A stretch of 64,000 nt of DNA from Giardia intestinalis (Eukaryota), in the NCBI GenBank assembly GCA_000002435.2, contig CM018793.1. One strand, given 5' to 3'. The notes under the pieces are model-generated. The model did not search any database. It was not told the origin of the DNA and saw only the letters and a program-made list of their open reading frames with translations. A program made the translations under genes and the position numbers. This document shows, one piece after another, positions 1 to 64,000 of this stretch. Within the stretch, counting starts at the first letter, position 1. Each line of letters begins with the position of its first letter.

Positions 1-1
1 G

Positions 2-802
2 GCCGTCATCTTCATCGACGAGATTGACGCCCTTGCCTCTGCTAGGGGCGGCGGAGAGGAGAGCGACGCGTCTCGCCAGATCAAGACCGAGTTCCTCGTG
101 CAGATGCAGGGCGTCGGCAAGACCGGCGGGAACGTCCTGGTTCTGGGCGCGACAAACTACCCGGAGGCGCTCGACAGCGCCATCCGCCGCCGCTTCGAGA
201 AGCGCATCGAGATCGTCCTCCCAGACGCCGCTGCCAGAAAGAATATCCTACGAAGTGGTATCGGCTCCACGCCTAACGTGTTGACAGATAGTGACTTTGC
301 TGAGCTAGGAGAAAAGACAGCCAATTACTCTGGCTCCGATCTTAGTGTATTGTGCAGAGAGGCTCTCATGGTTCCGATTCGCGAACTACAGCGCGCTGAA
401 TACTTCACTAAAAAGGACGGGTTCTACTATCCATGCGAAGCCAACGATCCTGGTGCAGAGAAGCTTTCTCTAACCGATTTCACACTCAATAGTGACGATA
501 GAAAGCTCGGCGTGCCGCCGGTTACCAGGAGACATATGGACATGGCCCTGAGTACTACAAAATCCTCAGTTTCAAAAGCTGACATAGAAAGAATTAATAT
601 GTTTTCCAAAGAGTTCGGTGAAAGTGGTGCCTATAATCCAGACGTAGAAGCAGAACCAGAACAGAACCCAAGCCATGATCAACCGAAGGCAGATTCATCC
701 GCTTCTGCGGGGAATGCTGGTAAGAAGAATACATCTCCTGCAAAGAAGTCGCATTCGAGGGCATCTACGGGTGGATCAAAATCTGGAAAAACTTCCAAGT
801 AA
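2..802 (+). CDS. AAA+ ATPase of the meiotic clade (Vps4/katanin/spastin type), C-terminal part; 5' end lies outside the window
   Basis: Frame 2 reads AVIFIDEIDALA (Walker B DEID) then NVLVLGATNYPEALDSAIRRRFEKRIEIVLPD, the sensor-1 / arginine-finger region of Vps4-type AAA ATPases. A C-terminal extension ends in a K/S-rich tail. Stop TAA at 800-802 is embedded in AGTAAAT. The track start at 98 is a GTG, not a real start. Confidence 0.8.
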   Translation, partial: AVIFIDEIDALASARGGGEESDASRQIKTEFLVQMQGVGKTGGNVLVLGATNYPEALDSAIRRRFEKRIEIVLPDAAARKNILRSGIGSTPNVLTDSDFAELGEKTANYSGSDLSVLCREALMVPIRELQRAEYFTKKDGFYYPCEANDPGAEKLSLTDFTLNSDDRKLGVPPVTRRHMDMALSTTKSSVSKADIERINMFSKEFGESGAYNPDVEAEPEQNPSHDQPKADSSASAGNAGKKNTSPAKKSHSRASTGGSKSGKTSK

Positions 803-812
803 ATAAAAATGA

Positions 813-2441
813 ATGGATCCTAATGTAGCCATGCGCTTTGTTCAGGATAAGTTGACGCTCTACCGCAAGCGCATGGATGTGAGCGCAATCAAAGATTTGA
901 TATCCAGAATCAGAGTTTTGAAAACACCGGAGGACGCCGAGGATCTCGTGATGAGGGTCATTCTTTGCTCAACCGGAGCTATGATTACGAGCGATATCTA
1001 TGCGAATATTGTAACCGCACTAGAGTCCCAAGGATCGGACATTTTCAAAGCAAGCGCGATTCTGTCTCTGGGTAATACGACTCCATTTTATTCTGTACAT
1101 GAGGACCACCTAATCCTGACCTCAGGCGTGCAGAAACATACACGCGAGACTATCTCCAATACTATCAAGCTTCGCATAGCCTTTCTGCAGAGACATCTTT
1201 TGCAGTATGTTAATACTACCTTTCCCATTGGCTCTAAGGATGCGCTGTTTGCTTCGTGTTTAAATTCTTGTAAGCACCTCTCATCACTAGCTTTGCTGGA
1301 AGGAAATAACAGCTCTTGTGTCCTGGTTGCGGGAGTGCTCCATGACACTCACGACGCTTTGCAACTAGAAGATGAAACTGCCCTTGTTACTTTGTTATTA
1401 GACAAAATAAAATACAACAATATTCAAAATTTTGACACATTTTTTTTAGAAAATCAGACTCAAGTTTCCTTGCCTCTTCTAAACCAGGCAGTTGTGGCAG
1501 TGGTTGGATCGGTGGAAGGCGGGAAGCTACGGGCTAACGCAATATTTACTCCACTGATCGAAACGCCGGAGAGCTTCAATGCCTTGATGGGCACAGATAA
1601 GACGCCTGCATATAAAAGCATCTTCAGTACAGTTCATACAAACACACCCGAATTCGGTTTAGTATTTTCCCAGGTATTCTTCTCCGACAGTCGATGTGTT
1701 AATGACCTCCTGCTCATGCTAAAAGAATACGACAGGAACACAGAGAGCAAACACATACCTTCGCACATAATTATTTTCGGAGTTTTTTGCGAGGGAAGAC
1801 AATCTTCTCCGTCTAATGCGCTTCTGAACATAAAAAAGTTTCTTGATGCGTTAATTACCGAGCAGCTGACCAAGATGACTGAACATACACTTTTTGTGTT
1901 TGCTCCCCACAAAGCTGACCCGTCATTGACAGGTGATGTATATCCTCGACAACTCTTTTCCAAAAAAACTGTCGATACATTAAGGACAGACTATCAGACA
2001 CTAAAGCTGTCCTTTCCCACAACGCCATTCCACCTCGCGTACGGGCACCAAACATTAGTACTTTCGAGCATGCCCCATGAGGAAGTATTTCTCAATCTCA
2101 CAAAAGATAGTACAGTGATGACGGAGATTGAGGAGTACTATGCGACGCACGAGGAGCTCGCAAACTTCATCGTCGCCCAGAAAAACTTATTTCCATTTCC
2201 CCACAGCACGGCCCCTTGGCTCTGGGGCGCAGACCCTTTGCTAAATCTTCTTCCACTTCCAAATAGCATTATACTAGCTGATGGTGCGTTTGCACGGTGT
2301 TCTGTAGCTTCGGGAGTAACTGTTGCGAGTCCTGGAAGTTTTTATACTGATAGAACGTATGTTGTCTTCCACGCGGCCAAAACCAACTCACCCATTGACA
2401 TTCTTCAATTGAGCAAGCAGATGGACAGCGCAGAGTTGTAA
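813..2441 (+). CDS. hypothetical protein (542 aa)
   Basis: Long ATG-initiated ORF beginning 11 nt after the upstream stop. No motif recognised. Antisense ORFs inside it (1088-1348, 1634-1963, 1855-2055) are treated as spurious. Confidence 0.6.
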   Translation: MDPNVAMRFVQDKLTLYRKRMDVSAIKDLISRIRVLKTPEDAEDLVMRVILCSTGAMITSDIYANIVTALESQGSDIFKASAILSLGNTTPFYSVHEDHLILTSGVQKHTRETISNTIKLRIAFLQRHLLQYVNTTFPIGSKDALFASCLNSCKHLSSLALLEGNNSSCVLVAGVLHDTHDALQLEDETALVTLLLDKIKYNNIQNFDTFFLENQTQVSLPLLNQAVVAVVGSVEGGKLRANAIFTPLIETPESFNALMGTDKTPAYKSIFSTVHTNTPEFGLVFSQVFFSDSRCVNDLLLMLKEYDRNTESKHIPSHIIIFGVFCEGRQSSPSNALLNIKKFLDALITEQLTKMTEHTLFVFAPHKADPSLTGDVYPRQLFSKKTVDTLRTDYQTLKLSFPTTPFHLAYGHQTLVLSSMPHEEVFLNLTKDSTVMTEIEEYYATHEELANFIVAQKNLFPFPHSTAPWLWGADPLLNLLPLPNSIILADGAFARCSVASGVTVASPGSFYTDRTYVVFHAAKTNSPIDILQLSKQMDSAEL

Positions 2442-2471
2442 ATAACTAAGTCTACAGGAAAATCACGAGGA

Positions 2472-3257
2472 TCACATGATGAAGCACCCACCCTGCTTAT
2501 CCGCAGAGCTCTTGAAGTTGTCCCACGACGCGCCATCAATGAAATCATAGTCGTCTGCGACACCTCTGGCCAGACAGAGGACAGACCGGACGATCGACTC
2601 GGTATACACGCTCACCTCAGCCCAACGTAGCTCTCTGTCGAGCACAAAGTTGCGCATTTGTGCCTTTAGCTGCTGATCTACCACATTCTCAACATTGCAA
2701 ACAGCCAAGATGTGTGGCACAAAGCGAGGAGCAGTCATGGCACGCTTCAAGGTGTCTAGTGTCAGGCCAGAGGAAGGATCAGACGACGCTGGGAGAAGAG
2801 CCGCATTATAGATGCTCTGGAGTCGGACAGACTCTTTTCTGAGGATGACAGTCACCTCGTCTACGTGTGCCTTCATGAAGGCTACTGATGCGTCTGAGGA
2901 CAGATCGCAAACGAAGACACATGCAGAAGTAAGAGGATAGTCCTTCTGAATTCTTGTTATCCCCTTTTCAGGCACATTAATAATCTTAAGGCACAACTGC
3001 TTGCTGTCGATGAAGCTGGCAACCGTTAGAGAGTTGCTTTTTTCTCCCTTTTCCCCGCACGGAATCTGAAAATACTCTCGCAAAAGCTCAAATAGTTGTG
3101 TCTTACTAGAGTCATCTGTCCCCAGCAACAGTATAGTGAGCGTGTATTCCCGTGATTCCTGGGGCCGTGGGGCTGTCCTCTCTTCTATCAAAGATACTAT
3201 TGATTCAACAACTGCCGGCTTGAGTGGCGCTGTTGTAGAATTAACGATTACTTCCAT
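2472..3257 (-). CDS. divergent Ras-superfamily-like small GTPase with degenerate P-loop and C-terminal CaaX-like box
   Basis: ILLLGTDDSSKT sits where the P-loop GxxxxGK[ST] would be, with G replaced by S. CVFVCDLSS, AVCNVEN and YTESIV sit roughly where the beta4, NKxD and SAK elements would be. The protein ends in CFIM. AT-rich element cacaaaaaagATG upstream. Confidence 0.4.
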   Translation of the reverse strand: MEVIVNSTTAPLKPAVVESIVSLIEERTAPRPQESREYTLTILLLGTDDSSKTQLFELLREYFQIPCGEKGEKSNSLTVASFIDSKQLCLKIINVPEKGITRIQKDYPLTSACVFVCDLSSDASVAFMKAHVDEVTVILRKESVRLQSIYNAALLPASSDPSSGLTLDTLKRAMTAPRFVPHILAVCNVENVVDQQLKAQMRNFVLDRELRWAEVSVYTESIVRSVLCLARGVADDYDFIDGASWDNFKSSADKQGGCFIM

Positions 3258-3350
3258 CTTTTTTGTGATGATGGCAGAATTTAAGTTTTTTGTCCTCTCT
3301 TGATTCTGTTCTGGAGATCTAAAGCCGGGGCCGTTTTTACTGCTTACCCC

Positions 3351-4106
3351 CTACTTCTTGCGTCCACGGCCCTGCACCTGCTCCAGTTGTGTCAATATCT
3401 TCTGTCCCTGGCCTTTGTCTCCACTGTGCTCGTCCATATAGCAGACATAGAACTTCAGCACGGTTTCAAAGAAGGGACAGGGGCCACATAGCGCGAGAAT
3501 AGAGCGCTGGAAGACGTAAAGATCGACAGCCATCGTCTCTGGGGTGATTGGCGACCTAGAGGCTAACCCAAAATCTATGACACTGAGCCTGCGCTCATCT
3601 CTATTATAAAGTAAATTACTTGTAGTCAGGTCGTTATGAACTATGCGAGCCATATGAAGCCTCGCAATGGTAGACCCTACGAGCTTTGCAAACGCCTCAT
3701 CGAATAATAAATCGGTGCTGTCAGCCAGGTGGGTGGAGACGGAGGAATCACGTATCCAGGACATGTATATACACCCGTTGGGCTCATCAACATAAAGCAC
3801 ACTAGGAACAGCTAGGCCAGCTGCGTGTGCCGCTTCCAAGGCTCGTGCTTCAGCTCTAGTTCGCCTCTGTCGAATCTGCCTGTCTAGTGCAGGGTGCCTG
3901 TATTCTTTAGGGAAGCGGTGCTTTGCGATAGCATCCTTCCCTGACGTGGACAGAGTCCCGGAATAGATGCGCGCCTCAGCGCCCTGAAATAGAAGGGAGC
4001 AGTTGTCCAGGGCTACGGTGAAGTTAGATGTGCCTGGAGGTCCCGTTTTCATTGCCGTGGTCCCAGATTCAATCATTAAAACTTTTTGACCACATGTTCC
4101 CCTCAT
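3351..4106 (-). CDS. BUD32: Bud32/PRPK (TP53RK) atypical protein kinase, KEOPS complex subunit
   Basis: LLFQGAEARIYSG, KHRFPKEYRHPALDRQIRQRRTRAEARAL, IVHNDLTTSNLL (Bud32 HxDLTTSN signature) and IDFGL. The track start at 4118 is TTG; the first ATG is at 4106. Confidence 0.8.
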   Translation of the reverse strand: MRGTCGQKVLMIESGTTAMKTGPPGTSNFTVALDNCSLLFQGAEARIYSGTLSTSGKDAIAKHRFPKEYRHPALDRQIRQRRTRAEARALEAAHAAGLAVPSVLYVDEPNGCIYMSWIRDSSVSTHLADSTDLLFDEAFAKLVGSTIARLHMARIVHNDLTTSNLLYNRDERRLSVIDFGLASRSPITPETMAVDLYVFQRSILALCGPCPFFETVLKFYVCYMDEHSGDKGQGQKILTQLEQVQGRGRKK

Positions 4107-7100
4107 TGCATTTGTCAATTAGGCCGAACTTTTCGCAGAGGAGTGTCATTGGTGTGGCCATCTACACCTACTCCACTCCCCTCAAGCTTCCCCTTCCCAT
4201 TATACCCATATTCTGCAGGTCTTCTATCATCAAACAAATTCTGCTTAATGGTATTGAATGCCCTTCAGAGGCTTTGTTTCCCATCAACCACAGCTTACTA
4301 TACTCGGCGGAAAGTGCACCGAAACCCTCAAAGTCTTACACCTCTCTTTTAGACCTTCAGGATCTCGTTTACACAGCGCGCACCGTCAGGTACCGTGTCG
4401 GGGACTTCTATTTAGATCTCAGCTCACTTCTTCCTCAGTTTGCTTTAGCGGAACAACTCAAGGCATCAAGCACGGCATTGGGTGGATCCCTGGACCCAGA
4501 CGCTACAGACACCGTCAAGGATCCGCTACACGCATCAGCTGCAGCCCCCCGATTCAACCTCATGACCATCACTATTATTTTCGAGACCTGCAACAGATCT
4601 CTTTTTATTGAGTACCCCAGTACCTCCACTCTCATGTCTGGACGGCTGAGCACAATGTTAGTCGTTGGAAACACTGGCAACTCAGCTGATTGGTTGCCCA
4701 TTCCATTGTTTTCTATGTCGGTTAGCCACAACATTACTCTTCAGTTCGCTTCGTTACCACAGGAGTATAGGCCAATCTGTGGGGGCCGGCTGTGTATCTG
4801 CAGCCGAGCTGGTAGTCAATCTCTTCCCGCTACACAGGTCACATGTGCCTCGACGGGATATCTATTTACGGATCTTTTCGGGAGTTTGCACAAGCTGTGC
4901 TTTATTATTGCACGTGCTAATGGATTTCTTCACATGGAACCCTTCCATACTCCAGATGCTAAGAATGTAAAAGATGGAACATCAGCTAATAGAAAGGAGT
5001 CTCAGCATAGCTTTGACTTCCTCAGAACAGAGTACCATAAGCTTATTGACCAGCACAGAACAATTAGTATTTACGAATTAGTGAGATTGTCACCAATTCT
5101 CCAAAGCATCTTCACGTTTCCTCATAACGCCAAAGATGGAGGGTTCATCGGGTTAAATCTCGTTTGCTATACATTAACAAATATGAGGCAGTACGATCTT
5201 TCTGCACAGGTGTATACTCTTTATAAAGCGTTTAGGCTGGCCATAGACTTCCTGTCACTCACACCGCACAGGGGCCGAAATTTCAATATTGCTATCTTTT
5301 TTGATGGCTGTGGTCGCACGATAATCGGAAATGGCATCATTGTTATCCCACTGATGCCCTGCAACTATATGGCTGCATGCATGAGCTATATGAGGGTTAT
5401 TTCCGAGGTCGTCGCCAAGTACATATTTGGGGTTCACGTTCCCGCTGCAGACTACGCTAGTCAGCCCGTATGCACGGTTCTTCAGCAGGCTCTCATGCTT
5501 CACATACGGCACGCGTTGCTTGGTGCTGTGGATACTCGTCGGTTCTATTACGAAGTGAGCATTCGAGGGGCGTCGGAGGTTTCCGCGTCAAGTCCTGCAC
5601 TTTGGCATCAGTACCTTACGCATGATGTTGAAGAACGGTACAACCCAGGCCAGTTTTACCTCCATCACATCAAGGGAGCTCTCAATTATGGCTTGTATGG
5701 CACACCAATGGATAGGATTGATGGCCTCTTGAAGAATGTTGGCTGTACATCCAAAGGCACACTGAACGCCAGCATAAAAAAGGCATCAATCAAGGCACCT
5801 GCGTGCATAAGTCATCTGGAGGCAGTCTATAACTTCTTAGATACTTCTTTCGGCACATCCTACAGCGTAAAGCCAAGCAATAAAAATGTATGGTTAGCAG
5901 AAAGTGACAAGGATCGCTTGCACTTTCTGAACAGTCAGGGATCATATAAAAGCGCAAATTTGAAGCTGAAGAAAGGGAAAAAGTCCCATGCCTCAAAGTC
6001 CCACGAGTACTATCCGTCCGATTGCCAGATTTATACCACACATTTAAAGGAAACAAATCCTATTGAGGTTGCTGCGCTGACAGCAGACAAGTCTCGATGG
6101 TTTAATCATAATACTCTTTACAATGTTGATTTTCTATTGAATTTGTATCGATCAACAGCCGCAACAGCTTTCACACAGATGGGTGCACTCACTAATAAGC
6201 ATGTAGAAGATCTTGCGCAGACAACTATCCATCATTCCAAACATGCAGTCTCATTGGATCCAGATAACTTCTCGCTCGGCAATTCCTTTTCCTCTCCTAC
6301 TATGCCGCGTAAGATGGGGATGCAGCTCTCAACGGCACTTAAGGTAGACCAGTCTTTTGAGGTTGATGATGTTGTGACAGATTTCGGTGTAGACATTGAT
6401 AGTCAATCGGCAGCATCAAGTTCAGTTTTTGCTGGAGGAAAGCAATCTGGAACGTTCCGTAGCGTCGATACCCAAGCAGCATATACACTGTACGGCACTC
6501 AGAAGTCCGGGATTCTCAAAGGAAGCCAGTACTCGGCCAATATGTCTGACGGAGTAGATGGCGATTCAGCCCTTCTACTGTCGCTTAAGCGACCCATGGA
6601 TGCATGCATTCAATCACTGGCCAACTCTCTTTGCCTGGACATGGAATCGCTGTCTTTGATGTACTTTTATATTAATGAGCCATTCTTCCCCATAGCATAT
6701 GCGGTTCCCGAAGATAAGATCCGCACCCGTGCAGAGATTATTGGGATGACCATCAGGAACAACCTCACTACTCAGGGTTTTCGCAGCTTTCTCCAGAGCT
6801 TTCTTGACATAGGGTATGTGCAAATTAATTTGTTCTTTAAGTTCCTGGACGAGGTTTGCTCAAATAAAAGCTACTTCACCGGGGGAACGTGGCTTAAGAC
6901 AGTAGCAAGCGATGCACCAGACATTTCTCCGGAGAAAGATGCAGGGGTTGACTTTCCGGATCCTAACCTTTCACTTTTGCCCGACACAGGTGAGTATAGT
7001 TTGAACATCACAGTACTAAAAGGAGCCGCTGGAGCGGGTGAAGGCTTCTCTGCTGAGCAGTACAAGTTGGGCCACGAAACGCTTCATGCCAGTTTTTCTT

Positions 7101-10100
7101 TAGATGCTTCTTTACGTGAAGCCTCTTTTGACCCTAGAGCTGATATTGAAGGTGTTTACGCTAGTATGTCTCCTACAGCACGACTCGGTGACGACGGATA
7201 TAATAAGCTCGAACAAAACCAAAGCGACACACAAGCAGCTTCCAGTCCTCATCCATTTACATTTCTAATCCACAAATTGGGTATTATGCCCAATTACATA
7301 TCAATAGCATACTCCTGTCAGCAGGATAGCACAAACAATCAGTTCACAGACCAATTTGATATCATTCTCTTAAATATGACTACAGGGCTAACAGACTGTT
7401 TAAAAGACACATGCACGAAAATAGGTCTACCATTAATCAATAGAGGAGAGTCTGCGGCTGGATGCAGACGCTTGCTATTCTTCCCCAACATAGAAGGGCC
7501 ACATGAGTTCAGCAAGAGCTACGATTTTACTACTTTTAGAGGCACTATGGCATCGGATGCTAACCTTGCGGTGCATGAAATTACTGACATGCAGCATGCG
7601 GAAAGACACGATAGCCGCTCCTTCACAGTTATAAAAGGCGCAAGCAGCAACCTTTATGCTAGCATTCATATGCTCCAGCAGCCGGGACGGATGGGCAGTG
7701 GTGGATCCGGGACCTTGAGCTTTAACCTGTTGACAAGGATTGGAAGTGAGTTTCTAGAGAATATAAAAGCTGAAACCTTTATTGAGAAGAGCTTTTACGA
7801 TACTATCAAGACCAAGAAGTTTGCACACGTGATTATAGACCCTTATAATCAGCTCCCGTTTGCATATAAGCACCACTATGCGGAAAAGAACGATAAAGAT
7901 AATAACAATTGCTACAGATCTATCGCCAAGGTCGATTGTGAACGAGACATAGCTGTGCAGCTAGAGTCTTTGAACTCACTTAGCTATAATTGTAACAATG
8001 ACGTCATTCCCCTTCTCTTGGGTATTCTTTATTCTGAGGCAGTAGCACCAGCACTCCAAGAGACCGCGTTCAAAATTCTCATCTATAAAATAACCCGCGA
8101 TAACTTCTATGAGGCTGTTAACAAAGAAATGAGCCGTCTTGAAATGAATAGCAAGGTTAAAGAGCAAAAGCAGTGGATTCTCTTGTTGAACATATACTTC
8201 TTCGGCCATAGACGCCTGTTGAACGCATTTCCCATTCTTCCAGATGGGTACACCGGGCTAACGGCACACAGATATGATCACGAATGCATTATGAAGCTAG
8301 ATGTAGGATCGTTGGTCGCTTATGCCCTGCTGTGTGGGTATGTCTCTATGTCCAAAGCCACTGACCTGCTCTCCTTGTTAAACAAGGACAGTGATACTGC
8401 CTCCTCTAGTCACGCACTAACGATAGCGGTTCTTCAGGCACTTACCTGGCAAATAATCCGTAAAGTGATCGTTATTAATACAGAAGTCTACATGGTCTTG
8501 CTCATCTTCATCAACTTTCTTATTAGCAACGCCACTATGATCTCTGTTCGCCGAATGGCCATTTGCTCGTTGACATTAATCGTATCGACGGCCTGGGAAA
8601 ATCCTGGAGTAGCGACTGCTCTTATTGATCTTTTCAATGAAAAGGAGCTTATTTCGGAAAAGATACGCCTCCTTATTAGTTGCTTATTTGGTGGTGGTTG
8701 TTGCGACCAGGATTTGCATGCTATTAGACCCAGTTTGCTCGATACAAAAGATCGTCCTAGATGCTCCTGTAATTGCTGCAACTGTGCACTTATAAACAGC
8801 GATAAATCACTCGGTCCCTTTATTATTATAAGGGTGATTTTTGTCCACATTCTGTTAGATATCATAGATTTATACCTTGAGAACAATAGAAATTCATCTG
8901 AATCCAGTATGGACGCGACACACCTGCATTACTCTCCAGCTGTGGCCGGGATGTTCATCAGCCGGGAGGTTGTGGACGAGTGCTTCCACTGCCTGGACTT
9001 GCTGGGAACAAATAACTACATGACCTCCAGCGACTCAACCGCGTACATCGTCCAGCCGCTCTCGAGCCGCTTCGTCGCGGCCCTGTACAGAGGGACGGTC
9101 TACTCCCAGACACACAGCATGGACCCGTGCAACCGCTACGCCATGTCCAACGCGGAGGCGCTGGTCTTCATGATGGCCTACGTGACCCATCTCTTCACCC
9201 TTCCCCTTAACGAGTCCAAACAGGTTGAGTGGGACGTGCTGCGCGGGTGCCCCGTATGCCTCGTCAACGGGGGCTGCCGGTGCGTACGAGTGAGCTGGCC
9301 TGCCGTCAGGAGCCCCGACTCAAAGTCTGCCCCACAGAACTACGTGACCGTTCGGTGCCTGACGTCGGACTTCTTCTGGACATACGAGCAAAGCTCTAGC
9401 AGCTATGCTAGCCTTGAGGAGTACTTCGATAAGCATTACGTGGCCCAGGACCCCATCACAGCCGCAGTGTTTGAAAACGGCAGGCTGGTCAACGCCCACT
9501 TCAATCCCAAGAAGCGCTACGACGCGGTCCTGTTCAGACGAGCGGACAGGGCGGACAGAGAAGACAATAGCACAAACCCCGAGCCCCGGGCGAGCTCGTG
9601 CTACCCGGAATTCATGCTTCCGTGCCTCTACAACCCGACCACGCGCATCAACTATCCCGGGTACCTATTCAGACAGTGCCTCTTCGACGCCGCGGGCTGC
9701 ATGATCGGGCAGTCTGTCGCATCCCGGCTCATCGACATGCTCTTGTATCCGGCAGGGCCCCGGGTGCAGCAGAAGGAGGAAGCCGGCGATGCCTGCACTC
9801 CCGCCGCCTTAGAGTTGTTCAAGAGAGCAGCAGGATTTGGAGAAGACATGCCACTTCTTATCCTTAACGCCATCAGCACGCTGCACGGCGTGAATCTCCT
9901 TAGGGCTCTGCCGCCCTCTCAATTCGACAGTGAGGCAGAGATCGAGGCCCTGGCAGAGCACCAGAGGACGGCATCTTTCAAGGACGCACTGCTGGCAGCA
10001 ACGCACAGCCACAGCGAATACGTCAACGTTATGACGACGTTCTGCGAAGAGAATGTCACGCTGAAGGCGGGAATGAACGACAACGTGTGCAAGATGGAGC

Positions 10101-10207
10101 ACAACATGGGGTACCTCATCCACGCGCGGTATGAGTCGTCCAACGACCAGGTTCGAGGAACGGTGCTGCGGTTCGCTGGATTTGTAATAGGTTACATGCC
10201 CAACTGA
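4028..10207 (+). CDS. giant hypothetical protein (2059 aa); true start uncertain; last ~430 codons are GC-rich
   Basis: Uninterrupted 6.2 kb ORF from ATG 4028. It overlaps the Bud32 5' end antisense by about 79 nt, so the real start may be a downstream ATG. No recognised domain. Composition shifts from about 40% to about 60% GC at about 8910, where an in-frame ATG (8911) follows an AT-rich stretch. Confidence 0.6.
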   Translation: MCLEVPFSLPWSQIQSLKLFDHMFPSLHLSIRPNFSQRSVIGVAIYTYSTPLKLPLPIIPIFCRSSIIKQILLNGIECPSEALFPINHSLLYSAESAPKPSKSYTSLLDLQDLVYTARTVRYRVGDFYLDLSSLLPQFALAEQLKASSTALGGSLDPDATDTVKDPLHASAAAPRFNLMTITIIFETCNRSLFIEYPSTSTLMSGRLSTMLVVGNTGNSADWLPIPLFSMSVSHNITLQFASLPQEYRPICGGRLCICSRAGSQSLPATQVTCASTGYLFTDLFGSLHKLCFIIARANGFLHMEPFHTPDAKNVKDGTSANRKESQHSFDFLRTEYHKLIDQHRTISIYELVRLSPILQSIFTFPHNAKDGGFIGLNLVCYTLTNMRQYDLSAQVYTLYKAFRLAIDFLSLTPHRGRNFNIAIFFDGCGRTIIGNGIIVIPLMPCNYMAACMSYMRVISEVVAKYIFGVHVPAADYASQPVCTVLQQALMLHIRHALLGAVDTRRFYYEVSIRGASEVSASSPALWHQYLTHDVEERYNPGQFYLHHIKGALNYGLYGTPMDRIDGLLKNVGCTSKGTLNASIKKASIKAPACISHLEAVYNFLDTSFGTSYSVKPSNKNVWLAESDKDRLHFLNSQGSYKSANLKLKKGKKSHASKSHEYYPSDCQIYTTHLKETNPIEVAALTADKSRWFNHNTLYNVDFLLNLYRSTAATAFTQMGALTNKHVEDLAQTTIHHSKHAVSLDPDNFSLGNSFSSPTMPRKMGMQLSTALKVDQSFEVDDVVTDFGVDIDSQSAASSSVFAGGKQSGTFRSVDTQAAYTLYGTQKSGILKGSQYSANMSDGVDGDSALLLSLKRPMDACIQSLANSLCLDMESLSLMYFYINEPFFPIAYAVPEDKIRTRAEIIGMTIRNNLTTQGFRSFLQSFLDIGYVQINLFFKFLDEVCSNKSYFTGGTWLKTVASDAPDISPEKDAGVDFPDPNLSLLPDTGEYSLNITVLKGAAGAGEGFSAEQYKLGHETLHASFSLDASLREASFDPRADIEGVYASMSPTARLGDDGYNKLEQNQSDTQAASSPHPFTFLIHKLGIMPNYISIAYSCQQDSTNNQFTDQFDIILLNMTTGLTDCLKDTCTKIGLPLINRGESAAGCRRLLFFPNIEGPHEFSKSYDFTTFRGTMASDANLAVHEITDMQHAERHDSRSFTVIKGASSNLYASIHMLQQPGRMGSGGSGTLSFNLLTRIGSEFLENIKAETFIEKSFYDTIKTKKFAHVIIDPYNQLPFAYKHHYAEKNDKDNNNCYRSIAKVDCERDIAVQLESLNSLSYNCNNDVIPLLLGILYSEAVAPALQETAFKILIYKITRDNFYEAVNKEMSRLEMNSKVKEQKQWILLLNIYFFGHRRLLNAFPILPDGYTGLTAHRYDHECIMKLDVGSLVAYALLCGYVSMSKATDLLSLLNKDSDTASSSHALTIAVLQALTWQIIRKVIVINTEVYMVLLIFINFLISNATMISVRRMAICSLTLIVSTAWENPGVATALIDLFNEKELISEKIRLLISCLFGGGCCDQDLHAIRPSLLDTKDRPRCSCNCCNCALINSDKSLGPFIIIRVIFVHILLDIIDLYLENNRNSSESSMDATHLHYSPAVAGMFISREVVDECFHCLDLLGTNNYMTSSDSTAYIVQPLSSRFVAALYRGTVYSQTHSMDPCNRYAMSNAEALVFMMAYVTHLFTLPLNESKQVEWDVLRGCPVCLVNGGCRCVRVSWPAVRSPDSKSAPQNYVTVRCLTSDFFWTYEQSSSSYASLEEYFDKHYVAQDPITAAVFENGRLVNAHFNPKKRYDAVLFRRADRADREDNSTNPEPRASSCYPEFMLPCLYNPTTRINYPGYLFRQCLFDAAGCMIGQSVASRLIDMLLYPAGPRVQQKEEAGDACTPAALELFKRAAGFGEDMPLLILNAISTLHGVNLLRALPPSQFDSEAEIEALAEHQRTASFKDALLAATHSHSEYVNVMTTFCEENVTLKAGMNDNVCKMEHNMGYLIHARYESSNDQVRGTVLRFAGFVIGYMPN

Positions 10208-11367
10208 GCAGCACTGAGACCAGGAGGCAGCAGCTCGTGCCGGCGCCAGTTGTCCCTCACAAGAGAAAGCGCCTCGTCCCTGGATAGGCTGCGCTCAGAC
10301 GCAAGAACCTCAATCGCGGTCGCCATTGACCTGTCCCAGTCGTCCTGGTCCTCGCGGTACCAGTCCGTCTCCAGAAGCAGGCACTCCTTGTCAGACTTCC
10401 GTATGCACGCCCGGGTGGCCTTGTTTGCCTCTGTGAAGTGGGACACGGAAAGGAGCACGCGTCCGTGGCATGTAGAGACGGCAGCCTGCAGCTTGCGGAA
10501 TGTCTCGTGGGTCCCGTTGTAGGAGTGCATTATAATGCTGCGATTGTAGCTGGCATACTTCCTGGCCATGGCCTCCAGCTGCTCCGTGAAGATAGGCCAG
10601 AGGCCAGGCTTACGAGAGATGATGTGGACGTTGCAGTCCCTGTTCATCTCGAAGGCCATCTCCAGCTGCGGGGAAAAGTAGCGGGTCTGTGTGTCCAGTG
10701 GAGAGTCAGCCAGCGCGGCCGGCCGAGTGTCCAGGCCTATCTCCCCCACAAACGCGGTCTGGTCCGCAGCCAGTCTTGCTCTGACTTCAGCCAGTGTCGC
10801 TGCAAGATCGGGGTGCATGTGCAGGTAGTACGGGTGCACTCCGTACCCGACTCGTACAGAGAGGGGATGGATCCTCCTGAACTCGGCAAGGTCTTCGAAC
10901 TGAGTCGGGTCTGTGGCGTTCAGGAGATAGACGTGGTCCGGCCTGAACCAGGTGCCGACAAACGCCGAACTGAAGTGGCAGTGAGCGTCAAGCATTTTAA
11001 GTGTCGCCCCTGGGGGCATCGGAGAGATCAGCGTGGGTCTGGAAGAACCGTCGGACGTCCTCAGCAGTAGCAGGGGCTCCTCGAGCTGGCCGCTCCGCTG
11101 GCGGTGGGCCTCGGACGACAGGTGTTGCACCAGGGCCAGGGAGTCCTTGAAGGCGAGATCGCACAGCGTGCACCTCAGACAACCGCTGGATGCACGCTTC
11201 CCGTCGTCGATGACGGTCTGGGTGCCAGAGAGGGCGACCAGCTGCGCATACCTCGACATGCGGACGGTGTCCGTGCGGTCAATTTTCGTTGGTCCATTCA
11301 CTCCTATATCTCCGGACGCTTCACCGCGCCAGGACCTAGAAGGGCTCTGGCGGTACGTATCCTTCAT
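8911..11367. other. GC-rich compositional island (3' part of the 2059-aa ORF plus the TatD gene)
   Basis: Third-position G/C is strongly enriched versus neighbouring genes. Dense overlapping alternative-frame ORFs (9405-9704, 9598-9867, 9652-9879, 9809-10123, 10438-11070), which are typical of high-GC sequence, appear only here and in the inverted-repeat arms. Confidence 0.5.
10192..11367 (-). CDS. TatD-family metal-dependent DNase with N-terminal U1/matrin-type C2H2 zinc finger
   Basis: LDAHCHF (TatD HxH), GYGVHPYY, GEIGLD, HSYNG and LLLETDW match the TatD family. N-terminal CTLCDLAFKDSLALVQHLSSEAH has C-x2-C-x12-H-x5-H spacing. The 3' end overlaps the convergent 4028-10207 ORF by 16 nt. 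Confidence 0.75.
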   Translation of the reverse strand: MKDTYRQSPSRSWRGEASGDIGVNGPTKIDRTDTVRMSRYAQLVALSGTQTVIDDGKRASSGCLRCTLCDLAFKDSLALVQHLSSEAHRQRSGQLEEPLLLLRTSDGSSRPTLISPMPPGATLKMLDAHCHFSSAFVGTWFRPDHVYLLNATDPTQFEDLAEFRRIHPLSVRVGYGVHPYYLHMHPDLAATLAEVRARLAADQTAFVGEIGLDTRPAALADSPLDTQTRYFSPQLEMAFEMNRDCNVHIISRKPGLWPIFTEQLEAMARKYASYNRSIIMHSYNGTHETFRKLQAAVSTCHGRVLLSVSHFTEANKATRACIRKSDKECLLLETDWYREDQDDWDRSMATAIEVLASERSLSRDEALSLVRDNWRRHELLPPGLSAAQLGM

Positions 11368-11561
11368 CTGTGCGTTTTTCTTCTCACTTATCTCCCTTAT
11401 ATCTTAGGGATACTTCTTTCTGGAGGACTTAGAAGCTACCAATAGGGCAGAGAAGTTAGAGGTTAAGGAAATGGAGGCAAAGCCATTGATGACTGATTTA
11501 TGACGTTGTTTGCACAGCAATTATCACAGGCTTAGGAGACATCCCCCTGTAAGTAGGAAAC

Positions 11562-12233
11562 TCACGAGACAATGAAGCTATTGATCCACGTACACAGGTC
11601 TTTCTGCTCGGCCAATGAACAAAAAATATCCGCTACGCTCACCCCTCCTGGAAATCTTTTCATCATATCATTAATCTCTTCGCCAAAAACGTCTATTTTA
11701 TCGGACACGTGTGTAAATAATAACTTATCATTTTTCGGAACTTTGATCTTCTTTTCGGCCTCTACCAGGGTTTCGTTGACTTCCTCTGAATTGGACACAA
11801 TATCCTGAAGCTGTTTCAGTGCTTGGTACTGACTATTACTAATGGCTTCGACTCTATTCTTGGCACTTTTTAGTTCGTCCCGCAGGCGGTGTAGCTCCAA
11901 GTCAAGCTCGTACGCGTACTTGTAGTGAGTAGCGAACGCTGCGATATGGCGGGATGTCTCTTCTGCAAATTCTCTGTAGAGCTGCTTAAGCTTTGAGAGC
12001 GCCATCTTGCTGGGCGGCCCCTCAGACGCCCTAGTTAATTGATCTGCGGCACCACTTGCCGAGTGAACCAGTCCTGGCTTCTGACCAAAGTTGAAAGCAG
12101 AGCTTGTTGTGTTCAACTGTGAGAGGCCTAGCTCACTCCCACTCAATGGAGCCACCCCGAATCCACCGGTAGACCCTCGAGATAGGTCCACCGCCGGTGC
12201 CAACGAGCCCCCGAATGAGAAGCCGCTCTGCAT
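11562..12233 (-). CDS. coiled-coil protein (223 aa; possibly 147 aa from the internal ATG at 12005)
   Basis: ATG-initiated ORF whose C-terminal two-thirds is heptad-like (LKQLYREFAEE...LRDELKSAKNRVEAI...LKQLQDIV). No TM segment. Function unknown. Confidence 0.5.
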   Translation of the reverse strand: MQSGFSFGGSLAPAVDLSRGSTGGFGVAPLSGSELGLSQLNTTSSAFNFGQKPGLVHSASGAADQLTRASEGPPSKMALSKLKQLYREFAEETSRHIAAFATHYKYAYELDLELHRLRDELKSAKNRVEAISNSQYQALKQLQDIVSNSEEVNETLVEAEKKIKVPKNDKLLFTHVSDKIDVFGEEINDMMKRFPGGVSVADIFCSLAEQKDLCTWINSFIVS

Positions 12234-12265
12234 TAATAAAAATCTTTCGCGGAGAGCAGCTCGCT

Positions 12266-15200
12266 ATGCTGGAGGTCTTCATCTCCGTTTTTGTTTTTCT
12301 TCGACATCACTCCTTTGATGCTAGCCCTGCTGTTTTACTAATGTCCATCTTTTGGGTTATTGCCGGTACCACACTACTGCTGAGCCCCCAGCTGGGTTCG
12401 CCTTATCTTCTAAGCCATTACATATATAACGTCATAATGTCTATGCTTTTGATAAAAGATGTTTACTTTTTTCCCAGCAAGGCGAGTGTACTGCTCCTTC
12501 TAATTCCTCTTTTAAATTTACTTCCATTATTTATGATAATCTTGATAAGATTTTTTACTCCACGTCCTCCTAACACCTTCATTTACATATTATGTTATTT
12601 AACGCAAATTTTTATGTTTCTGTGGCTAGAAGGCTGTGGGCCGTATGCGTTTTACAAGTTGTCCGGGTCGCTGGCCCTTTTGCTCAAGCGCATTGCGGAA
12701 GGTATCGCCACCAGGGGGTTTTTTCCTGCCATCTTTAGCACCGATTCTCTTGTACTAATCTACTATAGCGTGCTTACCGTGTTCCACTACCAAATCAATC
12801 TATCCTTTATGCATGCCCAGAACACTGCAGCCATAAGGGAAACAAAGCTGTTCTTTGCGCCCTCGTTCATTCCTCTGCAGCGGTTTCGTCTACTTTATCT
12901 CATTTCCTTGATCGTCCAGCAGTTCTTTGAAAACATAGTCTTTTCCATCTACTTTGTCTATTGCGCTCTGGTCTTTGTTAACGCTTATCTCATTGCTTCG
13001 CGCGGTTCGCTCTCCCATGTTCACAACGGTCCCTGGATAACCCTATCCCTTTCAACCTTCATTTTATTTTACAGCTGCTACAATATATTAATAACCATAT
13101 TTCCGTTGATCGTAGGTAAGGTCTCTAGATACAGTACTCTTTTAATGATTTGTCTACCAATCTCTTTGGCTGTTTCAGTCGGTGTGACTGTAACGCTCCT
13201 TGTGCTCGGAAAACGAATTAGGATAAACGTCATTAACGATCATAAGCGGATCAAGGTACGGCACTCTTCTAGCTTTCGTGGACGACACAGGTGCCTTACA
13301 ATCAGACTTCTGTCCACCATTCCGGCAAAGAATGTTAGCGTTAAGGTTCTGACTTCAGATGGCCATCATCCTGCCATGCAGAAGGACACTGCTGTTCTCC
13401 TGGATCCTACTGCAATCCAGAACTATACCCTTCATACTCCTCTCTCTAAATCTATGGTGATGATATTGGCGTTCTATTTTGACATTCATACAGTCGCTAG
13501 CTTTGTTTTACCAAATGACTACACGTTCACAACCGATGATATCAATAGCTTGGTGTACCTCATAAAGGATAGCAAGTCCACCAGGCGTCTGCCAGAAGAG
13601 CGCGTCAAGGAAAGACCAGGAGCACATCCCAATTCTATTGTTTCTTTACCACAGCTGCATAGCGACGCGAACAATCTAATCGGCTCCCCGCCCCTTACCA
13701 GCTCTATTGTGGATTCATCAAATATTGAGCGGCCACGTTCAGCCAGTGCTACCCACCGACATACCACTTTCCTACACCACGCCTTTTCAATTCCCGACAC
13801 TAGCCTCACCATGAATAGAGAGGCACTGGCGGTTGAGCACTTGGTGAGCTGCTCGACAGATGCACCAGCGCCCTGTTACAAGTCATCGAATGACGCTCTC
13901 ACTTATCCATCTAATAGCTCGTCCGAAGACTCGCCCAATTTGTATGGCATATCAGCTACACAAGGCGCTAACTGCCCGTTGCCAACTGGACATACATCCA
14001 AGGCTTCGACCACCCCTAAAACGGGCTGTGAGACACCAAAAGAGCTTCCCCTTACGCCAAATCAAAAGATTTTTAGGGATTTTCTGGGCACATTAGACCC
14101 TCAGAAAATCTTCACATATGTTGTACAAGCAGAGAACCTTCTAGAGGATTTCAGACTTTTCTATGAGAATATATATGCATCGCTGTTTCTTTCTTATTGC
14201 GCTGCGTCGCAAACTTTAGAGTCTATGACGTTACTGGACATTGAGGAATGCCTGCCTATCCCTCTTCTTTTACGCTATCTGCGTGCATGGAAGACGCCTA
14301 GTGACGCATATAACAGTATTATATACTACATTGATCAGTTAAAGAGCGTAGACGACTTGAAGCGGGAATACCAAGCAGCGCGAGCCACCCGTCGAGAACT
14401 TGAACATGCATCCACTGCCCCTAATGCAACGCGCAGCCTTACTCTCAAGCCCATTTTCGTGGAAGCAAGGAAAATACCATCTTTCACTTGTAGCAACTCG
14501 TGCACAAACTGCCCTCGGTGTAGGGTACACGCAGTCTGCAACCACTGTCATGCAAAAATAGCAATCCTTCTAAAATCCACATTTAACTTTGTTATGGGGA
14601 GAATGAAGACAGATAAACCGCCATCTAGAGGCTTCAATTGTCCAGATTGCAATCGGCCATGTTCGCTCAAGATTGTAGAGTCACTCTCAAAGAAACAGAA
14701 TAGGAAGATCCCCGGCACAACTCTGCACACCACATCTGTCAAGCCAAGGATACCTCAAAATTACACAACATTTCTAAACAAATTGACCCCTCTTGGGCGG
14801 CGCATTCAAACACCCACAGCCTACTCCAGAAAAAAGCTACCAGCCGTGGACTTCTTAAGCTTTGAGACTGTATCAGAGCAAACAGACGCAAACCTACCTC
14901 ACTCTCGCCAGCATTCAAAGCGCTTGTCGCGGGATGTTGTGCAGTTATTACTAAAGGCATTTATAAATGACATGGAAAACAGCATAAACGAAGAGACCCC
15001 CATGATATGCGAGTGGGCCACACAAAAGTATGCGTCCACTAATGCTACTGATCAGGCCAGTCTCGATGCAAAGCAGCGGCCAAACTCAAACACAGACTCT
15101 AAGATGTTTTCCCGAGATCAAAATATTGGACTTCTGCACAAGAGTTACTCCGTCATCTCTCCTCAGAACTTCAATGGATCAATCTACTTTTTATCGCCCG

Positions 15201-18200
15201 AGATATTTGCAGATGTCACCATATCCGAGGAATCGAAATCTTTCCTCTATAACTGTAGAAAGCAGAATTATCTCTTTACGATCTTCCTCCCAACAATTAC
15301 AAGCACATCAAGCACAACAGGCAACATCCATCGTTTAAGTTTTGCCTATGACAGAGCGGCAAGCCTCACTAGCCCCCTGAGAATTCTACGGATGAAGGTG
15401 CTAATCCACCTGGCTCGGATGCTTTTCCCTGTCCATCTGTATGTGGATAGTATTTACCCAATCCAGCTTGTCCCATGCTACAAGTTTTATACACTTGGAA
15501 GAAGCTATATAGAAAATGCCACAAACCGTGTTTCTATGATCTATAGTCCTGAATTTTTATTAAAAAGACAAAAGGACTCGGAGGTCCGTGTAATTAGTAA
15601 GAACACGAGCCTGAAGAAAAGCATACAAGCAATGTATCATCAAGAGCCTCTCTACCTATATTGTCTTGCTCAGAATGCTCTAACTATAAAGACACAAGAC
15701 AAAATGGATAGCTCTATTCTGCAGTTTGTTAACGTAGAGTATTTATTTATGCAGGCTGCATTTACTGGTATCAGTAGCTCCTATCTATCGTTCTTCTATC
15801 GCTTGTACTATACCAATAACGTCTCCTTTTTCACCCACTTGCTATCTCTCTCGAAACACTCCAGCGACGCCGATTTTCCAGTGGATCTGACAACGAAACT
15901 GGACAAGCACGGATCCAGCCTTTCTACTATTCCTGGGTCCATAGCTATCAATGGACTATCAATAGCTTTGAACTGCCACACCTTATCAGATCAAACGGCG
16001 GATGCCTACGCAGTGATTGATAGGTTGCTAGGTGGAATGTATTCGGTTCAAATACCGATCTATACTTGGCTGGAAATGGCAAAGATACGCCTCTCTACAT
16101 GCACTGTTTATTTGGAGCTTTTGCGCGGACTTAACTCTGACATATTTTCAAGATACGAGAGTGTGCCTGCAATCACCAGCAGCCACTCTGTCCCCATGGA
16201 AATGTCAAGCATACCAAGCATACCATCGGGTTTGGAACTGGATGCTGATGAGAAACGGACTCCATTGGTATTTGAACACGGCATTACAAACGCAGAAAGG
16301 CAGGACAAAACGCGTCTCAGACACGGGCACTCCTTTAATGTGTCTACACTTGAAGATTACCACCGTCTGCATGATGCCATTGCCGAGCTGCTCTCTGTAT
16401 GCCAAACCCTCCTGGATAAACAAGTGAGTGAGCTAGGATTTCCTAATGAATCACATGAGGTCCAGATGACAAGAATATTAGATGGTTGTAAGAGCTTTTT
16501 TAGGCATTACTATGTGTTCTCCACGCAGCACTTGCTTCACGTTGTCTTTGATCTTCCTGGTATAGTGAAGTACGCTCCTCGCAACACTCGTAGTAAGCCT
16601 ATTTATCGTTATCGCAACGGTATCCCAGAGCTCATTACTCACTCACGAAAGTATTCTAATCATCCGACTGATACCCTAGATGCAGCAAGCGCTGATACTG
16701 AAGAACTTGGGAGCGAGTCTAGCAGCGACTATCTGGAATCTCCCCCCTTGCGTCTGGAGCCTGACATTGAGGACAGTGGGTCCGATGTCCAGGACAATTC
16801 TACTGCCTTTGTGGCACACTCCCCGGCGCTAGCATTGGATGGCTTCAACAAGTTATTTATTCCGCAGCTCCCTCACATGGCGACCTCCTCCCACCCAAAA
16901 GCCTTAGTGATTTCCAAAAAGCAGATTGCGGCTAATTTATTTGCTATTTATGAGCATGTGATCCTAGAGAATGATATGTTGGAGACTATATTATTAAATA
17001 ATATTACCATCAACGGACTGCCATCAATTGACATCAATGGCATGCCCTTTTCTCTTCTATCTCTTTTGGGAAAGACCCCATCTCGGTGTGTCGATGGTTC
17101 CCCGACAAAAGACTCGAGCGATACCCCGCACGGGTGTACCCCTACCACGTCCATAGACGTAGCCAAATTGCAAGATTTACTGAGCTCACATGCACAAGCA
17201 CTAGCAAAAGAGAAATACATTGATAAGCTCATGCAGCATTTTAGCTCTCGATCTCTCTATGACAAGGTGGGCTCTGATCATTACTCGCAAATCTCCGCGC
17301 CTCGTCTGCGTCAAATTATTCTCTCTCTTATTACAGATAATGCAAGCGACTACCAGAGTAGTGCTTCGGGTTACGGTAACATGTCCTTGGATAATGCCCC
17401 GCCCTCGTCGAGCGTCTTGGATTCCGAGCCATGTGCTGGTGCGGCTCCGGCCCTCCCCAATGTATCGGCAACATTTAGCGCAACGTTTAGCACCAGTGCC
17501 AGCACAACCTATTCTCACGTAACAGAGGCCCAAAACACGTTTACTGAGCCCCTAGTTTCTGCTAAAGACTTCGCATTCTTGGGGCCAACAATGGCGAGTA
17601 ATGTAGATCGGTTTGGCATAAAGAGGAAAGCAGGCTACAAGTCCTCCAAGCTTTCAAGTTGGAAGTTCTCGCTTTCCTCATTAAACTCATCAAAGCTACT
17701 TCGTAGGTTTATCAGCAAAGGAAGCAAGAGCTCATCGCTGTCTCTTTTGGAACCGGAAAAAATCAAGCTCTTCTTAAAAGCAGGTTCCGCATATGTCCCA
17801 TTTGATTTTCCTCTTTCAGGCGGCTCAGTGTCATCTTCACTTGCAAGCGATCCTGTTAGCACGCAGCAGCTACTCCTTGCGATGATTGTGATGCTCAATT
17901 TACTTCACCTGTACTCCTCTTCTAACGTGCTCACAACTTATGAATATCGTGGCCGGCAGCTTCTAACTCTTCAGCAAAATCGCTTCATTGTGGACTCGAC
18001 TGGAGAGTATTATCCGGCAGCCTATAGACAAGAGCTAGAGCAATCCTATACCCTTAACTTTAATACTCAAAATCCAGACGACGCTGTCAAGAAGTTTATC
18101 TATTGCTTTGATGAATCCTTCACGGGACTGTTCCCAATCAAAAGCCCGATCCTGTGCAAGCGCTACCTTAACACAGACTTTGATCTGACGATACCTATTG

Positions 18201-21200
18201 ATGGTATGAAGTATATCCACGTGTCAGATTCCCCCAGTAACCTTCTAGCACCTACATCGCGCTCTAAGTGGCTTGAGAACTTAAAGCAGCCAGATTTCAA
18301 TACACCAATCAACGTTTATGAATGTATAGAAGCACAAGTATCAATGAACATGGGATTCTCGCTGATTAGATATAGACTGAGGTTTAGGAACTTGCTACTA
18401 TATAATAGTATTGTCTTCGACACTCTTATTCAGTTGCGGAATATAATTAGGGTAGATAGCACCTTGAGAGCAAAGATACATGCCTATAAGATGCTCCCTC
18501 GCTTAGGAATGTTCTCTAACCACTCTGATGTCCTGCTAAAGAGCTTCTTTGAGAAAATAATAAATATCCAGGACTCCATTCTTACATCAGATCCATCTGC
18601 ACTCCACATACCTCATGGTGGGGCCACCATGAAGGCCTCAATTGCTGACACGAGAAACAGCGCGCCCACACCCATGCTAATCCATCACTGTAAGCGCCTC
18701 CACGAGTGCCTAGATGTACTGTGCAGATATGAGCACATCCTTCAGAGTCTTTGGACCATGAGACTTACGCTGTTGCGCCACAGCTATGCAGAAGAGGACT
18801 TTCTTCTTCTGCTACAAAACGAGTGTCTCAGAGCCCTCTCCACAAGCTATGGGATTCCCAGTGAGTACTTCTTTGCGCTCTTTTCTAATATTATGAACTT
18901 GGACCCCGAGACGAAGCAGTGCTACATGTCCTCGTCCATAGAGCATGCGTTCCCGAAACATTATGCACTATTGTACCAATTACGATCCAGTAACCAAGAT
19001 GATAGGGAGGTTACTCTATCGTATCCACTATTGGATGAAAGCACATATGCCCGACAGCAAAACGTTATTCGTTACTTTTCGGCGATGGAGTATGACGCAA
19101 AGAGAATCGAGACGGCAAACAGAAAGTTCTTTATCACGATAGCAGAGCTGTTCGCATTAGGAAAAGATCCGCTCGGGCAGATAGAACATATCTTGGCAGC
19201 GTCACCCAGGGCCGCAGGAGCTTACATTCTCGGACCAACTTTTGATACCTTACAATTATTTAAAGGAACTATTGGGGTTGATGCGGCTTTTCCTCACTCC
19301 AATATCTCAATTGCAACAAAAGACCCTCTAGACAAAGCCGAGGAACCCAAGGATTTCGATGATCTTGCATATTCTAGCTCAGTCTTAACAGATGACCCAA
19401 CCAATAGCCTGTGTCCTTCGTCAGAGACGACCTTATCAATGACGCAAAATTCTCATCCTCCATTGGCCAAAACAACCGCCAAAGACGTGCAGCATTCTGA
19501 TTTTCAGAGTATCTTTCGCAAAGACAACTCCACAATATCAAATGTTAAGGATGACTCGTTCAATCGGAACAAACGTAGCTGTGGAAAACCAGATCTTAAT
19601 TCAGGAGCCTGTGCGCGCATACATACGCAACATTGGCGGATTGTAGCTTGTCTCTATACAAACAGCTCACTGATCCTGATAACGCTCTTTTACATTTTCC
19701 TTGTGTGCTACCTTCTCTTTATCTACTCATACTCCCTAACAAACCACGTAATAGCTAAGAGCTTGCTTCAGCAAGGCGGGCATATCTCAGGCATGATGGC
19801 GGCCCTCTCAGACTTGCAGACTGAGATAAACATGAATGTGGCCCTCCAGCAAACCAAGAATAATCCCTTTGAGATTCTTTCCAGCTATGCCGAACGGTTT
19901 AATGAAATTGCAAACAATGCTTATTCTGCCCACGTAATCACGGCTGCCATGTACAATGGTTTATCTATTAACGATGTTGTTCAAAGGGAGCTGGAGCTCT
20001 CTGCCTTCTGGCCACCCCCGATGTTATACTATTCTGGAGAGCAGATAATGAACGTAGAAGACTTGAATGTTAATAGTGGTCATCAAAATATCACTTGCAC
20101 AGTTACAATGGGTACCCTTTCCGACCAGTCTATTGCCACCTTGACGAACTCCAGGGACAAGTGGCCAGCGAACTTAAGCTATTTGAAATCGAAATTATTG
20201 CCACTTAAAAATCTAAAGTACCTTTTAAACTTTAAAGTTTGGACGCAGACAAGGGATTTTCTACAATTGCAACAATCAGATATAAAAGAGTACCTCGACA
20301 CTTACAATGAGTTTAGCATAGGACTATATGATGGGAGCTTCCGTAATTTTATCACTAACTACCCTGTTACAATCCCAATTACCTCATCTTATTCGATTGA
20401 GCAACCAGATGGCACACTAAAAGACCAACTCAATTCTCACAGTACTAATTATTTTGAAACTACTGATATACTCGTCAATAGGGTAGTGTGCATAGCTGCC
20501 TCTATGATATATATTTCTCAGCAAGCCTCTAGCTTTAATCCTCAATACATATCCTCCAAAGAGTCCTCAATGTTGACTCTTTATAGGCCAATGGCCAGCC
20601 TGATGTTGGAAACAGATTTCTTACAAACAACTTACCAGAGCATGTATGTTAATCTTCAAGAGATTATGATAAACACGTGGGCAATGTACTCTAGATACAC
20701 GCTTAACAGGCTGGTTCTTCTTGCATTTACATTTCTGGCAGTTGGACTTTTTATTCCCCTCTATTACTTAAGCTTTCAGAGAGTGCAGCGAAGGCTTTTG
20801 AAGGCAAAGCTTGACCGCGCCTGCACCCTTGCCAACATCCTCTCCTTACCAAAAGCTATATTAGAGAGCCTAATGGACAATTATGCTCAAGCCTCGATGA
20901 TCCCCTTCAAGCAATTCTTGTGGGGGAATAAGGGGTATTCGGCAACAGACATAGACTTGCCCAGAGAATACTACTCCGACATATACTCATATACTCAGAG
21001 CAAATCAGTGTACAATCAGACACACTTTAACTTGGCGGAGCTCACCATACATTCCTCCAAAGTCATTGAAAATAACGTGAAAATCAAGCAACACAACGAC
21101 CCCGACTGCAGCTTAAAATTTTATTCGCACACAGACGAGATCTCCCTTATTCTTCGCCTTGTTGCTATCTACGACAATTTAAGCAATAGCAAGATGCACA

Positions 21201-23971
21201 TCTTATTATATACCTTTGCCTGTATGGTGTTCTTTTTCTTTTTCATCGTTAACATGACATTTCCACTTCATTTTCGGAGTCCCTTTGTCTCCTCTGGGCT
21301 AGACATCAACAGCTACTACGGACACTGGGGTAACATCTCTCACTTAGCTTTCCAGCTTCCTGTCAATGGCTGGGACTCTGCAACGATATATACGGAGCAA
21401 CTAGCGCAGCGGCAACTATATAACATTAGCCAAATCACAAAGTATTGGGCAGCAGTCCAGTCAACCCCGTCTTCTTTTATCGTCGATGGCAGCGACCTAG
21501 TGGCATACATGACTGGAATTCGCGCCACCGAATTTGCTTCCGACAAACTTTATTCCCCATTCTACATTAACAAGTACATGGATGAGCTTGTGCAGACACC
21601 GTTTCTATATGCTTTTGACTACATTAAGGATCATACTAAACTGGTTGTGTCGCTTCTGCAATGGTTAGATGATGTCAGCTTTATAAGCTCCGCATCCTAT
21701 GGCGCCTCGAGATGCTTGGAATGTACCACAATATACTACCTCTTGCAGTATGTTCTAAAAGTCTCTCCTGTGTCGCTAATATACCAGATAGAACTATTAT
21801 CCCATCTTTCTAGCGTCAGCACAGAGGATCTTATAAAAGCTGACTATTATCTGGATTTCTTCACGGTACACAAACGCTTTTTAGACGTGTTTTCAAATAT
21901 TCATGATAAGCTGTGGCAGGGACTTGCCTCTTCTGCAGACGTATCCACCATTTCTGCATTTATGCAGCGCTATAAGTACTTTGCCAACTATAATACCACA
22001 GGGGCTGCCAATTACGATGAAAGCGCAGCTATTGCCCTGGTGAACAGTGTGCCGCCTAATACTGCCCTACCGAGCATGATCAGCAAGCATGGAAACCTTG
22101 TGCGCAAATTACTCGAACGTCTCTATGGAGGGTCTATTATTTTTGATGCTATCATCTTCTTGCTATTCTTGATCTCCTTGACTGCATACTTAATAGTAGG
22201 CTGTGTATTTGTATACAAGAGCGTTCTGTTGACGGTTAGAATGTATACGAAAATCTCTGCTGTCACACGGTGCGCGTGTAGTATCAAATACCTTGTTTCT
22301 TGCTTTCTGCCCCTTGACTTAATGTTTTTGGTTCCGGCTCTGTTAGTCGTGGCCCTTATTATGTCGCTGCCGATCATTTATGACGCAAGCACAACCATGG
22401 TAGCAATACTTGGCAACTACATAAACTATCCTCTATCTGCTGAGGCCATTTTGCGTGAAAATGCCGCATTTTCTCATCAGCTGACTCCTTTGTCATATAC
22501 AAAGTTCTCCACGATGCAGACTATCACAAACTACCTTGCTCTTCTAATCTTCTTGTTGTCCTCGCTGTCTCACCACGTAATTCTTCGTAGCAGAACGGTT
22601 ATTGATACCGTAGGCTACATCAGGTATACCAAGGGACAAGAGCAAGAGCTGTTCAACGCAGAGAAGAATCCATTTGTGCTTTCTATTAAGGAAAAGGTTA
22701 CTATCTGCAGGCCTGCGAACAACTCGGCTATGGATCATGACAAAAATGATGATAGTAACGACAGTAACGCTTACTTTAATTTGTATGATGATTATATACC
22801 TACAGCTGATAGTCTAGCATGCGATGATGCTAAAAGCATTGGGAAGGCTGGCGCCCATAAGCCAAATAAGGACCCTTTCCTGCGAGAAGAGTGCGAAACA
22901 ACTGCTACTTATGACCTACCCGTTTTTCTTCCACCGTTGTTCATACCTAAACAGAAGTTGGAATATGTTGAGGTCTTCTTGCGCTACGCTCTGATCTGCT
23001 TGCTTATCTGTTCAATACACTTACTTCTTTCTGCATCTCGTTTGGCAGACTACAATCCAAGGAACATCCCAATTGCGTTTCTTGATCAATTAATACATAA
23101 TTATAATGTGCTACGGGGGCAACTCTCACAGATGTATGCATATCCGCCGACAAAGTACAGAGAGTCCCATCTGATCGTCACTACCTTTAGATGCTTTAGA
23201 CAACTGATCACCTTTCTCTTGGCCAACAAGTACACGCAAAGGACCCTATCCATCCCCATTCAAAGCATGCGCGTCTTCAAAAATATAGGCATAGACAACG
23301 CCTTCTACCAGTATGGCCAACACATTAAAGACTTTCTCCAGTCAAACATATATGGCTATACCAATAAAGTGATGGACTTCTCAGGATCAAGTGTGGAATA
23401 TGACCCCGTAATGCCGACCACGTGGATGAGTGGGAGCAAGTATTATAACATGTGGTCCAACCTTCCACCTAACAACAGGTCACGACTGTTTGTGTCAACC
23501 AAGATTCCTAACTATCACAAAGACGGGTTTGCTGACAACAGTGTCCTTTTTCCGCTCTACCAAAAGCTTCTTCTTTTTGAGTATGCATACTATCAGCCGA
23601 ACTTCGCCAATATTCAGAAGGACCTGGATAACTTGTTAACGCGCTCGGCTACTGGTACGTATGGATATAACTTTCCTAATTTTCTCCCTGAGCACAAGAA
23701 GATCATATTCTTTGACATACTGAGGAACCAGATGTGGACGGAGAGCCTCTATTGTAACCATTACCTTAGAATGGCCGGCATACTTCTACACTCTATTTCA
23801 ATCCTCCGAGCGCTCACAGAGCTGTCGGTTCTTTTAATTATCATTCTAGTTGTTGCAATTATTCATATAACGGCATACAAGCTTCTGTTACTGTTTTACA
23901 ATAAGAAGTTGACTCTATATGAGGTTTTTACGGTCCTGTTGTTGAAGCGGATTCGTGGCCTCGTGAATTAG
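12266..23971 (+). CDS. giant polytopic membrane protein (~3900 aa), function unknown
   Basis: 11.7 kb uninterrupted ORF. The track start 12197 is GTG. In-frame ATGs lie at 12215 and 12266; 12266 is preceded by cATTAATAAAAATc at 12232-12245 and avoids overlap with the upstream gene. About 8-10 hydrophobic helices in the first 330 aa, further clusters near aa 2470, 2830, 2985 and 3380-3450, and a C-terminal helix. One Cys cluster: CSNSCTNCPRCRVHAVCNHCH...FNCPDCNRPC. Confidence 0.7.
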   Translation: MLEVFISVFVFLRHHSFDASPAVLLMSIFWVIAGTTLLLSPQLGSPYLLSHYIYNVIMSMLLIKDVYFFPSKASVLLLLIPLLNLLPLFMIILIRFFTPRPPNTFIYILCYLTQIFMFLWLEGCGPYAFYKLSGSLALLLKRIAEGIATRGFFPAIFSTDSLVLIYYSVLTVFHYQINLSFMHAQNTAAIRETKLFFAPSFIPLQRFRLLYLISLIVQQFFENIVFSIYFVYCALVFVNAYLIASRGSLSHVHNGPWITLSLSTFILFYSCYNILITIFPLIVGKVSRYSTLLMICLPISLAVSVGVTVTLLVLGKRIRINVINDHKRIKVRHSSSFRGRHRCLTIRLLSTIPAKNVSVKVLTSDGHHPAMQKDTAVLLDPTAIQNYTLHTPLSKSMVMILAFYFDIHTVASFVLPNDYTFTTDDINSLVYLIKDSKSTRRLPEERVKERPGAHPNSIVSLPQLHSDANNLIGSPPLTSSIVDSSNIERPRSASATHRHTTFLHHAFSIPDTSLTMNREALAVEHLVSCSTDAPAPCYKSSNDALTYPSNSSSEDSPNLYGISATQGANCPLPTGHTSKASTTPKTGCETPKELPLTPNQKIFRDFLGTLDPQKIFTYVVQAENLLEDFRLFYENIYASLFLSYCAASQTLESMTLLDIEECLPIPLLLRYLRAWKTPSDAYNSIIYYIDQLKSVDDLKREYQAARATRRELEHASTAPNATRSLTLKPIFVEARKIPSFTCSNSCTNCPRCRVHAVCNHCHAKIAILLKSTFNFVMGRMKTDKPPSRGFNCPDCNRPCSLKIVESLSKKQNRKIPGTTLHTTSVKPRIPQNYTTFLNKLTPLGRRIQTPTAYSRKKLPAVDFLSFETVSEQTDANLPHSRQHSKRLSRDVVQLLLKAFINDMENSINEETPMICEWATQKYASTNATDQASLDAKQRPNSNTDSKMFSRDQNIGLLHKSYSVISPQNFNGSIYFLSPEIFADVTISEESKSFLYNCRKQNYLFTIFLPTITSTSSTTGNIHRLSFAYDRAASLTSPLRILRMKVLIHLARMLFPVHLYVDSIYPIQLVPCYKFYTLGRSYIENATNRVSMIYSPEFLLKRQKDSEVRVISKNTSLKKSIQAMYHQEPLYLYCLAQNALTIKTQDKMDSSILQFVNVEYLFMQAAFTGISSSYLSFFYRLYYTNNVSFFTHLLSLSKHSSDADFPVDLTTKLDKHGSSLSTIPGSIAINGLSIALNCHTLSDQTADAYAVIDRLLGGMYSVQIPIYTWLEMAKIRLSTCTVYLELLRGLNSDIFSRYESVPAITSSHSVPMEMSSIPSIPSGLELDADEKRTPLVFEHGITNAERQDKTRLRHGHSFNVSTLEDYHRLHDAIAELLSVCQTLLDKQVSELGFPNESHEVQMTRILDGCKSFFRHYYVFSTQHLLHVVFDLPGIVKYAPRNTRSKPIYRYRNGIPELITHSRKYSNHPTDTLDAASADTEELGSESSSDYLESPPLRLEPDIEDSGSDVQDNSTAFVAHSPALALDGFNKLFIPQLPHMATSSHPKALVISKKQIAANLFAIYEHVILENDMLETILLNNITINGLPSIDINGMPFSLLSLLGKTPSRCVDGSPTKDSSDTPHGCTPTTSIDVAKLQDLLSSHAQALAKEKYIDKLMQHFSSRSLYDKVGSDHYSQISAPRLRQIILSLITDNASDYQSSASGYGNMSLDNAPPSSSVLDSEPCAGAAPALPNVSATFSATFSTSASTTYSHVTEAQNTFTEPLVSAKDFAFLGPTMASNVDRFGIKRKAGYKSSKLSSWKFSLSSLNSSKLLRRFISKGSKSSSLSLLEPEKIKLFLKAGSAYVPFDFPLSGGSVSSSLASDPVSTQQLLLAMIVMLNLLHLYSSSNVLTTYEYRGRQLLTLQQNRFIVDSTGEYYPAAYRQELEQSYTLNFNTQNPDDAVKKFIYCFDESFTGLFPIKSPILCKRYLNTDFDLTIPIDGMKYIHVSDSPSNLLAPTSRSKWLENLKQPDFNTPINVYECIEAQVSMNMGFSLIRYRLRFRNLLLYNSIVFDTLIQLRNIIRVDSTLRAKIHAYKMLPRLGMFSNHSDVLLKSFFEKIINIQDSILTSDPSALHIPHGGATMKASIADTRNSAPTPMLIHHCKRLHECLDVLCRYEHILQSLWTMRLTLLRHSYAEEDFLLLLQNECLRALSTSYGIPSEYFFALFSNIMNLDPETKQCYMSSSIEHAFPKHYALLYQLRSSNQDDREVTLSYPLLDESTYARQQNVIRYFSAMEYDAKRIETANRKFFITIAELFALGKDPLGQIEHILAASPRAAGAYILGPTFDTLQLFKGTIGVDAAFPHSNISIATKDPLDKAEEPKDFDDLAYSSSVLTDDPTNSLCPSSETTLSMTQNSHPPLAKTTAKDVQHSDFQSIFRKDNSTISNVKDDSFNRNKRSCGKPDLNSGACARIHTQHWRIVACLYTNSSLILITLFYIFLVCYLLFIYSYSLTNHVIAKSLLQQGGHISGMMAALSDLQTEINMNVALQQTKNNPFEILSSYAERFNEIANNAYSAHVITAAMYNGLSINDVVQRELELSAFWPPPMLYYSGEQIMNVEDLNVNSGHQNITCTVTMGTLSDQSIATLTNSRDKWPANLSYLKSKLLPLKNLKYLLNFKVWTQTRDFLQLQQSDIKEYLDTYNEFSIGLYDGSFRNFITNYPVTIPITSSYSIEQPDGTLKDQLNSHSTNYFETTDILVNRVVCIAASMIYISQQASSFNPQYISSKESSMLTLYRPMASLMLETDFLQTTYQSMYVNLQEIMINTWAMYSRYTLNRLVLLAFTFLAVGLFIPLYYLSFQRVQRRLLKAKLDRACTLANILSLPKAILESLMDNYAQASMIPFKQFLWGNKGYSATDIDLPREYYSDIYSYTQSKSVYNQTHFNLAELTIHSSKVIENNVKIKQHNDPDCSLKFYSHTDEISLILRLVAIYDNLSNSKMHILLYTFACMVFFFFFIVNMTFPLHFRSPFVSSGLDINSYYGHWGNISHLAFQLPVNGWDSATIYTEQLAQRQLYNISQITKYWAAVQSTPSSFIVDGSDLVAYMTGIRATEFASDKLYSPFYINKYMDELVQTPFLYAFDYIKDHTKLVVSLLQWLDDVSFISSASYGASRCLECTTIYYLLQYVLKVSPVSLIYQIELLSHLSSVSTEDLIKADYYLDFFTVHKRFLDVFSNIHDKLWQGLASSADVSTISAFMQRYKYFANYNTTGAANYDESAAIALVNSVPPNTALPSMISKHGNLVRKLLERLYGGSIIFDAIIFLLFLISLTAYLIVGCVFVYKSVLLTVRMYTKISAVTRCACSIKYLVSCFLPLDLMFLVPALLVVALIMSLPIIYDASTTMVAILGNYINYPLSAEAILRENAAFSHQLTPLSYTKFSTMQTITNYLALLIFLLSSLSHHVILRSRTVIDTVGYIRYTKGQEQELFNAEKNPFVLSIKEKVTICRPANNSAMDHDKNDDSNDSNAYFNLYDDYIPTADSLACDDAKSIGKAGAHKPNKDPFLREECETTATYDLPVFLPPLFIPKQKLEYVEVFLRYALICLLICSIHLLLSASRLADYNPRNIPIAFLDQLIHNYNVLRGQLSQMYAYPPTKYRESHLIVTTFRCFRQLITFLLANKYTQRTLSIPIQSMRVFKNIGIDNAFYQYGQHIKDFLQSNIYGYTNKVMDFSGSSVEYDPVMPTTWMSGSKYYNMWSNLPPNNRSRLFVSTKIPNYHKDGFADNSVLFPLYQKLLLFEYAYYQPNFANIQKDLDNLLTRSATGTYGYNFPNFLPEHKKIIFFDILRNQMWTESLYCNHYLRMAGILLHSISILRALTELSVLLIIILVVAIIHITAYKLLLLFYNKKLTLYEVFTVLLLKRIRGLVN

Positions 23972-24140
23972 TGTTTCTTTTTTGACTACTATGAACGTTG
24001 TCTACCGACAATCGTTGCGAAGTCGTGGATACCACGGTTTGGGGTTCGCATAACTGTTCAGGTTCTAACTGATTAACCGACTATTTAATTTTGTCTTCAA
24101 TTACAATTAGACTTTTCCTTAAAAAGGCGAAAGATCCTGG

Positions 24141-25688
24141 ATGAGTGACCGACTTTTTCACAGTGGCTGGATTTTAAAGACTGACAGCGTGTCAGCGTCG
24201 CACGGTCATGGAGCAAAGCCTGTGTTAGCATCTCGGCGGGGCGGATCGGTGCCTAGCAATATTCGGCGCATAAGGACATTGAATCAATCTGGGCCGACTG
24301 TGGCGACGCCACCGTCAAAGCGACGCAATCATTTCAATGTCCCGGTAAGCCAGGTGATGTCGAAAGGGAACCTCCCTGGGCATGTTATTGCGTCAACTCC
24401 TGGGCACACCTTCGGAGAGACGTCAGAATCGCTCCAGCAGGACATGCGGCTAAGCAATCCGGCCCGGCAGAACACTCCGCAATCAAACATTTTCTCCGAA
24501 TCAGCCCTGCACCTCAGCGGCGAGCACATTAACATTGGACGCAGTAAAGAAAAGTCGTCCCGATTTGACGACTTCAGTCAGTACTACGCCGTTCTTGTGG
24601 GCACGATAGCTTCAGCGGACAATCCAGCTATTGCGGAAGTGAGTGAGTCATGTAACTTTTACACCGGCCTTACGGACAAGCAAGCTCTTGAGCTTAAGAG
24701 CCTCGTCAAAAATAAAATAGCAGCAAAGAACGCATTTGATGAAGTAAGTGTTGTGCAATTTCTCACGTCATTGTATTATTCTAACCAATCTCTCAATAAA
24801 GTCGGACTAGTAGAGCTTATTGAGGACTTAGGCGCTGCATATGTTGTCACTGACCCTCTGCGATTGATCAAAGAAAGAAATAAGAGAAAGGGCTTGAACA
24901 TTTACGGTGAACCATTGGAGGCAACTACTGCTCGAACTCTAGGTAAACCGCCAGAAGCTCCTCGCAAACAATCAAAGGAGCTGTCTCCGCAAGAGCTTCA
25001 GCTGAAAGATGAGCAAGTCATCAATCGGTTGGATTCTCCTGATCCCGTACCTATTTTATCTAGCATATCTTCAGTCTTACGCCAACGCCCAGAGGAGGTT
25101 TCTGTTGGAGTCGGCTCTATAAATATTACTACCAACGCAGACGAGCCAGAATCAGAAGAGGTCTCTGCTGCTGGAGCGCAACAATCGAGTAACAAATATG
25201 GGCTCAGACTCAACTTACTTCCCAATGCTCCTCCACTTATGCACGAATCGCTATTATTGTCGTCACGACGCCGATCTCCAAGTATTGTAGGGATGGGAGG
25301 AACTCCGCGACCTGATCCATATGCCAAAGCAACCTTTGTCGAAGGCTCAATCCCTCCTCAATCTGATATCGACCTTGTGGGTGGCACTCCACGTGTTTTT
25401 GATACCCAGCCGATTCAACATGCTAATCACGCTACCTCTCCTATCCGTAATAAAGATGCTATCACTATAAATTATGCAGAGGCCTCTGGTCTTCTGGGAG
25501 GACCTGACAAAAGCGGCATATCTCTTGTTACGGAGGATTACCAACGCGATCATTGCAATCTCGGTAATTATACTCTAAATTATCTCACGGGCCTCGAGAG
25601 CGAATCCATAATAGGATATGAAGGTCCAGCAGATACCAACAAAGAGCCCTATGTAATGGGCCGTTTTATAGATCCATATGACAATTAA
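24141..25688 (+). CDS. hypothetical Ser/Pro-rich protein (515 aa)
   Basis: ATG ORF preceded by ccttaaaaaggcgaaagatcctggATG. AGTGAAT lies 25 nt after the stop. No recognised domain. Confidence 0.55.
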   Translation: MSDRLFHSGWILKTDSVSASHGHGAKPVLASRRGGSVPSNIRRIRTLNQSGPTVATPPSKRRNHFNVPVSQVMSKGNLPGHVIASTPGHTFGETSESLQQDMRLSNPARQNTPQSNIFSESALHLSGEHINIGRSKEKSSRFDDFSQYYAVLVGTIASADNPAIAEVSESCNFYTGLTDKQALELKSLVKNKIAAKNAFDEVSVVQFLTSLYYSNQSLNKVGLVELIEDLGAAYVVTDPLRLIKERNKRKGLNIYGEPLEATTARTLGKPPEAPRKQSKELSPQELQLKDEQVINRLDSPDPVPILSSISSVLRQRPEEVSVGVGSINITTNADEPESEEVSAAGAQQSSNKYGLRLNLLPNAPPLMHESLLLSSRRRSPSIVGMGGTPRPDPYAKATFVEGSIPPQSDIDLVGGTPRVFDTQPIQHANHATSPIRNKDAITINYAEASGLLGGPDKSGISLVTEDYQRDHCNLGNYTLNYLTGLESESIIGYEGPADTNKEPYVMGRFIDPYDN

Positions 25689-26255
25689 ATTTTTTTAGAT
25701 TAATAGTGAATTATTTAGATTGGAATTTATTCAACACTCATTTTTAGATTAAAGATCAAGAGTAAAGGGTTGATAAGTTATGTTTCTAACGTTAGTCGTA
25801 TCTGTGCCTTGGCTCTATTGGCCTGTAATGTGGAGTATATGAAGCGTCGTGACATGGTATGCCAAGAAGCGCCCGGCGAGCAGGTATGCGCTAATAACCA
25901 TGGAAAAAAGCACTAGGGCTCTAAGGAAAACATGACCACGCGCGCCTAAGTTTATGAGGGAATTGCCTAATAACAAGTCCATTAGAAGCAAATTGATCCG
26001 AAGGAATTCAAAGATGCCTTGAAAGACGAACCTTCCCTGATAAGCATGTTCATCCGATATCTAAAAGTGTTACTTAATATACGAATTCTGTGAGATAAAG
26101 GGTAAAGGGGGCACTTTCTTATAAGATATGAATCATGTACTAACTGCTACAGATTCTTCTGACCTGGAGATCCTATGCTAATGATCTTTACTATGTATTC
26201 ATTGTGACTCTCAGACCATGGTATGTTGATTTTCTTTGGCAGTCTTCCAGACATG

Positions 26256-29200
26256 CCTTACGACGCGGGCCTCTGCCTGCTGGCCCTTGCTGCGGGGGGA
26301 CGCCCTTGCCGTAGCGCCCTGGTGGCCCGCGTCGCCGCTGAGTGTCCGCCGGCGCGTAGAAGACGAGGCAGGCCGAAGACGGCCTCCGTTGCCGGACGGG
26401 CGACGCACGGAGAGCATCCTGCCTCTAGCGCTATGCGTTACAGCAGGCTCGGCGAGCTGCCCTGGTGACCTCTAGTCTGTCCAGGCCAGCTGCAAGAGCG
26501 GGGGACTCGAAGGAGACGAGCCTCGTATGTTGTGGGCAGATGACATCCCGGACTAGCGATAGGAGCATGCTATCTAAAGCCTGCTCTCGAGCTTTGTAGG
26601 AAGAGCCTGGGATCTGGATGGCAGAGGCGCGATCGTGCAGATGCTTCGGGCCAAGCGGTGTGTTCGCCTAGCCATTGAGTGTGCTGAGTACCTCGATGCT
26701 GGTCACAGCTACCGGAGACTCGCAACAGAGACAGGCTCTGTGCAGTTGCTTAAGAGTTCTCGGTGCAGCATCAGATTCCCCGTACTCTTTCGATGACCAA
26801 GTACAGGCTGCCCGATGGTTCTAGATTTCAAAAGAAGAGGCTCCTCTGCCGGTTTGCCTATCTCGCACGACGGAGAGAGCAGTTGGGGCTATAAGGAACA
26901 TCGCAAGCGGCACTACTCAGGCCTGCTGGCTCCCTATAAGCACAGAAGAGAACCTTTTAGGTTCTGAGAGCATCTCGGGGGTCCTTGCCATACGCAGCAC
27001 GATAATTGAGAGCATCGCCTCCATACTGCAACTAGCAGGGTAGCTCTGCCGCAAGTGCCGAACCTCCCCAAAGAGAAGAATATAGTGATGAGACATCTGG
27101 ATCTCTGCACATTCTGAGAGCCTGGCTTGAGATACTAGCTGCTGTGCCCTTCGGTATCTCTGTGAAGCAACGGGCACTGCCACGGTGCCCGTTCACTGTC
27201 CCTGTGCATTCTTCGGCACGTGACAAAAACCACACAAAAGAGGCTGCTACTGGCTATGATATTGCCGATAGAAATTCTGACACCATTTACTTCGACCGAG
27301 TGAAGAGCGCAGGCCCGCTTCTATTCTCTCATAGAGGAACTTGGCTCTAGAGCTTTGATCTCTGTTCACACCTATTGGCCCCTGTGATCTGGCTTTTGTT
27401 CGGGGACGCGCAGATAGACCGTTTACAATAGATCGCGTCCGCGGCTTCTAGCCTTCGACAAAAGCTTAGCGACCGCCCAAGTATGTCCAAAGGACAATAG
27501 CAAAGAGAAAGCATACATGCTCAGATACACGGTCACACTGGATGTACTCGACTTGCCTGACGACGGTGATAACCCAGCCATTCAAGCAGGGAATACTATG
27601 ACCGCGAGTATAGAAGAAGCACCCTATCCAAGGGTCTACACTTGCTGATGGCACGGTGGTGCCCGTCCAACCACTTTTCTGATCCGGACTGGAGTCCCTG
27701 CCCACCTCTCTGCGCTGCATGCTCTGTTATGCAAGGGTCTCTGCACAGAGTCCGCTTGCTCGGTAGGACCGGCCAGTCCAGCAAGGCCGCATGTAAGCAT
27801 CAGTAGAGCTAGCCTTCTACCTTCTGCATCGATAAAGATCCGCCTTGAAAGGAGATGGATCGGGTACTAGAAGAGTAGACTGTCCGTCGAGATATCCGCG
27901 TCTTGAATTCCGTGGCACTATAGGTAGTGACTCTCGATCTCGATCTCGGTCACGGAAGACCGAGAGGAGGAGTGGCCCTCGCAGAGAAATCACCGAAAAG
28001 GCTGGGCCGCAACAGCGTTAGAAGCTACATTGCACAGCCTTCCAGCGTATGTTCAGCATGTCACCAGCGACGACTAGCGGGGACTACAAGATGGCGCGCT
28101 GCAGCAAATCTCGGCCTGCCGTCAGGTCTCTTGGGGCCTGGGTCTGACATGTGCGCATCAACATCAGAAGGATATGCATGCGTACTACAAGGGCCTAGAA
28201 AAGATCGTTGAGGATACTCTGCCGGGTATTAAAGATAAGAGGGAGCCATTTGCGAAACTAGCGTGCACGTAATATAGTCGGGTGGGCACATACTGGATAC
28301 CTGTTAAGAGAACGCTGCTTTATGCTAACGCATTTTTGGGACCACAGAAGAGCACTTCGGACGATTCTAATAAGGGCACAACCATACTCGTCAGGGCTGG
28401 CAGATGCTTCTCTTAAGTCTAGGCACTTCGAGACATCTCAAGCGATCGAGCAAAGAGCTCTGGGATTTTGTACTAAGGTTATGCTTAGACTGAAAGAGGC
28501 GAAGGAAGGATCCACAAACCATAGTGTTGTCTGTTAATAGAAGGATGCCTTGGGCAGACTCTCTAGAACATCTATCAGCGTGTATCAAAACTGATCTGCA
28601 GCATAGTACGGCTTAATTTTAGGAACTTCTGTCCAGGCTATGGCATGCTAAATATAGTCACTACGTAAGAAGATTGGTTTTCAGGGTACCACATTGCGCG
28701 CAATACACAGTGTGGTTCATTGGAAAATTTGTGTCTAATCATTGTGGCAACAGGGCTTCCATCTTGGTAGGTCATTGTCTGGCCAGTAACAAGACTTGCT
28801 TTCGATTCAGAAAAATGAGCGTCTAGGAAAAAATCGCGCACTCCAATGTGCATAGACACTCCGCCCGGCCTATTTTCCTGGGCAGAGCCACCTGTTGGCG
28901 CCTGCGTTGCATATGCCAGAGTTGGAAGGGGCCTCGAAGAAGCCAGCAGCTCACCATGGCTATTGCTGAGGAGCTGGATCGGATCCTCTGTGGCCTGTGC
29001 TATGCTAGGGAAGAACAAGCTGAGGGACGCAAGATCTTAAGCAAGGGCCCGTTGTTCTTACCGCTACGACGGACTACATTAATCATTACGCTTGAGCCTT
29101 GATTACGTCCTTAAAGCAATACTATAGCATAGCAGCAGAGACTGTGAGAATGCTAACTGACCCTAGTAATATATGCTATTGCTAGTGCAGCCCCAGGAGT

Positions 29201-32200
29201 GACGTGTCCTTTCTATTCTGCTATGTTACTCTGCACTGTTGCGTGTCACTTCCCACGTCTGGGGCCATGGATCACAGCAGCGAGCCATTGGGCCGCTCGA
29301 AGATGTGCTTTAATTATTCCGAAGGTGCATGGCCTTCGTTATCTGTCTGGATCAGTAGATGAGCCAATATTCTGGCCATTGCGGCTAAAAGTTCCCACAT
29401 GATCTTTTGTGACCCAACAGTACACGACCAGTAGACAGCCAGATGGGTTATTGCCGGTCCATTCTCCACCCTGGGCTAGATGGGCGCGCATCCTCAGCAG
29501 AGTGGGCTCCCCTGGAACTTCTGTGGTCTCAGATCATTTAGAGCATTCTGGGAGCATCCTTGATTCAAACTTGCATTAGACAAGCACGAACCGTTACATG
29601 ACTCAGAGGATCTCTAACTGCTCGACTACCCTACAACCAATGGTCAAACAGGCATTACAATGAGCGCGCCGGAATATCGGTTAATAGCTGTAATAATTGT
29701 GTCATCGATAGTCATCTAGAACGCTACGCTGCAGCTAACATCAAGGAACGCACTTCTGGAAGTGCCGCAGCCCGTTCAGCCACGGCTTCTGCTACCCTCA
29801 GGCCTAGTCAAATTGCTTCGCCAGGACAGAGAGTCATATGACTCCACAGTAGGTAGCTATGCGGCTCTCACCAGGACACTCGGCTTAGGCCAGCAACTGA
29901 TTCAACTTCCCTAACACGGGAACGCATGTTGACCCACTTCGCAATACGCAGTATGGCATCTTTTGAGCGTCGTCTTTGCACTTTGATGCACGGGAGAAAG
30001 CTTCCTGTTTCTGGCTAATTGGCACAGTGTTCACCGTACACTACACCCAGACCCTGCTTAGTTTCTGTGCATAACGCTTATCAGTGCTAGCAGGCGCAAT
30101 GAGTCTGCTATGGGCCGGGCATTCGTGGAACTGTAGACTGGCACAACGATATTCCAACCGCCGTATACTTCTGTGGTCAGAAGGCCTGGACAAACATACG
30201 AACTAAGCACCGTCTCTTAGGCGTTACTGCAGTAGCAGATCGGGTAGAGAGGACGGGAGGAGACCTGGGCAGAGAATCAGACATGGATCCAATTGAGTTT
30301 GGCTGCAAGGGCTATAAAGACCGGGATCGTACAAACAGCAAACGAACTTCTCCAGTAAAAAATATGCAAGACGAAGCATGGGCCTGTGGGAGGGTGCCAC
30401 TCCTATGGTCAATTACGATTAGCTTAACTCATTAGGATGAATAGGACAGTTTCTTCAATGTAGCCCGCCTAATGAAAAGATAATGTGCTAAATACTGCTC
30501 CACAAATAGATTTGTGTAAGCAGCCATGCGTGGCGTAAGGTAATTACTTGTAAACAGATACAAGTAGGGAGATACGTTGCTAATTTTAACGGCCTGACTT
30601 TGCGGAAGGCAACTTAATACCTGTTATGCAGGGGGCAGCTGACTGATGATTTATGCAACCCTGTATTTGGAGAAAGATACCTTGTGAGGGTCAGATAGTT
30701 TTCAGCCATACGCAATCTGACACCAACCGGTAGATCCTCTGATTCTATCGCATTCTGGTCTACCTCTATCTCTTTGCGTCTCTTCCCATTACCTGGACGG
30801 CCTATCTTTTTGGATACATCATGGCAGCTTTCTAGGCCTGCAAGATGCCTCAAAGTTTCTGCTTGAAACTATAGTAATTCGTACCTCTCGATGACGGTGC
30901 GTACTAGAGCTGAGTACCAACTACATATTGTGGTGGTTGTCAACGGAAGCGATACTCTGCGTAGTATCTCTTAAGCTTGCCGTAACAGGCCCCATAGATA
31001 TAAAGGCCACATGTAGTCTCCAGAGAAGCCCTTGAAAGTATCTGTGTTTGGTGACACAACGCACCAGAAACGAAGGGGAACGCCAAAGCGTCGTATGTTG
31101 AGTCGAAATAAGCCAATCTAATGGCTAGGGGTTTGGAGGCTACTTGATGCATTAGTCGTACACGGATAACAAGGAGATCGGGCTTTCATGCGTACAGGAG
31201 TCACTATCTCGGTCAGCTACTGTCTTCTATCGTTTGGCTCTAGGCCCCTAGTCTGCACTCATTATGAAGGGCCCCCTGCATTCGCGGTATAGGATTTGCT
31301 TTGTGTTCAAGCCATTGTGATCCTTATGGATCTGCTGTTGAGGAAGACCGAGCGAGCAGCCACTAAAAACCATAATAAAGAAATAGGGTCTGTGATCTTT
31401 CCACGCAAGCCACCGCCACCCTGGGCAAGCGGGTATCTCCCACCCTTGCATGGCTGAGATCCACAATCCACAATCCAGAATCCAGAAATTGAAATCTGAA
31501 GTCTGAGATCGGATGTCTTCGATCTCGGCAGGAGGAGAAGAAGTTTTGTTCTGCCGCTCGGGAGTCTCTGCTGCTTCTCGCGGTGTCTTCTGAGGATTCA
31601 TCCCATCCTTTGGCTCGTCGGGGTCACTACCGTTTGGCACCAGTGAGCACACACTATCTCAGGGTCCTGCGTCAGTCGCGACGGCAAGCTTGGCCTTGAG
31701 GGAGCAGCTGACCCTGGTCATGTACTCCAAGGTCTTGGTTCTCTATGATGAAGATCGCATGCCATGAACTTCGGGATATCAACCTCTAGTTCTTCGAGGT
31801 GCTTCTTCGTCTTCTCACGGATTGTATCATCGGTCCCGAGTATGATCAGAGGGTGCGCTCCCCGTGCGCCTCTATCTTGGAGTCATAGTACGCGTTTGTG
31901 GATGTCGATGGAGCACTCCCATGTGTTGTGTCGGGGAAGAGGCTCGGCCCTCTGCTCATGGATCGCAGTGCGCTCTTGCAGGTGGTCCGTCACTCAGCAC
32001 GAGATCATGTCGACGCTCACCCTGTGCAGTGCGTCTAGCTCAGTGATGTGTGGGCTCCATCCATCCTCGCATCACATGGTGTGCTTGGGGTGATGCTTCG
32101 GTCTGTCGAGGCGTCATCCAAAGCATCACGAGCGATCGGGACCGGTTCGCCGTTAGGCCGTCTCTCTCTACAACCGGCGCCCGTCTACTCGAGGGTGTCA

Positions 32201-35200
32201 GGCACTGCCAGCTGCTGTGGCAGATGCCCGGCAGGTGGCCCAGGTCACCACTCTTCGGTGCGGGCAGGATCAGTCCACTTCTGTCAGCCAGACACTCCAA
32301 GGATCCCGACTTGCCTGTCGAGGGATTCACATGGGTCACGTGTGGGTCCATCCTGGCCAGCTTGGCGAGTGATTGGTGCCATCACTGGCTTCGGCCCTCG
32401 GTTGTCTTGGGGGATCCTTGAGACCGGCCAGGAAGGAGGCCTCCTGCCCCTCAGTGCTCCTACACCCAGTGCTGACCGTCAAGCCATGTTGCTTCGCCAG
32501 GCCTGTCGCCTCTGTGACTGTCCCCATCGCGTCACTGTCGTCAATATAGACACTGAGTGGGGCATCTCCTTCAGTTCCTGGTGAGCAGGTTCTGTACCAC
32601 GCCGCACAGAAGCATGCGCAGGGCCCTGAGGGACCGAGTCCAGATACCTCGTGTGTCGCGGCCGAAGGAAGGCCTCGACGCAGCTCCTCGGGATGAGGGG
32701 TACACTTGCCTGGGCGAGGCCGTCTGCTGTTGGGGCTCTCGTTATGTCGAGCAAGACCGCTGTGCCCATCAGTCTGCGTCTCCCTGCACCGTGCGAACGC
32801 CGCCCATGTACATCCAGTGGAACGCAGTCTGCTAGGTCTCGAGGAAGGCCAGGGTCTGGGTCTCCAAGCGGCTCGGGACTACCTTGTGAAGCGAATCATG
32901 ATCGTCTGCTGATCGTGGTTGTCCTGTCCCATTCTTGGGGAAGGGCCAGGCGGAACCGTACGGAGCACGCATCCCATCCTATGGATCGCACTGAGGATCT
33001 CGTTGAAGGCCTGTTTAGGGGCCCCGGAACGCCTGCACCCGGATGGACTCGCCAGCGCAGGCCCGGGGACTTCGAGCCCCGCGGACTGGCCGTCCGTGCT
33101 CTCCGATGGCTGAGGGGGCTCTTGTCTCTCAGGGGCCAGGCCGTCCTGATCCGGCCCTCTGGATAGCAAGGTGCTGGTCGTCGGTGGCGCTGTCAGGGTG
33201 CAGCTCCCCCTCGAGGCGAGGCAGAGGCTGCAGGCCGGGCAGTAGGATGGTGATGCCGCTCCTCCGCTTCCCCGCTGTGTGAGCGAGGCGCGTCTCCTCG
33301 GCTCTCGACTGGAGCTCTGCGGGGTGGTAGGTACCCTCCCCTGAGCACGTTCGCACGACGGGTGCTGAAGAGGACGTCCTTCTCTATCCCCGTTGCCCCA
33401 CTCAGTAGCACCCTACATCCGGTGTCTGTGCTGTAGTGCGTCTGGACGGCCTCGCCGCGGAGGGTCTTCGCGCAGGACAGGCACGTGCTCTTCCGCTCCT
33501 ACTACTTTGGCGTTCGCCCGGTGCCGCTCCAGCGCAGAGTGCTCCTCTCCGTCAGGTTCCTAAGGTCCTCGTTCTCGCTGTGATACCTGATCTATCCCTC
33601 TTGAGGGGTGGGGTTCACGGTGCACTGGTGCGTGTCCGGGGCGACGTCTCCCTTGTAGAGTTCTGCAGGTTCCACGACCCTCTGGGGATAGCCAGCGACT
33701 GGGACCCCTGTTTGAGGCTAGGGCTGGCCTGGCTCCACCGGGCCGCGAACAACTCAAGGGCGCTCTGGTGTTGCTGGTCTCTCAACCGCACAGACTTGGC
33801 CTGTCCTGGCAGATAGTTGGGGTCGTCCCTGAGCGCCTCCGAGGAGTCTGGGAAGCGCTCCGGTCCGATGCTTTCTGTCCGGGGCATCATGGCAGGCAAT
33901 GGTGAGGGCCCACGCGGGACACCGCGCTCGGGCGCCGAGACCTGGTGCGTGGGCTGGCACCGTCTGTCTGTCGCAAGGCTGCAGAAGGAGCTCAGACGGA
34001 GAGGGTTTCCCAAACGTGTTGCTCGAGGCCCTTCGAGAGTCGAAGGAGGCGTGATAGGAGACGCAGAAGTGGCCGAGTGGCTCCTCGTGCTGTGGATGAT
34101 GTAGGAGGTCCTCAAGGGTACAGGCCCGTAAGTGAACTCCGACATTCGTGAGCCAGTTCGTATAGTCAGTGATTGACCCTGTCGGGGCCAGGTGGTCTCC
34201 TGGAGAAACGGTCATTGAGAGCCTTGCCACCACGCAATCGTTCTTTGACACAGGGAGGTTCGGTGGGGGGAAGAGAATGTGGGAGTTCCCTTACTCTCGT
34301 CTCCTGGCCTCTTCGTTCACGTTGCTGGGCGCTTTCTTGGCGTTTCGCTCCAGGGTCCTAGGGACCTTCCTCAGTGGCGCCTCATGGGAGCAGTCGCGGA
34401 TTTATTGCTTACTGGGGACTGGACATCGGGGCCGTCAGCTTTCTGTTTGGGCTTCTTCTCCCGCCGGAACTGGACGACGTCTGATTTCTGAACTCTGGGT
34501 TCAGGTCTTGGCTGGAAGCAAGCAAAGGCCTGCTTGCCTAAGGTGGTGGTGGCTTGCACGGGAAGATCACACTCAGACAGCAGGTGACAACCTCACCCCA
34601 ATGAAACAGAGAGAGTAAACCTTTTATAATAAAGAACTAGCCTTCATTATCATCGGCCGCTCGCTGTGGGGCGTGGTGCAGCGGGAGCATACTGACACTT
34701 GACATATTTGGCCGGTTTCCGGTTGTTGAGTCACGACCCGGGTTCGACTCCCGGCGCCTCAGTTGTTCGCCTTTTCCCCTTCTGTCCTTTCTCCGCATCC
34801 CTGAGAGGCCACGTTTTAATCTTATTAACCTTAATAGGTGCCCAGTCCACAGGTCGGCGCCTCTGCATGCGGCGAGAAGGCTACTAGAAATCGCCGGTAA
34901 TGCCGATCATTCCAACCTGCTCTATGGCGCGGCGGTAGCAGAGCCTGTCTGCGCCACGGCCACCCATCACATCGCAAATTGCGACTACTCGTTAAGGAGC
35001 AGCGCTTCTGGAAGTATGTTTGCATGGAAGTGGCCACGCTGCAATGATCTCAAGTCCCTAGGATTGCTCTCTTTTCAGGACAGAACAAAGTTACGGAAGA
35101 TGAAGCCAGATATGCTGATGAATTCTGCAACAGACCCCTTGTGTCTGTAAGCAAAGCATCGACACCTATGTGCTCTGGGCATTGTGATATGAGGCGTAGA

Positions 35201-35595
35201 AAAGCCGCAATGCATCCCAAGTCACGGTGTATTGCTCTCGAACTGCCCGCTTAGTTACTCCACGACGTGAGGTAACATATGGCTCTTCACGCTTATATAC
35301 TAATCGGTGTAAAGTCGCGCTACAGAACCTCTGCGCTAATGTTGGCGATCTCCTAAAACCGCAACCCACCAGTTGAGGCAGCGAGCCTGAAAGCCAGACC
35401 ACCATGGTATCCCGGCGTGTGCTGTGTGCCGCTTGCTGAGGCTTTCACTATGGATTCTGTGCTCAAGTGGAATCGTACTCACCTTTACTTTGAGCCGGCC
35501 GAGACTCCGTGCCCTAGCCACTGCAGGCTAGAATAGTACCCCGTCGGCCGGCCGGGCGGAGAGCACCTAGCTACATGAGTCGTTGCCTTAGAGAA
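26256..35595. repeat. left arm of a ~9.34 kb near-perfect inverted repeat (palindrome arm); GC-rich, no long ORF
   Basis: Every ORF of 60 aa or more in this interval recurs on the opposite strand of 39032-48372, and coordinate sums are constant (74627, or 74628 outward of a 1-nt indel). Inner junction checked at base level: cgttgccttagagaa at 35581-35595 equals the reverse complement of 39032-39046. Outer junction lies near 26256-26260. Confidence 0.9.
34667..34762 (+). other. tRNA-like element (canonical T-arm, pairing acceptor ends; too long for a plain tRNA: intron-containing gene, pseudogene or tRNA-derived element)
   Basis: CCGGG-TTCGACT-CCCGG T-arm at 34738-34754. The 3' acceptor CGCCTCA pairs with TGGGGCG at 34667-34673 (one G-U). 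A D-arm-like GTGC/AGCGGGA/GCAT follows. About 33 nt separate the halves of a weak anticodon stem. A mirror copy lies at about 39865-39960 (-). Confidence 0.25.
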
Positions 35596-35739
35596 TTGGT
35601 ATACTGCTTTGTTCAGTCATTCTTACTACTTTGTCGTTTTCAAGTAAAACATGCTTTAAATGGCTCTGGTAATTGTAATGTGTTCCCAACCGTAAATATT
35701 ACTTGTTAGCTTTCATTTTCGCAAGTATCTAGCTTCGAC

Positions 35740-35796
35740 ATTTTTGTACCATTACCATCGAAAATAATTTGAGTAGCTTTGCTTTCATAAAAATCC
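35740..35796 (+). promoter_or_regulatory. AT-rich initiator-like element upstream of the spacer gene
   Basis: ttttgtaccattaccatcgaaaataatttgagtagctttgctttcataaaaatccATG. The same short AT-rich pattern precedes most ATGs in the window. Confidence 0.35.
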
Positions 35797-38700
35797 ATGA
35801 CAATGCACGACCCTGACCAGCTGAGTCAACCAACTGAACCCCTACGAGTGGACCAATGTAATCCTGTGGCGTGCGGTGTCATTGGAACTGTTTATTCTCT
35901 TAAAAATTATCCTGACGCTGTGGTCAGGGAAATCAAAATCGGCGACCTTCCTCCGGATATTATGACAGCTTTGGAGACAGAAATAGACATTCTGCCTCGA
36001 CTCGCACATCAAAACGTGCTTGAGTATCATCAAGTTTTAACAGCCAAGGATGTAGTCTACATTTGCTTACCCCGTTATTGTTGGACCCTCTCTGCAATAA
36101 TTGCTATTTCCGATATAAAAAACAAGCGTTTTTCCGAGCAGACTGTCTGCATTATATTTGGTCAGATTGCTTCTGCTCTGGCATATCTCCACGATCCAAA
36201 TAAATGTGATATCAAGGGAAATCCCCTCCCAGTCTTTATTCACCAGGATCTCAAGCCAGACAGTATCTTGGTCAGCGCAGACGAAACTCAATATGTTATT
36301 ACAGACTTTGGATTCTGTAGAGAAGACCTAGATAGAGGATCTGTTGTTTTGGGTGTGCCTGAATATGCTGCTCCCGAGGCGCTTATTCTTAAAAAGTATA
36401 CTTCTGCCTCTGATGTATGGAGCTTAGGCTGTATTGTTTATGAACTTATAACTTTAAAAAGGCCTAACTTTGTAGGAACTCGCAAACCAGCCGAAGTTTT
36501 TGTCGATGATTGGAGTCCTAACTTAAGTGCTATCAAGAGTACGTTTCTGAAAGAAATGCTCAGACGCATTTTTGTTGTTAAGCCTGAAAATCGTGTCTCG
36601 GCTAAGGAGCTTGCAGAAATACTTGAGACGTGGAAAAGCTCACGCTATATAATTAGAGAGCTTAAGCACAAGGAGCAACAAATAAAGTGGAATCAGATGC
36701 TCATCGATCGTTCTAAGAGATTAGAGGAAAATTGCAGACAGTTGAAAGCAACGCTAGAAGATTCCAAAGCAGAAGTTAGAAACCAAATAGATACTATAGC
36801 TAAACTTGAAAACCAGAGTAACGAGTCTTCTTTGAGAATTAAACTATTGGAAAAGGAGATTGCTACCTTGAGAAGAACTATAGCATATCTAAGTCCCACT
36901 ACTGAAAGCGCCTCGTCAACTACTCTTATAGATGCTGTGAAAAACAATAGTATTGATTCAGTTAAGTCATTGGTCCAAAACTTAGAAGGACTTGGCCTCC
37001 GTGACGCTACGGATACGACAACTCTTATGTGCGCTGTTCACCAAGGAAAGTCTGAACTTGTTGAGCTTTTGGCAACTCTAAAAATGGGACTGCAGGATAA
37101 TAATGATAGAAATTCTCTTATGCATACTGCGATTCATGATTATCTCCAGGTTTCCAAGATTCTTCTCCCACATGAAACAGAGATTAAAGATGGCAACAAT
37201 AACACAGCCGCGATTCTCACTGCAAAGGAAAGGCATGGAGATATTGTGGATCTTTTCACTTTCTTGAACAAGGATGGTACTACAGCGCTTATGCAGGCAG
37301 TGCTACAAAATAATATTAAAGCAATAGATGTCCTCATTCCCCTCCAAAAGGGCGCCAGAGATAATAAGGGCATGACGGCACTAATGTATGCTGCTGCGAA
37401 TGGTCATACAGATGCCGTGCGTTTTCTTCTTGAGTACGAGAAAGGAATAAAGGACAAAAATGGTCATAATGCACTTTGCCATGCTCTTAAAAATAATCAC
37501 CTAGAAATTGCTAATAGTATTCTTCAGCATGATGATCCTACTGACACCGAAGGAGTTACAGCACTTATGCGAGCAGCCGCGAATAACAATGTAGCAATTG
37601 CAAGGCTACTTTTGCCAATACAAAAATGCCTAAAAGACAATAAGGGAGCAACTGCACTCATGCACGCAGCTAAAGCAGGTAGACTAGAGATGGTTGACTT
37701 GCTCGCTGAGTACGAGTCCAAGTGCAGGGATAATAATGGTCAGACCGCACTTATGTATGCAGCTTCTAATGGCTATTTTCAAGCAACTAAGGCTCTTCTA
37801 AAGTACGAGGTACAAATGAAGGATAATTATAATAACACTGCGCTCTCCTTGGCTATTAAACACAGACACACAGAGATAACTAAGCTTCTTCTTTGGTACG
37901 AAAACGATCCTTCTTGGACTGCTCTCATGTGCGCTGCGGTTACTGGTGATTTTGAAACAGCTAGGAGGCATATCAGTGAAAGAGATCTAGTGGACAATAA
38001 TGGGAGAACAGCTTTAGATCTTGCTAAGGAAGCAGGACATGGATCAGTTATTGAAATTCTTGACCATCTGGATGAAAAGGGTTTTACAGCTCTCATGCGG
38101 GCTGCTGCGCAAGGAGACCTGGATATGGTAAAGGTTCTCATTCCTGTTCAGAAGGGCATGCAAACTGTTACAGATGGAGAATGCTCTTGTAAAAATGATA
38201 AGTACTGGTTCAATAAGGGCACAACGGCACTTATGCTTGCTGCCCACTATGGTCATGTAGACATTGTAAAGGAGCTTGTGAAGCATGAGTACAATGTGCA
38301 CGATACTCGTGGCCGAACTGCTCTCATGATAGCCGCTGCATGGGGGAAGATTAATGTTGTAAGGGATCTTATACCTTTTCAAAAAGGGATGCAAACCACT
38401 GGTGATGGAGAATACGAAGCTGGGGAGCAGGGATTTTGGTTTAATAAAGGCTCTACAGCACTTATATTTGCCTCAAGACATTGCAGACTAAACGTTATCA
38501 AAGAACTTATAGAACATGAAAGCCGAATGCATGATGAGTTTGGTGGAACCGCTCTCATGTGGGCTGCACGACATGGACACACCCAAGCTATTTCACTCCT
38601 AATGGAGAGGGAAGGTCGAATGCAGAATGAACGAGGGTGGACAGCTCTGATGTGGGCTGTGCATAGTATTAAGTTAGAGGCTGTGAAGCTACTAATAGAG

Positions 38701-38907
38701 TATGAAAAGGGAATGAAGAGTACACGTGAATCAGAAACTATTCAGCATAATTCAAGCAGTCTTTCTGTTATTTTCAATGTAATACCGGACTCCTTTCCCT
38801 CGGGCTCAACAGCACTTGCGATAGCTAAGAAATGCAGCAAACTATTCGTTGGAAATTATCACCCCATTATCAATCTTCTTTCTCAGTATCCTGAAGAACG
38901 TTATTAG
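35797..38907 (+). CDS. protein kinase + coiled-coil + ~18 ankyrin repeats (NEK-like kinase-ankyrin protein); the only gene in the palindrome spacer
   Basis: Kinase subdomains: CGVIGTVYSL (Gly loop), VVREIKI, IHQDLKPDSILV (catalytic Asp present; N replaced by S), ITDFGF, YAAPEAL, SDVWSLGCIVYELITLKRPNF. Heptad region aa ~290-370. Then repeated TALMxAAxxGHxxxVxxLL units (18 counted). Confidence 0.85.
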   Translation: MTMHDPDQLSQPTEPLRVDQCNPVACGVIGTVYSLKNYPDAVVREIKIGDLPPDIMTALETEIDILPRLAHQNVLEYHQVLTAKDVVYICLPRYCWTLSAIIAISDIKNKRFSEQTVCIIFGQIASALAYLHDPNKCDIKGNPLPVFIHQDLKPDSILVSADETQYVITDFGFCREDLDRGSVVLGVPEYAAPEALILKKYTSASDVWSLGCIVYELITLKRPNFVGTRKPAEVFVDDWSPNLSAIKSTFLKEMLRRIFVVKPENRVSAKELAEILETWKSSRYIIRELKHKEQQIKWNQMLIDRSKRLEENCRQLKATLEDSKAEVRNQIDTIAKLENQSNESSLRIKLLEKEIATLRRTIAYLSPTTESASSTTLIDAVKNNSIDSVKSLVQNLEGLGLRDATDTTTLMCAVHQGKSELVELLATLKMGLQDNNDRNSLMHTAIHDYLQVSKILLPHETEIKDGNNNTAAILTAKERHGDIVDLFTFLNKDGTTALMQAVLQNNIKAIDVLIPLQKGARDNKGMTALMYAAANGHTDAVRFLLEYEKGIKDKNGHNALCHALKNNHLEIANSILQHDDPTDTEGVTALMRAAANNNVAIARLLLPIQKCLKDNKGATALMHAAKAGRLEMVDLLAEYESKCRDNNGQTALMYAASNGYFQATKALLKYEVQMKDNYNNTALSLAIKHRHTEITKLLLWYENDPSWTALMCAAVTGDFETARRHISERDLVDNNGRTALDLAKEAGHGSVIEILDHLDEKGFTALMRAAAQGDLDMVKVLIPVQKGMQTVTDGECSCKNDKYWFNKGTTALMLAAHYGHVDIVKELVKHEYNVHDTRGRTALMIAAAWGKINVVRDLIPFQKGMQTTGDGEYEAGEQGFWFNKGSTALIFASRHCRLNVIKELIEHESRMHDEFGGTALMWAARHGHTQAISLLMEREGRMQNERGWTALMWAVHSIKLEAVKLLIEYEKGMKSTRESETIQHNSSSLSVIFNVIPDSFPSGSTALAIAKKCSKLFVGNYHPIINLLSQYPEERY
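36990..38760 (+). repeat. tandem ~99-nt ankyrin-repeat coding units inside the kinase-ankyrin CDS
   Basis: Recurrent ggaacagctcttatg / acagcacttatg ... gctgcggcgaatggtcat-type units giving TALM(x)AA(x)xGH every ~33 codons. Confidence 0.8.
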
Positions 38908-39031
38908 CCTTTTCGATAGCAGCGTCAATCCTCCACTTCGAGACATCAAAAAACATGCTGAGTTCGTTAGCTTTGGTTTCTCTGCCTTTATTAAAGCTAT
39001 AGCACATTTAAATAGAGAAGTGTTGAAGTAG

Positions 39032-42000
39032 TTCTCTAAGGCAACGACTCATGTAGCTAGGTGCTCTCCGCCCGGCCGGCCGACGGGGTACTATTCTAGC
39101 CTGCAGTGGCTAGGGCACGGAGTCTCGGCCGGCTCAAAGTAAAGGTGAGTACGATTCCACTTGAGCACAGAATCCATAGTGAAAGCCTCAGCAAGCGGCA
39201 CACAGCACACGCCGGGATACCATGGTGGTCTGGCTTTCAGGCTCGCTGCCTCAACTGGTGGGTTGCGGTTTTAGGAGATCGCCAACATTAGCGCAGAGGT
39301 TCTGTAGCGCGACTTTACACCGATTAGTATATAAGCGTGAAGAGCCATATGTTACCTCACGTCGTGGAGTAACTAAGCGGGCAGTTCGAGAGCAATACAC
39401 CGTGACTTGGGATGCATTGCGGCTTTTCTACGCCTCATATCACAATGCCCAGAGCACATAGGTGTCGATGCTTTGCTTACAGACACAAGGGGTCTGTTGC
39501 AGAATTCATCAGCATATCTGGCTTCATCTTCCGTAACTTTGTTCTGTCCTGAAAAGAGAGCAATCCTAGGGACTTGAGATCATTGCAGCGTGGCCACTTC
39601 CATGCAAACATACTTCCAGAAGCGCTGCTCCTTAACGAGTAGTCGCAATTTGCGATGTGATGGGTGGCCGTGGCGCAGACAGGCTCTGCTACCGCCGCGC
39701 CATAGAGCAGGTTGGAATGATCGGCATTACCGGCGATTTCTAGTAGCCTTCTCGCCGCATGCAGAGGCGCCGACCTGTGGACTGGGCACCTATTAAGGTT
39801 AATAAGATTAAAACGTGGCCTCTCAGGGATGCGGAGAAAGGACAGAAGGGGAAAAGGCGAACAACTGAGGCGCCGGGAGTCGAACCCGGGTCGTGACTCA
39901 ACAACCGGAAACCGGCCAAATATGTCAAGTGTCAGTATGCTCCCGCTGCACCACGCCCCACAGCGAGCGGCCGATGATAATGAAGGCTAGTTCTTTATTA
40001 TAAAAGGTTTACTCTCTCTGTTTCATTGGGGTGAGGTTGTCACCTGCTGTCTGAGTGTGATCTTCCCGTGCAAGCCACCACCACCTTAGGCAAGCAGGCC
40101 TTTGCTTGCTTCCAGCCAAGACCTGAACCCAGAGTTCAGAAATCAGACGTCGTCCAGTTCCGGCGGGAGAAGAAGCCCAAACAGAAAGCTGACGGCCCCG
40201 ATGTCCAGTCCCCAGTAAGCAATAAATCCGCGACTGCTCCCATGAGGCGCCACTGAGGAAGGTCCCTAGGACCCTGGAGCGAAACGCCAAGAAAGCGCCC
40301 AGCAACGTGAACGAAGAGGCCAGGAGACGAGAGTAAGGGAACTCCCACATTCTCTTCCCCCCACCGAACCTCCCTGTGTCAAAGAACGATTGCGTGGTGG
40401 CAAGGCTCTCAATGACCGTTTCTCCAGGAGACCACCTGGCCCCGACAGGGTCAATCACTGACTATACGAACTGGCTCACGAATGTCGGAGTTCACTTACG
40501 GGCCTGTACCCTTGAGGACCTCCTACATCATCCACAGCACGAGGAGCCACTCGGCCACTTCTGCGTCTCCTATCACGCCTCCTTCGACTCTCGAAGGGCC
40601 TCGAGCAACACGTTTGGGAAACCCTCTCCGTCTGAGCTCCTTCTGCAGCCTTGCGACAGACAGACGGTGCCAGCCCACGCACCAGGTCTCGGCGCCCGAG
40701 CGCGGTGTCCCGCGTGGGCCCTCACCATTGCCTGCCATGATGCCCCGGACAGAAAGCATCGGACCGGAGCGCTTCCCAGACTCCTCGGAGGCGCTCAGGG
40801 ACGACCCCAACTATCTGCCAGGACAGGCCAAGTCTGTGCGGTTGAGAGACCAGCAACACCAGAGCGCCCTTGAGTTGTTCGCGGCCCGGTGGAGCCAGGC
40901 CAGCCCTAGCCTCAAACAGGGGTCCCAGTCGCTGGCTATCCCCAGAGGGTCGTGGAACCTGCAGAACTCTACAAGGGAGACGTCGCCCCGGACACGCACC
41001 AGTGCACCGTGAACCCCACCCCTCAAGAGGGATAGATCAGGTATCACAGCGAGAACGAGGACCTTAGGAACCTGACGGAGAGGAGCACTCTGCGCTGGAG
41101 CGGCACCGGGCGAACGCCAAAGTAGTAGGAGCGGAAGAGCACGTGCCTGTCCTGCGCGAAGACCCTCCGCGGCGAGGCCGTCCAGACGCACTACAGCACA
41201 GACACCGGATGTAGGGTGCTACTGAGTGGGGCAACGGGGATAGAGAAGGACGTCCTCTTCAGCACCCGTCGTGCGAACGTGCTCAGGGGAGGGTACCTAC
41301 CACCCCGCAGAGCTCCAGTCGAGAGCCGAGGAGACGCGCCTCGCTCACACAGCGGGGAAGCGGAGGAGCGGCATTCACCATCCTACTGCCCGGCCTGCAG
41401 CCTCTGCCTCGCCTCGAGGGGGAGCTGCACCCTGACAGCGCCACCGACGACCAGCACCTTGCTATCCAGAGGGCCGGATCAGGACGGCCTGGCCCCTGAG
41501 AGACAAGAGCCCCCTCAGCCATCGGAGAGCACGGACGGCCAGTCCGCGGGGCTCGAAGTCCCCGGGCCTGCGCTGGCGAGTCCATCCGGGTGCAGGCGTT
41601 CCGGGGCCCCTAAACAGGCCTTCAACGAGATCCTCAGTGCGATCCATAGGATGGGATGCGTGCTCCGTACGGTTCCGCCTGGCCCTTCCCCAAGAATGGG
41701 ACAGGACAACCACGATCAGCAGACGATCATGATTCGCTTCACAAGGTAGTCCCGAGCCGCTTGGAGACCCAGACCCTGGCCTTCCTCGAGACCTAGCAGA
41801 CTGCGTTCCACTGGATGTACATGGGCGGCGTTCGCACGGTGCAGGGAGACGCAGACTGATGGGCACAGCGGTCTTGCTCGACATAACGAGAGCCCCAACA
41901 GCAGACGGCCTCGCCCAGGCAAGTGTACCCCTCATCCCGAGGAGCTGCGTCGAGGCCTTCCTTCGGCCGCGACACACGAGGTATCTGGACTCGGTCCCTC

Positions 42001-45000
42001 AGGGCCCTGCGCATGCTTCTGTGCGGCGTGGTACAGAACCTGCTCACCAGGAACTGAAGGAGATGCCCCACTCAGTGTCTATATTGACGACAGTGACGCG
42101 ATGGGGACAGTCACAGAGGCGACAGGCCTGGCGAAGCAACATGGCTTGACGGTCAGCACTGGGTGTAGGAGCACTGAGGGGCAGGAGGCCTCCTTCCTGG
42201 CCGGTCTCAAGGATCCCCCAAGACAACCGAGGGCCGAAGCCAGTGATGGCACCAATCACTCGCCAAGCTGGCCAGGATGGACCCACACGTGACCCATGTG
42301 AATCCCTCGACAGGCAAGTCGGGATCCTTGGAGTGTCTGGCTGACAGAAGTGGACTGATCCTGCCCGCACCGAAGAGTGGTGACCTGGGCCACCTGCCGG
42401 GCATCTGCCACAGCAGCTGGCAGTGCCTGACACCCTCGAGTAGACGGGCGCCGGTTGTAGAGAGAGACGGCCTAACGGCGAACCGGTCCCGATCGCTCGT
42501 GATGCTTTGGATGACGCCTCGACAGACCGAAGCATCACCCCAAGCACACCATGTGATGCGAGGATGGATGGAGCCCACACATCACTGAGCTAGACGCACT
42601 GCACAGGGTGAGCGTCGACATGATCTCGTGCTGAGTGACGGACCACCTGCAAGAGCGCACTGCGATCCATGAGCAGAGGGCCGAGCCTCTTCCCCGACAC
42701 AACACATGGGAGTGCTCCATCGACATCCACAAACGCGTACTATGACTCCAAGATAGAGGCGCACGGGGAGCGCACCCTCTGATCATACTCGGGACCGATG
42801 ATACAATCCGTGAGAAGACGAAGAAGCACCTCGAAGAACTAGAGGTTGATATCCCGAAGTTCATGGCATGCGATCTTCATCATAGAGAACCAAGACCTTG
42901 GAGTACATGACCAGGGTCAGCTGCTCCCTCAAGGCCAAGCTTGCCGTCGCGACTGACGCAGGACCCTGAGATAGTGTGTGCTCACTGGTGCCAAACGGTA
43001 GTGACCCCGACGAGCCAAAGGATGGGATGAATCCTCAGAAGACACCGCGAGAAGCAGCAGAGACTCCCGAGCGGCAGAACAAAACTTCTTCTCCTCCTGC
43101 CGAGATCGAAGACATCCGATCTCAGACTTCAGATTTCAATTTCTGGATTCTGGATTGTGGATTGTGGATCTCAGCCATGCAAGGGTGGGAGATACCCGCT
43201 TGCCCAGGGTGGCGGTGGCTTGCGTGGAAAGATCACAGACCCTATTTCTTTATTATGGTTTTTAGTGGCTGCTCGCTCGGTCTTCCTCAACAGCAGATCC
43301 ATAAGGATCACAATGGCTTGAACACAAAGCAAATCCTATACCGCGAATGCAGGGGGCCCTTCATAATGAGTGCAGACTAGGGGCCTAGAGCCAAACGATA
43401 GAAGACAGTAGCTGACCGAGATAGTGACTCCTGTACGCATGAAAGCCCGATCTCCTTGTTATCCGTGTACGACTAATGCATCAAGTAGCCTCCAAACCCC
43501 TAGCCATTAGATTGGCTTATTTCGACTCAACATACGACGCTTTGGCGTTCCCCTTCGTTTCTGGTGCGTTGTGTCACCAAACACAGATACTTTCAAGGGC
43601 TTCTCTGGAGACTACATGTGGCCTTTATATCTATGGGGCCTGTTACGGCAAGCTTAAGAGATACTACGCAGAGTATCGCTTCCGTTGACAACCACCACAA
43701 TATGTAGTTGGTACTCAGCTCTAGTACGCACCGTCATCGAGAGGTACGAATTACTATAGTTTCAAGCAGAAACTTTGAGGCATCTTGCAGGCCTAGAAAG
43801 CTGCCATGATGTATCCAAAAAGATAGGCCGTCCAGGTAATGGGAAGAGACGCAAAGAGATAGAGGTAGACCAGAATGCGATAGAATCAGAGGATCTACCG
43901 GTTGGTGTCAGATTGCGTATGGCTGAAAACTATCTGACCCTCACAAGGTATCTTTCTCCAAATACAGGGTTGCATAAATCATCAGTCAGCTGCCCCCTGC
44001 ATAACAGGTATTAAGTTGCCTTCCGCAAAGTCAGGCCGTTAAAATTAGCAACGTATCTCCCTACTTGTATCTGTTTACAAGTAATTACCTTACGCCACGC
44101 ATGGCTGCTTACACAAATCTATTTGTGGAGCAGTATTTAGCACATTATCTTTTCATTAGGCGGGCTACATTGAAGAAACTGTCCTATTCATCCTAATGAG
44201 TTAAGCTAATCGTAATTGACCATAGGAGTGGCACCCTCCCACAGGCCCATGCTTCGTCTTGCATATTTTTTACTGGAGAAGTTCGTTTGCTGTTTGTACG
44301 ATCCCGGTCTTTATAGCCCTTGCAGCCAAACTCAATTGGATCCATGTCTGATTCTCTGCCCAGGTCTCCTCCCGTCCTCTCTACCCGATCTGCTACTGCA
44401 GTAACGCCTAAGAGACGGTGCTTAGTTCGTATGTTTGTCCAGGCCTTCTGACCACAGAAGTATACGGCGGTTGGAATATCGTTGTGCCAGTCTACAGTTC
44501 CACGAATGCCCGGCCCATAGCAGACTCATTGCGCCTGCTAGCACTGATAAGCGTTATGCACAGAAACTAAGCAGGGTCTGGGTGTAGTGTACGGTGAACA
44601 CTGTGCCAATTAGCCAGAAACAGGAAGCTTTCTCCCGTGCATCAAAGTGCAAAGACGACGCTCAAAAGATGCCATACTGCGTATTGCGAAGTGGGTCAAC
44701 ATGCGTTCCCGTGTTAGGGAAGTTGAATCAGTTGCTGGCCTAAGCCGAGTGTCCTGGTGAGAGCCGCATAGCTACCTACTGTGGAGTCATATGACTCTCT
44801 GTCCTGGCGAAGCAATTTGACTAGGCCTGAGGGTAGCAGAAGCCGTGGCTGAACGGGCTGCGGCACTTCCAGAAGTGCGTTCCTTGATGTTAGCTGCAGC
44901 GTAGCGTTCTAGATGACTATCGATGACACAATTATTACAGCTATTAACCGATATTCCGGCGCGCTCATTGTAATGCCTGTTTGACCATTGGTTGTAGGGT

Positions 45001-48000
45001 AGTCGAGCAGTTAGAGATCCTCTGAGTCATGTAACGGTTCGTGCTTGTCTAATGCAAGTTTGAATCAAGGATGCTCCCAGAATGCTCTAAATGATCTGAG
45101 ACCACAGAAGTTCCAGGGGAGCCCACTCTGCTGAGGATGCGCGCCCATCTAGCCCAGGGTGGAGAATGGACCGGCAATAACCCATCTGGCTGTCTACTGG
45201 TCGTGTACTGTTGGGTCACAAAAGATCATGTGGGAACTTTTAGCCGCAATGGCCAGAATATTGGCTCATCTACTGATCCAGACAGATAACGAAGGCCATG
45301 CACCTTCGGAATAATTAAAGCACATCTTCGAGCGGCCCAATGGCTCGCTGCTGTGATCCATGGCCCCAGACGTGGGAAGTGACACGCAACAGTGCAGAGT
45401 AACATAGCAGAATAGAAAGGACACGTCACTCCTGGGGCTGCACTAGCAATAGCATATATTACTAGGGTCAGTTAGCATTCTCACAGTCTCTGCTGCTATG
45501 CTATAGTATTGCTTTAAGGACGTAATCAAGGCTCAAGCGTAATGATTAATGTAGTCCGTCGTAGCGGTAAGAACAACGGGCCCTTGCTTAAGATCTTGCG
45601 TCCCTCAGCTTGTTCTTCCCTAGCATAGCACAGGCCACAGAGGATCCGATCCAGCTCCTCAGCAATAGCCATGGTGAGCTGCTGGCTTCTTCGAGGCCCC
45701 TTCCAACTCTGGCATATGCAACGCAGGCGCCAACAGGTGGCTCTGCCCAGGAAAATAGGCCGGGCGGAGTGTCTATGCACATTGGAGTGCGCGATTTTTT
45801 CCTAGACGCTCATTTTTCTGAATCGAAAGCAAGTCTTGTTACTGGCCAGACAATGACCTACCAAGATGGAAGCCCTGTTGCCACAATGATTAGACACAAA
45901 TTTTCCAATGAACCACACTGTGTATTGCGCGCAATGTGGTACCCTGAAAACCAATCTTCTTACGTAGTGACTATATTTAGCATGCCATAGCCTGGACAGA
46001 AGTTCCTAAAATTAAGCCGTACTATGCTGCAGATCAGTTTTGATACACGCTGATAGATGTTCTAGAGAGTCTGCCCAAGGCATCCTTCTATTAACAGACA
46101 ACACTATGGTTTGTGGATCCTTCCTTCGCCTCTTTCAGTCTAAGCATAACCTTAGTACAAAATCCCAGAGCTCTTTGCTCGATCGCTTGAGATGTCTCGA
46201 AGTGCCTAGACTTAAGAGAAGCATCTGCCAGCCCTGACGAGTATGGTTGTGCCCTTATTAGAATCGTCCGAAGTGCTCTTCTGTGGTCCCAAAAATGCGT
46301 TAGCATAAAGCAGCGTTCTCTTAACAGGTATCCAGTATGTGCCCACCCGACTATATTACGTGCACGCTAGTTTCGCAAATGGCTCCCTCTTATCTTTAAT
46401 ACCCGGCAGAGTATCCTCAACGATCTTTTCTAGGCCCTTGTAGTACGCATGCATATCCTTCTGATGTTGATGCGCACATGTCAGACCCAGGCCCCAAGAG
46501 ACCTGACGGCAGGCCGAGATTTGCTGCAGCGCGCCATCTTGTAGTCCCCGCTAGTCGTCGCTGGTGACATGCTGAACATACGCTGGAAGGCTGTGCAATG
46601 TAGCTTCTAACGCTGTTGCGGCCCAGCCTTTTCGGTGATTTCTCTGCGAGGGCCACTCCTCCTCTCGGTCTTCCGTGACCGAGATCGAGATCGAGAGTCA
46701 CTACCTATAGTGCCACGGAATTCAAGACGCGGATATCTCGACGGACAGTCTACTCTTCTAGTACCCGATCCATCTCCTTTCAAGGCGGATCTTTATCGAT
46801 GCAGAAGGTAGAAGGCTAGCTCTACTGATGCTTACATGCGGCCTTGCTGGACTGGCCGGTCCTACCGAGCAAGCGGACTCTGTGCAGAGACCCTTGCATA
46901 ACAGAGCATGCAGCGCAGAGAGGTGGGCAGGGACTCCAGTCCGGATCAGAAAAGTGGTTGGACGGGCACCACCGTGCCATCAGCAAGTGTAGACCCTTGG
47001 ATAGGGTGCTTCTTCTATACTCGCGGTCATAGTATTCCCTGCTTGAATGGCTGGGTTATCACCGTCGTCAGGCAAGTCGAGTACATCCAGTGTGACCGTG
47101 TATCTGAGCATGTATGCTTTCTCTTTGCTATTGTCCTTTGGACATACTTGGGCGGTCGCTAAGCTTTTGTCGAAGGCTAGAAGCCGCGGACGCGATCTAT
47201 TGTAAACGGTCTATCTGCGCGTCCCCGAACAAAAGCCAGATCACAGGGGCCAATAGGTGTGAACAGAGATCAAAGCTCTAGAGCCAAGTTCCTCTATGAG
47301 AGAATAGAAGCGGGCCTGCGCTCTTCACTCGGTCGAAGTAAATGGTGTCAGAATTTCTATCGGCAATATCATAGCCAGTAGCAGCCTCTTTTGTGTGGTT
47401 TTTGTCACGTGCCGAAGAATGCACAGGGACAGTGAACGGGCACCGTGGCAGTGCCCGTTGCTTCACAGAGATACCGAAGGGCACAGCAGCTAGTATCTCA
47501 AGCCAGGCTCTCAGAATGTGCAGAGATCCAGATGTCTCATCACTATATTCTTCTCTTTGGGGAGGTTCGGCACTTGCGGCAGAGCTACCCTGCTAGTTGC
47601 AGTATGGAGGCGATGCTCTCAATTATCGTGCTGCGTATGGCAAGGACCCCCGAGATGCTCTCAGAACCTAAAAGGTTCTCTTCTGTGCTTATAGGGAGCC
47701 AGCAGGCCTGAGTAGTGCCGCTTGCGATGTTCCTTATAGCCCCAACTGCTCTCTCCGTCGTGCGAGATAGGCAAACCGGCAGAGGAGCCTCTTCTTTTGA
47801 AATCTAGAACCATCGGGCAGCCTGTACTTGGTCATCGAAAGAGTACGGGGAATCTGATGCTGCACCGAGAACTCTTAAGCAACTGCACAGAGCCTGTCTC
47901 TGTTGCGAGTCTCCGGTAGCTGTGACCAGCATCGAGGTACTCAGCACACTCAATGGCTAGGCGAACACACCGCTTGGCCCGAAGCATCTGCACGATCGCG

Positions 48001-48372
48001 CCTCTGCCATCCAGATCCCAGGCTCTTCCTACAAAGCTCGAGAGCAGGCTTTAGATAGCATGCTCCTATCGCTAGTCCGGGATGTCATCTGCCCACAACA
48101 TACGAGGCTCGTCTCCTTCGAGTCCCCCGCTCTTGCAGCTGGCCTGGACAGACTAGAGGTCACCAGGGCAGCTCGCCGAGCCTGCTGTAACGCATAGCGC
48201 TAGAGGCAGGATGCTCTCCGTGCGTCGCCCGTCCGGCAACGGAGGCCGTCTTCGGCCTGCCTCGTCTTCTACGCGCCGGCGGACACTCAGCGGCGACGCG
48301 GGCCACCAGGGCGCTACGGCAAGGGCGTCCCCCCGCAGCAAGGGCCAGCAGGCAGAGGCCCGCGTCGTGAGG
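39032..48372. repeat. right arm of the inverted repeat (reverse complement of 26256-35595)
   Basis: See left arm. The one difference found is an extra T in ggcattcacc near 41376, where the left arm reads ggtgatgcc near 33251. Confidence 0.9.
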
Positions 48373-48567
48373 CGTATTCAGGAGAAGAGATCATCCTATG
48401 GCGGGACATGTGACTATATCATTTTCACGTGACAATGTCATCTTTTTTGTACCACCAAGGTTGCAGATCCATTAGTGCGTCTACTTTTTCTTTGTTAAGG
48501 CAAAACCTCATTGGCTCTTGAATTCCTTAGCGAATTTCCTTTTCACTTTGTATATTATTAACGCACA

Positions 48568-50367
48568 ATGACTATAGACTTTAGAACCATTAGGCTCCAG
48601 GAGGATAGAACCCGAGGCTTGCATATCAATGAGCGGTGTACATCTGCACTAGGATCTACTGTGACAGATGCTATCGAGGACCTTGAAGGCACAGAAATAA
48701 TACTTAAAAGCAGATACTTGCAAACACCACAAATGTCAACTACACATCGCACTGTCTTTCTTTCGTTGTTACTTAAGCTGCGGGAGGGCATTCGGTATAT
48801 CTTCAACATGTTTTCGTCATTTAAAAAGGAAACGTACCTAATTGGCATTCTTTTGCATACTCATGACGACGGTTTTATGATACTGCAAATTAACACGCAC
48901 GGAATTCTGGACATTCTTCTAGACGAACCCACAGAGCCCTCCACTTCTACAAAATACCTGGCCAAGTTAAAGAAGGCCCTCCTTCAGATTGAGAGCTTTC
49001 CGATGGTCAAGCTAACTATGATGGCTTCTCATACAAATAACATTTCAGTGCTTTTTCTCGGAGCGCTCTTGGGTCTTGAGGGTTTATACTATGATCAAGA
49101 AAATTTCTGTGTAACATCTATTGTTCAATACTACAATGATGCTGCTACCGTTCAGCAGAACCAGGCCAGTTCCCAAGACACCGGTACCTTAGGAGTTACC
49201 TTAAAAGGGATGAGCATGCAACAAACCATAACAGTATCTAAGAGTTTTCGCCTTCTGGTGCTCAGAGGGCCATTTATAAAACCTTATTACTCCATTAAAA
49301 TGGCGGTAGATGTAATACATAAATTGGTAGAGAAGTTCGAGGCGTCCGTTGTTCTCCTGACGGGTCCACTTTTGTTAGAGTACCCTTCCGACCCTACGGA
49401 CTATAACAGTAAGGAGCCCCATAGCCTAGCCCAACAGTACCTTTTGACCTTTCTTCTGGCCTTGCACATCTCCATGCTTGAAAACAGGTGTCATGCTATT
49501 TTGATTACAGATTGTAACTGCCTACTTGCCCCAGATTCATATTACCCTACTCTACCTCATAGTACAATGCTACCAGATACTACTTCACTTTACAAGACAA
49601 TATCGTTTGGCGGTGATCCCCTTTGCTTTTCTATTTGCGGCGTCAATCTTGCGTACTTCAGCAGTGCATTACTTGGATTTCAGTTTATTGAAAGTAGCTA
49701 TCTAAGTCGTCACAAAGAAGCCTTGCCGTCATCTCCACAACCTTCTCATAGTAAGCCTAGTGCGTCAAGTCCTCGTTCGCCTGAATGCCCGTTTGTATCC
49801 TCCTTACCAACTACCTCTCAGTCCAGTCCTTTTAAAAGAGTTACAGTCCCAGATTCGCCATCCCGCAATCTATCTAACGGCCCTCCCATTCTATCTAAAG
49901 TACCCCCTACACCGACACGCTCAGATGAGACCACCGATACACCCCGAACTATACTTCCAAATGAGAACCTCTTGGGTCTATGTGACAGTCTTATTGAAGG
50001 CAGAATACTTGCTCAATCCACTGACGCTGGTATCCTCGTAGGATTGGAACAAAAACGCCTTTTATACTATATCAACGCATCACTTGAGCTTCAAACATCA
50101 ATACCAGAGTTTCCTTCTTCGCGACCTTTGCTTCATTCTAGAACACCAAATGCGTGGTTGAACCCGGAGACAGACATAGTCATAACCACTCTACCAGCAT
50201 TCTCAGCACCCTTATTAGTGACGATATATGGAAAGCCCCGCATAATTGTTCCCCTATTGGAGAAGGATGGACAAGGAGCAGTCATTACGTTACGACAAGG
50301 AAATGGTACTATCGATAATTTGGCACACTGTGAAACCTACAGCTTTGCCATTAACTTTGCAGAATGA
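48568..50367 (+). CDS. DNA polymerase alpha-primase B-subunit-like protein (POLA2/POLD2/POLE2 family), tentative
   Basis: 599 aa. C-terminal pattern SVVLLTGPLL ... AILITDCNCLLAPDSYYPTLPHS ... DPLCFSICGVNLAYFSSALL parallels the POLA2 motifs VASGPY / LVLVPSxRDV..YPQPPF / NPCTLRINGVVIGVTSTDLL from memory. AT-rich tatattattaacgcacaATG upstream. Confidence 0.4.
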   Translation: MTIDFRTIRLQEDRTRGLHINERCTSALGSTVTDAIEDLEGTEIILKSRYLQTPQMSTTHRTVFLSLLLKLREGIRYIFNMFSSFKKETYLIGILLHTHDDGFMILQINTHGILDILLDEPTEPSTSTKYLAKLKKALLQIESFPMVKLTMMASHTNNISVLFLGALLGLEGLYYDQENFCVTSIVQYYNDAATVQQNQASSQDTGTLGVTLKGMSMQQTITVSKSFRLLVLRGPFIKPYYSIKMAVDVIHKLVEKFEASVVLLTGPLLLEYPSDPTDYNSKEPHSLAQQYLLTFLLALHISMLENRCHAILITDCNCLLAPDSYYPTLPHSTMLPDTTSLYKTISFGGDPLCFSICGVNLAYFSSALLGFQFIESSYLSRHKEALPSSPQPSHSKPSASSPRSPECPFVSSLPTTSQSSPFKRVTVPDSPSRNLSNGPPILSKVPPTPTRSDETTDTPRTILPNENLLGLCDSLIEGRILAQSTDAGILVGLEQKRLLYYINASLELQTSIPEFPSSRPLLHSRTPNAWLNPETDIVITTLPAFSAPLLVTIYGKPRIIVPLLEKDGQGAVITLRQGNGTIDNLAHCETYSFAINFAE

Positions 50368-50416
50368 CGTAGTCTAGTTGAAATGTATTCTATATAATTA
50401 ACATTGGAAATTATAA

Positions 50417-50863
50417 ATGACCGAGACAGCAGGTTCACGCGTCAGCACAAGACCACGGGGAAAGCGAGTTCGTCACCCACCTGGGTATAGATCCTCTACG
50501 ATTATCTCTTCTGAACTCGATACAGCGCCGCTTCAATCGCGCCCCTGGCTTGCAAGAATGGAGTATCTATACAAGCTGTCCCACCTGCTTCCGTTTCATT
50601 CACAGCACTATCTCAAGCGCATGCTAGGAATCGCGGCAATGACAACTCTTCGTTTAGACCCTTCAATTAAGGGTACTATATGTAAGAGATGTAAATACCT
50701 TCTGATCCCGCACCAGACTGCAACACTTAGCGTCTATCGCCGTGCCCCACAACTACAGTGTCTAAATTGCGGAGCGATGCGTATCCTTGCCCAAACTAAA
50801 AAATCTAAAGCTCTTCATGAAGCACATAGGTCTCCACAAAAATCTGGGACACAAGGCTTATGA
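50417..50863 (+). CDS. RNase P/MRP protein subunit Rpr2/RPP21-like (zinc ribbon)
   Basis: RMEYLYKLSHLL...LDPSIKGTICKRCKYLLIPHQTATLSV...CLNCGAMR fits the Rpr2 pattern (LDP..K...CK.C..L.PG.t..v ... C..C). Two CxxC pairs. AT-rich ttataaATG upstream. Confidence 0.6.
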   Translation: MTETAGSRVSTRPRGKRVRHPPGYRSSTIISSELDTAPLQSRPWLARMEYLYKLSHLLPFHSQHYLKRMLGIAAMTTLRLDPSIKGTICKRCKYLLIPHQTATLSVYRRAPQLQCLNCGAMRILAQTKKSKALHEAHRSPQKSGTQGL

Positions 50864-52511
50864 GCATAGAGACGTGTATTCTAATAGGTCGTTTCCTTTA
50901 TGCATAGTCAGCAATGTCATTGACGCAAGTTTTGCTTGTACATTAAGCCTATTGCATGTGCTATCAACCCTCTCACAGATTTACTTTTGGCTCCTGGCTA
51001 CTACAGCTCTGTGTGCTTGCACCCATTACTCGCATTTTCCGACGGAGTTAGATGACAGTCAGACATCAGTGCACTTCAGTATGACCGAGACAGGTTTGTG
51101 CAAGTACATAGCCAGCGGATTTGATATTGCACCAATGGCTGCTCAGGGCGTCGCTGGAATGGAGATGGATCTCACCATAGGTGTAATTAAAGTCAAGGTA
51201 TCGGATTTGTCCGTGAATGAGCTATCAGTTGAGAGCTATAAAACCCCCCTCATTGAAAATGCAGATAGTCGCTATGTTGAGTTTACTGGAATTACCATTG
51301 AAATTCAGTTGAAAATCGCTGTTACTGTCTTGCTTGTCCCCATGGAGGCTGTGATCTCGATTGGGATACCGCGTGCGAACGGCTACGCTTCCGGCCAAGT
51401 TGATATCAGCAACACGTGTCCTTACCATATATCTATAGACATCACTAACACGAAGATTGATTTTGATGAGATCACTCTTCAAGTTGTTGATGGGGATTCA
51501 GGGCTGTTGGGGTCGTTCTTACCTGGCTTCAAGTCTCAGATAGAGTCGGTCTTGAAGGGCGACCAGATGTCTTCTACTATGGCACAGGCATTCAATGCGA
51601 TCAAAGATGGGATGGAGAGTAGTGCCGACTACATTATCAACTTCTATGAGGACTCGGCAAAGAAGAAGACGCTCGTTGATGTACGCTATACTGGGTTTCT
51701 TTGGGGTCGTAACTTAGTCACGTTGAAGGCAGGTGGATACACTTATCCGTTTCTTGATGCTGGTGCCGATGGCTCCACACAGATACATTATGAAGGACAA
51801 CGAGAGACAGCGACTATGCCAACACAACTAAATGACAAGGACTGGCAGTTTATCATTGATGTGTCCGCATTTAAGTCTAACCTGGACGTGAACAATCGAG
51901 AAGCAAAGCTTTACGATGTCCAGTTCCGGTCTGACGACCTTAAATCTGTTTTTGGTAAAGCGTCGGCACCGGGTCATCTGATGGTGGCCGTTACAAACAA
52001 CGCCTCTCCAACTGTGTTAAAGGTAGGGGGCGCGGGCCTCAAGTGCTCTTTTGACATCACCGCAAAGATGTGGATTACCAAGAGTGATACGGACATGGAG
52101 AAGCAAGAGGATATTGGGTCTGTGCACCTTGTTTTTAGTGGTCTGGCGGCAGTCGGAGCAGACCAGTATCTCTGGACGGAGACTCTGAACACTACCATAA
52201 TATATCCTTCCTTTGAACAAATAATAGACATTAAGGGAGAAGTGTTGGAGAACCACGCTTCGTTTACACCAGGGGATGAGTACTGGTATAAGGAGATAGG
52301 CTCTGCCCTGGAGGTGGATTATTTCGGTGCACTCCACCCTATTCTTAGAAGGACCGGTCTTACATGGACTAATTTGAATTTTGCTAATTTCTCCGGTGTC
52401 CAGATAGTGTACCTCCCCGAGACGCTGGTCCTTGTCAGTGGGGACTTCTTTGACACTGCTGCTTCTGCAAGTAGTAGGGGTCACAGACGGCAGCCCCTTT
52501 CTCTTCGCTAA
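50817..52511 (+). CDS. hypothetical protein (565 aa), possible N-terminal signal anchor
   Basis: Track start 50787 is TTG. The first ATG (50817) is preceded by ctaaaaaatctaaag and overlaps the last 47 nt of the Rpr2-like gene in another frame. An alternative ATG lies at 51081. Hydrophobic LSLLHVLSTLSQIYFWLLATTALCACT near the N-terminus. Confidence 0.5.
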   Translation: MKHIGLHKNLGHKAYEHRDVYSNRSFPLCIVSNVIDASFACTLSLLHVLSTLSQIYFWLLATTALCACTHYSHFPTELDDSQTSVHFSMTETGLCKYIASGFDIAPMAAQGVAGMEMDLTIGVIKVKVSDLSVNELSVESYKTPLIENADSRYVEFTGITIEIQLKIAVTVLLVPMEAVISIGIPRANGYASGQVDISNTCPYHISIDITNTKIDFDEITLQVVDGDSGLLGSFLPGFKSQIESVLKGDQMSSTMAQAFNAIKDGMESSADYIINFYEDSAKKKTLVDVRYTGFLWGRNLVTLKAGGYTYPFLDAGADGSTQIHYEGQRETATMPTQLNDKDWQFIIDVSAFKSNLDVNNREAKLYDVQFRSDDLKSVFGKASAPGHLMVAVTNNASPTVLKVGGAGLKCSFDITAKMWITKSDTDMEKQEDIGSVHLVFSGLAAVGADQYLWTETLNTTIIYPSFEQIIDIKGEVLENHASFTPGDEYWYKEIGSALEVDYFGALHPILRRTGLTWTNLNFANFSGVQIVYLPETLVLVSGDFFDTAASASSRGHRRQPLSLR

Positions 52512-52597
52512 TGTGTGAAAGACCACTGTGAGTGCAAACACTGCCTTTGATGTTCTGGCTTGTGTAAATATGTCTTCTATTAAGTACTACCACTTTA

Positions 52598-53110
52598 CTA
52601 GTCCCAAAATGCTCCTAGGGCTTTAGATTCTTTGAGAAATGTATCTTTCCACGTCATGACTCTCTTTAAGGAAATGTACTCTTGGCCTCCATGAGTAACA
52701 ATAGAAGGTGCTAGATAACGCTTAAAGTGGTCAACCATCTTGATAGTGGCTCGGTTCAAAAGAGTGAGCTCATAGTCAGTTGGCTGATACGGTAGGTTCT
52801 GGTCCACAGACTCTAAAGGAACCAAGGTCAAGCAAAGAGAGAATGGCAGCTCTGCCTTATTAAGCCGCTCTAACCCAGTGACAAACGTAATGCTAGGAGA
52901 ATACTCTGTCAGGTAACCAATCTTCTCGTAAAATCCATCAGCAGAAACAGCAACCTCGACGGCGCAACTGGTCAAGCTGGCAGGGGTAAATGTAAAAACG
53001 CTGATGTTTCCGAGGCCGAAGGAATTAGGAAACGAAAGAACATAGTTCCCTTCTGTGGTCTGCTGGAATTGGTCTGAGTACCCCAGATGACAAACAACGC
53101 AGCCAAACAT
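52598..53110 (-). CDS. hypothetical small protein (170 aa)
   Basis: ATG ORF sharing the 69-nt AT-rich divergent spacer with the TPR gene. No motif recognised. Confidence 0.5.
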   Translation of the reverse strand: MFGCVVCHLGYSDQFQQTTEGNYVLSFPNSFGLGNISVFTFTPASLTSCAVEVAVSADGFYEKIGYLTEYSPSITFVTGLERLNKAELPFSLCLTLVPLESVDQNLPYQPTDYELTLLNRATIKMVDHFKRYLAPSIVTHGGQEYISLKRVMTWKDTFLKESKALGAFWD

Positions 53111-53179
53111 GGCAGGTCCAGATCAATCTTTATTAATTTAAAATTTCTTTTTTGAGACAAAGACCACCCTCCCCGTTCT
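53111..53179. promoter_or_regulatory. 69-nt AT-rich divergent intergenic region (putative bidirectional promoter)
   Basis: ggcaggtccagatcaatctttattaatttaaaatttcttttttgagacaaagaccaccctccccgttct lies between the minus-strand ATG at 53110 and the plus-strand ATG at 53180. Confidence 0.35.
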
Positions 53180-54340
53180 ATGATTGACATCCAGGCAAAG
53201 ATTCGACACCAGGCACTCAGCAACGCTGCCGCGCTCAAAGAGGTCGGGGAATTTGTTGAGCGTATCTCCAAGAAGGACGAGGAAGCCACACACGCTGCCG
53301 CCACATTTGATCCATCGACCGTTAAAGTGCCCCCCATCCGGTGCTATGAGATTCCACTTGAGGAAGAAAAATCGGGGCTGTACACCGCTGAAGAGTATAA
53401 GGCTGTTGGTAACAAGCTGTTTGGAGAGCGCAAGTTTGAGAAGGCATTGGACTACTACGAGTGTGCCGGACGCATAGACCCAGGTATGGCGGCTGCCTTT
53501 GGGAATGCAGGCCTCTGCTACCAAAAGCTTAAGCGCGAAGATGAGGCCCTTGCCTCCTTCTCACGAGCTATAGGGATAGACCCTCAATATACGAAGATAC
53601 TCGTAAGACGTGGACGTCTGTATCTAGATCGAGGAGACTACCAAGCCTCATACGCCGACCTGTCCTTGGCACTCACTCTCCTTCCTGAGAAGGGGCGACA
53701 GGAGGTGCAGCAGGACTTAGAGCTTGTTAAATCAAAGTTAGTACCGGTGACTACTGTCACTACTACCACTGTAGGAGCAGCCGATATATTTGCTACTCAA
53801 AACACAGCAAGCAGAGGGAAATCCATCGCCATAGACATGAGCTGTCTCGATGAGGCGGTCGAGTCAAAGTCTCCCATAGGCTCTCCGTCACGCCCAACAG
53901 CCGTTCGGTTACGAGATTGCAAGAGAAACATCCCTTCCAACAAAGCCAAGCCTTCCGTTCCTCCTCCACCAACTTCAGCATTTTCTTTGTATAGCGACGT
54001 GCTTCATCTAAGTGAGCACTTGGACGTCTTGGCAGAATATCTTAACTCCTTCCACAGTGCGGTATTAGAATCTTACCTGTCAAGCCAGTTGACTGATAAG
54101 GAAATCAAGAGCATCGTGGCTGCCATTGGCCTACACAAGCTTTCCGCAAAGAAAACCATCAATACCCTTTATGCACTGACTCGCTTACCAAATCTCTCCT
54201 TCCTAAGCCCCTTTTTGTCAGAGGAGATAAAAACGACCATGCGTGCTACTCTTGAGTGGGCATTGCATCAGATTCCAGAGGACCAGGCTGAAGTATATAA
54301 TGAGAGAAACGATGAGGTGCGCGAGGCCTTTTGTCTCTAG
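53180..54340 (+). CDS. TPR-repeat protein (3 TPRs; SGT/Hop/TTC1-like architecture)
   Basis: EEYKAVGNKLFGERKFEKALDYYECAGRIDPGMAAAFGNAGLCYQKLKREDEALASFSRAIGIDPQYTKILVRRGRLYLDRGDYQASYADLSLALTLLPE forms three tandem 34-residue TPR motifs. AGTAAAC lies downstream of the stop. Confidence 0.7.
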   Translation: MIDIQAKIRHQALSNAAALKEVGEFVERISKKDEEATHAAATFDPSTVKVPPIRCYEIPLEEEKSGLYTAEEYKAVGNKLFGERKFEKALDYYECAGRIDPGMAAAFGNAGLCYQKLKREDEALASFSRAIGIDPQYTKILVRRGRLYLDRGDYQASYADLSLALTLLPEKGRQEVQQDLELVKSKLVPVTTVTTTTVGAADIFATQNTASRGKSIAIDMSCLDEAVESKSPIGSPSRPTAVRLRDCKRNIPSNKAKPSVPPPPTSAFSLYSDVLHLSEHLDVLAEYLNSFHSAVLESYLSSQLTDKEIKSIVAAIGLHKLSAKKTINTLYALTRLPNLSFLSPFLSEEIKTTMRATLEWALHQIPEDQAEVYNERNDEVREAFCL

Positions 54341-54535
54341 TTGTACTCGTATCTGTGTCCTGAGAGGGACATAGATCGATCCCTGAAGCCGTGTAGGTGT
54401 AAGAACCTATAGCAGCACGTTCTAAAGTAAACAGCCAGGTTTTAAAAGCACCCACTATTTACAGTCCCCCCGAAGGATAGAAAAATGAAGTAAGATAGAA
54501 CTAGTCTCCCATCATAGCTGAGTTGAAGTTGAGAA

Positions 54536-55642
54536 TCAATACACATCAACGTCCATCTGCTGACGTCGGATGTTGGCAGCTGCATCTTTGATTAGAGAAG
54601 GTGGTAAACTGATCCCCTTCGCCTTAAGCATTTGGCGAAGCTCGGTGACCTCTATTTTAGGATGCTCAGCTAAGATAGCTGCGATTGTTGAGTGCATTTC
54701 GGGGGAAACAACCTTCTTGGATCTCCGCCCCCTCGGCCCCACCTCAAGCTGACCACAATCTCGGAACTTTCTAACGATGTTTATTGCTGCACTATACTTT
54801 AGGTTGAGTTGCTTCACTGCTGATTGCACGTTCATCCCATCAATGCACACCATGTGAATAAGCCGCTCACGCGTTTCCTGGGGTATGATTAAATACTCTC
54901 TTTTGTTGCTAGCTGATCTCCCTCGTTGAGGGATATGAATAGAATGATCTTCAGGGCCAAGCTCACTAATGCTTAGTTGGTCATGTTCGTGGATTTGATT
55001 CTGGTTATAATCTTGGTGACCGTTGTTCTCTTCTGGCATGGTGTTGATCCCTAAAGTGAGGCTAAGCTTAGGATCAGAAGCCGGTCCATGATCATGAGGC
55101 AGGTCAGGGTCGTGGACAAGAGTGATAGTATTATCGGGAGCCGAGTTAGAATCGGAGCCGAGGCTAGTGCCAATCCGCTGCTCAACGTGCTTAACTATGC
55201 CTTGCTGATTTTGGCCAGGACCCAGATTGGCGGGTGGCATGAAGTCATCTCTGAAGAGCTGCCCATTGTCGACTTGCGGTAGCTCAAAGACATGATCCAT
55301 GTCTGGTCTATAGAATGTACAGCCCATGCTCCTTTTCCCGCTGCTGCTAGATAGCGATACATTAATCGATGGTGGGTCATTCAACCCTATTCGACTGGCC
55401 TTCAGAGAAGATGAATGCGAGCTAGGAGTGCTGCCATTTGAGCCTATATCTTTAAAAACAGGTAACATGTCACCATCTCCAGGGATAGCTGAGATGGTGG
55501 ATCGCCGCAAATTCCGAGCGGATGTGATAAGCCCCGGGGGCAACTGTCTAAACAATGGGGAGGTTAATTCCCGACTAAGCTCGGTCATCAGGTCTGTACC
55601 GCTTCCTGAGAAGACAGGAGCATGCTCATCATACTCGGACAT
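54536..55642 (-). CDS. low-complexity protein with C-terminal paired-like bipartite HTH DNA-binding domain (Pax paired / Tc1-transposase type)
   Basis: C-terminal RLIHMVCIDGMNVQSAVKQLNLKYSAAINIVRKFRDCGQLEVGPRGRRSKKVVSPEMHSTIAAILAEHPKIEVTELRQMLKAKGISLPPSLIKDAAANI aligns position by position with the Pax paired domain recalled from memory ([57 protein letters not shown]...NPTMFAWEIRDRLLAEGV...PSVSSINRII). The track start 55663 is TTG; the first ATG is at 55642, with cctaaaaaaatacc upstream. Confidence 0.5.
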   Translation of the reverse strand: MSEYDEHAPVFSGSGTDLMTELSRELTSPLFRQLPPGLITSARNLRRSTISAIPGDGDMLPVFKDIGSNGSTPSSHSSSLKASRIGLNDPPSINVSLSSSSGKRSMGCTFYRPDMDHVFELPQVDNGQLFRDDFMPPANLGPGQNQQGIVKHVEQRIGTSLGSDSNSAPDNTITLVHDPDLPHDHGPASDPKLSLTLGINTMPEENNGHQDYNQNQIHEHDQLSISELGPEDHSIHIPQRGRSASNKREYLIIPQETRERLIHMVCIDGMNVQSAVKQLNLKYSAAINIVRKFRDCGQLEVGPRGRRSKKVVSPEMHSTIAAILAEHPKIEVTELRQMLKAKGISLPPSLIKDAAANIRRQQMDVDVY

Positions 55643-55745
55643 TGGCAATGTATAGGTGAGCAAGACCGAGAGGTCTGCAACCGACAGGTATTTTTTTAGG
55701 CTGACGAATCAGAAGACGGTTTACTTTGGACGGGGGTATACAATC

Positions 55746-56462
55746 TTAGATAAAAGATCCAGGAGTACTGAGCAGGGACGTACCTTCAGGTTGGAGGATG
55801 CCCGAGTTTGGTTTTATGGGCGCGGAGGATCTCTTTTGCCTTTTAATGAGGAAATAGAAAGCCAGAGTTGTCATAACTGCACAGAGAAGTACGGTGACTA
55901 TCACTGAGATGGCTACGGCTGCGCCTGCCGAAAGACACTTATCAGAATTTCCAAAACCTGCACAGATGCAATCTCCATAGGCCATAGTCCACCCATTCTT
56001 GCATGATACGCAGTGTTCTCGCTCTCTGTCGTACGAGTCGTTATATCGAAAGCACATTCCTCGACTCAGAGATCGATAGCAGCCGTTCCCGATTTTCTGA
56101 TACCCTTTGCTACAATCGTGACACGTTGGGACAATCTGGTCTCCCTCATGCTTAAGGTTGCAGTTTCCAAATTCAAACTGCTTCCAGCAACTTTTATCTA
56201 TAAGGACGTGGTCGTTCGTGCAAGCCGTACATCTGATTTCCTCGTCATTATAATGAAAGCAATTCTCGTTGAAGCAATATGTGCATGTAGGGTAGCACAA
56301 TCTGTCCGCGTCAGTGTCTTGGGGATTCACGTAGGGCGTGTATCCTACCTGGCACGTGCAAGCGTCTGTACCCGCACCAGTTATGCAAGGAGCGGGATCA
56401 GTTGCACCTTTAAATCTATATGGCAGAAGCCACAGTGTAGCTGCAACTAGAGTAGCAGCCAT
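55746..56462 (-). CDS. cysteine-rich type-I membrane protein (signal peptide, CxxC/CxC-rich ectodomain, single TM, short tail)
   Basis: MAATLVAATLWLL signal-like start. About 28 Cys including CTAC, CHDC and CVSC. TM AAVAISVIVTVLLCAVMTTLAFYFLI followed by KRQKR. This resembles diplomonad high-cysteine membrane proteins, though not the VSP CRGKA tail. Confidence 0.6.
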   Translation of the reverse strand: MAATLVAATLWLLPYRFKGATDPAPCITGAGTDACTCQVGYTPYVNPQDTDADRLCYPTCTYCFNENCFHYNDEEIRCTACTNDHVLIDKSCWKQFEFGNCNLKHEGDQIVPTCHDCSKGYQKIGNGCYRSLSRGMCFRYNDSYDREREHCVSCKNGWTMAYGDCICAGFGNSDKCLSAGAAVAISVIVTVLLCAVMTTLAFYFLIKRQKRSSAPIKPNSGILQPEGTSLLSTPGSFI

Positions 56463-56602
56463 CTATAAACAAGCGAGAGATTTATTTTCCCTTACAAGAG
56501 AAAAGATTTGCTTTCTAAACTCAGAGAGAGGCCCTTAGTGTAAAATAGTAGAGTAAAGTTAAGGCAGATCAAGGCGGAGTACCTTTTACACGCTATAGTA
56601 AT

Positions 56603-57652
56603 TTACATCATCCTTTTAGCGGCTTCAGCTATGTTTTCTAGACAGGGTCTTTCCGCTGGGTCTATAGATAGACAGGCGTTTAAGACGTGCCTCAATTCAT
56701 CACTAAATTGGCTCTGTGACTGTTGCATCACGTTCGGGCTACCATTATTAGATGGAATCTGCTTCGTAGGAAGCCTTGTAGGAAGTTCGATGGGCCTGGG
56801 AAGACGTGTTATGCTTAAGTAGAGGTCTATTTCGCGTCCTGTGGTAAATGGGCGCTTCTTGAAGATCAGCTCGTACAAGTAGCAGCCAAGGGCCCATATA
56901 TCGCCCGACAGAAGAGTATTTGTCGCTCCAGGGACGCTGTCACCGTTGCTGTTGGTTTCAAGTTGCTCGGGCGCCTTGTACAAGTCTATGGCTACGGATA
57001 TGTGCAGATTTAGGGGTGCGGTTATTTTCAGCTCTGACGACATCCCCACATCCATGAGCTTCACACTCCCATCTTTGTCCAGGTATATGTTTTCGGGCTT
57101 AAGAGAGGCATGTGCCACAGGGCCCCTACCAAGGGGGTTTCCGTGCAAATATCTGAGCGCGGACACTATCTGACTCAAGGTCTTCCATATCATGGACTCA
57201 GTCATGGGCTCGTGGCTTCCAGAAGCACCCATGCTCTCTCTCAAGCTGGGACGGGCCTCATCACGCGAAACTAGCTCTCTAGCGTCCCCGAGGAGAGGGG
57301 AGATAATGTACAATCGAAGGATAGTTGAATCATATATGGCATCGATGGGCGAATTGATGTTTGGATGGCATAGCTGCAGCTGGATACTCGCACACTCAAG
57401 GAGCTGCTTTTGATGAGGCTCAGTATACATGTCACAAGGTATTTCTTTGCATGCAAAAACCGTTTTGGTATTTTTCTTACGAACGACATATACGCGGCCG
57501 TGTGGACCCAGGCCCACCGAGGCTGACATTATGAAGTACGTTTTTGTCTCATCACTATAAGGGTTTAGTTTGACAGTCTTTTCAACAGGGATTTCCTCTT
57601 TATCATAATACTCAGCCAGGCTACCACTCCTAATCCCCGCGGGAAACGCCAT
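56603..57652 (-). CDS. protein-kinase-fold protein, predicted pseudokinase
   Basis: VFACKEI (beta3 Lys), HASLKPENIYLD in place of HRDLKPEN (catalytic Asp absent), DVG in place of DFG, YKAPEQL, GDIWALGCYLYELIFKKRPF. Confidence 0.7.
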   Translation of the reverse strand: MAFPAGIRSGSLAEYYDKEEIPVEKTVKLNPYSDETKTYFIMSASVGLGPHGRVYVVRKKNTKTVFACKEIPCDMYTEPHQKQLLECASIQLQLCHPNINSPIDAIYDSTILRLYIISPLLGDARELVSRDEARPSLRESMGASGSHEPMTESMIWKTLSQIVSALRYLHGNPLGRGPVAHASLKPENIYLDKDGSVKLMDVGMSSELKITAPLNLHISVAIDLYKAPEQLETNSNGDSVPGATNTLLSGDIWALGCYLYELIFKKRPFTTGREIDLYLSITRLPRPIELPTRLPTKQIPSNNGSPNVMQQSQSQFSDELRHVLNACLSIDPAERPCLENIAEAAKRMM

Positions 57653-57718
57653 CTAGCGACCTTTTTTTGTTTACATGTAAATATTTAGTGTTTTAGATGT
57701 GGCGTCGATGCAGCACCG

Positions 57719-58612
57719 CTACCGCCTCCCAACGTGCATGGCCCGCATCAAGACCACTAACATACCCACGACATCGGAGTATATCTTCAAGGTGTATTTG
57801 GCCCAATCAGAGCAAGTACTCTTATTGACTGCCAACCACACATCAACTATCAAAAACAAAGCATATACAAGGCAAATAAGGACAGAAACTACCACAGTGG
57901 TTATTGAGTAAGATTTTTGGCTCCCGAAGAGATTCCAAATGAAGAGCATGGGGTACAGTAGCCAGAGGAGCTGACTGCAGCAAATGGCTATCAGAATCAT
58001 CACCCAAACCTTTGTCTCGCTCTTAATGCACAGCGCTATAGATGTACAGAAGACCAAAATGAACAGAACACAGAGTAATGATGATCCAAAAACTATGATG
58101 TTGGTCACCATTGAAAGGCCGATAAAGAGTATGCTCGAGAAAACTGGCCCAATTATCAGCAGGGTGATCGTGCCACACTTTCCAATAGAATCCATGCAGC
58201 ACGAATTGATCATAGAAATTACGATATACCCTATGCAGCCGACAGCAATCAGGATTACCTCGGTGATAAAGTACGTATACAGTAGTTCAGGTGAAACGAC
58301 TCCGTTATGAACTTTGAAAATAACAGTCGTTACTAATATGTATAACCCGATTGTTAAGATTGCAGTTCCCATTATCATTATTGCCAGGGTCAAATATATC
58401 TTAATAGTCAATGATCGGCGGATTGATGTCTCAAAACCATTAACGGTCTGTTCATACAAACTGTTACTGCCTCTTGTGTTGACATTGCTCGTGTATTTGT
58501 GGCCATCCTCGATTCTATTCATTCTTAGCGTTTCCTCATTCTCCTGCCTTCTACTGAATCCAGCAGGAGCCAAATAGGGCTGGGGGCATCTCGCTTGGTC
58601 GTACGATGTCAT
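57719..58612 (-). CDS. multi-pass membrane protein (6-7 predicted TM helices), function unknown
   Basis: Track start 58624 is GTG. First ATG at 58612, preceded by tttaaaaaagagatttaaaaaatc. Successive hydrophobic stretches: LTLAIMIMGTAILTIGLYILVTTVIF, VILIAVGCIGYIVISMI, ITLLIIGPVFSSILFIGLSMV, LLCVLFILVFCTSIALCI, VMILIAICCSQLLWLLYPMLFIW, VVVSVLICLVYALFLIV. Confidence 0.5.
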   Translation of the reverse strand: MTSYDQARCPQPYLAPAGFSRRQENEETLRMNRIEDGHKYTSNVNTRGSNSLYEQTVNGFETSIRRSLTIKIYLTLAIMIMGTAILTIGLYILVTTVIFKVHNGVVSPELLYTYFITEVILIAVGCIGYIVISMINSCCMDSIGKCGTITLLIIGPVFSSILFIGLSMVTNIIVFGSSLLCVLFILVFCTSIALCIKSETKVWVMILIAICCSQLLWLLYPMLFIWNLFGSQKSYSITTVVVSVLICLVYALFLIVDVWLAVNKSTCSDWAKYTLKIYSDVVGMLVVLMRAMHVGRR

Positions 58613-58877
58613 GAGCTTCTCCACCTGATTTTTTAAATCTCTTTTTTAAACCTGCGATGTCTATCATTAATGCATAAAGTTATTAAGCAAATTGTAAAGC
58701 CTTTAGCCTTTCAGCAATTGTCTTTTAAATCAACACCTTGAGAACAAAACATAACGCATCAGCGGTTGAACCATGGCCATCTAGAACCAGTGCGCTGTAC
58801 ATACTATAAACCCTGTGCATACTATTTTTACACTCCTTCAACACATACGTTGCGGTGTTCAGCCAATTTTTCGGAAG

Positions 58878-61800
58878 TTATGTTGTCAAGAGAACATCTA
58901 AGAAAAACCTCGCTCCATATTCCTCGAGCTGCTCTCGGAGTGGCTTACTATTGGATTTTAGATCTCTATGTTGCGATAGAATAGATAATACATTGTTGAT
59001 ATGGCAGCCCCGGATGTAACTCAGCCCTGCCATGATCACGTCAGCCATTCTCTTGTACGCGCCCTTAAATCCGGTGCTACGATAGATGATGTCAAGCAAG
59101 GATTGAGCCAGATAATCGGCTGACCTTTGGGAGATAACTGCGGTATCGACTACGGCAATGTGCACTAGAGCGACGCGGGTAAACGTTAGAATGTTGATAA
59201 ACCCATGAGACGTGGGTGGGAATATCTGGAGAACTCGCCGGGCCACATAGAGTGCTTTTACGAGTAGGCCTGCTCGAGCATACGCCTCCAGCAGCACGGA
59301 GCAAACAAGCTTAGAGGGCAAGAGCGTTGCGTCGGAGCGCATGTATTGAATGCTTAATATCGAAATGCTGTCAAAGTCGGGAAGGGACTCCTTGTAGATT
59401 GCCTTGGCACCCTTGCTAGTAAAGGGAGTGGATTCAGAGTCGTCAGTGGGAGCCCCCTCTGACTTCTGTGTAGAGATAAAGGTAATGTTGTCCTTTTCAA
59501 GCAGTTCCGCCTCATTTCTAATTCTGAAATACTTGCAGCAGCACGCAATCACAAAGATGCATACATTGAATACGCATTCCTTTATAGCCACCATGTTGTT
59601 GTAAGCGACCTGGCACTCAAAGGCCAGCGTTTCCAGCTCACTAGCATTTCTGAAGGAGAGGAAAGCACTGGTCGCATAGAGGCACAGAGCGAGAGGCTGC
59701 GATATAACATTCTCTACCACATCGCTGGATAGGAGATAGATCGTCTGTTTGTACGAAATAAGGTGAGCACGCACGGTTTGATCAATGTGGGGAAGAATGT
59801 GTATTGACGTTAGCTCAAAGATGTAAGATAGTAGAGGAGGAATAAAGTTGTAACTCTGTAACGACCTCTCCGCAGAGCCCATTGTTTTTTGAGACTTTGT
59901 TTCTTCTAGCTGCAGCATCTCTGCAACGGCCTTCACAATGTGGAACATTGCGGCCTTGGGGAGCTCGTGAATGTAACTTGGAGCAATAGCTGCAAGAATC
60001 CCTATCATGGCAATTCCCTCAATTGTTGTCCCATACAAGAGGCACCGCTCCACCATAGCTGCTGCCAGTGACAAGTACAGCTCCGTTAAGTCCCGTAAGA
60101 AAAGCGCATAAAAGATAAGGAAGAGGAGCTTTTGGATGGATCTCTCCAGCAACGATGCCCTCTTCATATATTGCATAAGCGCATAGGGGGTCGAGGGAGA
60201 CTTCAGTGAGTCAAAAGCAACCATGATTGCAGCCTGTGGATGCGGCTTCAGTCCATTACCCTCAACAAGATTGGTAGTGAAGAGAAGAGAGAGGGTCGCA
60301 ACAATAGTGTCCCGGTGAATGCTTTTATTCATGGTTATCATAGGTAGGAAAGCGTTGATGTGCGCCTCATCTCCAAGCAACTTCTGCAGCATTGAGACAG
60401 CGATTGAGACAGCCCGCGCCGGCTTGTTACTCTGTATCATGCCCAGTGTCCACTCCCATATAAGTCCCAGCCAGTAATGCTTGTACACCTCATTTGATAG
60501 TTTGTCGGTTACATATGTGGACTGCACCAGATTGTATCTTGTGGTGAAGCGGATTGACTGTACCGAATAGCAGATGCTGTTTGCACATGTAAAGTTAAAT
60601 AGCAAGGGAAATGCATTGTACAACGCGGTAAGTTCAGAATCGGTACCGACCTGTATGGTCTCATTATACATTGTGTCAATCATGTCTGTCGGATCCGTCC
60701 CATTGGGGTCTGACTTTGAAACCAGGCTTTGGAGCGCATTTGGTTTACCAGGCAGAGCATCTGCATTGCCACTGGTAATGGGAGAGCTGTGGGCACTGTT
60801 AGGGTTTGAGAGTACACCTATGGTACACTTGAGTAGCGAGTCTAGGTCAAGGGAATTAGCAGTTTTGAACGTCAGCAGGGGCCTCTTCTGGGCAACAACC
60901 TTATAGTTCGACAGGGACCAGTTCTGCCTTTCCATTGGATTGAGACATAGCATGGCCATAGCAGTCCAGATTTCGTGCTCAGCTGACTTTGCCATTGAAA
61001 GGTATTTGCTGATGTCAGCAAAGCTCTTAGAGAGGATGTCGCATGCATATGTGTTTAGTCTCAGAAGTTCATACTGGTCATAAATGTCGAGCAATTTGCT
61101 TGCACACGGATTGAGGCACTTCAGAAGCTTGGTTATGTCCACAAAAAGTCCATCATATTGCTCTAGGAGACATGCCCGTGTGCTTGGTGTTCTGAGGTCG
61201 GCTTCCATTTGCTTAAGAAAAGCCTCTTGCTGTTGCCAGTTGTTTACCCCCATGTTATGGTCAAAAAAGAAGGTCTTGTGAGTGCGCAAAGCAATCCGTA
61301 ATGAAAGAGAGGCCTTGTTAATCTGAAGATCATTTAATGAAACATCTGCCGCCTTACCCGAAGCCCTCAATAGAGAAACAAAGTCCAAGTGGAGCTTTCT
61401 GATTAGTTCTCCCGTCTCCAGCTCTCTGGGATCATAGTTTCTTATATAGAGGGACGGCTTAAGGTCGGATTTTCTCTCCAAAACAGAGTCCCGTGCAATC
61501 CACCTCTTCCGAAGATATAGTGCGATCAGGAATAGCTTTTGGCTCATGCCAGATGTAAATGACTCTTCCAGAACCTTGCATAGACTGATATTATTAAACA
61601 GAAAAATGTAGCCTATCCGATTTGTAGATTTGTTAGGATTGTAGGGATTGTGGGCTAGGTCCACGCCATGGTCTGCACCTCCTTGTGCATAAAGCGGATG
61701 CCTAAGCTGTACAAATTGTGGGGCGCAAGAAATTAGATGCATATTAGAAAGCTCAGTGAGAGACGTGAGGATCACATCGTCGTTACTGTAATTGAGGGCA

Positions 61801-64000
61801 CTTGTAAGCCAGCGCATGTCGAAAATAGTGCCAAAGACAGACGATGCGCAAAGTATACCCATGTCCCCGTCCGATAGCTTCTTAGAGTTTCTCAAACCAA
61901 GAAAGCGTCTTAAGATAACCTGATCTATGTCAGGAATCGCGTCTAGAGCAGTCTTGCTATAGCGCGCTTGCGAGCCTGTGATGCCAGAAATACCATACAG
62001 CGTCAGAATCAGCAATTTGATGTTGAGCATTATTGACCCTGATTTCCTCAAGATCTGCTCCACCAAGTCCACCGTATTAACAGATGGGAGTCCTCCCTTT
62101 CCTTCTGGGCCATCTGGCGATAACATGAGGGACTTCAATATAAAGGTTTGTGCCATGTCATCTGGAACTTGATCCAGTAAGATGTAAGACGGGTTAAGCA
62201 AGCGTTTGACTGCTAAGTTGAAGCTGTATGGCCGGGCAAATAGGTCTTTAATCTTTAGCTCTTGGTTGGAATTGCGTGCAGAAGCAGAATATCCTTGAAC
62301 ATAGCTTTGCTTTATACCAGAAGAGAGAACCGATGCCCCTGAGGCGCTGTTGACGCTAGTTGATGAGCGTGCGTCATCAACTGTCGACTGAGCCTGCGTC
62401 TTGGTACTAGCTTGATGAGTGGGAGACTCTTTGGATAGCACCTTGAAGGACGATAAGATCTTTTTTGCTCTGCTGTACTGCTTGCCAGAAACAGGAGAGA
62501 CAGCATCATCCTTTGTATTCGGCGCAGAGTCAGGTGTTCCAGTCCATGAAAAGCTCTCGGGATATATGCAAGGGGAAAGAGACTCACTTAAAATGACATA
62601 AAATCTATCAACATTGAGATTGCCTACGAAAGAATAAAATCTTTTGATGAAGTCCTTACTGCACTCAGAGACTAGGTCGTCGAGAACAAGGACAAAGACA
62701 GATGCACGGGTAAGCACAGAGCGAACCAAAATCCCAAAGACGGACTCATAGTAATCTATGGAGACAGCAGTTTTAATATCATCTAGCTTCCCGCGTATGT
62801 TCATTGCTGCAGCCAGAGATGGTAGAACAAAGGGTAACTTAGCTAGTATACTGGGATTCATCTTTTCTCCGATGCTACTGAGCAAGGGCTTGTCATCTAA
62901 CCTAGCGATATACCTAGCAAGATAGAGATCTATCAAATGAAACTCACCGTCGAACTCAATGTACGAGTGTGTGAGCTTGCACTTTATATCATCTTCTGTG
63001 AGATACAACATGGGCGACAATTCTGGGCCTGAAATACAAGACAGCACATCACCATTATCCTCTGTTTGTATGTGACTTTCAAATCGCTTCAGTTGCTCGG
63101 GTGTTTCAATTTCTTGCATACTTTTAGGCAACTCCCTAATCAGGTGTGAAGTTGTGTGACACATTCTGTAGTAGGTAGCATCGCATGTGTAAAGGTTGCG
63201 CTCATCATCAAACGCAAAAGAGCTAGAGATTTGCTTGAAAGGCACATAAAGGCAGAAGCCGAGCAGGCTATCTCTGACTATACGCATTAGGTCCCCAAGC
63301 AACACAGACCTGCCAGATCCCCGTAGGCCAGCCAAGCAGCAAATCTTTTTCAGAGGTCGAGCTGCACACTGGGTCTTAGTTGAAGAATAGGCAAATAAGT
63401 TTTGCTGAAGGGCCGGAGTCTCCTTTTTTATATTTTCGAACGCTAACATTGCTTTTCTAGTGGCTAAAATGTCATATATCTCTGGAAGCTCTACCGAATA
63501 ATGGGACGCCGTATAGCACTCGACTACATAGTTAGTATCTGTCTTGAAAAGAGCTCGACGAAATTCAACCGGAAAAGTCTCTGAAATGTTCTTCAGTATT
63601 GCTTGAATGTGTATGTCATTGAATGAGAGCCGTATGGAGAGCATTCTCTTCACCATCACCTCAGAGGATAGAGGGTTTATGGGCATGTTCTTAGGTAAGG
63701 ATGCCTCGAGAAGCATTGCTGGGTTTGCGTTGACCGCCTTCCAATAATTCAAAATGTCAGTGTGAGCCTCTGCTGCAGAAAGATAGATCCGAGACTCTGA
63801 AAGGCACAGCAGGCGTAAGATAAACTCGTTGCAGAATGGACCCAAGCTGTACTGCTGGAGCTTCTTGAGCGCGTCCTCCCTTGCTCGTCTCCACCCCGGT
63901 TCTGCGTCATGATATTTCAGTGAGAACGGGGAGGGTGGACACTCTTGCGTGAGAAGCTTGTAGAGGAAAAACCCCATTTGGTAAAGGTCTGTAAGTGGGC
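58878..64000 (-). CDS. large (>1700 aa) protein with N-terminal protein-kinase domain (only kinase subdomains IX-XI fall inside the window; 5' end beyond 64000)
   Basis: The minus-strand frame stays open to the window edge. PLTDLYQMGFFLYKLLTQECPPSPF matches the kinase subdomain IX pattern D[IV]WSxGxxLYELLTG..PF. A ~1650 aa non-repetitive C-terminal extension follows, with no recognised motifs. Confidence 0.6.
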   Translation of the reverse strand, partial: PLTDLYQMGFFLYKLLTQECPPSPFSLKYHDAEPGWRRAREDALKKLQQYSLGPFCNEFILRLLCLSESRIYLSAAEAHTDILNYWKAVNANPAMLLEASLPKNMPINPLSSEVMVKRMLSIRLSFNDIHIQAILKNISETFPVEFRRALFKTDTNYVVECYTASHYSVELPEIYDILATRKAMLAFENIKKETPALQQNLFAYSSTKTQCAARPLKKICCLAGLRGSGRSVLLGDLMRIVRDSLLGFCLYVPFKQISSSFAFDDERNLYTCDATYYRMCHTTSHLIRELPKSMQEIETPEQLKRFESHIQTEDNGDVLSCISGPELSPMLYLTEDDIKCKLTHSYIEFDGEFHLIDLYLARYIARLDDKPLLSSIGEKMNPSILAKLPFVLPSLAAAMNIRGKLDDIKTAVSIDYYESVFGILVRSVLTRASVFVLVLDDLVSECSKDFIKRFYSFVGNLNVDRFYVILSESLSPCIYPESFSWTGTPDSAPNTKDDAVSPVSGKQYSRAKKILSSFKVLSKESPTHQASTKTQAQSTVDDARSSTSVNSASGASVLSSGIKQSYVQGYSASARNSNQELKIKDLFARPYSFNLAVKRLLNPSYILLDQVPDDMAQTFILKSLMLSPDGPEGKGGLPSVNTVDLVEQILRKSGSIMLNIKLLILTLYGISGITGSQARYSKTALDAIPDIDQVILRRFLGLRNSKKLSDGDMGILCASSVFGTIFDMRWLTSALNYSNDDVILTSLTELSNMHLISCAPQFVQLRHPLYAQGGADHGVDLAHNPYNPNKSTNRIGYIFLFNNISLCKVLEESFTSGMSQKLFLIALYLRKRWIARDSVLERKSDLKPSLYIRNYDPRELETGELIRKLHLDFVSLLRASGKAADVSLNDLQINKASLSLRIALRTHKTFFFDHNMGVNNWQQQEAFLKQMEADLRTPSTRACLLEQYDGLFVDITKLLKCLNPCASKLLDIYDQYELLRLNTYACDILSKSFADISKYLSMAKSAEHEIWTAMAMLCLNPMERQNWSLSNYKVVAQKRPLLTFKTANSLDLDSLLKCTIGVLSNPNSAHSSPITSGNADALPGKPNALQSLVSKSDPNGTDPTDMIDTMYNETIQVGTDSELTALYNAFPLLFNFTCANSICYSVQSIRFTTRYNLVQSTYVTDKLSNEVYKHYWLGLIWEWTLGMIQSNKPARAVSIAVSMLQKLLGDEAHINAFLPMITMNKSIHRDTIVATLSLLFTTNLVEGNGLKPHPQAAIMVAFDSLKSPSTPYALMQYMKRASLLERSIQKLLFLIFYALFLRDLTELYLSLAAAMVERCLLYGTTIEGIAMIGILAAIAPSYIHELPKAAMFHIVKAVAEMLQLEETKSQKTMGSAERSLQSYNFIPPLLSYIFELTSIHILPHIDQTVRAHLISYKQTIYLLSSDVVENVISQPLALCLYATSAFLSFRNASELETLAFECQVAYNNMVAIKECVFNVCIFVIACCCKYFRIRNEAELLEKDNITFISTQKSEGAPTDDSESTPFTSKGAKAIYKESLPDFDSISILSIQYMRSDATLLPSKLVCSVLLEAYARAGLLVKALYVARRVLQIFPPTSHGFINILTFTRVALVHIAVVDTAVISQRSADYLAQSLLDIIYRSTGFKGAYKRMADVIMAGLSYIRGCHINNVLSILSQHRDLKSNSKPLREQLEEYGARFFLDVLLTT

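Follow-up and report, generated by a model that had tools for sequence, protein, structure and literature searches.

The gene examined here lies in a window of 64,000 nucleotides of Giardia intestinalis DNA (contig CM018793.1), and it can be identified, with a probability of about 93%, as pax1 of Giardia duodenalis/lamblia, which encodes a nuclear transcription factor with a C-terminal bipartite helix-turn-helix (HTH) module as its sole folded part. On balance, the protein looks and works like a paired-type bipartite HTH factor. Concerning the origin of the module, the comparisons described below tip the balance, somewhat beyond even odds, to 'Pax1' being an independent, lineage-restricted domestication of the DNA-binding domain of an IS630/Tc1-mariner-type transposase and no Pax orthologue. 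The features of the gene are collected in Table 1.

Table 1. Features of the pax1 gene, in coordinates of the window.
Feature	Coordinates	Strand	Basis
pax1 CDS, 368 aa + stop	54536..55642	(-)	ORF list, translation; matches GL50803_0032686
A-rich element TAAAAAAATA, 47-56 nt upstream of the ATG	55689..55698	(-)	read from the sequence
N-terminal region, residues 1-247, S/P/G/D/N-rich, acidic, predicted disordered	54902..55642	(-)	composition, pLDDT
PAI-like subdomain, residues 253-293, three helices	54764..54886	(-)	AlphaFold2; Pfam PAX from model position 18; alignment to Prd/Pax5/Pax8
Basic linker, residues 294-313 (RDCGQLEVGPRGRRSKKVVS)	54704..54763	(-)	ungapped alignment to Pax; low pLDDT
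RED-like subdomain, residues 314-367, three helices	54542..54703	(-)	AlphaFold2, pLDDT 79-89; HTH_32; Pfam PAX to model position 109

The ORF list and the translation place the start ATG at 55642 and the stop codon at 54536-54538 of the minus strand, which gives 368 amino acids. A TTG located upstream, at 55663, with which the ORF list contains a 375-aa ORF, was dropped in favour of the ATG, because the latter results in exact, full-length identity to a database protein: compared to GL50803_0032686 (P0001, Giardia duodenalis), the window protein displayed 100% identity with 100% coverage. A mismatch to GL50803_32686 was sought as evidence against the identification, and none was found. Four other clusters were matched, at 91%, 74%, 63% and 63% identity to the window protein; of these, one comes from Giardia lamblia P15 and three are Logan-assembly proteins presumed to be from Giardia. 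The database protein is still labelled 'hypothetical protein' in several current databases. In the literature, the name pax1 was given to ORF 32686 (PMC3280250, PMC6411161); giardial Pax1 corresponds there to XM_001704983, and the ORF was found by BLAST with Drosophila Pox meso's paired domain (PMC3280250).

Since the window protein is 100% identical to the published giardial Pax1, what was found here is already known. The protein does not differ in any way from the Giardia lamblia Pax1 of Wang et al. 2010 (J Biol Chem 285:32213) and Chuang et al. 2012 (PMC3280250), and it agrees with the published description of a C-terminal paired-like domain accompanied by neither a homeodomain nor an octapeptide (PMC3280250). 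The gene and the odd C-terminal placement of the domain have been in print since 2010 and 2012, as has the function, so that as a discovery there is nothing new in them. The identity matters for annotation: pax1 belongs to the characterised regulators of encystation, the step by which the parasite becomes transmissible. The increment beyond what is in print is modest and consists of the greater proximity of the domain to transposase HTHs than to animal Pax, plus a short orthologue in synteny in a distant relative; both are relevant to the question of whether 'Pax' predates animals.

The proposal of a preliminary description, made from the sequence alone, that the gene could encode a transcription factor agrees with the experimental characterization of giardial Pax1 (ORF 32686). 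According to the 2012 paper, in which the same group summarises its 2010 work, the expression of pax1 goes up in encystation, and Pax1 binds the AT-rich initiators of cwp1-3 and myb2, the AT-rich initiators being reported as binding sites of both Pax1 and Pax2; overexpression of Pax1 increased cwp1-3 and myb2 about 1.6- to 3-fold, and a negative autoregulation of Pax1 is also reported there (PMC3280250). The protein was phosphorylated by, and co-precipitated with, ERK1-associated complexes (PMC3280250). In the work of an independent laboratory, PAX1 was nuclear at 0 and 1.5 h of encystation, and its knockdown lowered CWP1. Taken together, the net effect published for Pax1 in encystation is the up-regulation of cyst-wall protein genes, with the proviso that most functional data come from overexpression and that the binding specificity of Pax1 is loose (AT-rich, flexible).

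A second giardial protein, Pax2 (ORF 16640), is reported to have the same architecture, with a C-terminal paired-like domain, and to be redundant with Pax1, with which it has overlapping targets, the identity between both domains being 11% (PMC3280250). No 302-aa (Pax2-like) protein appeared among the 25 phmmer matches obtained for the Pax1 domain at E ≤ 1e-3, and the window, translated in six frames, yielded neither Pax2 nor a Pax2-like paralogue.

The C-terminal ~120 residues of the protein are basic and contain the HTH module. Residues 253-345 matched positions 18-109, out of 125, of the Pfam PAX model (PF00292) with E 2.4e-4 and 21.4 bits, which falls just short of the curated cutoff of the family (gathering score of 22 bits), and HTH_32 covered residues 289-347 with E 1.6e-4 and 22.6 bits; HTH_29 was also matched. 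These were profile searches of the kind that the preliminary description had proposed as a check: they did return PAX and HTH_32, all below the family cutoffs. All five Giardia sequences available matched PAX weakly, the best E value being 2.3e-4. A phmmer search of PDB sequences gave paired domains only, i.e. those of Prd (1pdn), Pax8 (2k27), Pax5 (1k78) and Pax6 (6pax), with E values of 0.013-0.07 and alignments showing ~20% identity and one single-residue gap over 92 positions. When the five full-length Giardia sequences were used as a profile against PDB sequences, all the Pax matches were lost and noise was obtained (OPA1, lectins), because the Giardia sequences are too alike and their N-terminus is of low complexity.

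In the AlphaFold2 model, the module is formed by two three-helix bundles with pLDDT values of about 73-89 (helices 255-267, 272-279 and 283-293 in the former, and 314-326, 332-341 and 348-367 in the latter), joined by a low-confidence linker (294-313). Foldseek comparison with the PDB returned as the best four matches Pax5, Pax6, Pax8 and Prd, with E values from 2.5e-3 to 1.5e-2, probabilities of 0.96-1.0 and 18-22% identity over 115-135 aligned columns (124-125 for Pax5 and Pax6); they were followed in the ranking by POU, CENP-B, Tc3 and Mos1. So, the bipartite paired-like HTH claimed by the preliminary description, and its position-by-position alignment with the Pax domain, are both borne out, as is the unusual placement of the domain at the C-terminus (residues 253-367 of 368), also stated in PMC3280250.

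Within the PAI-like subdomain, which is invariant in the five Giardia sequences, helix 283-293 (YSAAINIVRKF) is the putative recognition helix, and the RED-like subdomain ends with the long C-terminal helix 348-367. The linker RDCGQLEVGPRGRRSKKVVS corresponds to the minor-groove linker of Pax and Tc3, and it is invariant in the Giardia sequences but for V301I and V311I. The pattern GxxGxxKxK that had been attributed to it is not exactly present; what the window protein and Pax have in common is GxxGxxxxKV, in the linker core GPRGRRSKKV. By analogy with the structures of Pax (Pax6/Prd) and Tc3, helices 283-293 and 348-367 would act as recognition helices that occupy two consecutive major grooves, and the basic linker would contact the minor groove (PMC3280250 for the linker contact).

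Concerning the N-terminal region, 55% of residues 1-247 are S, P, N, Q, G, T or D (Ser 13.8%, Pro 8.9%, Gly 8.5%, Asp 8.1%, Asn 6.1%), with a net acidic character (31 D+E versus 18 K+R). AlphaFold2 gives pLDDT values under 50 almost throughout, and almost no secondary structure, in agreement with the low-complexity remainder of the preliminary description. Two S/T-P sites, S28-P29 and T72-P73, are invariant in the five Giardia sequences. This disordered, S/P-rich region probably plays a regulatory or transactivating role, which may include the ERK1-dependent phosphorylation. Upstream of the coding sequence, TAAAAAAATA is a candidate AT-rich initiator or Pax-binding site, in view of the reported binding of Pax1 and Pax2 to such initiators and of the reported negative autoregulation of Pax1.

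The comparison of the five Giardia sequences indicated that the C-terminal ~120 residues are nearly invariant while the overall identity drops to about 63-68%. The central part of the N-terminal region has diverged, with indels, and short blocks are conserved. A more distant protein, P0006, is 201 aa long and 44% identical over the HTH module; its short N-terminus (~80 aa) is unrelated and the short blocks of Giardia are absent from it. The P0006 gene (L001 6001-6606, beside 6690-8012, on an 82.9-kb Logan contig, SRR31929897, whose source is a quite divergent Giardia-like organism) lies tail-to-tail with a convergent TPR + RPAP3_C gene, which shares 38-45% identity with the neighbour of pax1 in the window, a convergent gene of the same type (53180-54340, +) that is located downstream, 195 bp past the pax1 stop. 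P0006 is therefore a syntenic orthologue of Pax1 in a distant relative. Within the protein, it is the HTH module that is ancient and constrained, the long low-complexity region having been elaborated specifically in Giardia. On the other side of pax1, upstream, there is a Cys-rich membrane-protein ORF (55746-56462, -) and then a protein kinase (56603-57652, -). The former encodes 238 aa, in which cysteines show a CxxC-type spacing and the C-terminus includes a hydrophobic segment; it has no Pfam match, and we take it to resemble the high-cysteine membrane proteins of Giardia.

No DDE domain was found in the protein, in the neighbouring genes or in the six-frame translation of the window, and the preliminary description was right on this point. 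Terminal inverted repeats flanking pax1 were sought in 54000-56200 with a negative result. A six-frame scan of the window with profiles of the Giardia domain, transposase-type HTHs and Pax matched this ORF only, with no second copy, second HTH gene or paralogue (the latter had been suggested as worth a search) within the window. An Rfam search of the window gave no match. With no DDE in the neighbours, one ORF matched in the scan and no inverted repeats, the locus is neither an intact nor a recently decayed transposon.

The relatives of the module outside Giardia were searched by phmmer with residues 240-368 against 1.84 billion (1.84e9) representative proteins. The 25 matches obtained at E ≤ 1e-3 included no metazoan Pax. 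The closest non-Giardia sequences were bipartite HTHs of the IS630/Tc1-mariner type, some of them still joined to DDE_3; they showed 27-32% identity and scored 36-60 bits in alignments of about 100 residues spanning both HTHs (38-60 bits in the matches to DDE_3-bearing proteins). Among them were P0008, from Anopheles, a ZAD-HTH-HTH-DDE_3 protein that reached 60 bits, and P0019, a nematode protein annotated as 'Transposase' and whose 365-aa cluster member P0032 carries DDE_3. Apart from the orthologues of the Giardia lineage, P0006 included, the remaining matches corresponded to short bipartite HTH proteins of microsporidian and bacterial type and to fungal tandem HTH repeats, many of the matches being short fragments of transposase-type genes. 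The NCBIfam model of IS630 transposases (NF033545) was matched at positions 2-96 of 299 with E 1.3e-5 and 24.8 bits, a score far under the cutoff set for whole proteins, as a fragment would be expected to give; the IS481 model of NCBIfam also matched the domain.

In direct comparisons, the Giardia domain scored 29-49 bits versus transposase-type HTHs and 19-21 bits versus Pax domains. By hhalign, the Giardia alignment was related to the transposase-type alignment with a probability of 99.8% (E 9e-28) and to four Pax domains with a probability of 89.1% (E 2e-6), a contrast that is inflated by the fact that the transposase-type set was chosen by similarity to the query; the transposase-type alignment was related to the Pax domains with a probability of 98.2% (E 3e-14). 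The curated models gave about equal scores, all of them sub-threshold: 21.4 bits for PAX, 24.8 bits for IS630 and 22.6 bits for HTH_32. Several transposase-type proteins score 27-35 bits on Pfam PAX, well over the threshold under which giardial Pax1 stays, and therefore a marginal match to the PAX model cannot tell Pax from transposase.

The IS630/Tc1/mariner transposases (HTH_32, HTH_29, HTH_28; Tc3 1u78) contain a bipartite HTH of the same type as that of Pax1. In them the module is N-terminal, whereas in Pax1 it is C-terminal, behind the disordered region. Pax1 lacks the hallmarks of such elements, i.e. the DDE/D catalytic domain and the terminal inverted repeats, and, unlike them, it is single-copy in the window and conserves synteny with a distant relative. 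The preliminary description had considered that the gene could derive from a transposase, and the nearest non-Giardia relatives lend this support, on grounds of similarity. It seems reasonable to interpret that an IS630/Tc1-mariner-type transposase, and not a metazoan-type Pax gene, was the source of the DNA-binding module, and the most economical reading of Pax1 would be that of a domesticated transposase DNA-binding domain, this being an evolutionary interpretation of similarity rather than a demonstrated history. In the course of domestication, the DDE domain would have been lost and the disordered N-terminal region gained, and the gene would have reached fixation at a locus that is syntenic between Giardia and at least one distant relative. 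Should this be true, the paired domain of animals, for which such an origin has been proposed, would offer a parallel.

The name Pax1 could also be taken as a statement of orthology, i.e. Giardia would have retained a paired-box gene older than animals. Metazoan paired domains share with Pax1 the PAI + linker + RED architecture, with about 20% identity, and provide its best matches among solved structures: they were the only PDB sequences matched, and the four that head the Foldseek ranking, also at about 20% identity, are ahead of Tc3 and Mos1. In addition, PAX is the second-best Pfam match of the protein, with 92 residues aligned, and the assemblage E orthologue is named 'Paired domain-containing protein' in UniRef. 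Against descent from such a gene, the PAX matches were weak in every Giardia sequence (21.4 bits versus 22 in the window protein), Pax was absent from the 25 significant phmmer matches while transposase-type HTHs reached 36-60 bits versus about 18-21 bits for Pax, and even transposase fragments are above the Giardia protein on the PAX model. Positions 1-17 of that model, which correspond to the β-hairpin before helix 1, remained unmatched, with no strand predicted and low confidence in residues 241-250, and a motif of the NQLGG type was not visible in the sequence of the window protein. The domain is N-terminal in metazoan Pax, where an octapeptide, a paired-type homeodomain or both often go with it, but C-terminal in the giardial protein, from which the octapeptide and the homeodomain are absent (no homeodomain match; also PMC3280250).

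The reported binding preferences differ too. Pax proteins have a GT-rich target consensus, of the GTYMMSS type. The targets reported for giardial Pax1 are instead AT-rich, and few DNA-contact residues are kept: the 2012 paper itself gives ~20% identity to the Pax6 domain, with the DNA-contact residues mostly not conserved (PMC3280250). In summary of this point, Pax1 departs from Pax proteins in the model threshold, the β-hairpin, the position of the domain, the accessory motifs and the nearest relatives. A bona fide Pax orthologue was rejected on these grounds, and descent from a pre-animal Pax gene appears unlikely.

Two other explanations were considered, and both are very improbable. If pax1 were the relic of a decaying Tc1/mariner-type transposon, i.e. 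an N-terminal transposase fragment without host function, it would be understandable that its closest non-Giardia relatives are transposase DNA-binding domains and that short fragments of such genes are frequent among the matches. However, this is contradicted by conservation and by experiments, as the domain is nearly invariant across Giardia lineages with diverging N-terminal halves, the tail-to-tail arrangement with the TPR/RPAP3_C gene is kept in a relative in which this neighbour is only 38-45% identical, neither a DDE remnant nor terminal inverted repeats are found, and protein expression, nuclear localisation and a knockdown phenotype have been published. Nor do the data favour a fortuitous resemblance of some generic protein with a three-helix HTH: the alignments keep both bundles and the linker in register along about 92-125 positions, and the only gap is of one residue; the models PAX, HTH_32, HTH_29, IS630 and IS481 land independently on the same region; and there is a transitive link from Giardia to transposase-type HTHs (E 9e-28) and from these to Pax (E 3e-14). 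When the marginal matches to curated models are taken together with the hhalign results, the likeness of the module to paired and transposase HTHs is clearly beyond chance.

Some of the proteins that appeared in these searches deserve a comment of their own. A microsporidian protein, P0030 (KAF7696413.1, Cucumispora dikerogammari), is annotated as 'Paired box protein Pax-1'; at 90% identity it clusters together with P0014, a transposase-type HTH, and its sole Pfam match is HTH_32, sub-threshold (28.9 bits versus a cutoff of 33.7). Its Pax name is probably a mis-annotation. Another six proteins, of 438-757 aa, are the Pilaira-type (Mucoromycota) P0007, P0009 and P0012, and the Neoconidiobolus-type P0010, P0021 and P0028; P0007 and P0010, the only two of the set that were traced, are fungal by named species. 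In them, a PAI-like HTH with the motif RTYKxYTPQDKExL...GMSTRAAAxQLGINPSTAQxWVKK is repeated in tandem, with four to seven or more copies, and the three of Pilaira type have a single RED-like segment at the C-terminus, after the repeats. They look like amplified arrays of transposase-derived DNA-binding units.

Elsewhere in the window, an inverted repeat of very large size, essentially perfect, has its arms at 26255-35595 and 39032-48373. The arms are 9341 and 9342 nt long, i.e. one base apart, and they were found as pieces of 6999 and 2343 nt with 100% complementarity. No ORF above about 200 aa, Pfam or Rfam match, or tandem repeat was found in the arms, and a GC-rich block is present in each of them, at 32-34 kb and 40-42 kb (0.62-0.64). 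A stretch of about 9 kb free of genes is odd in a compact genome, and the inverted repeat could be either a real palindrome or an assembly artefact. The 3.4-kb spacer between the arms holds one gene (35797-38907, +), which encodes a protein kinase with ankyrin repeats. The window also contains three very long ORFs, at 12197-23971 (+; 3924 aa), 4028-10207 (+; 2059 aa) and 58878-63977 (-; 1699 aa).
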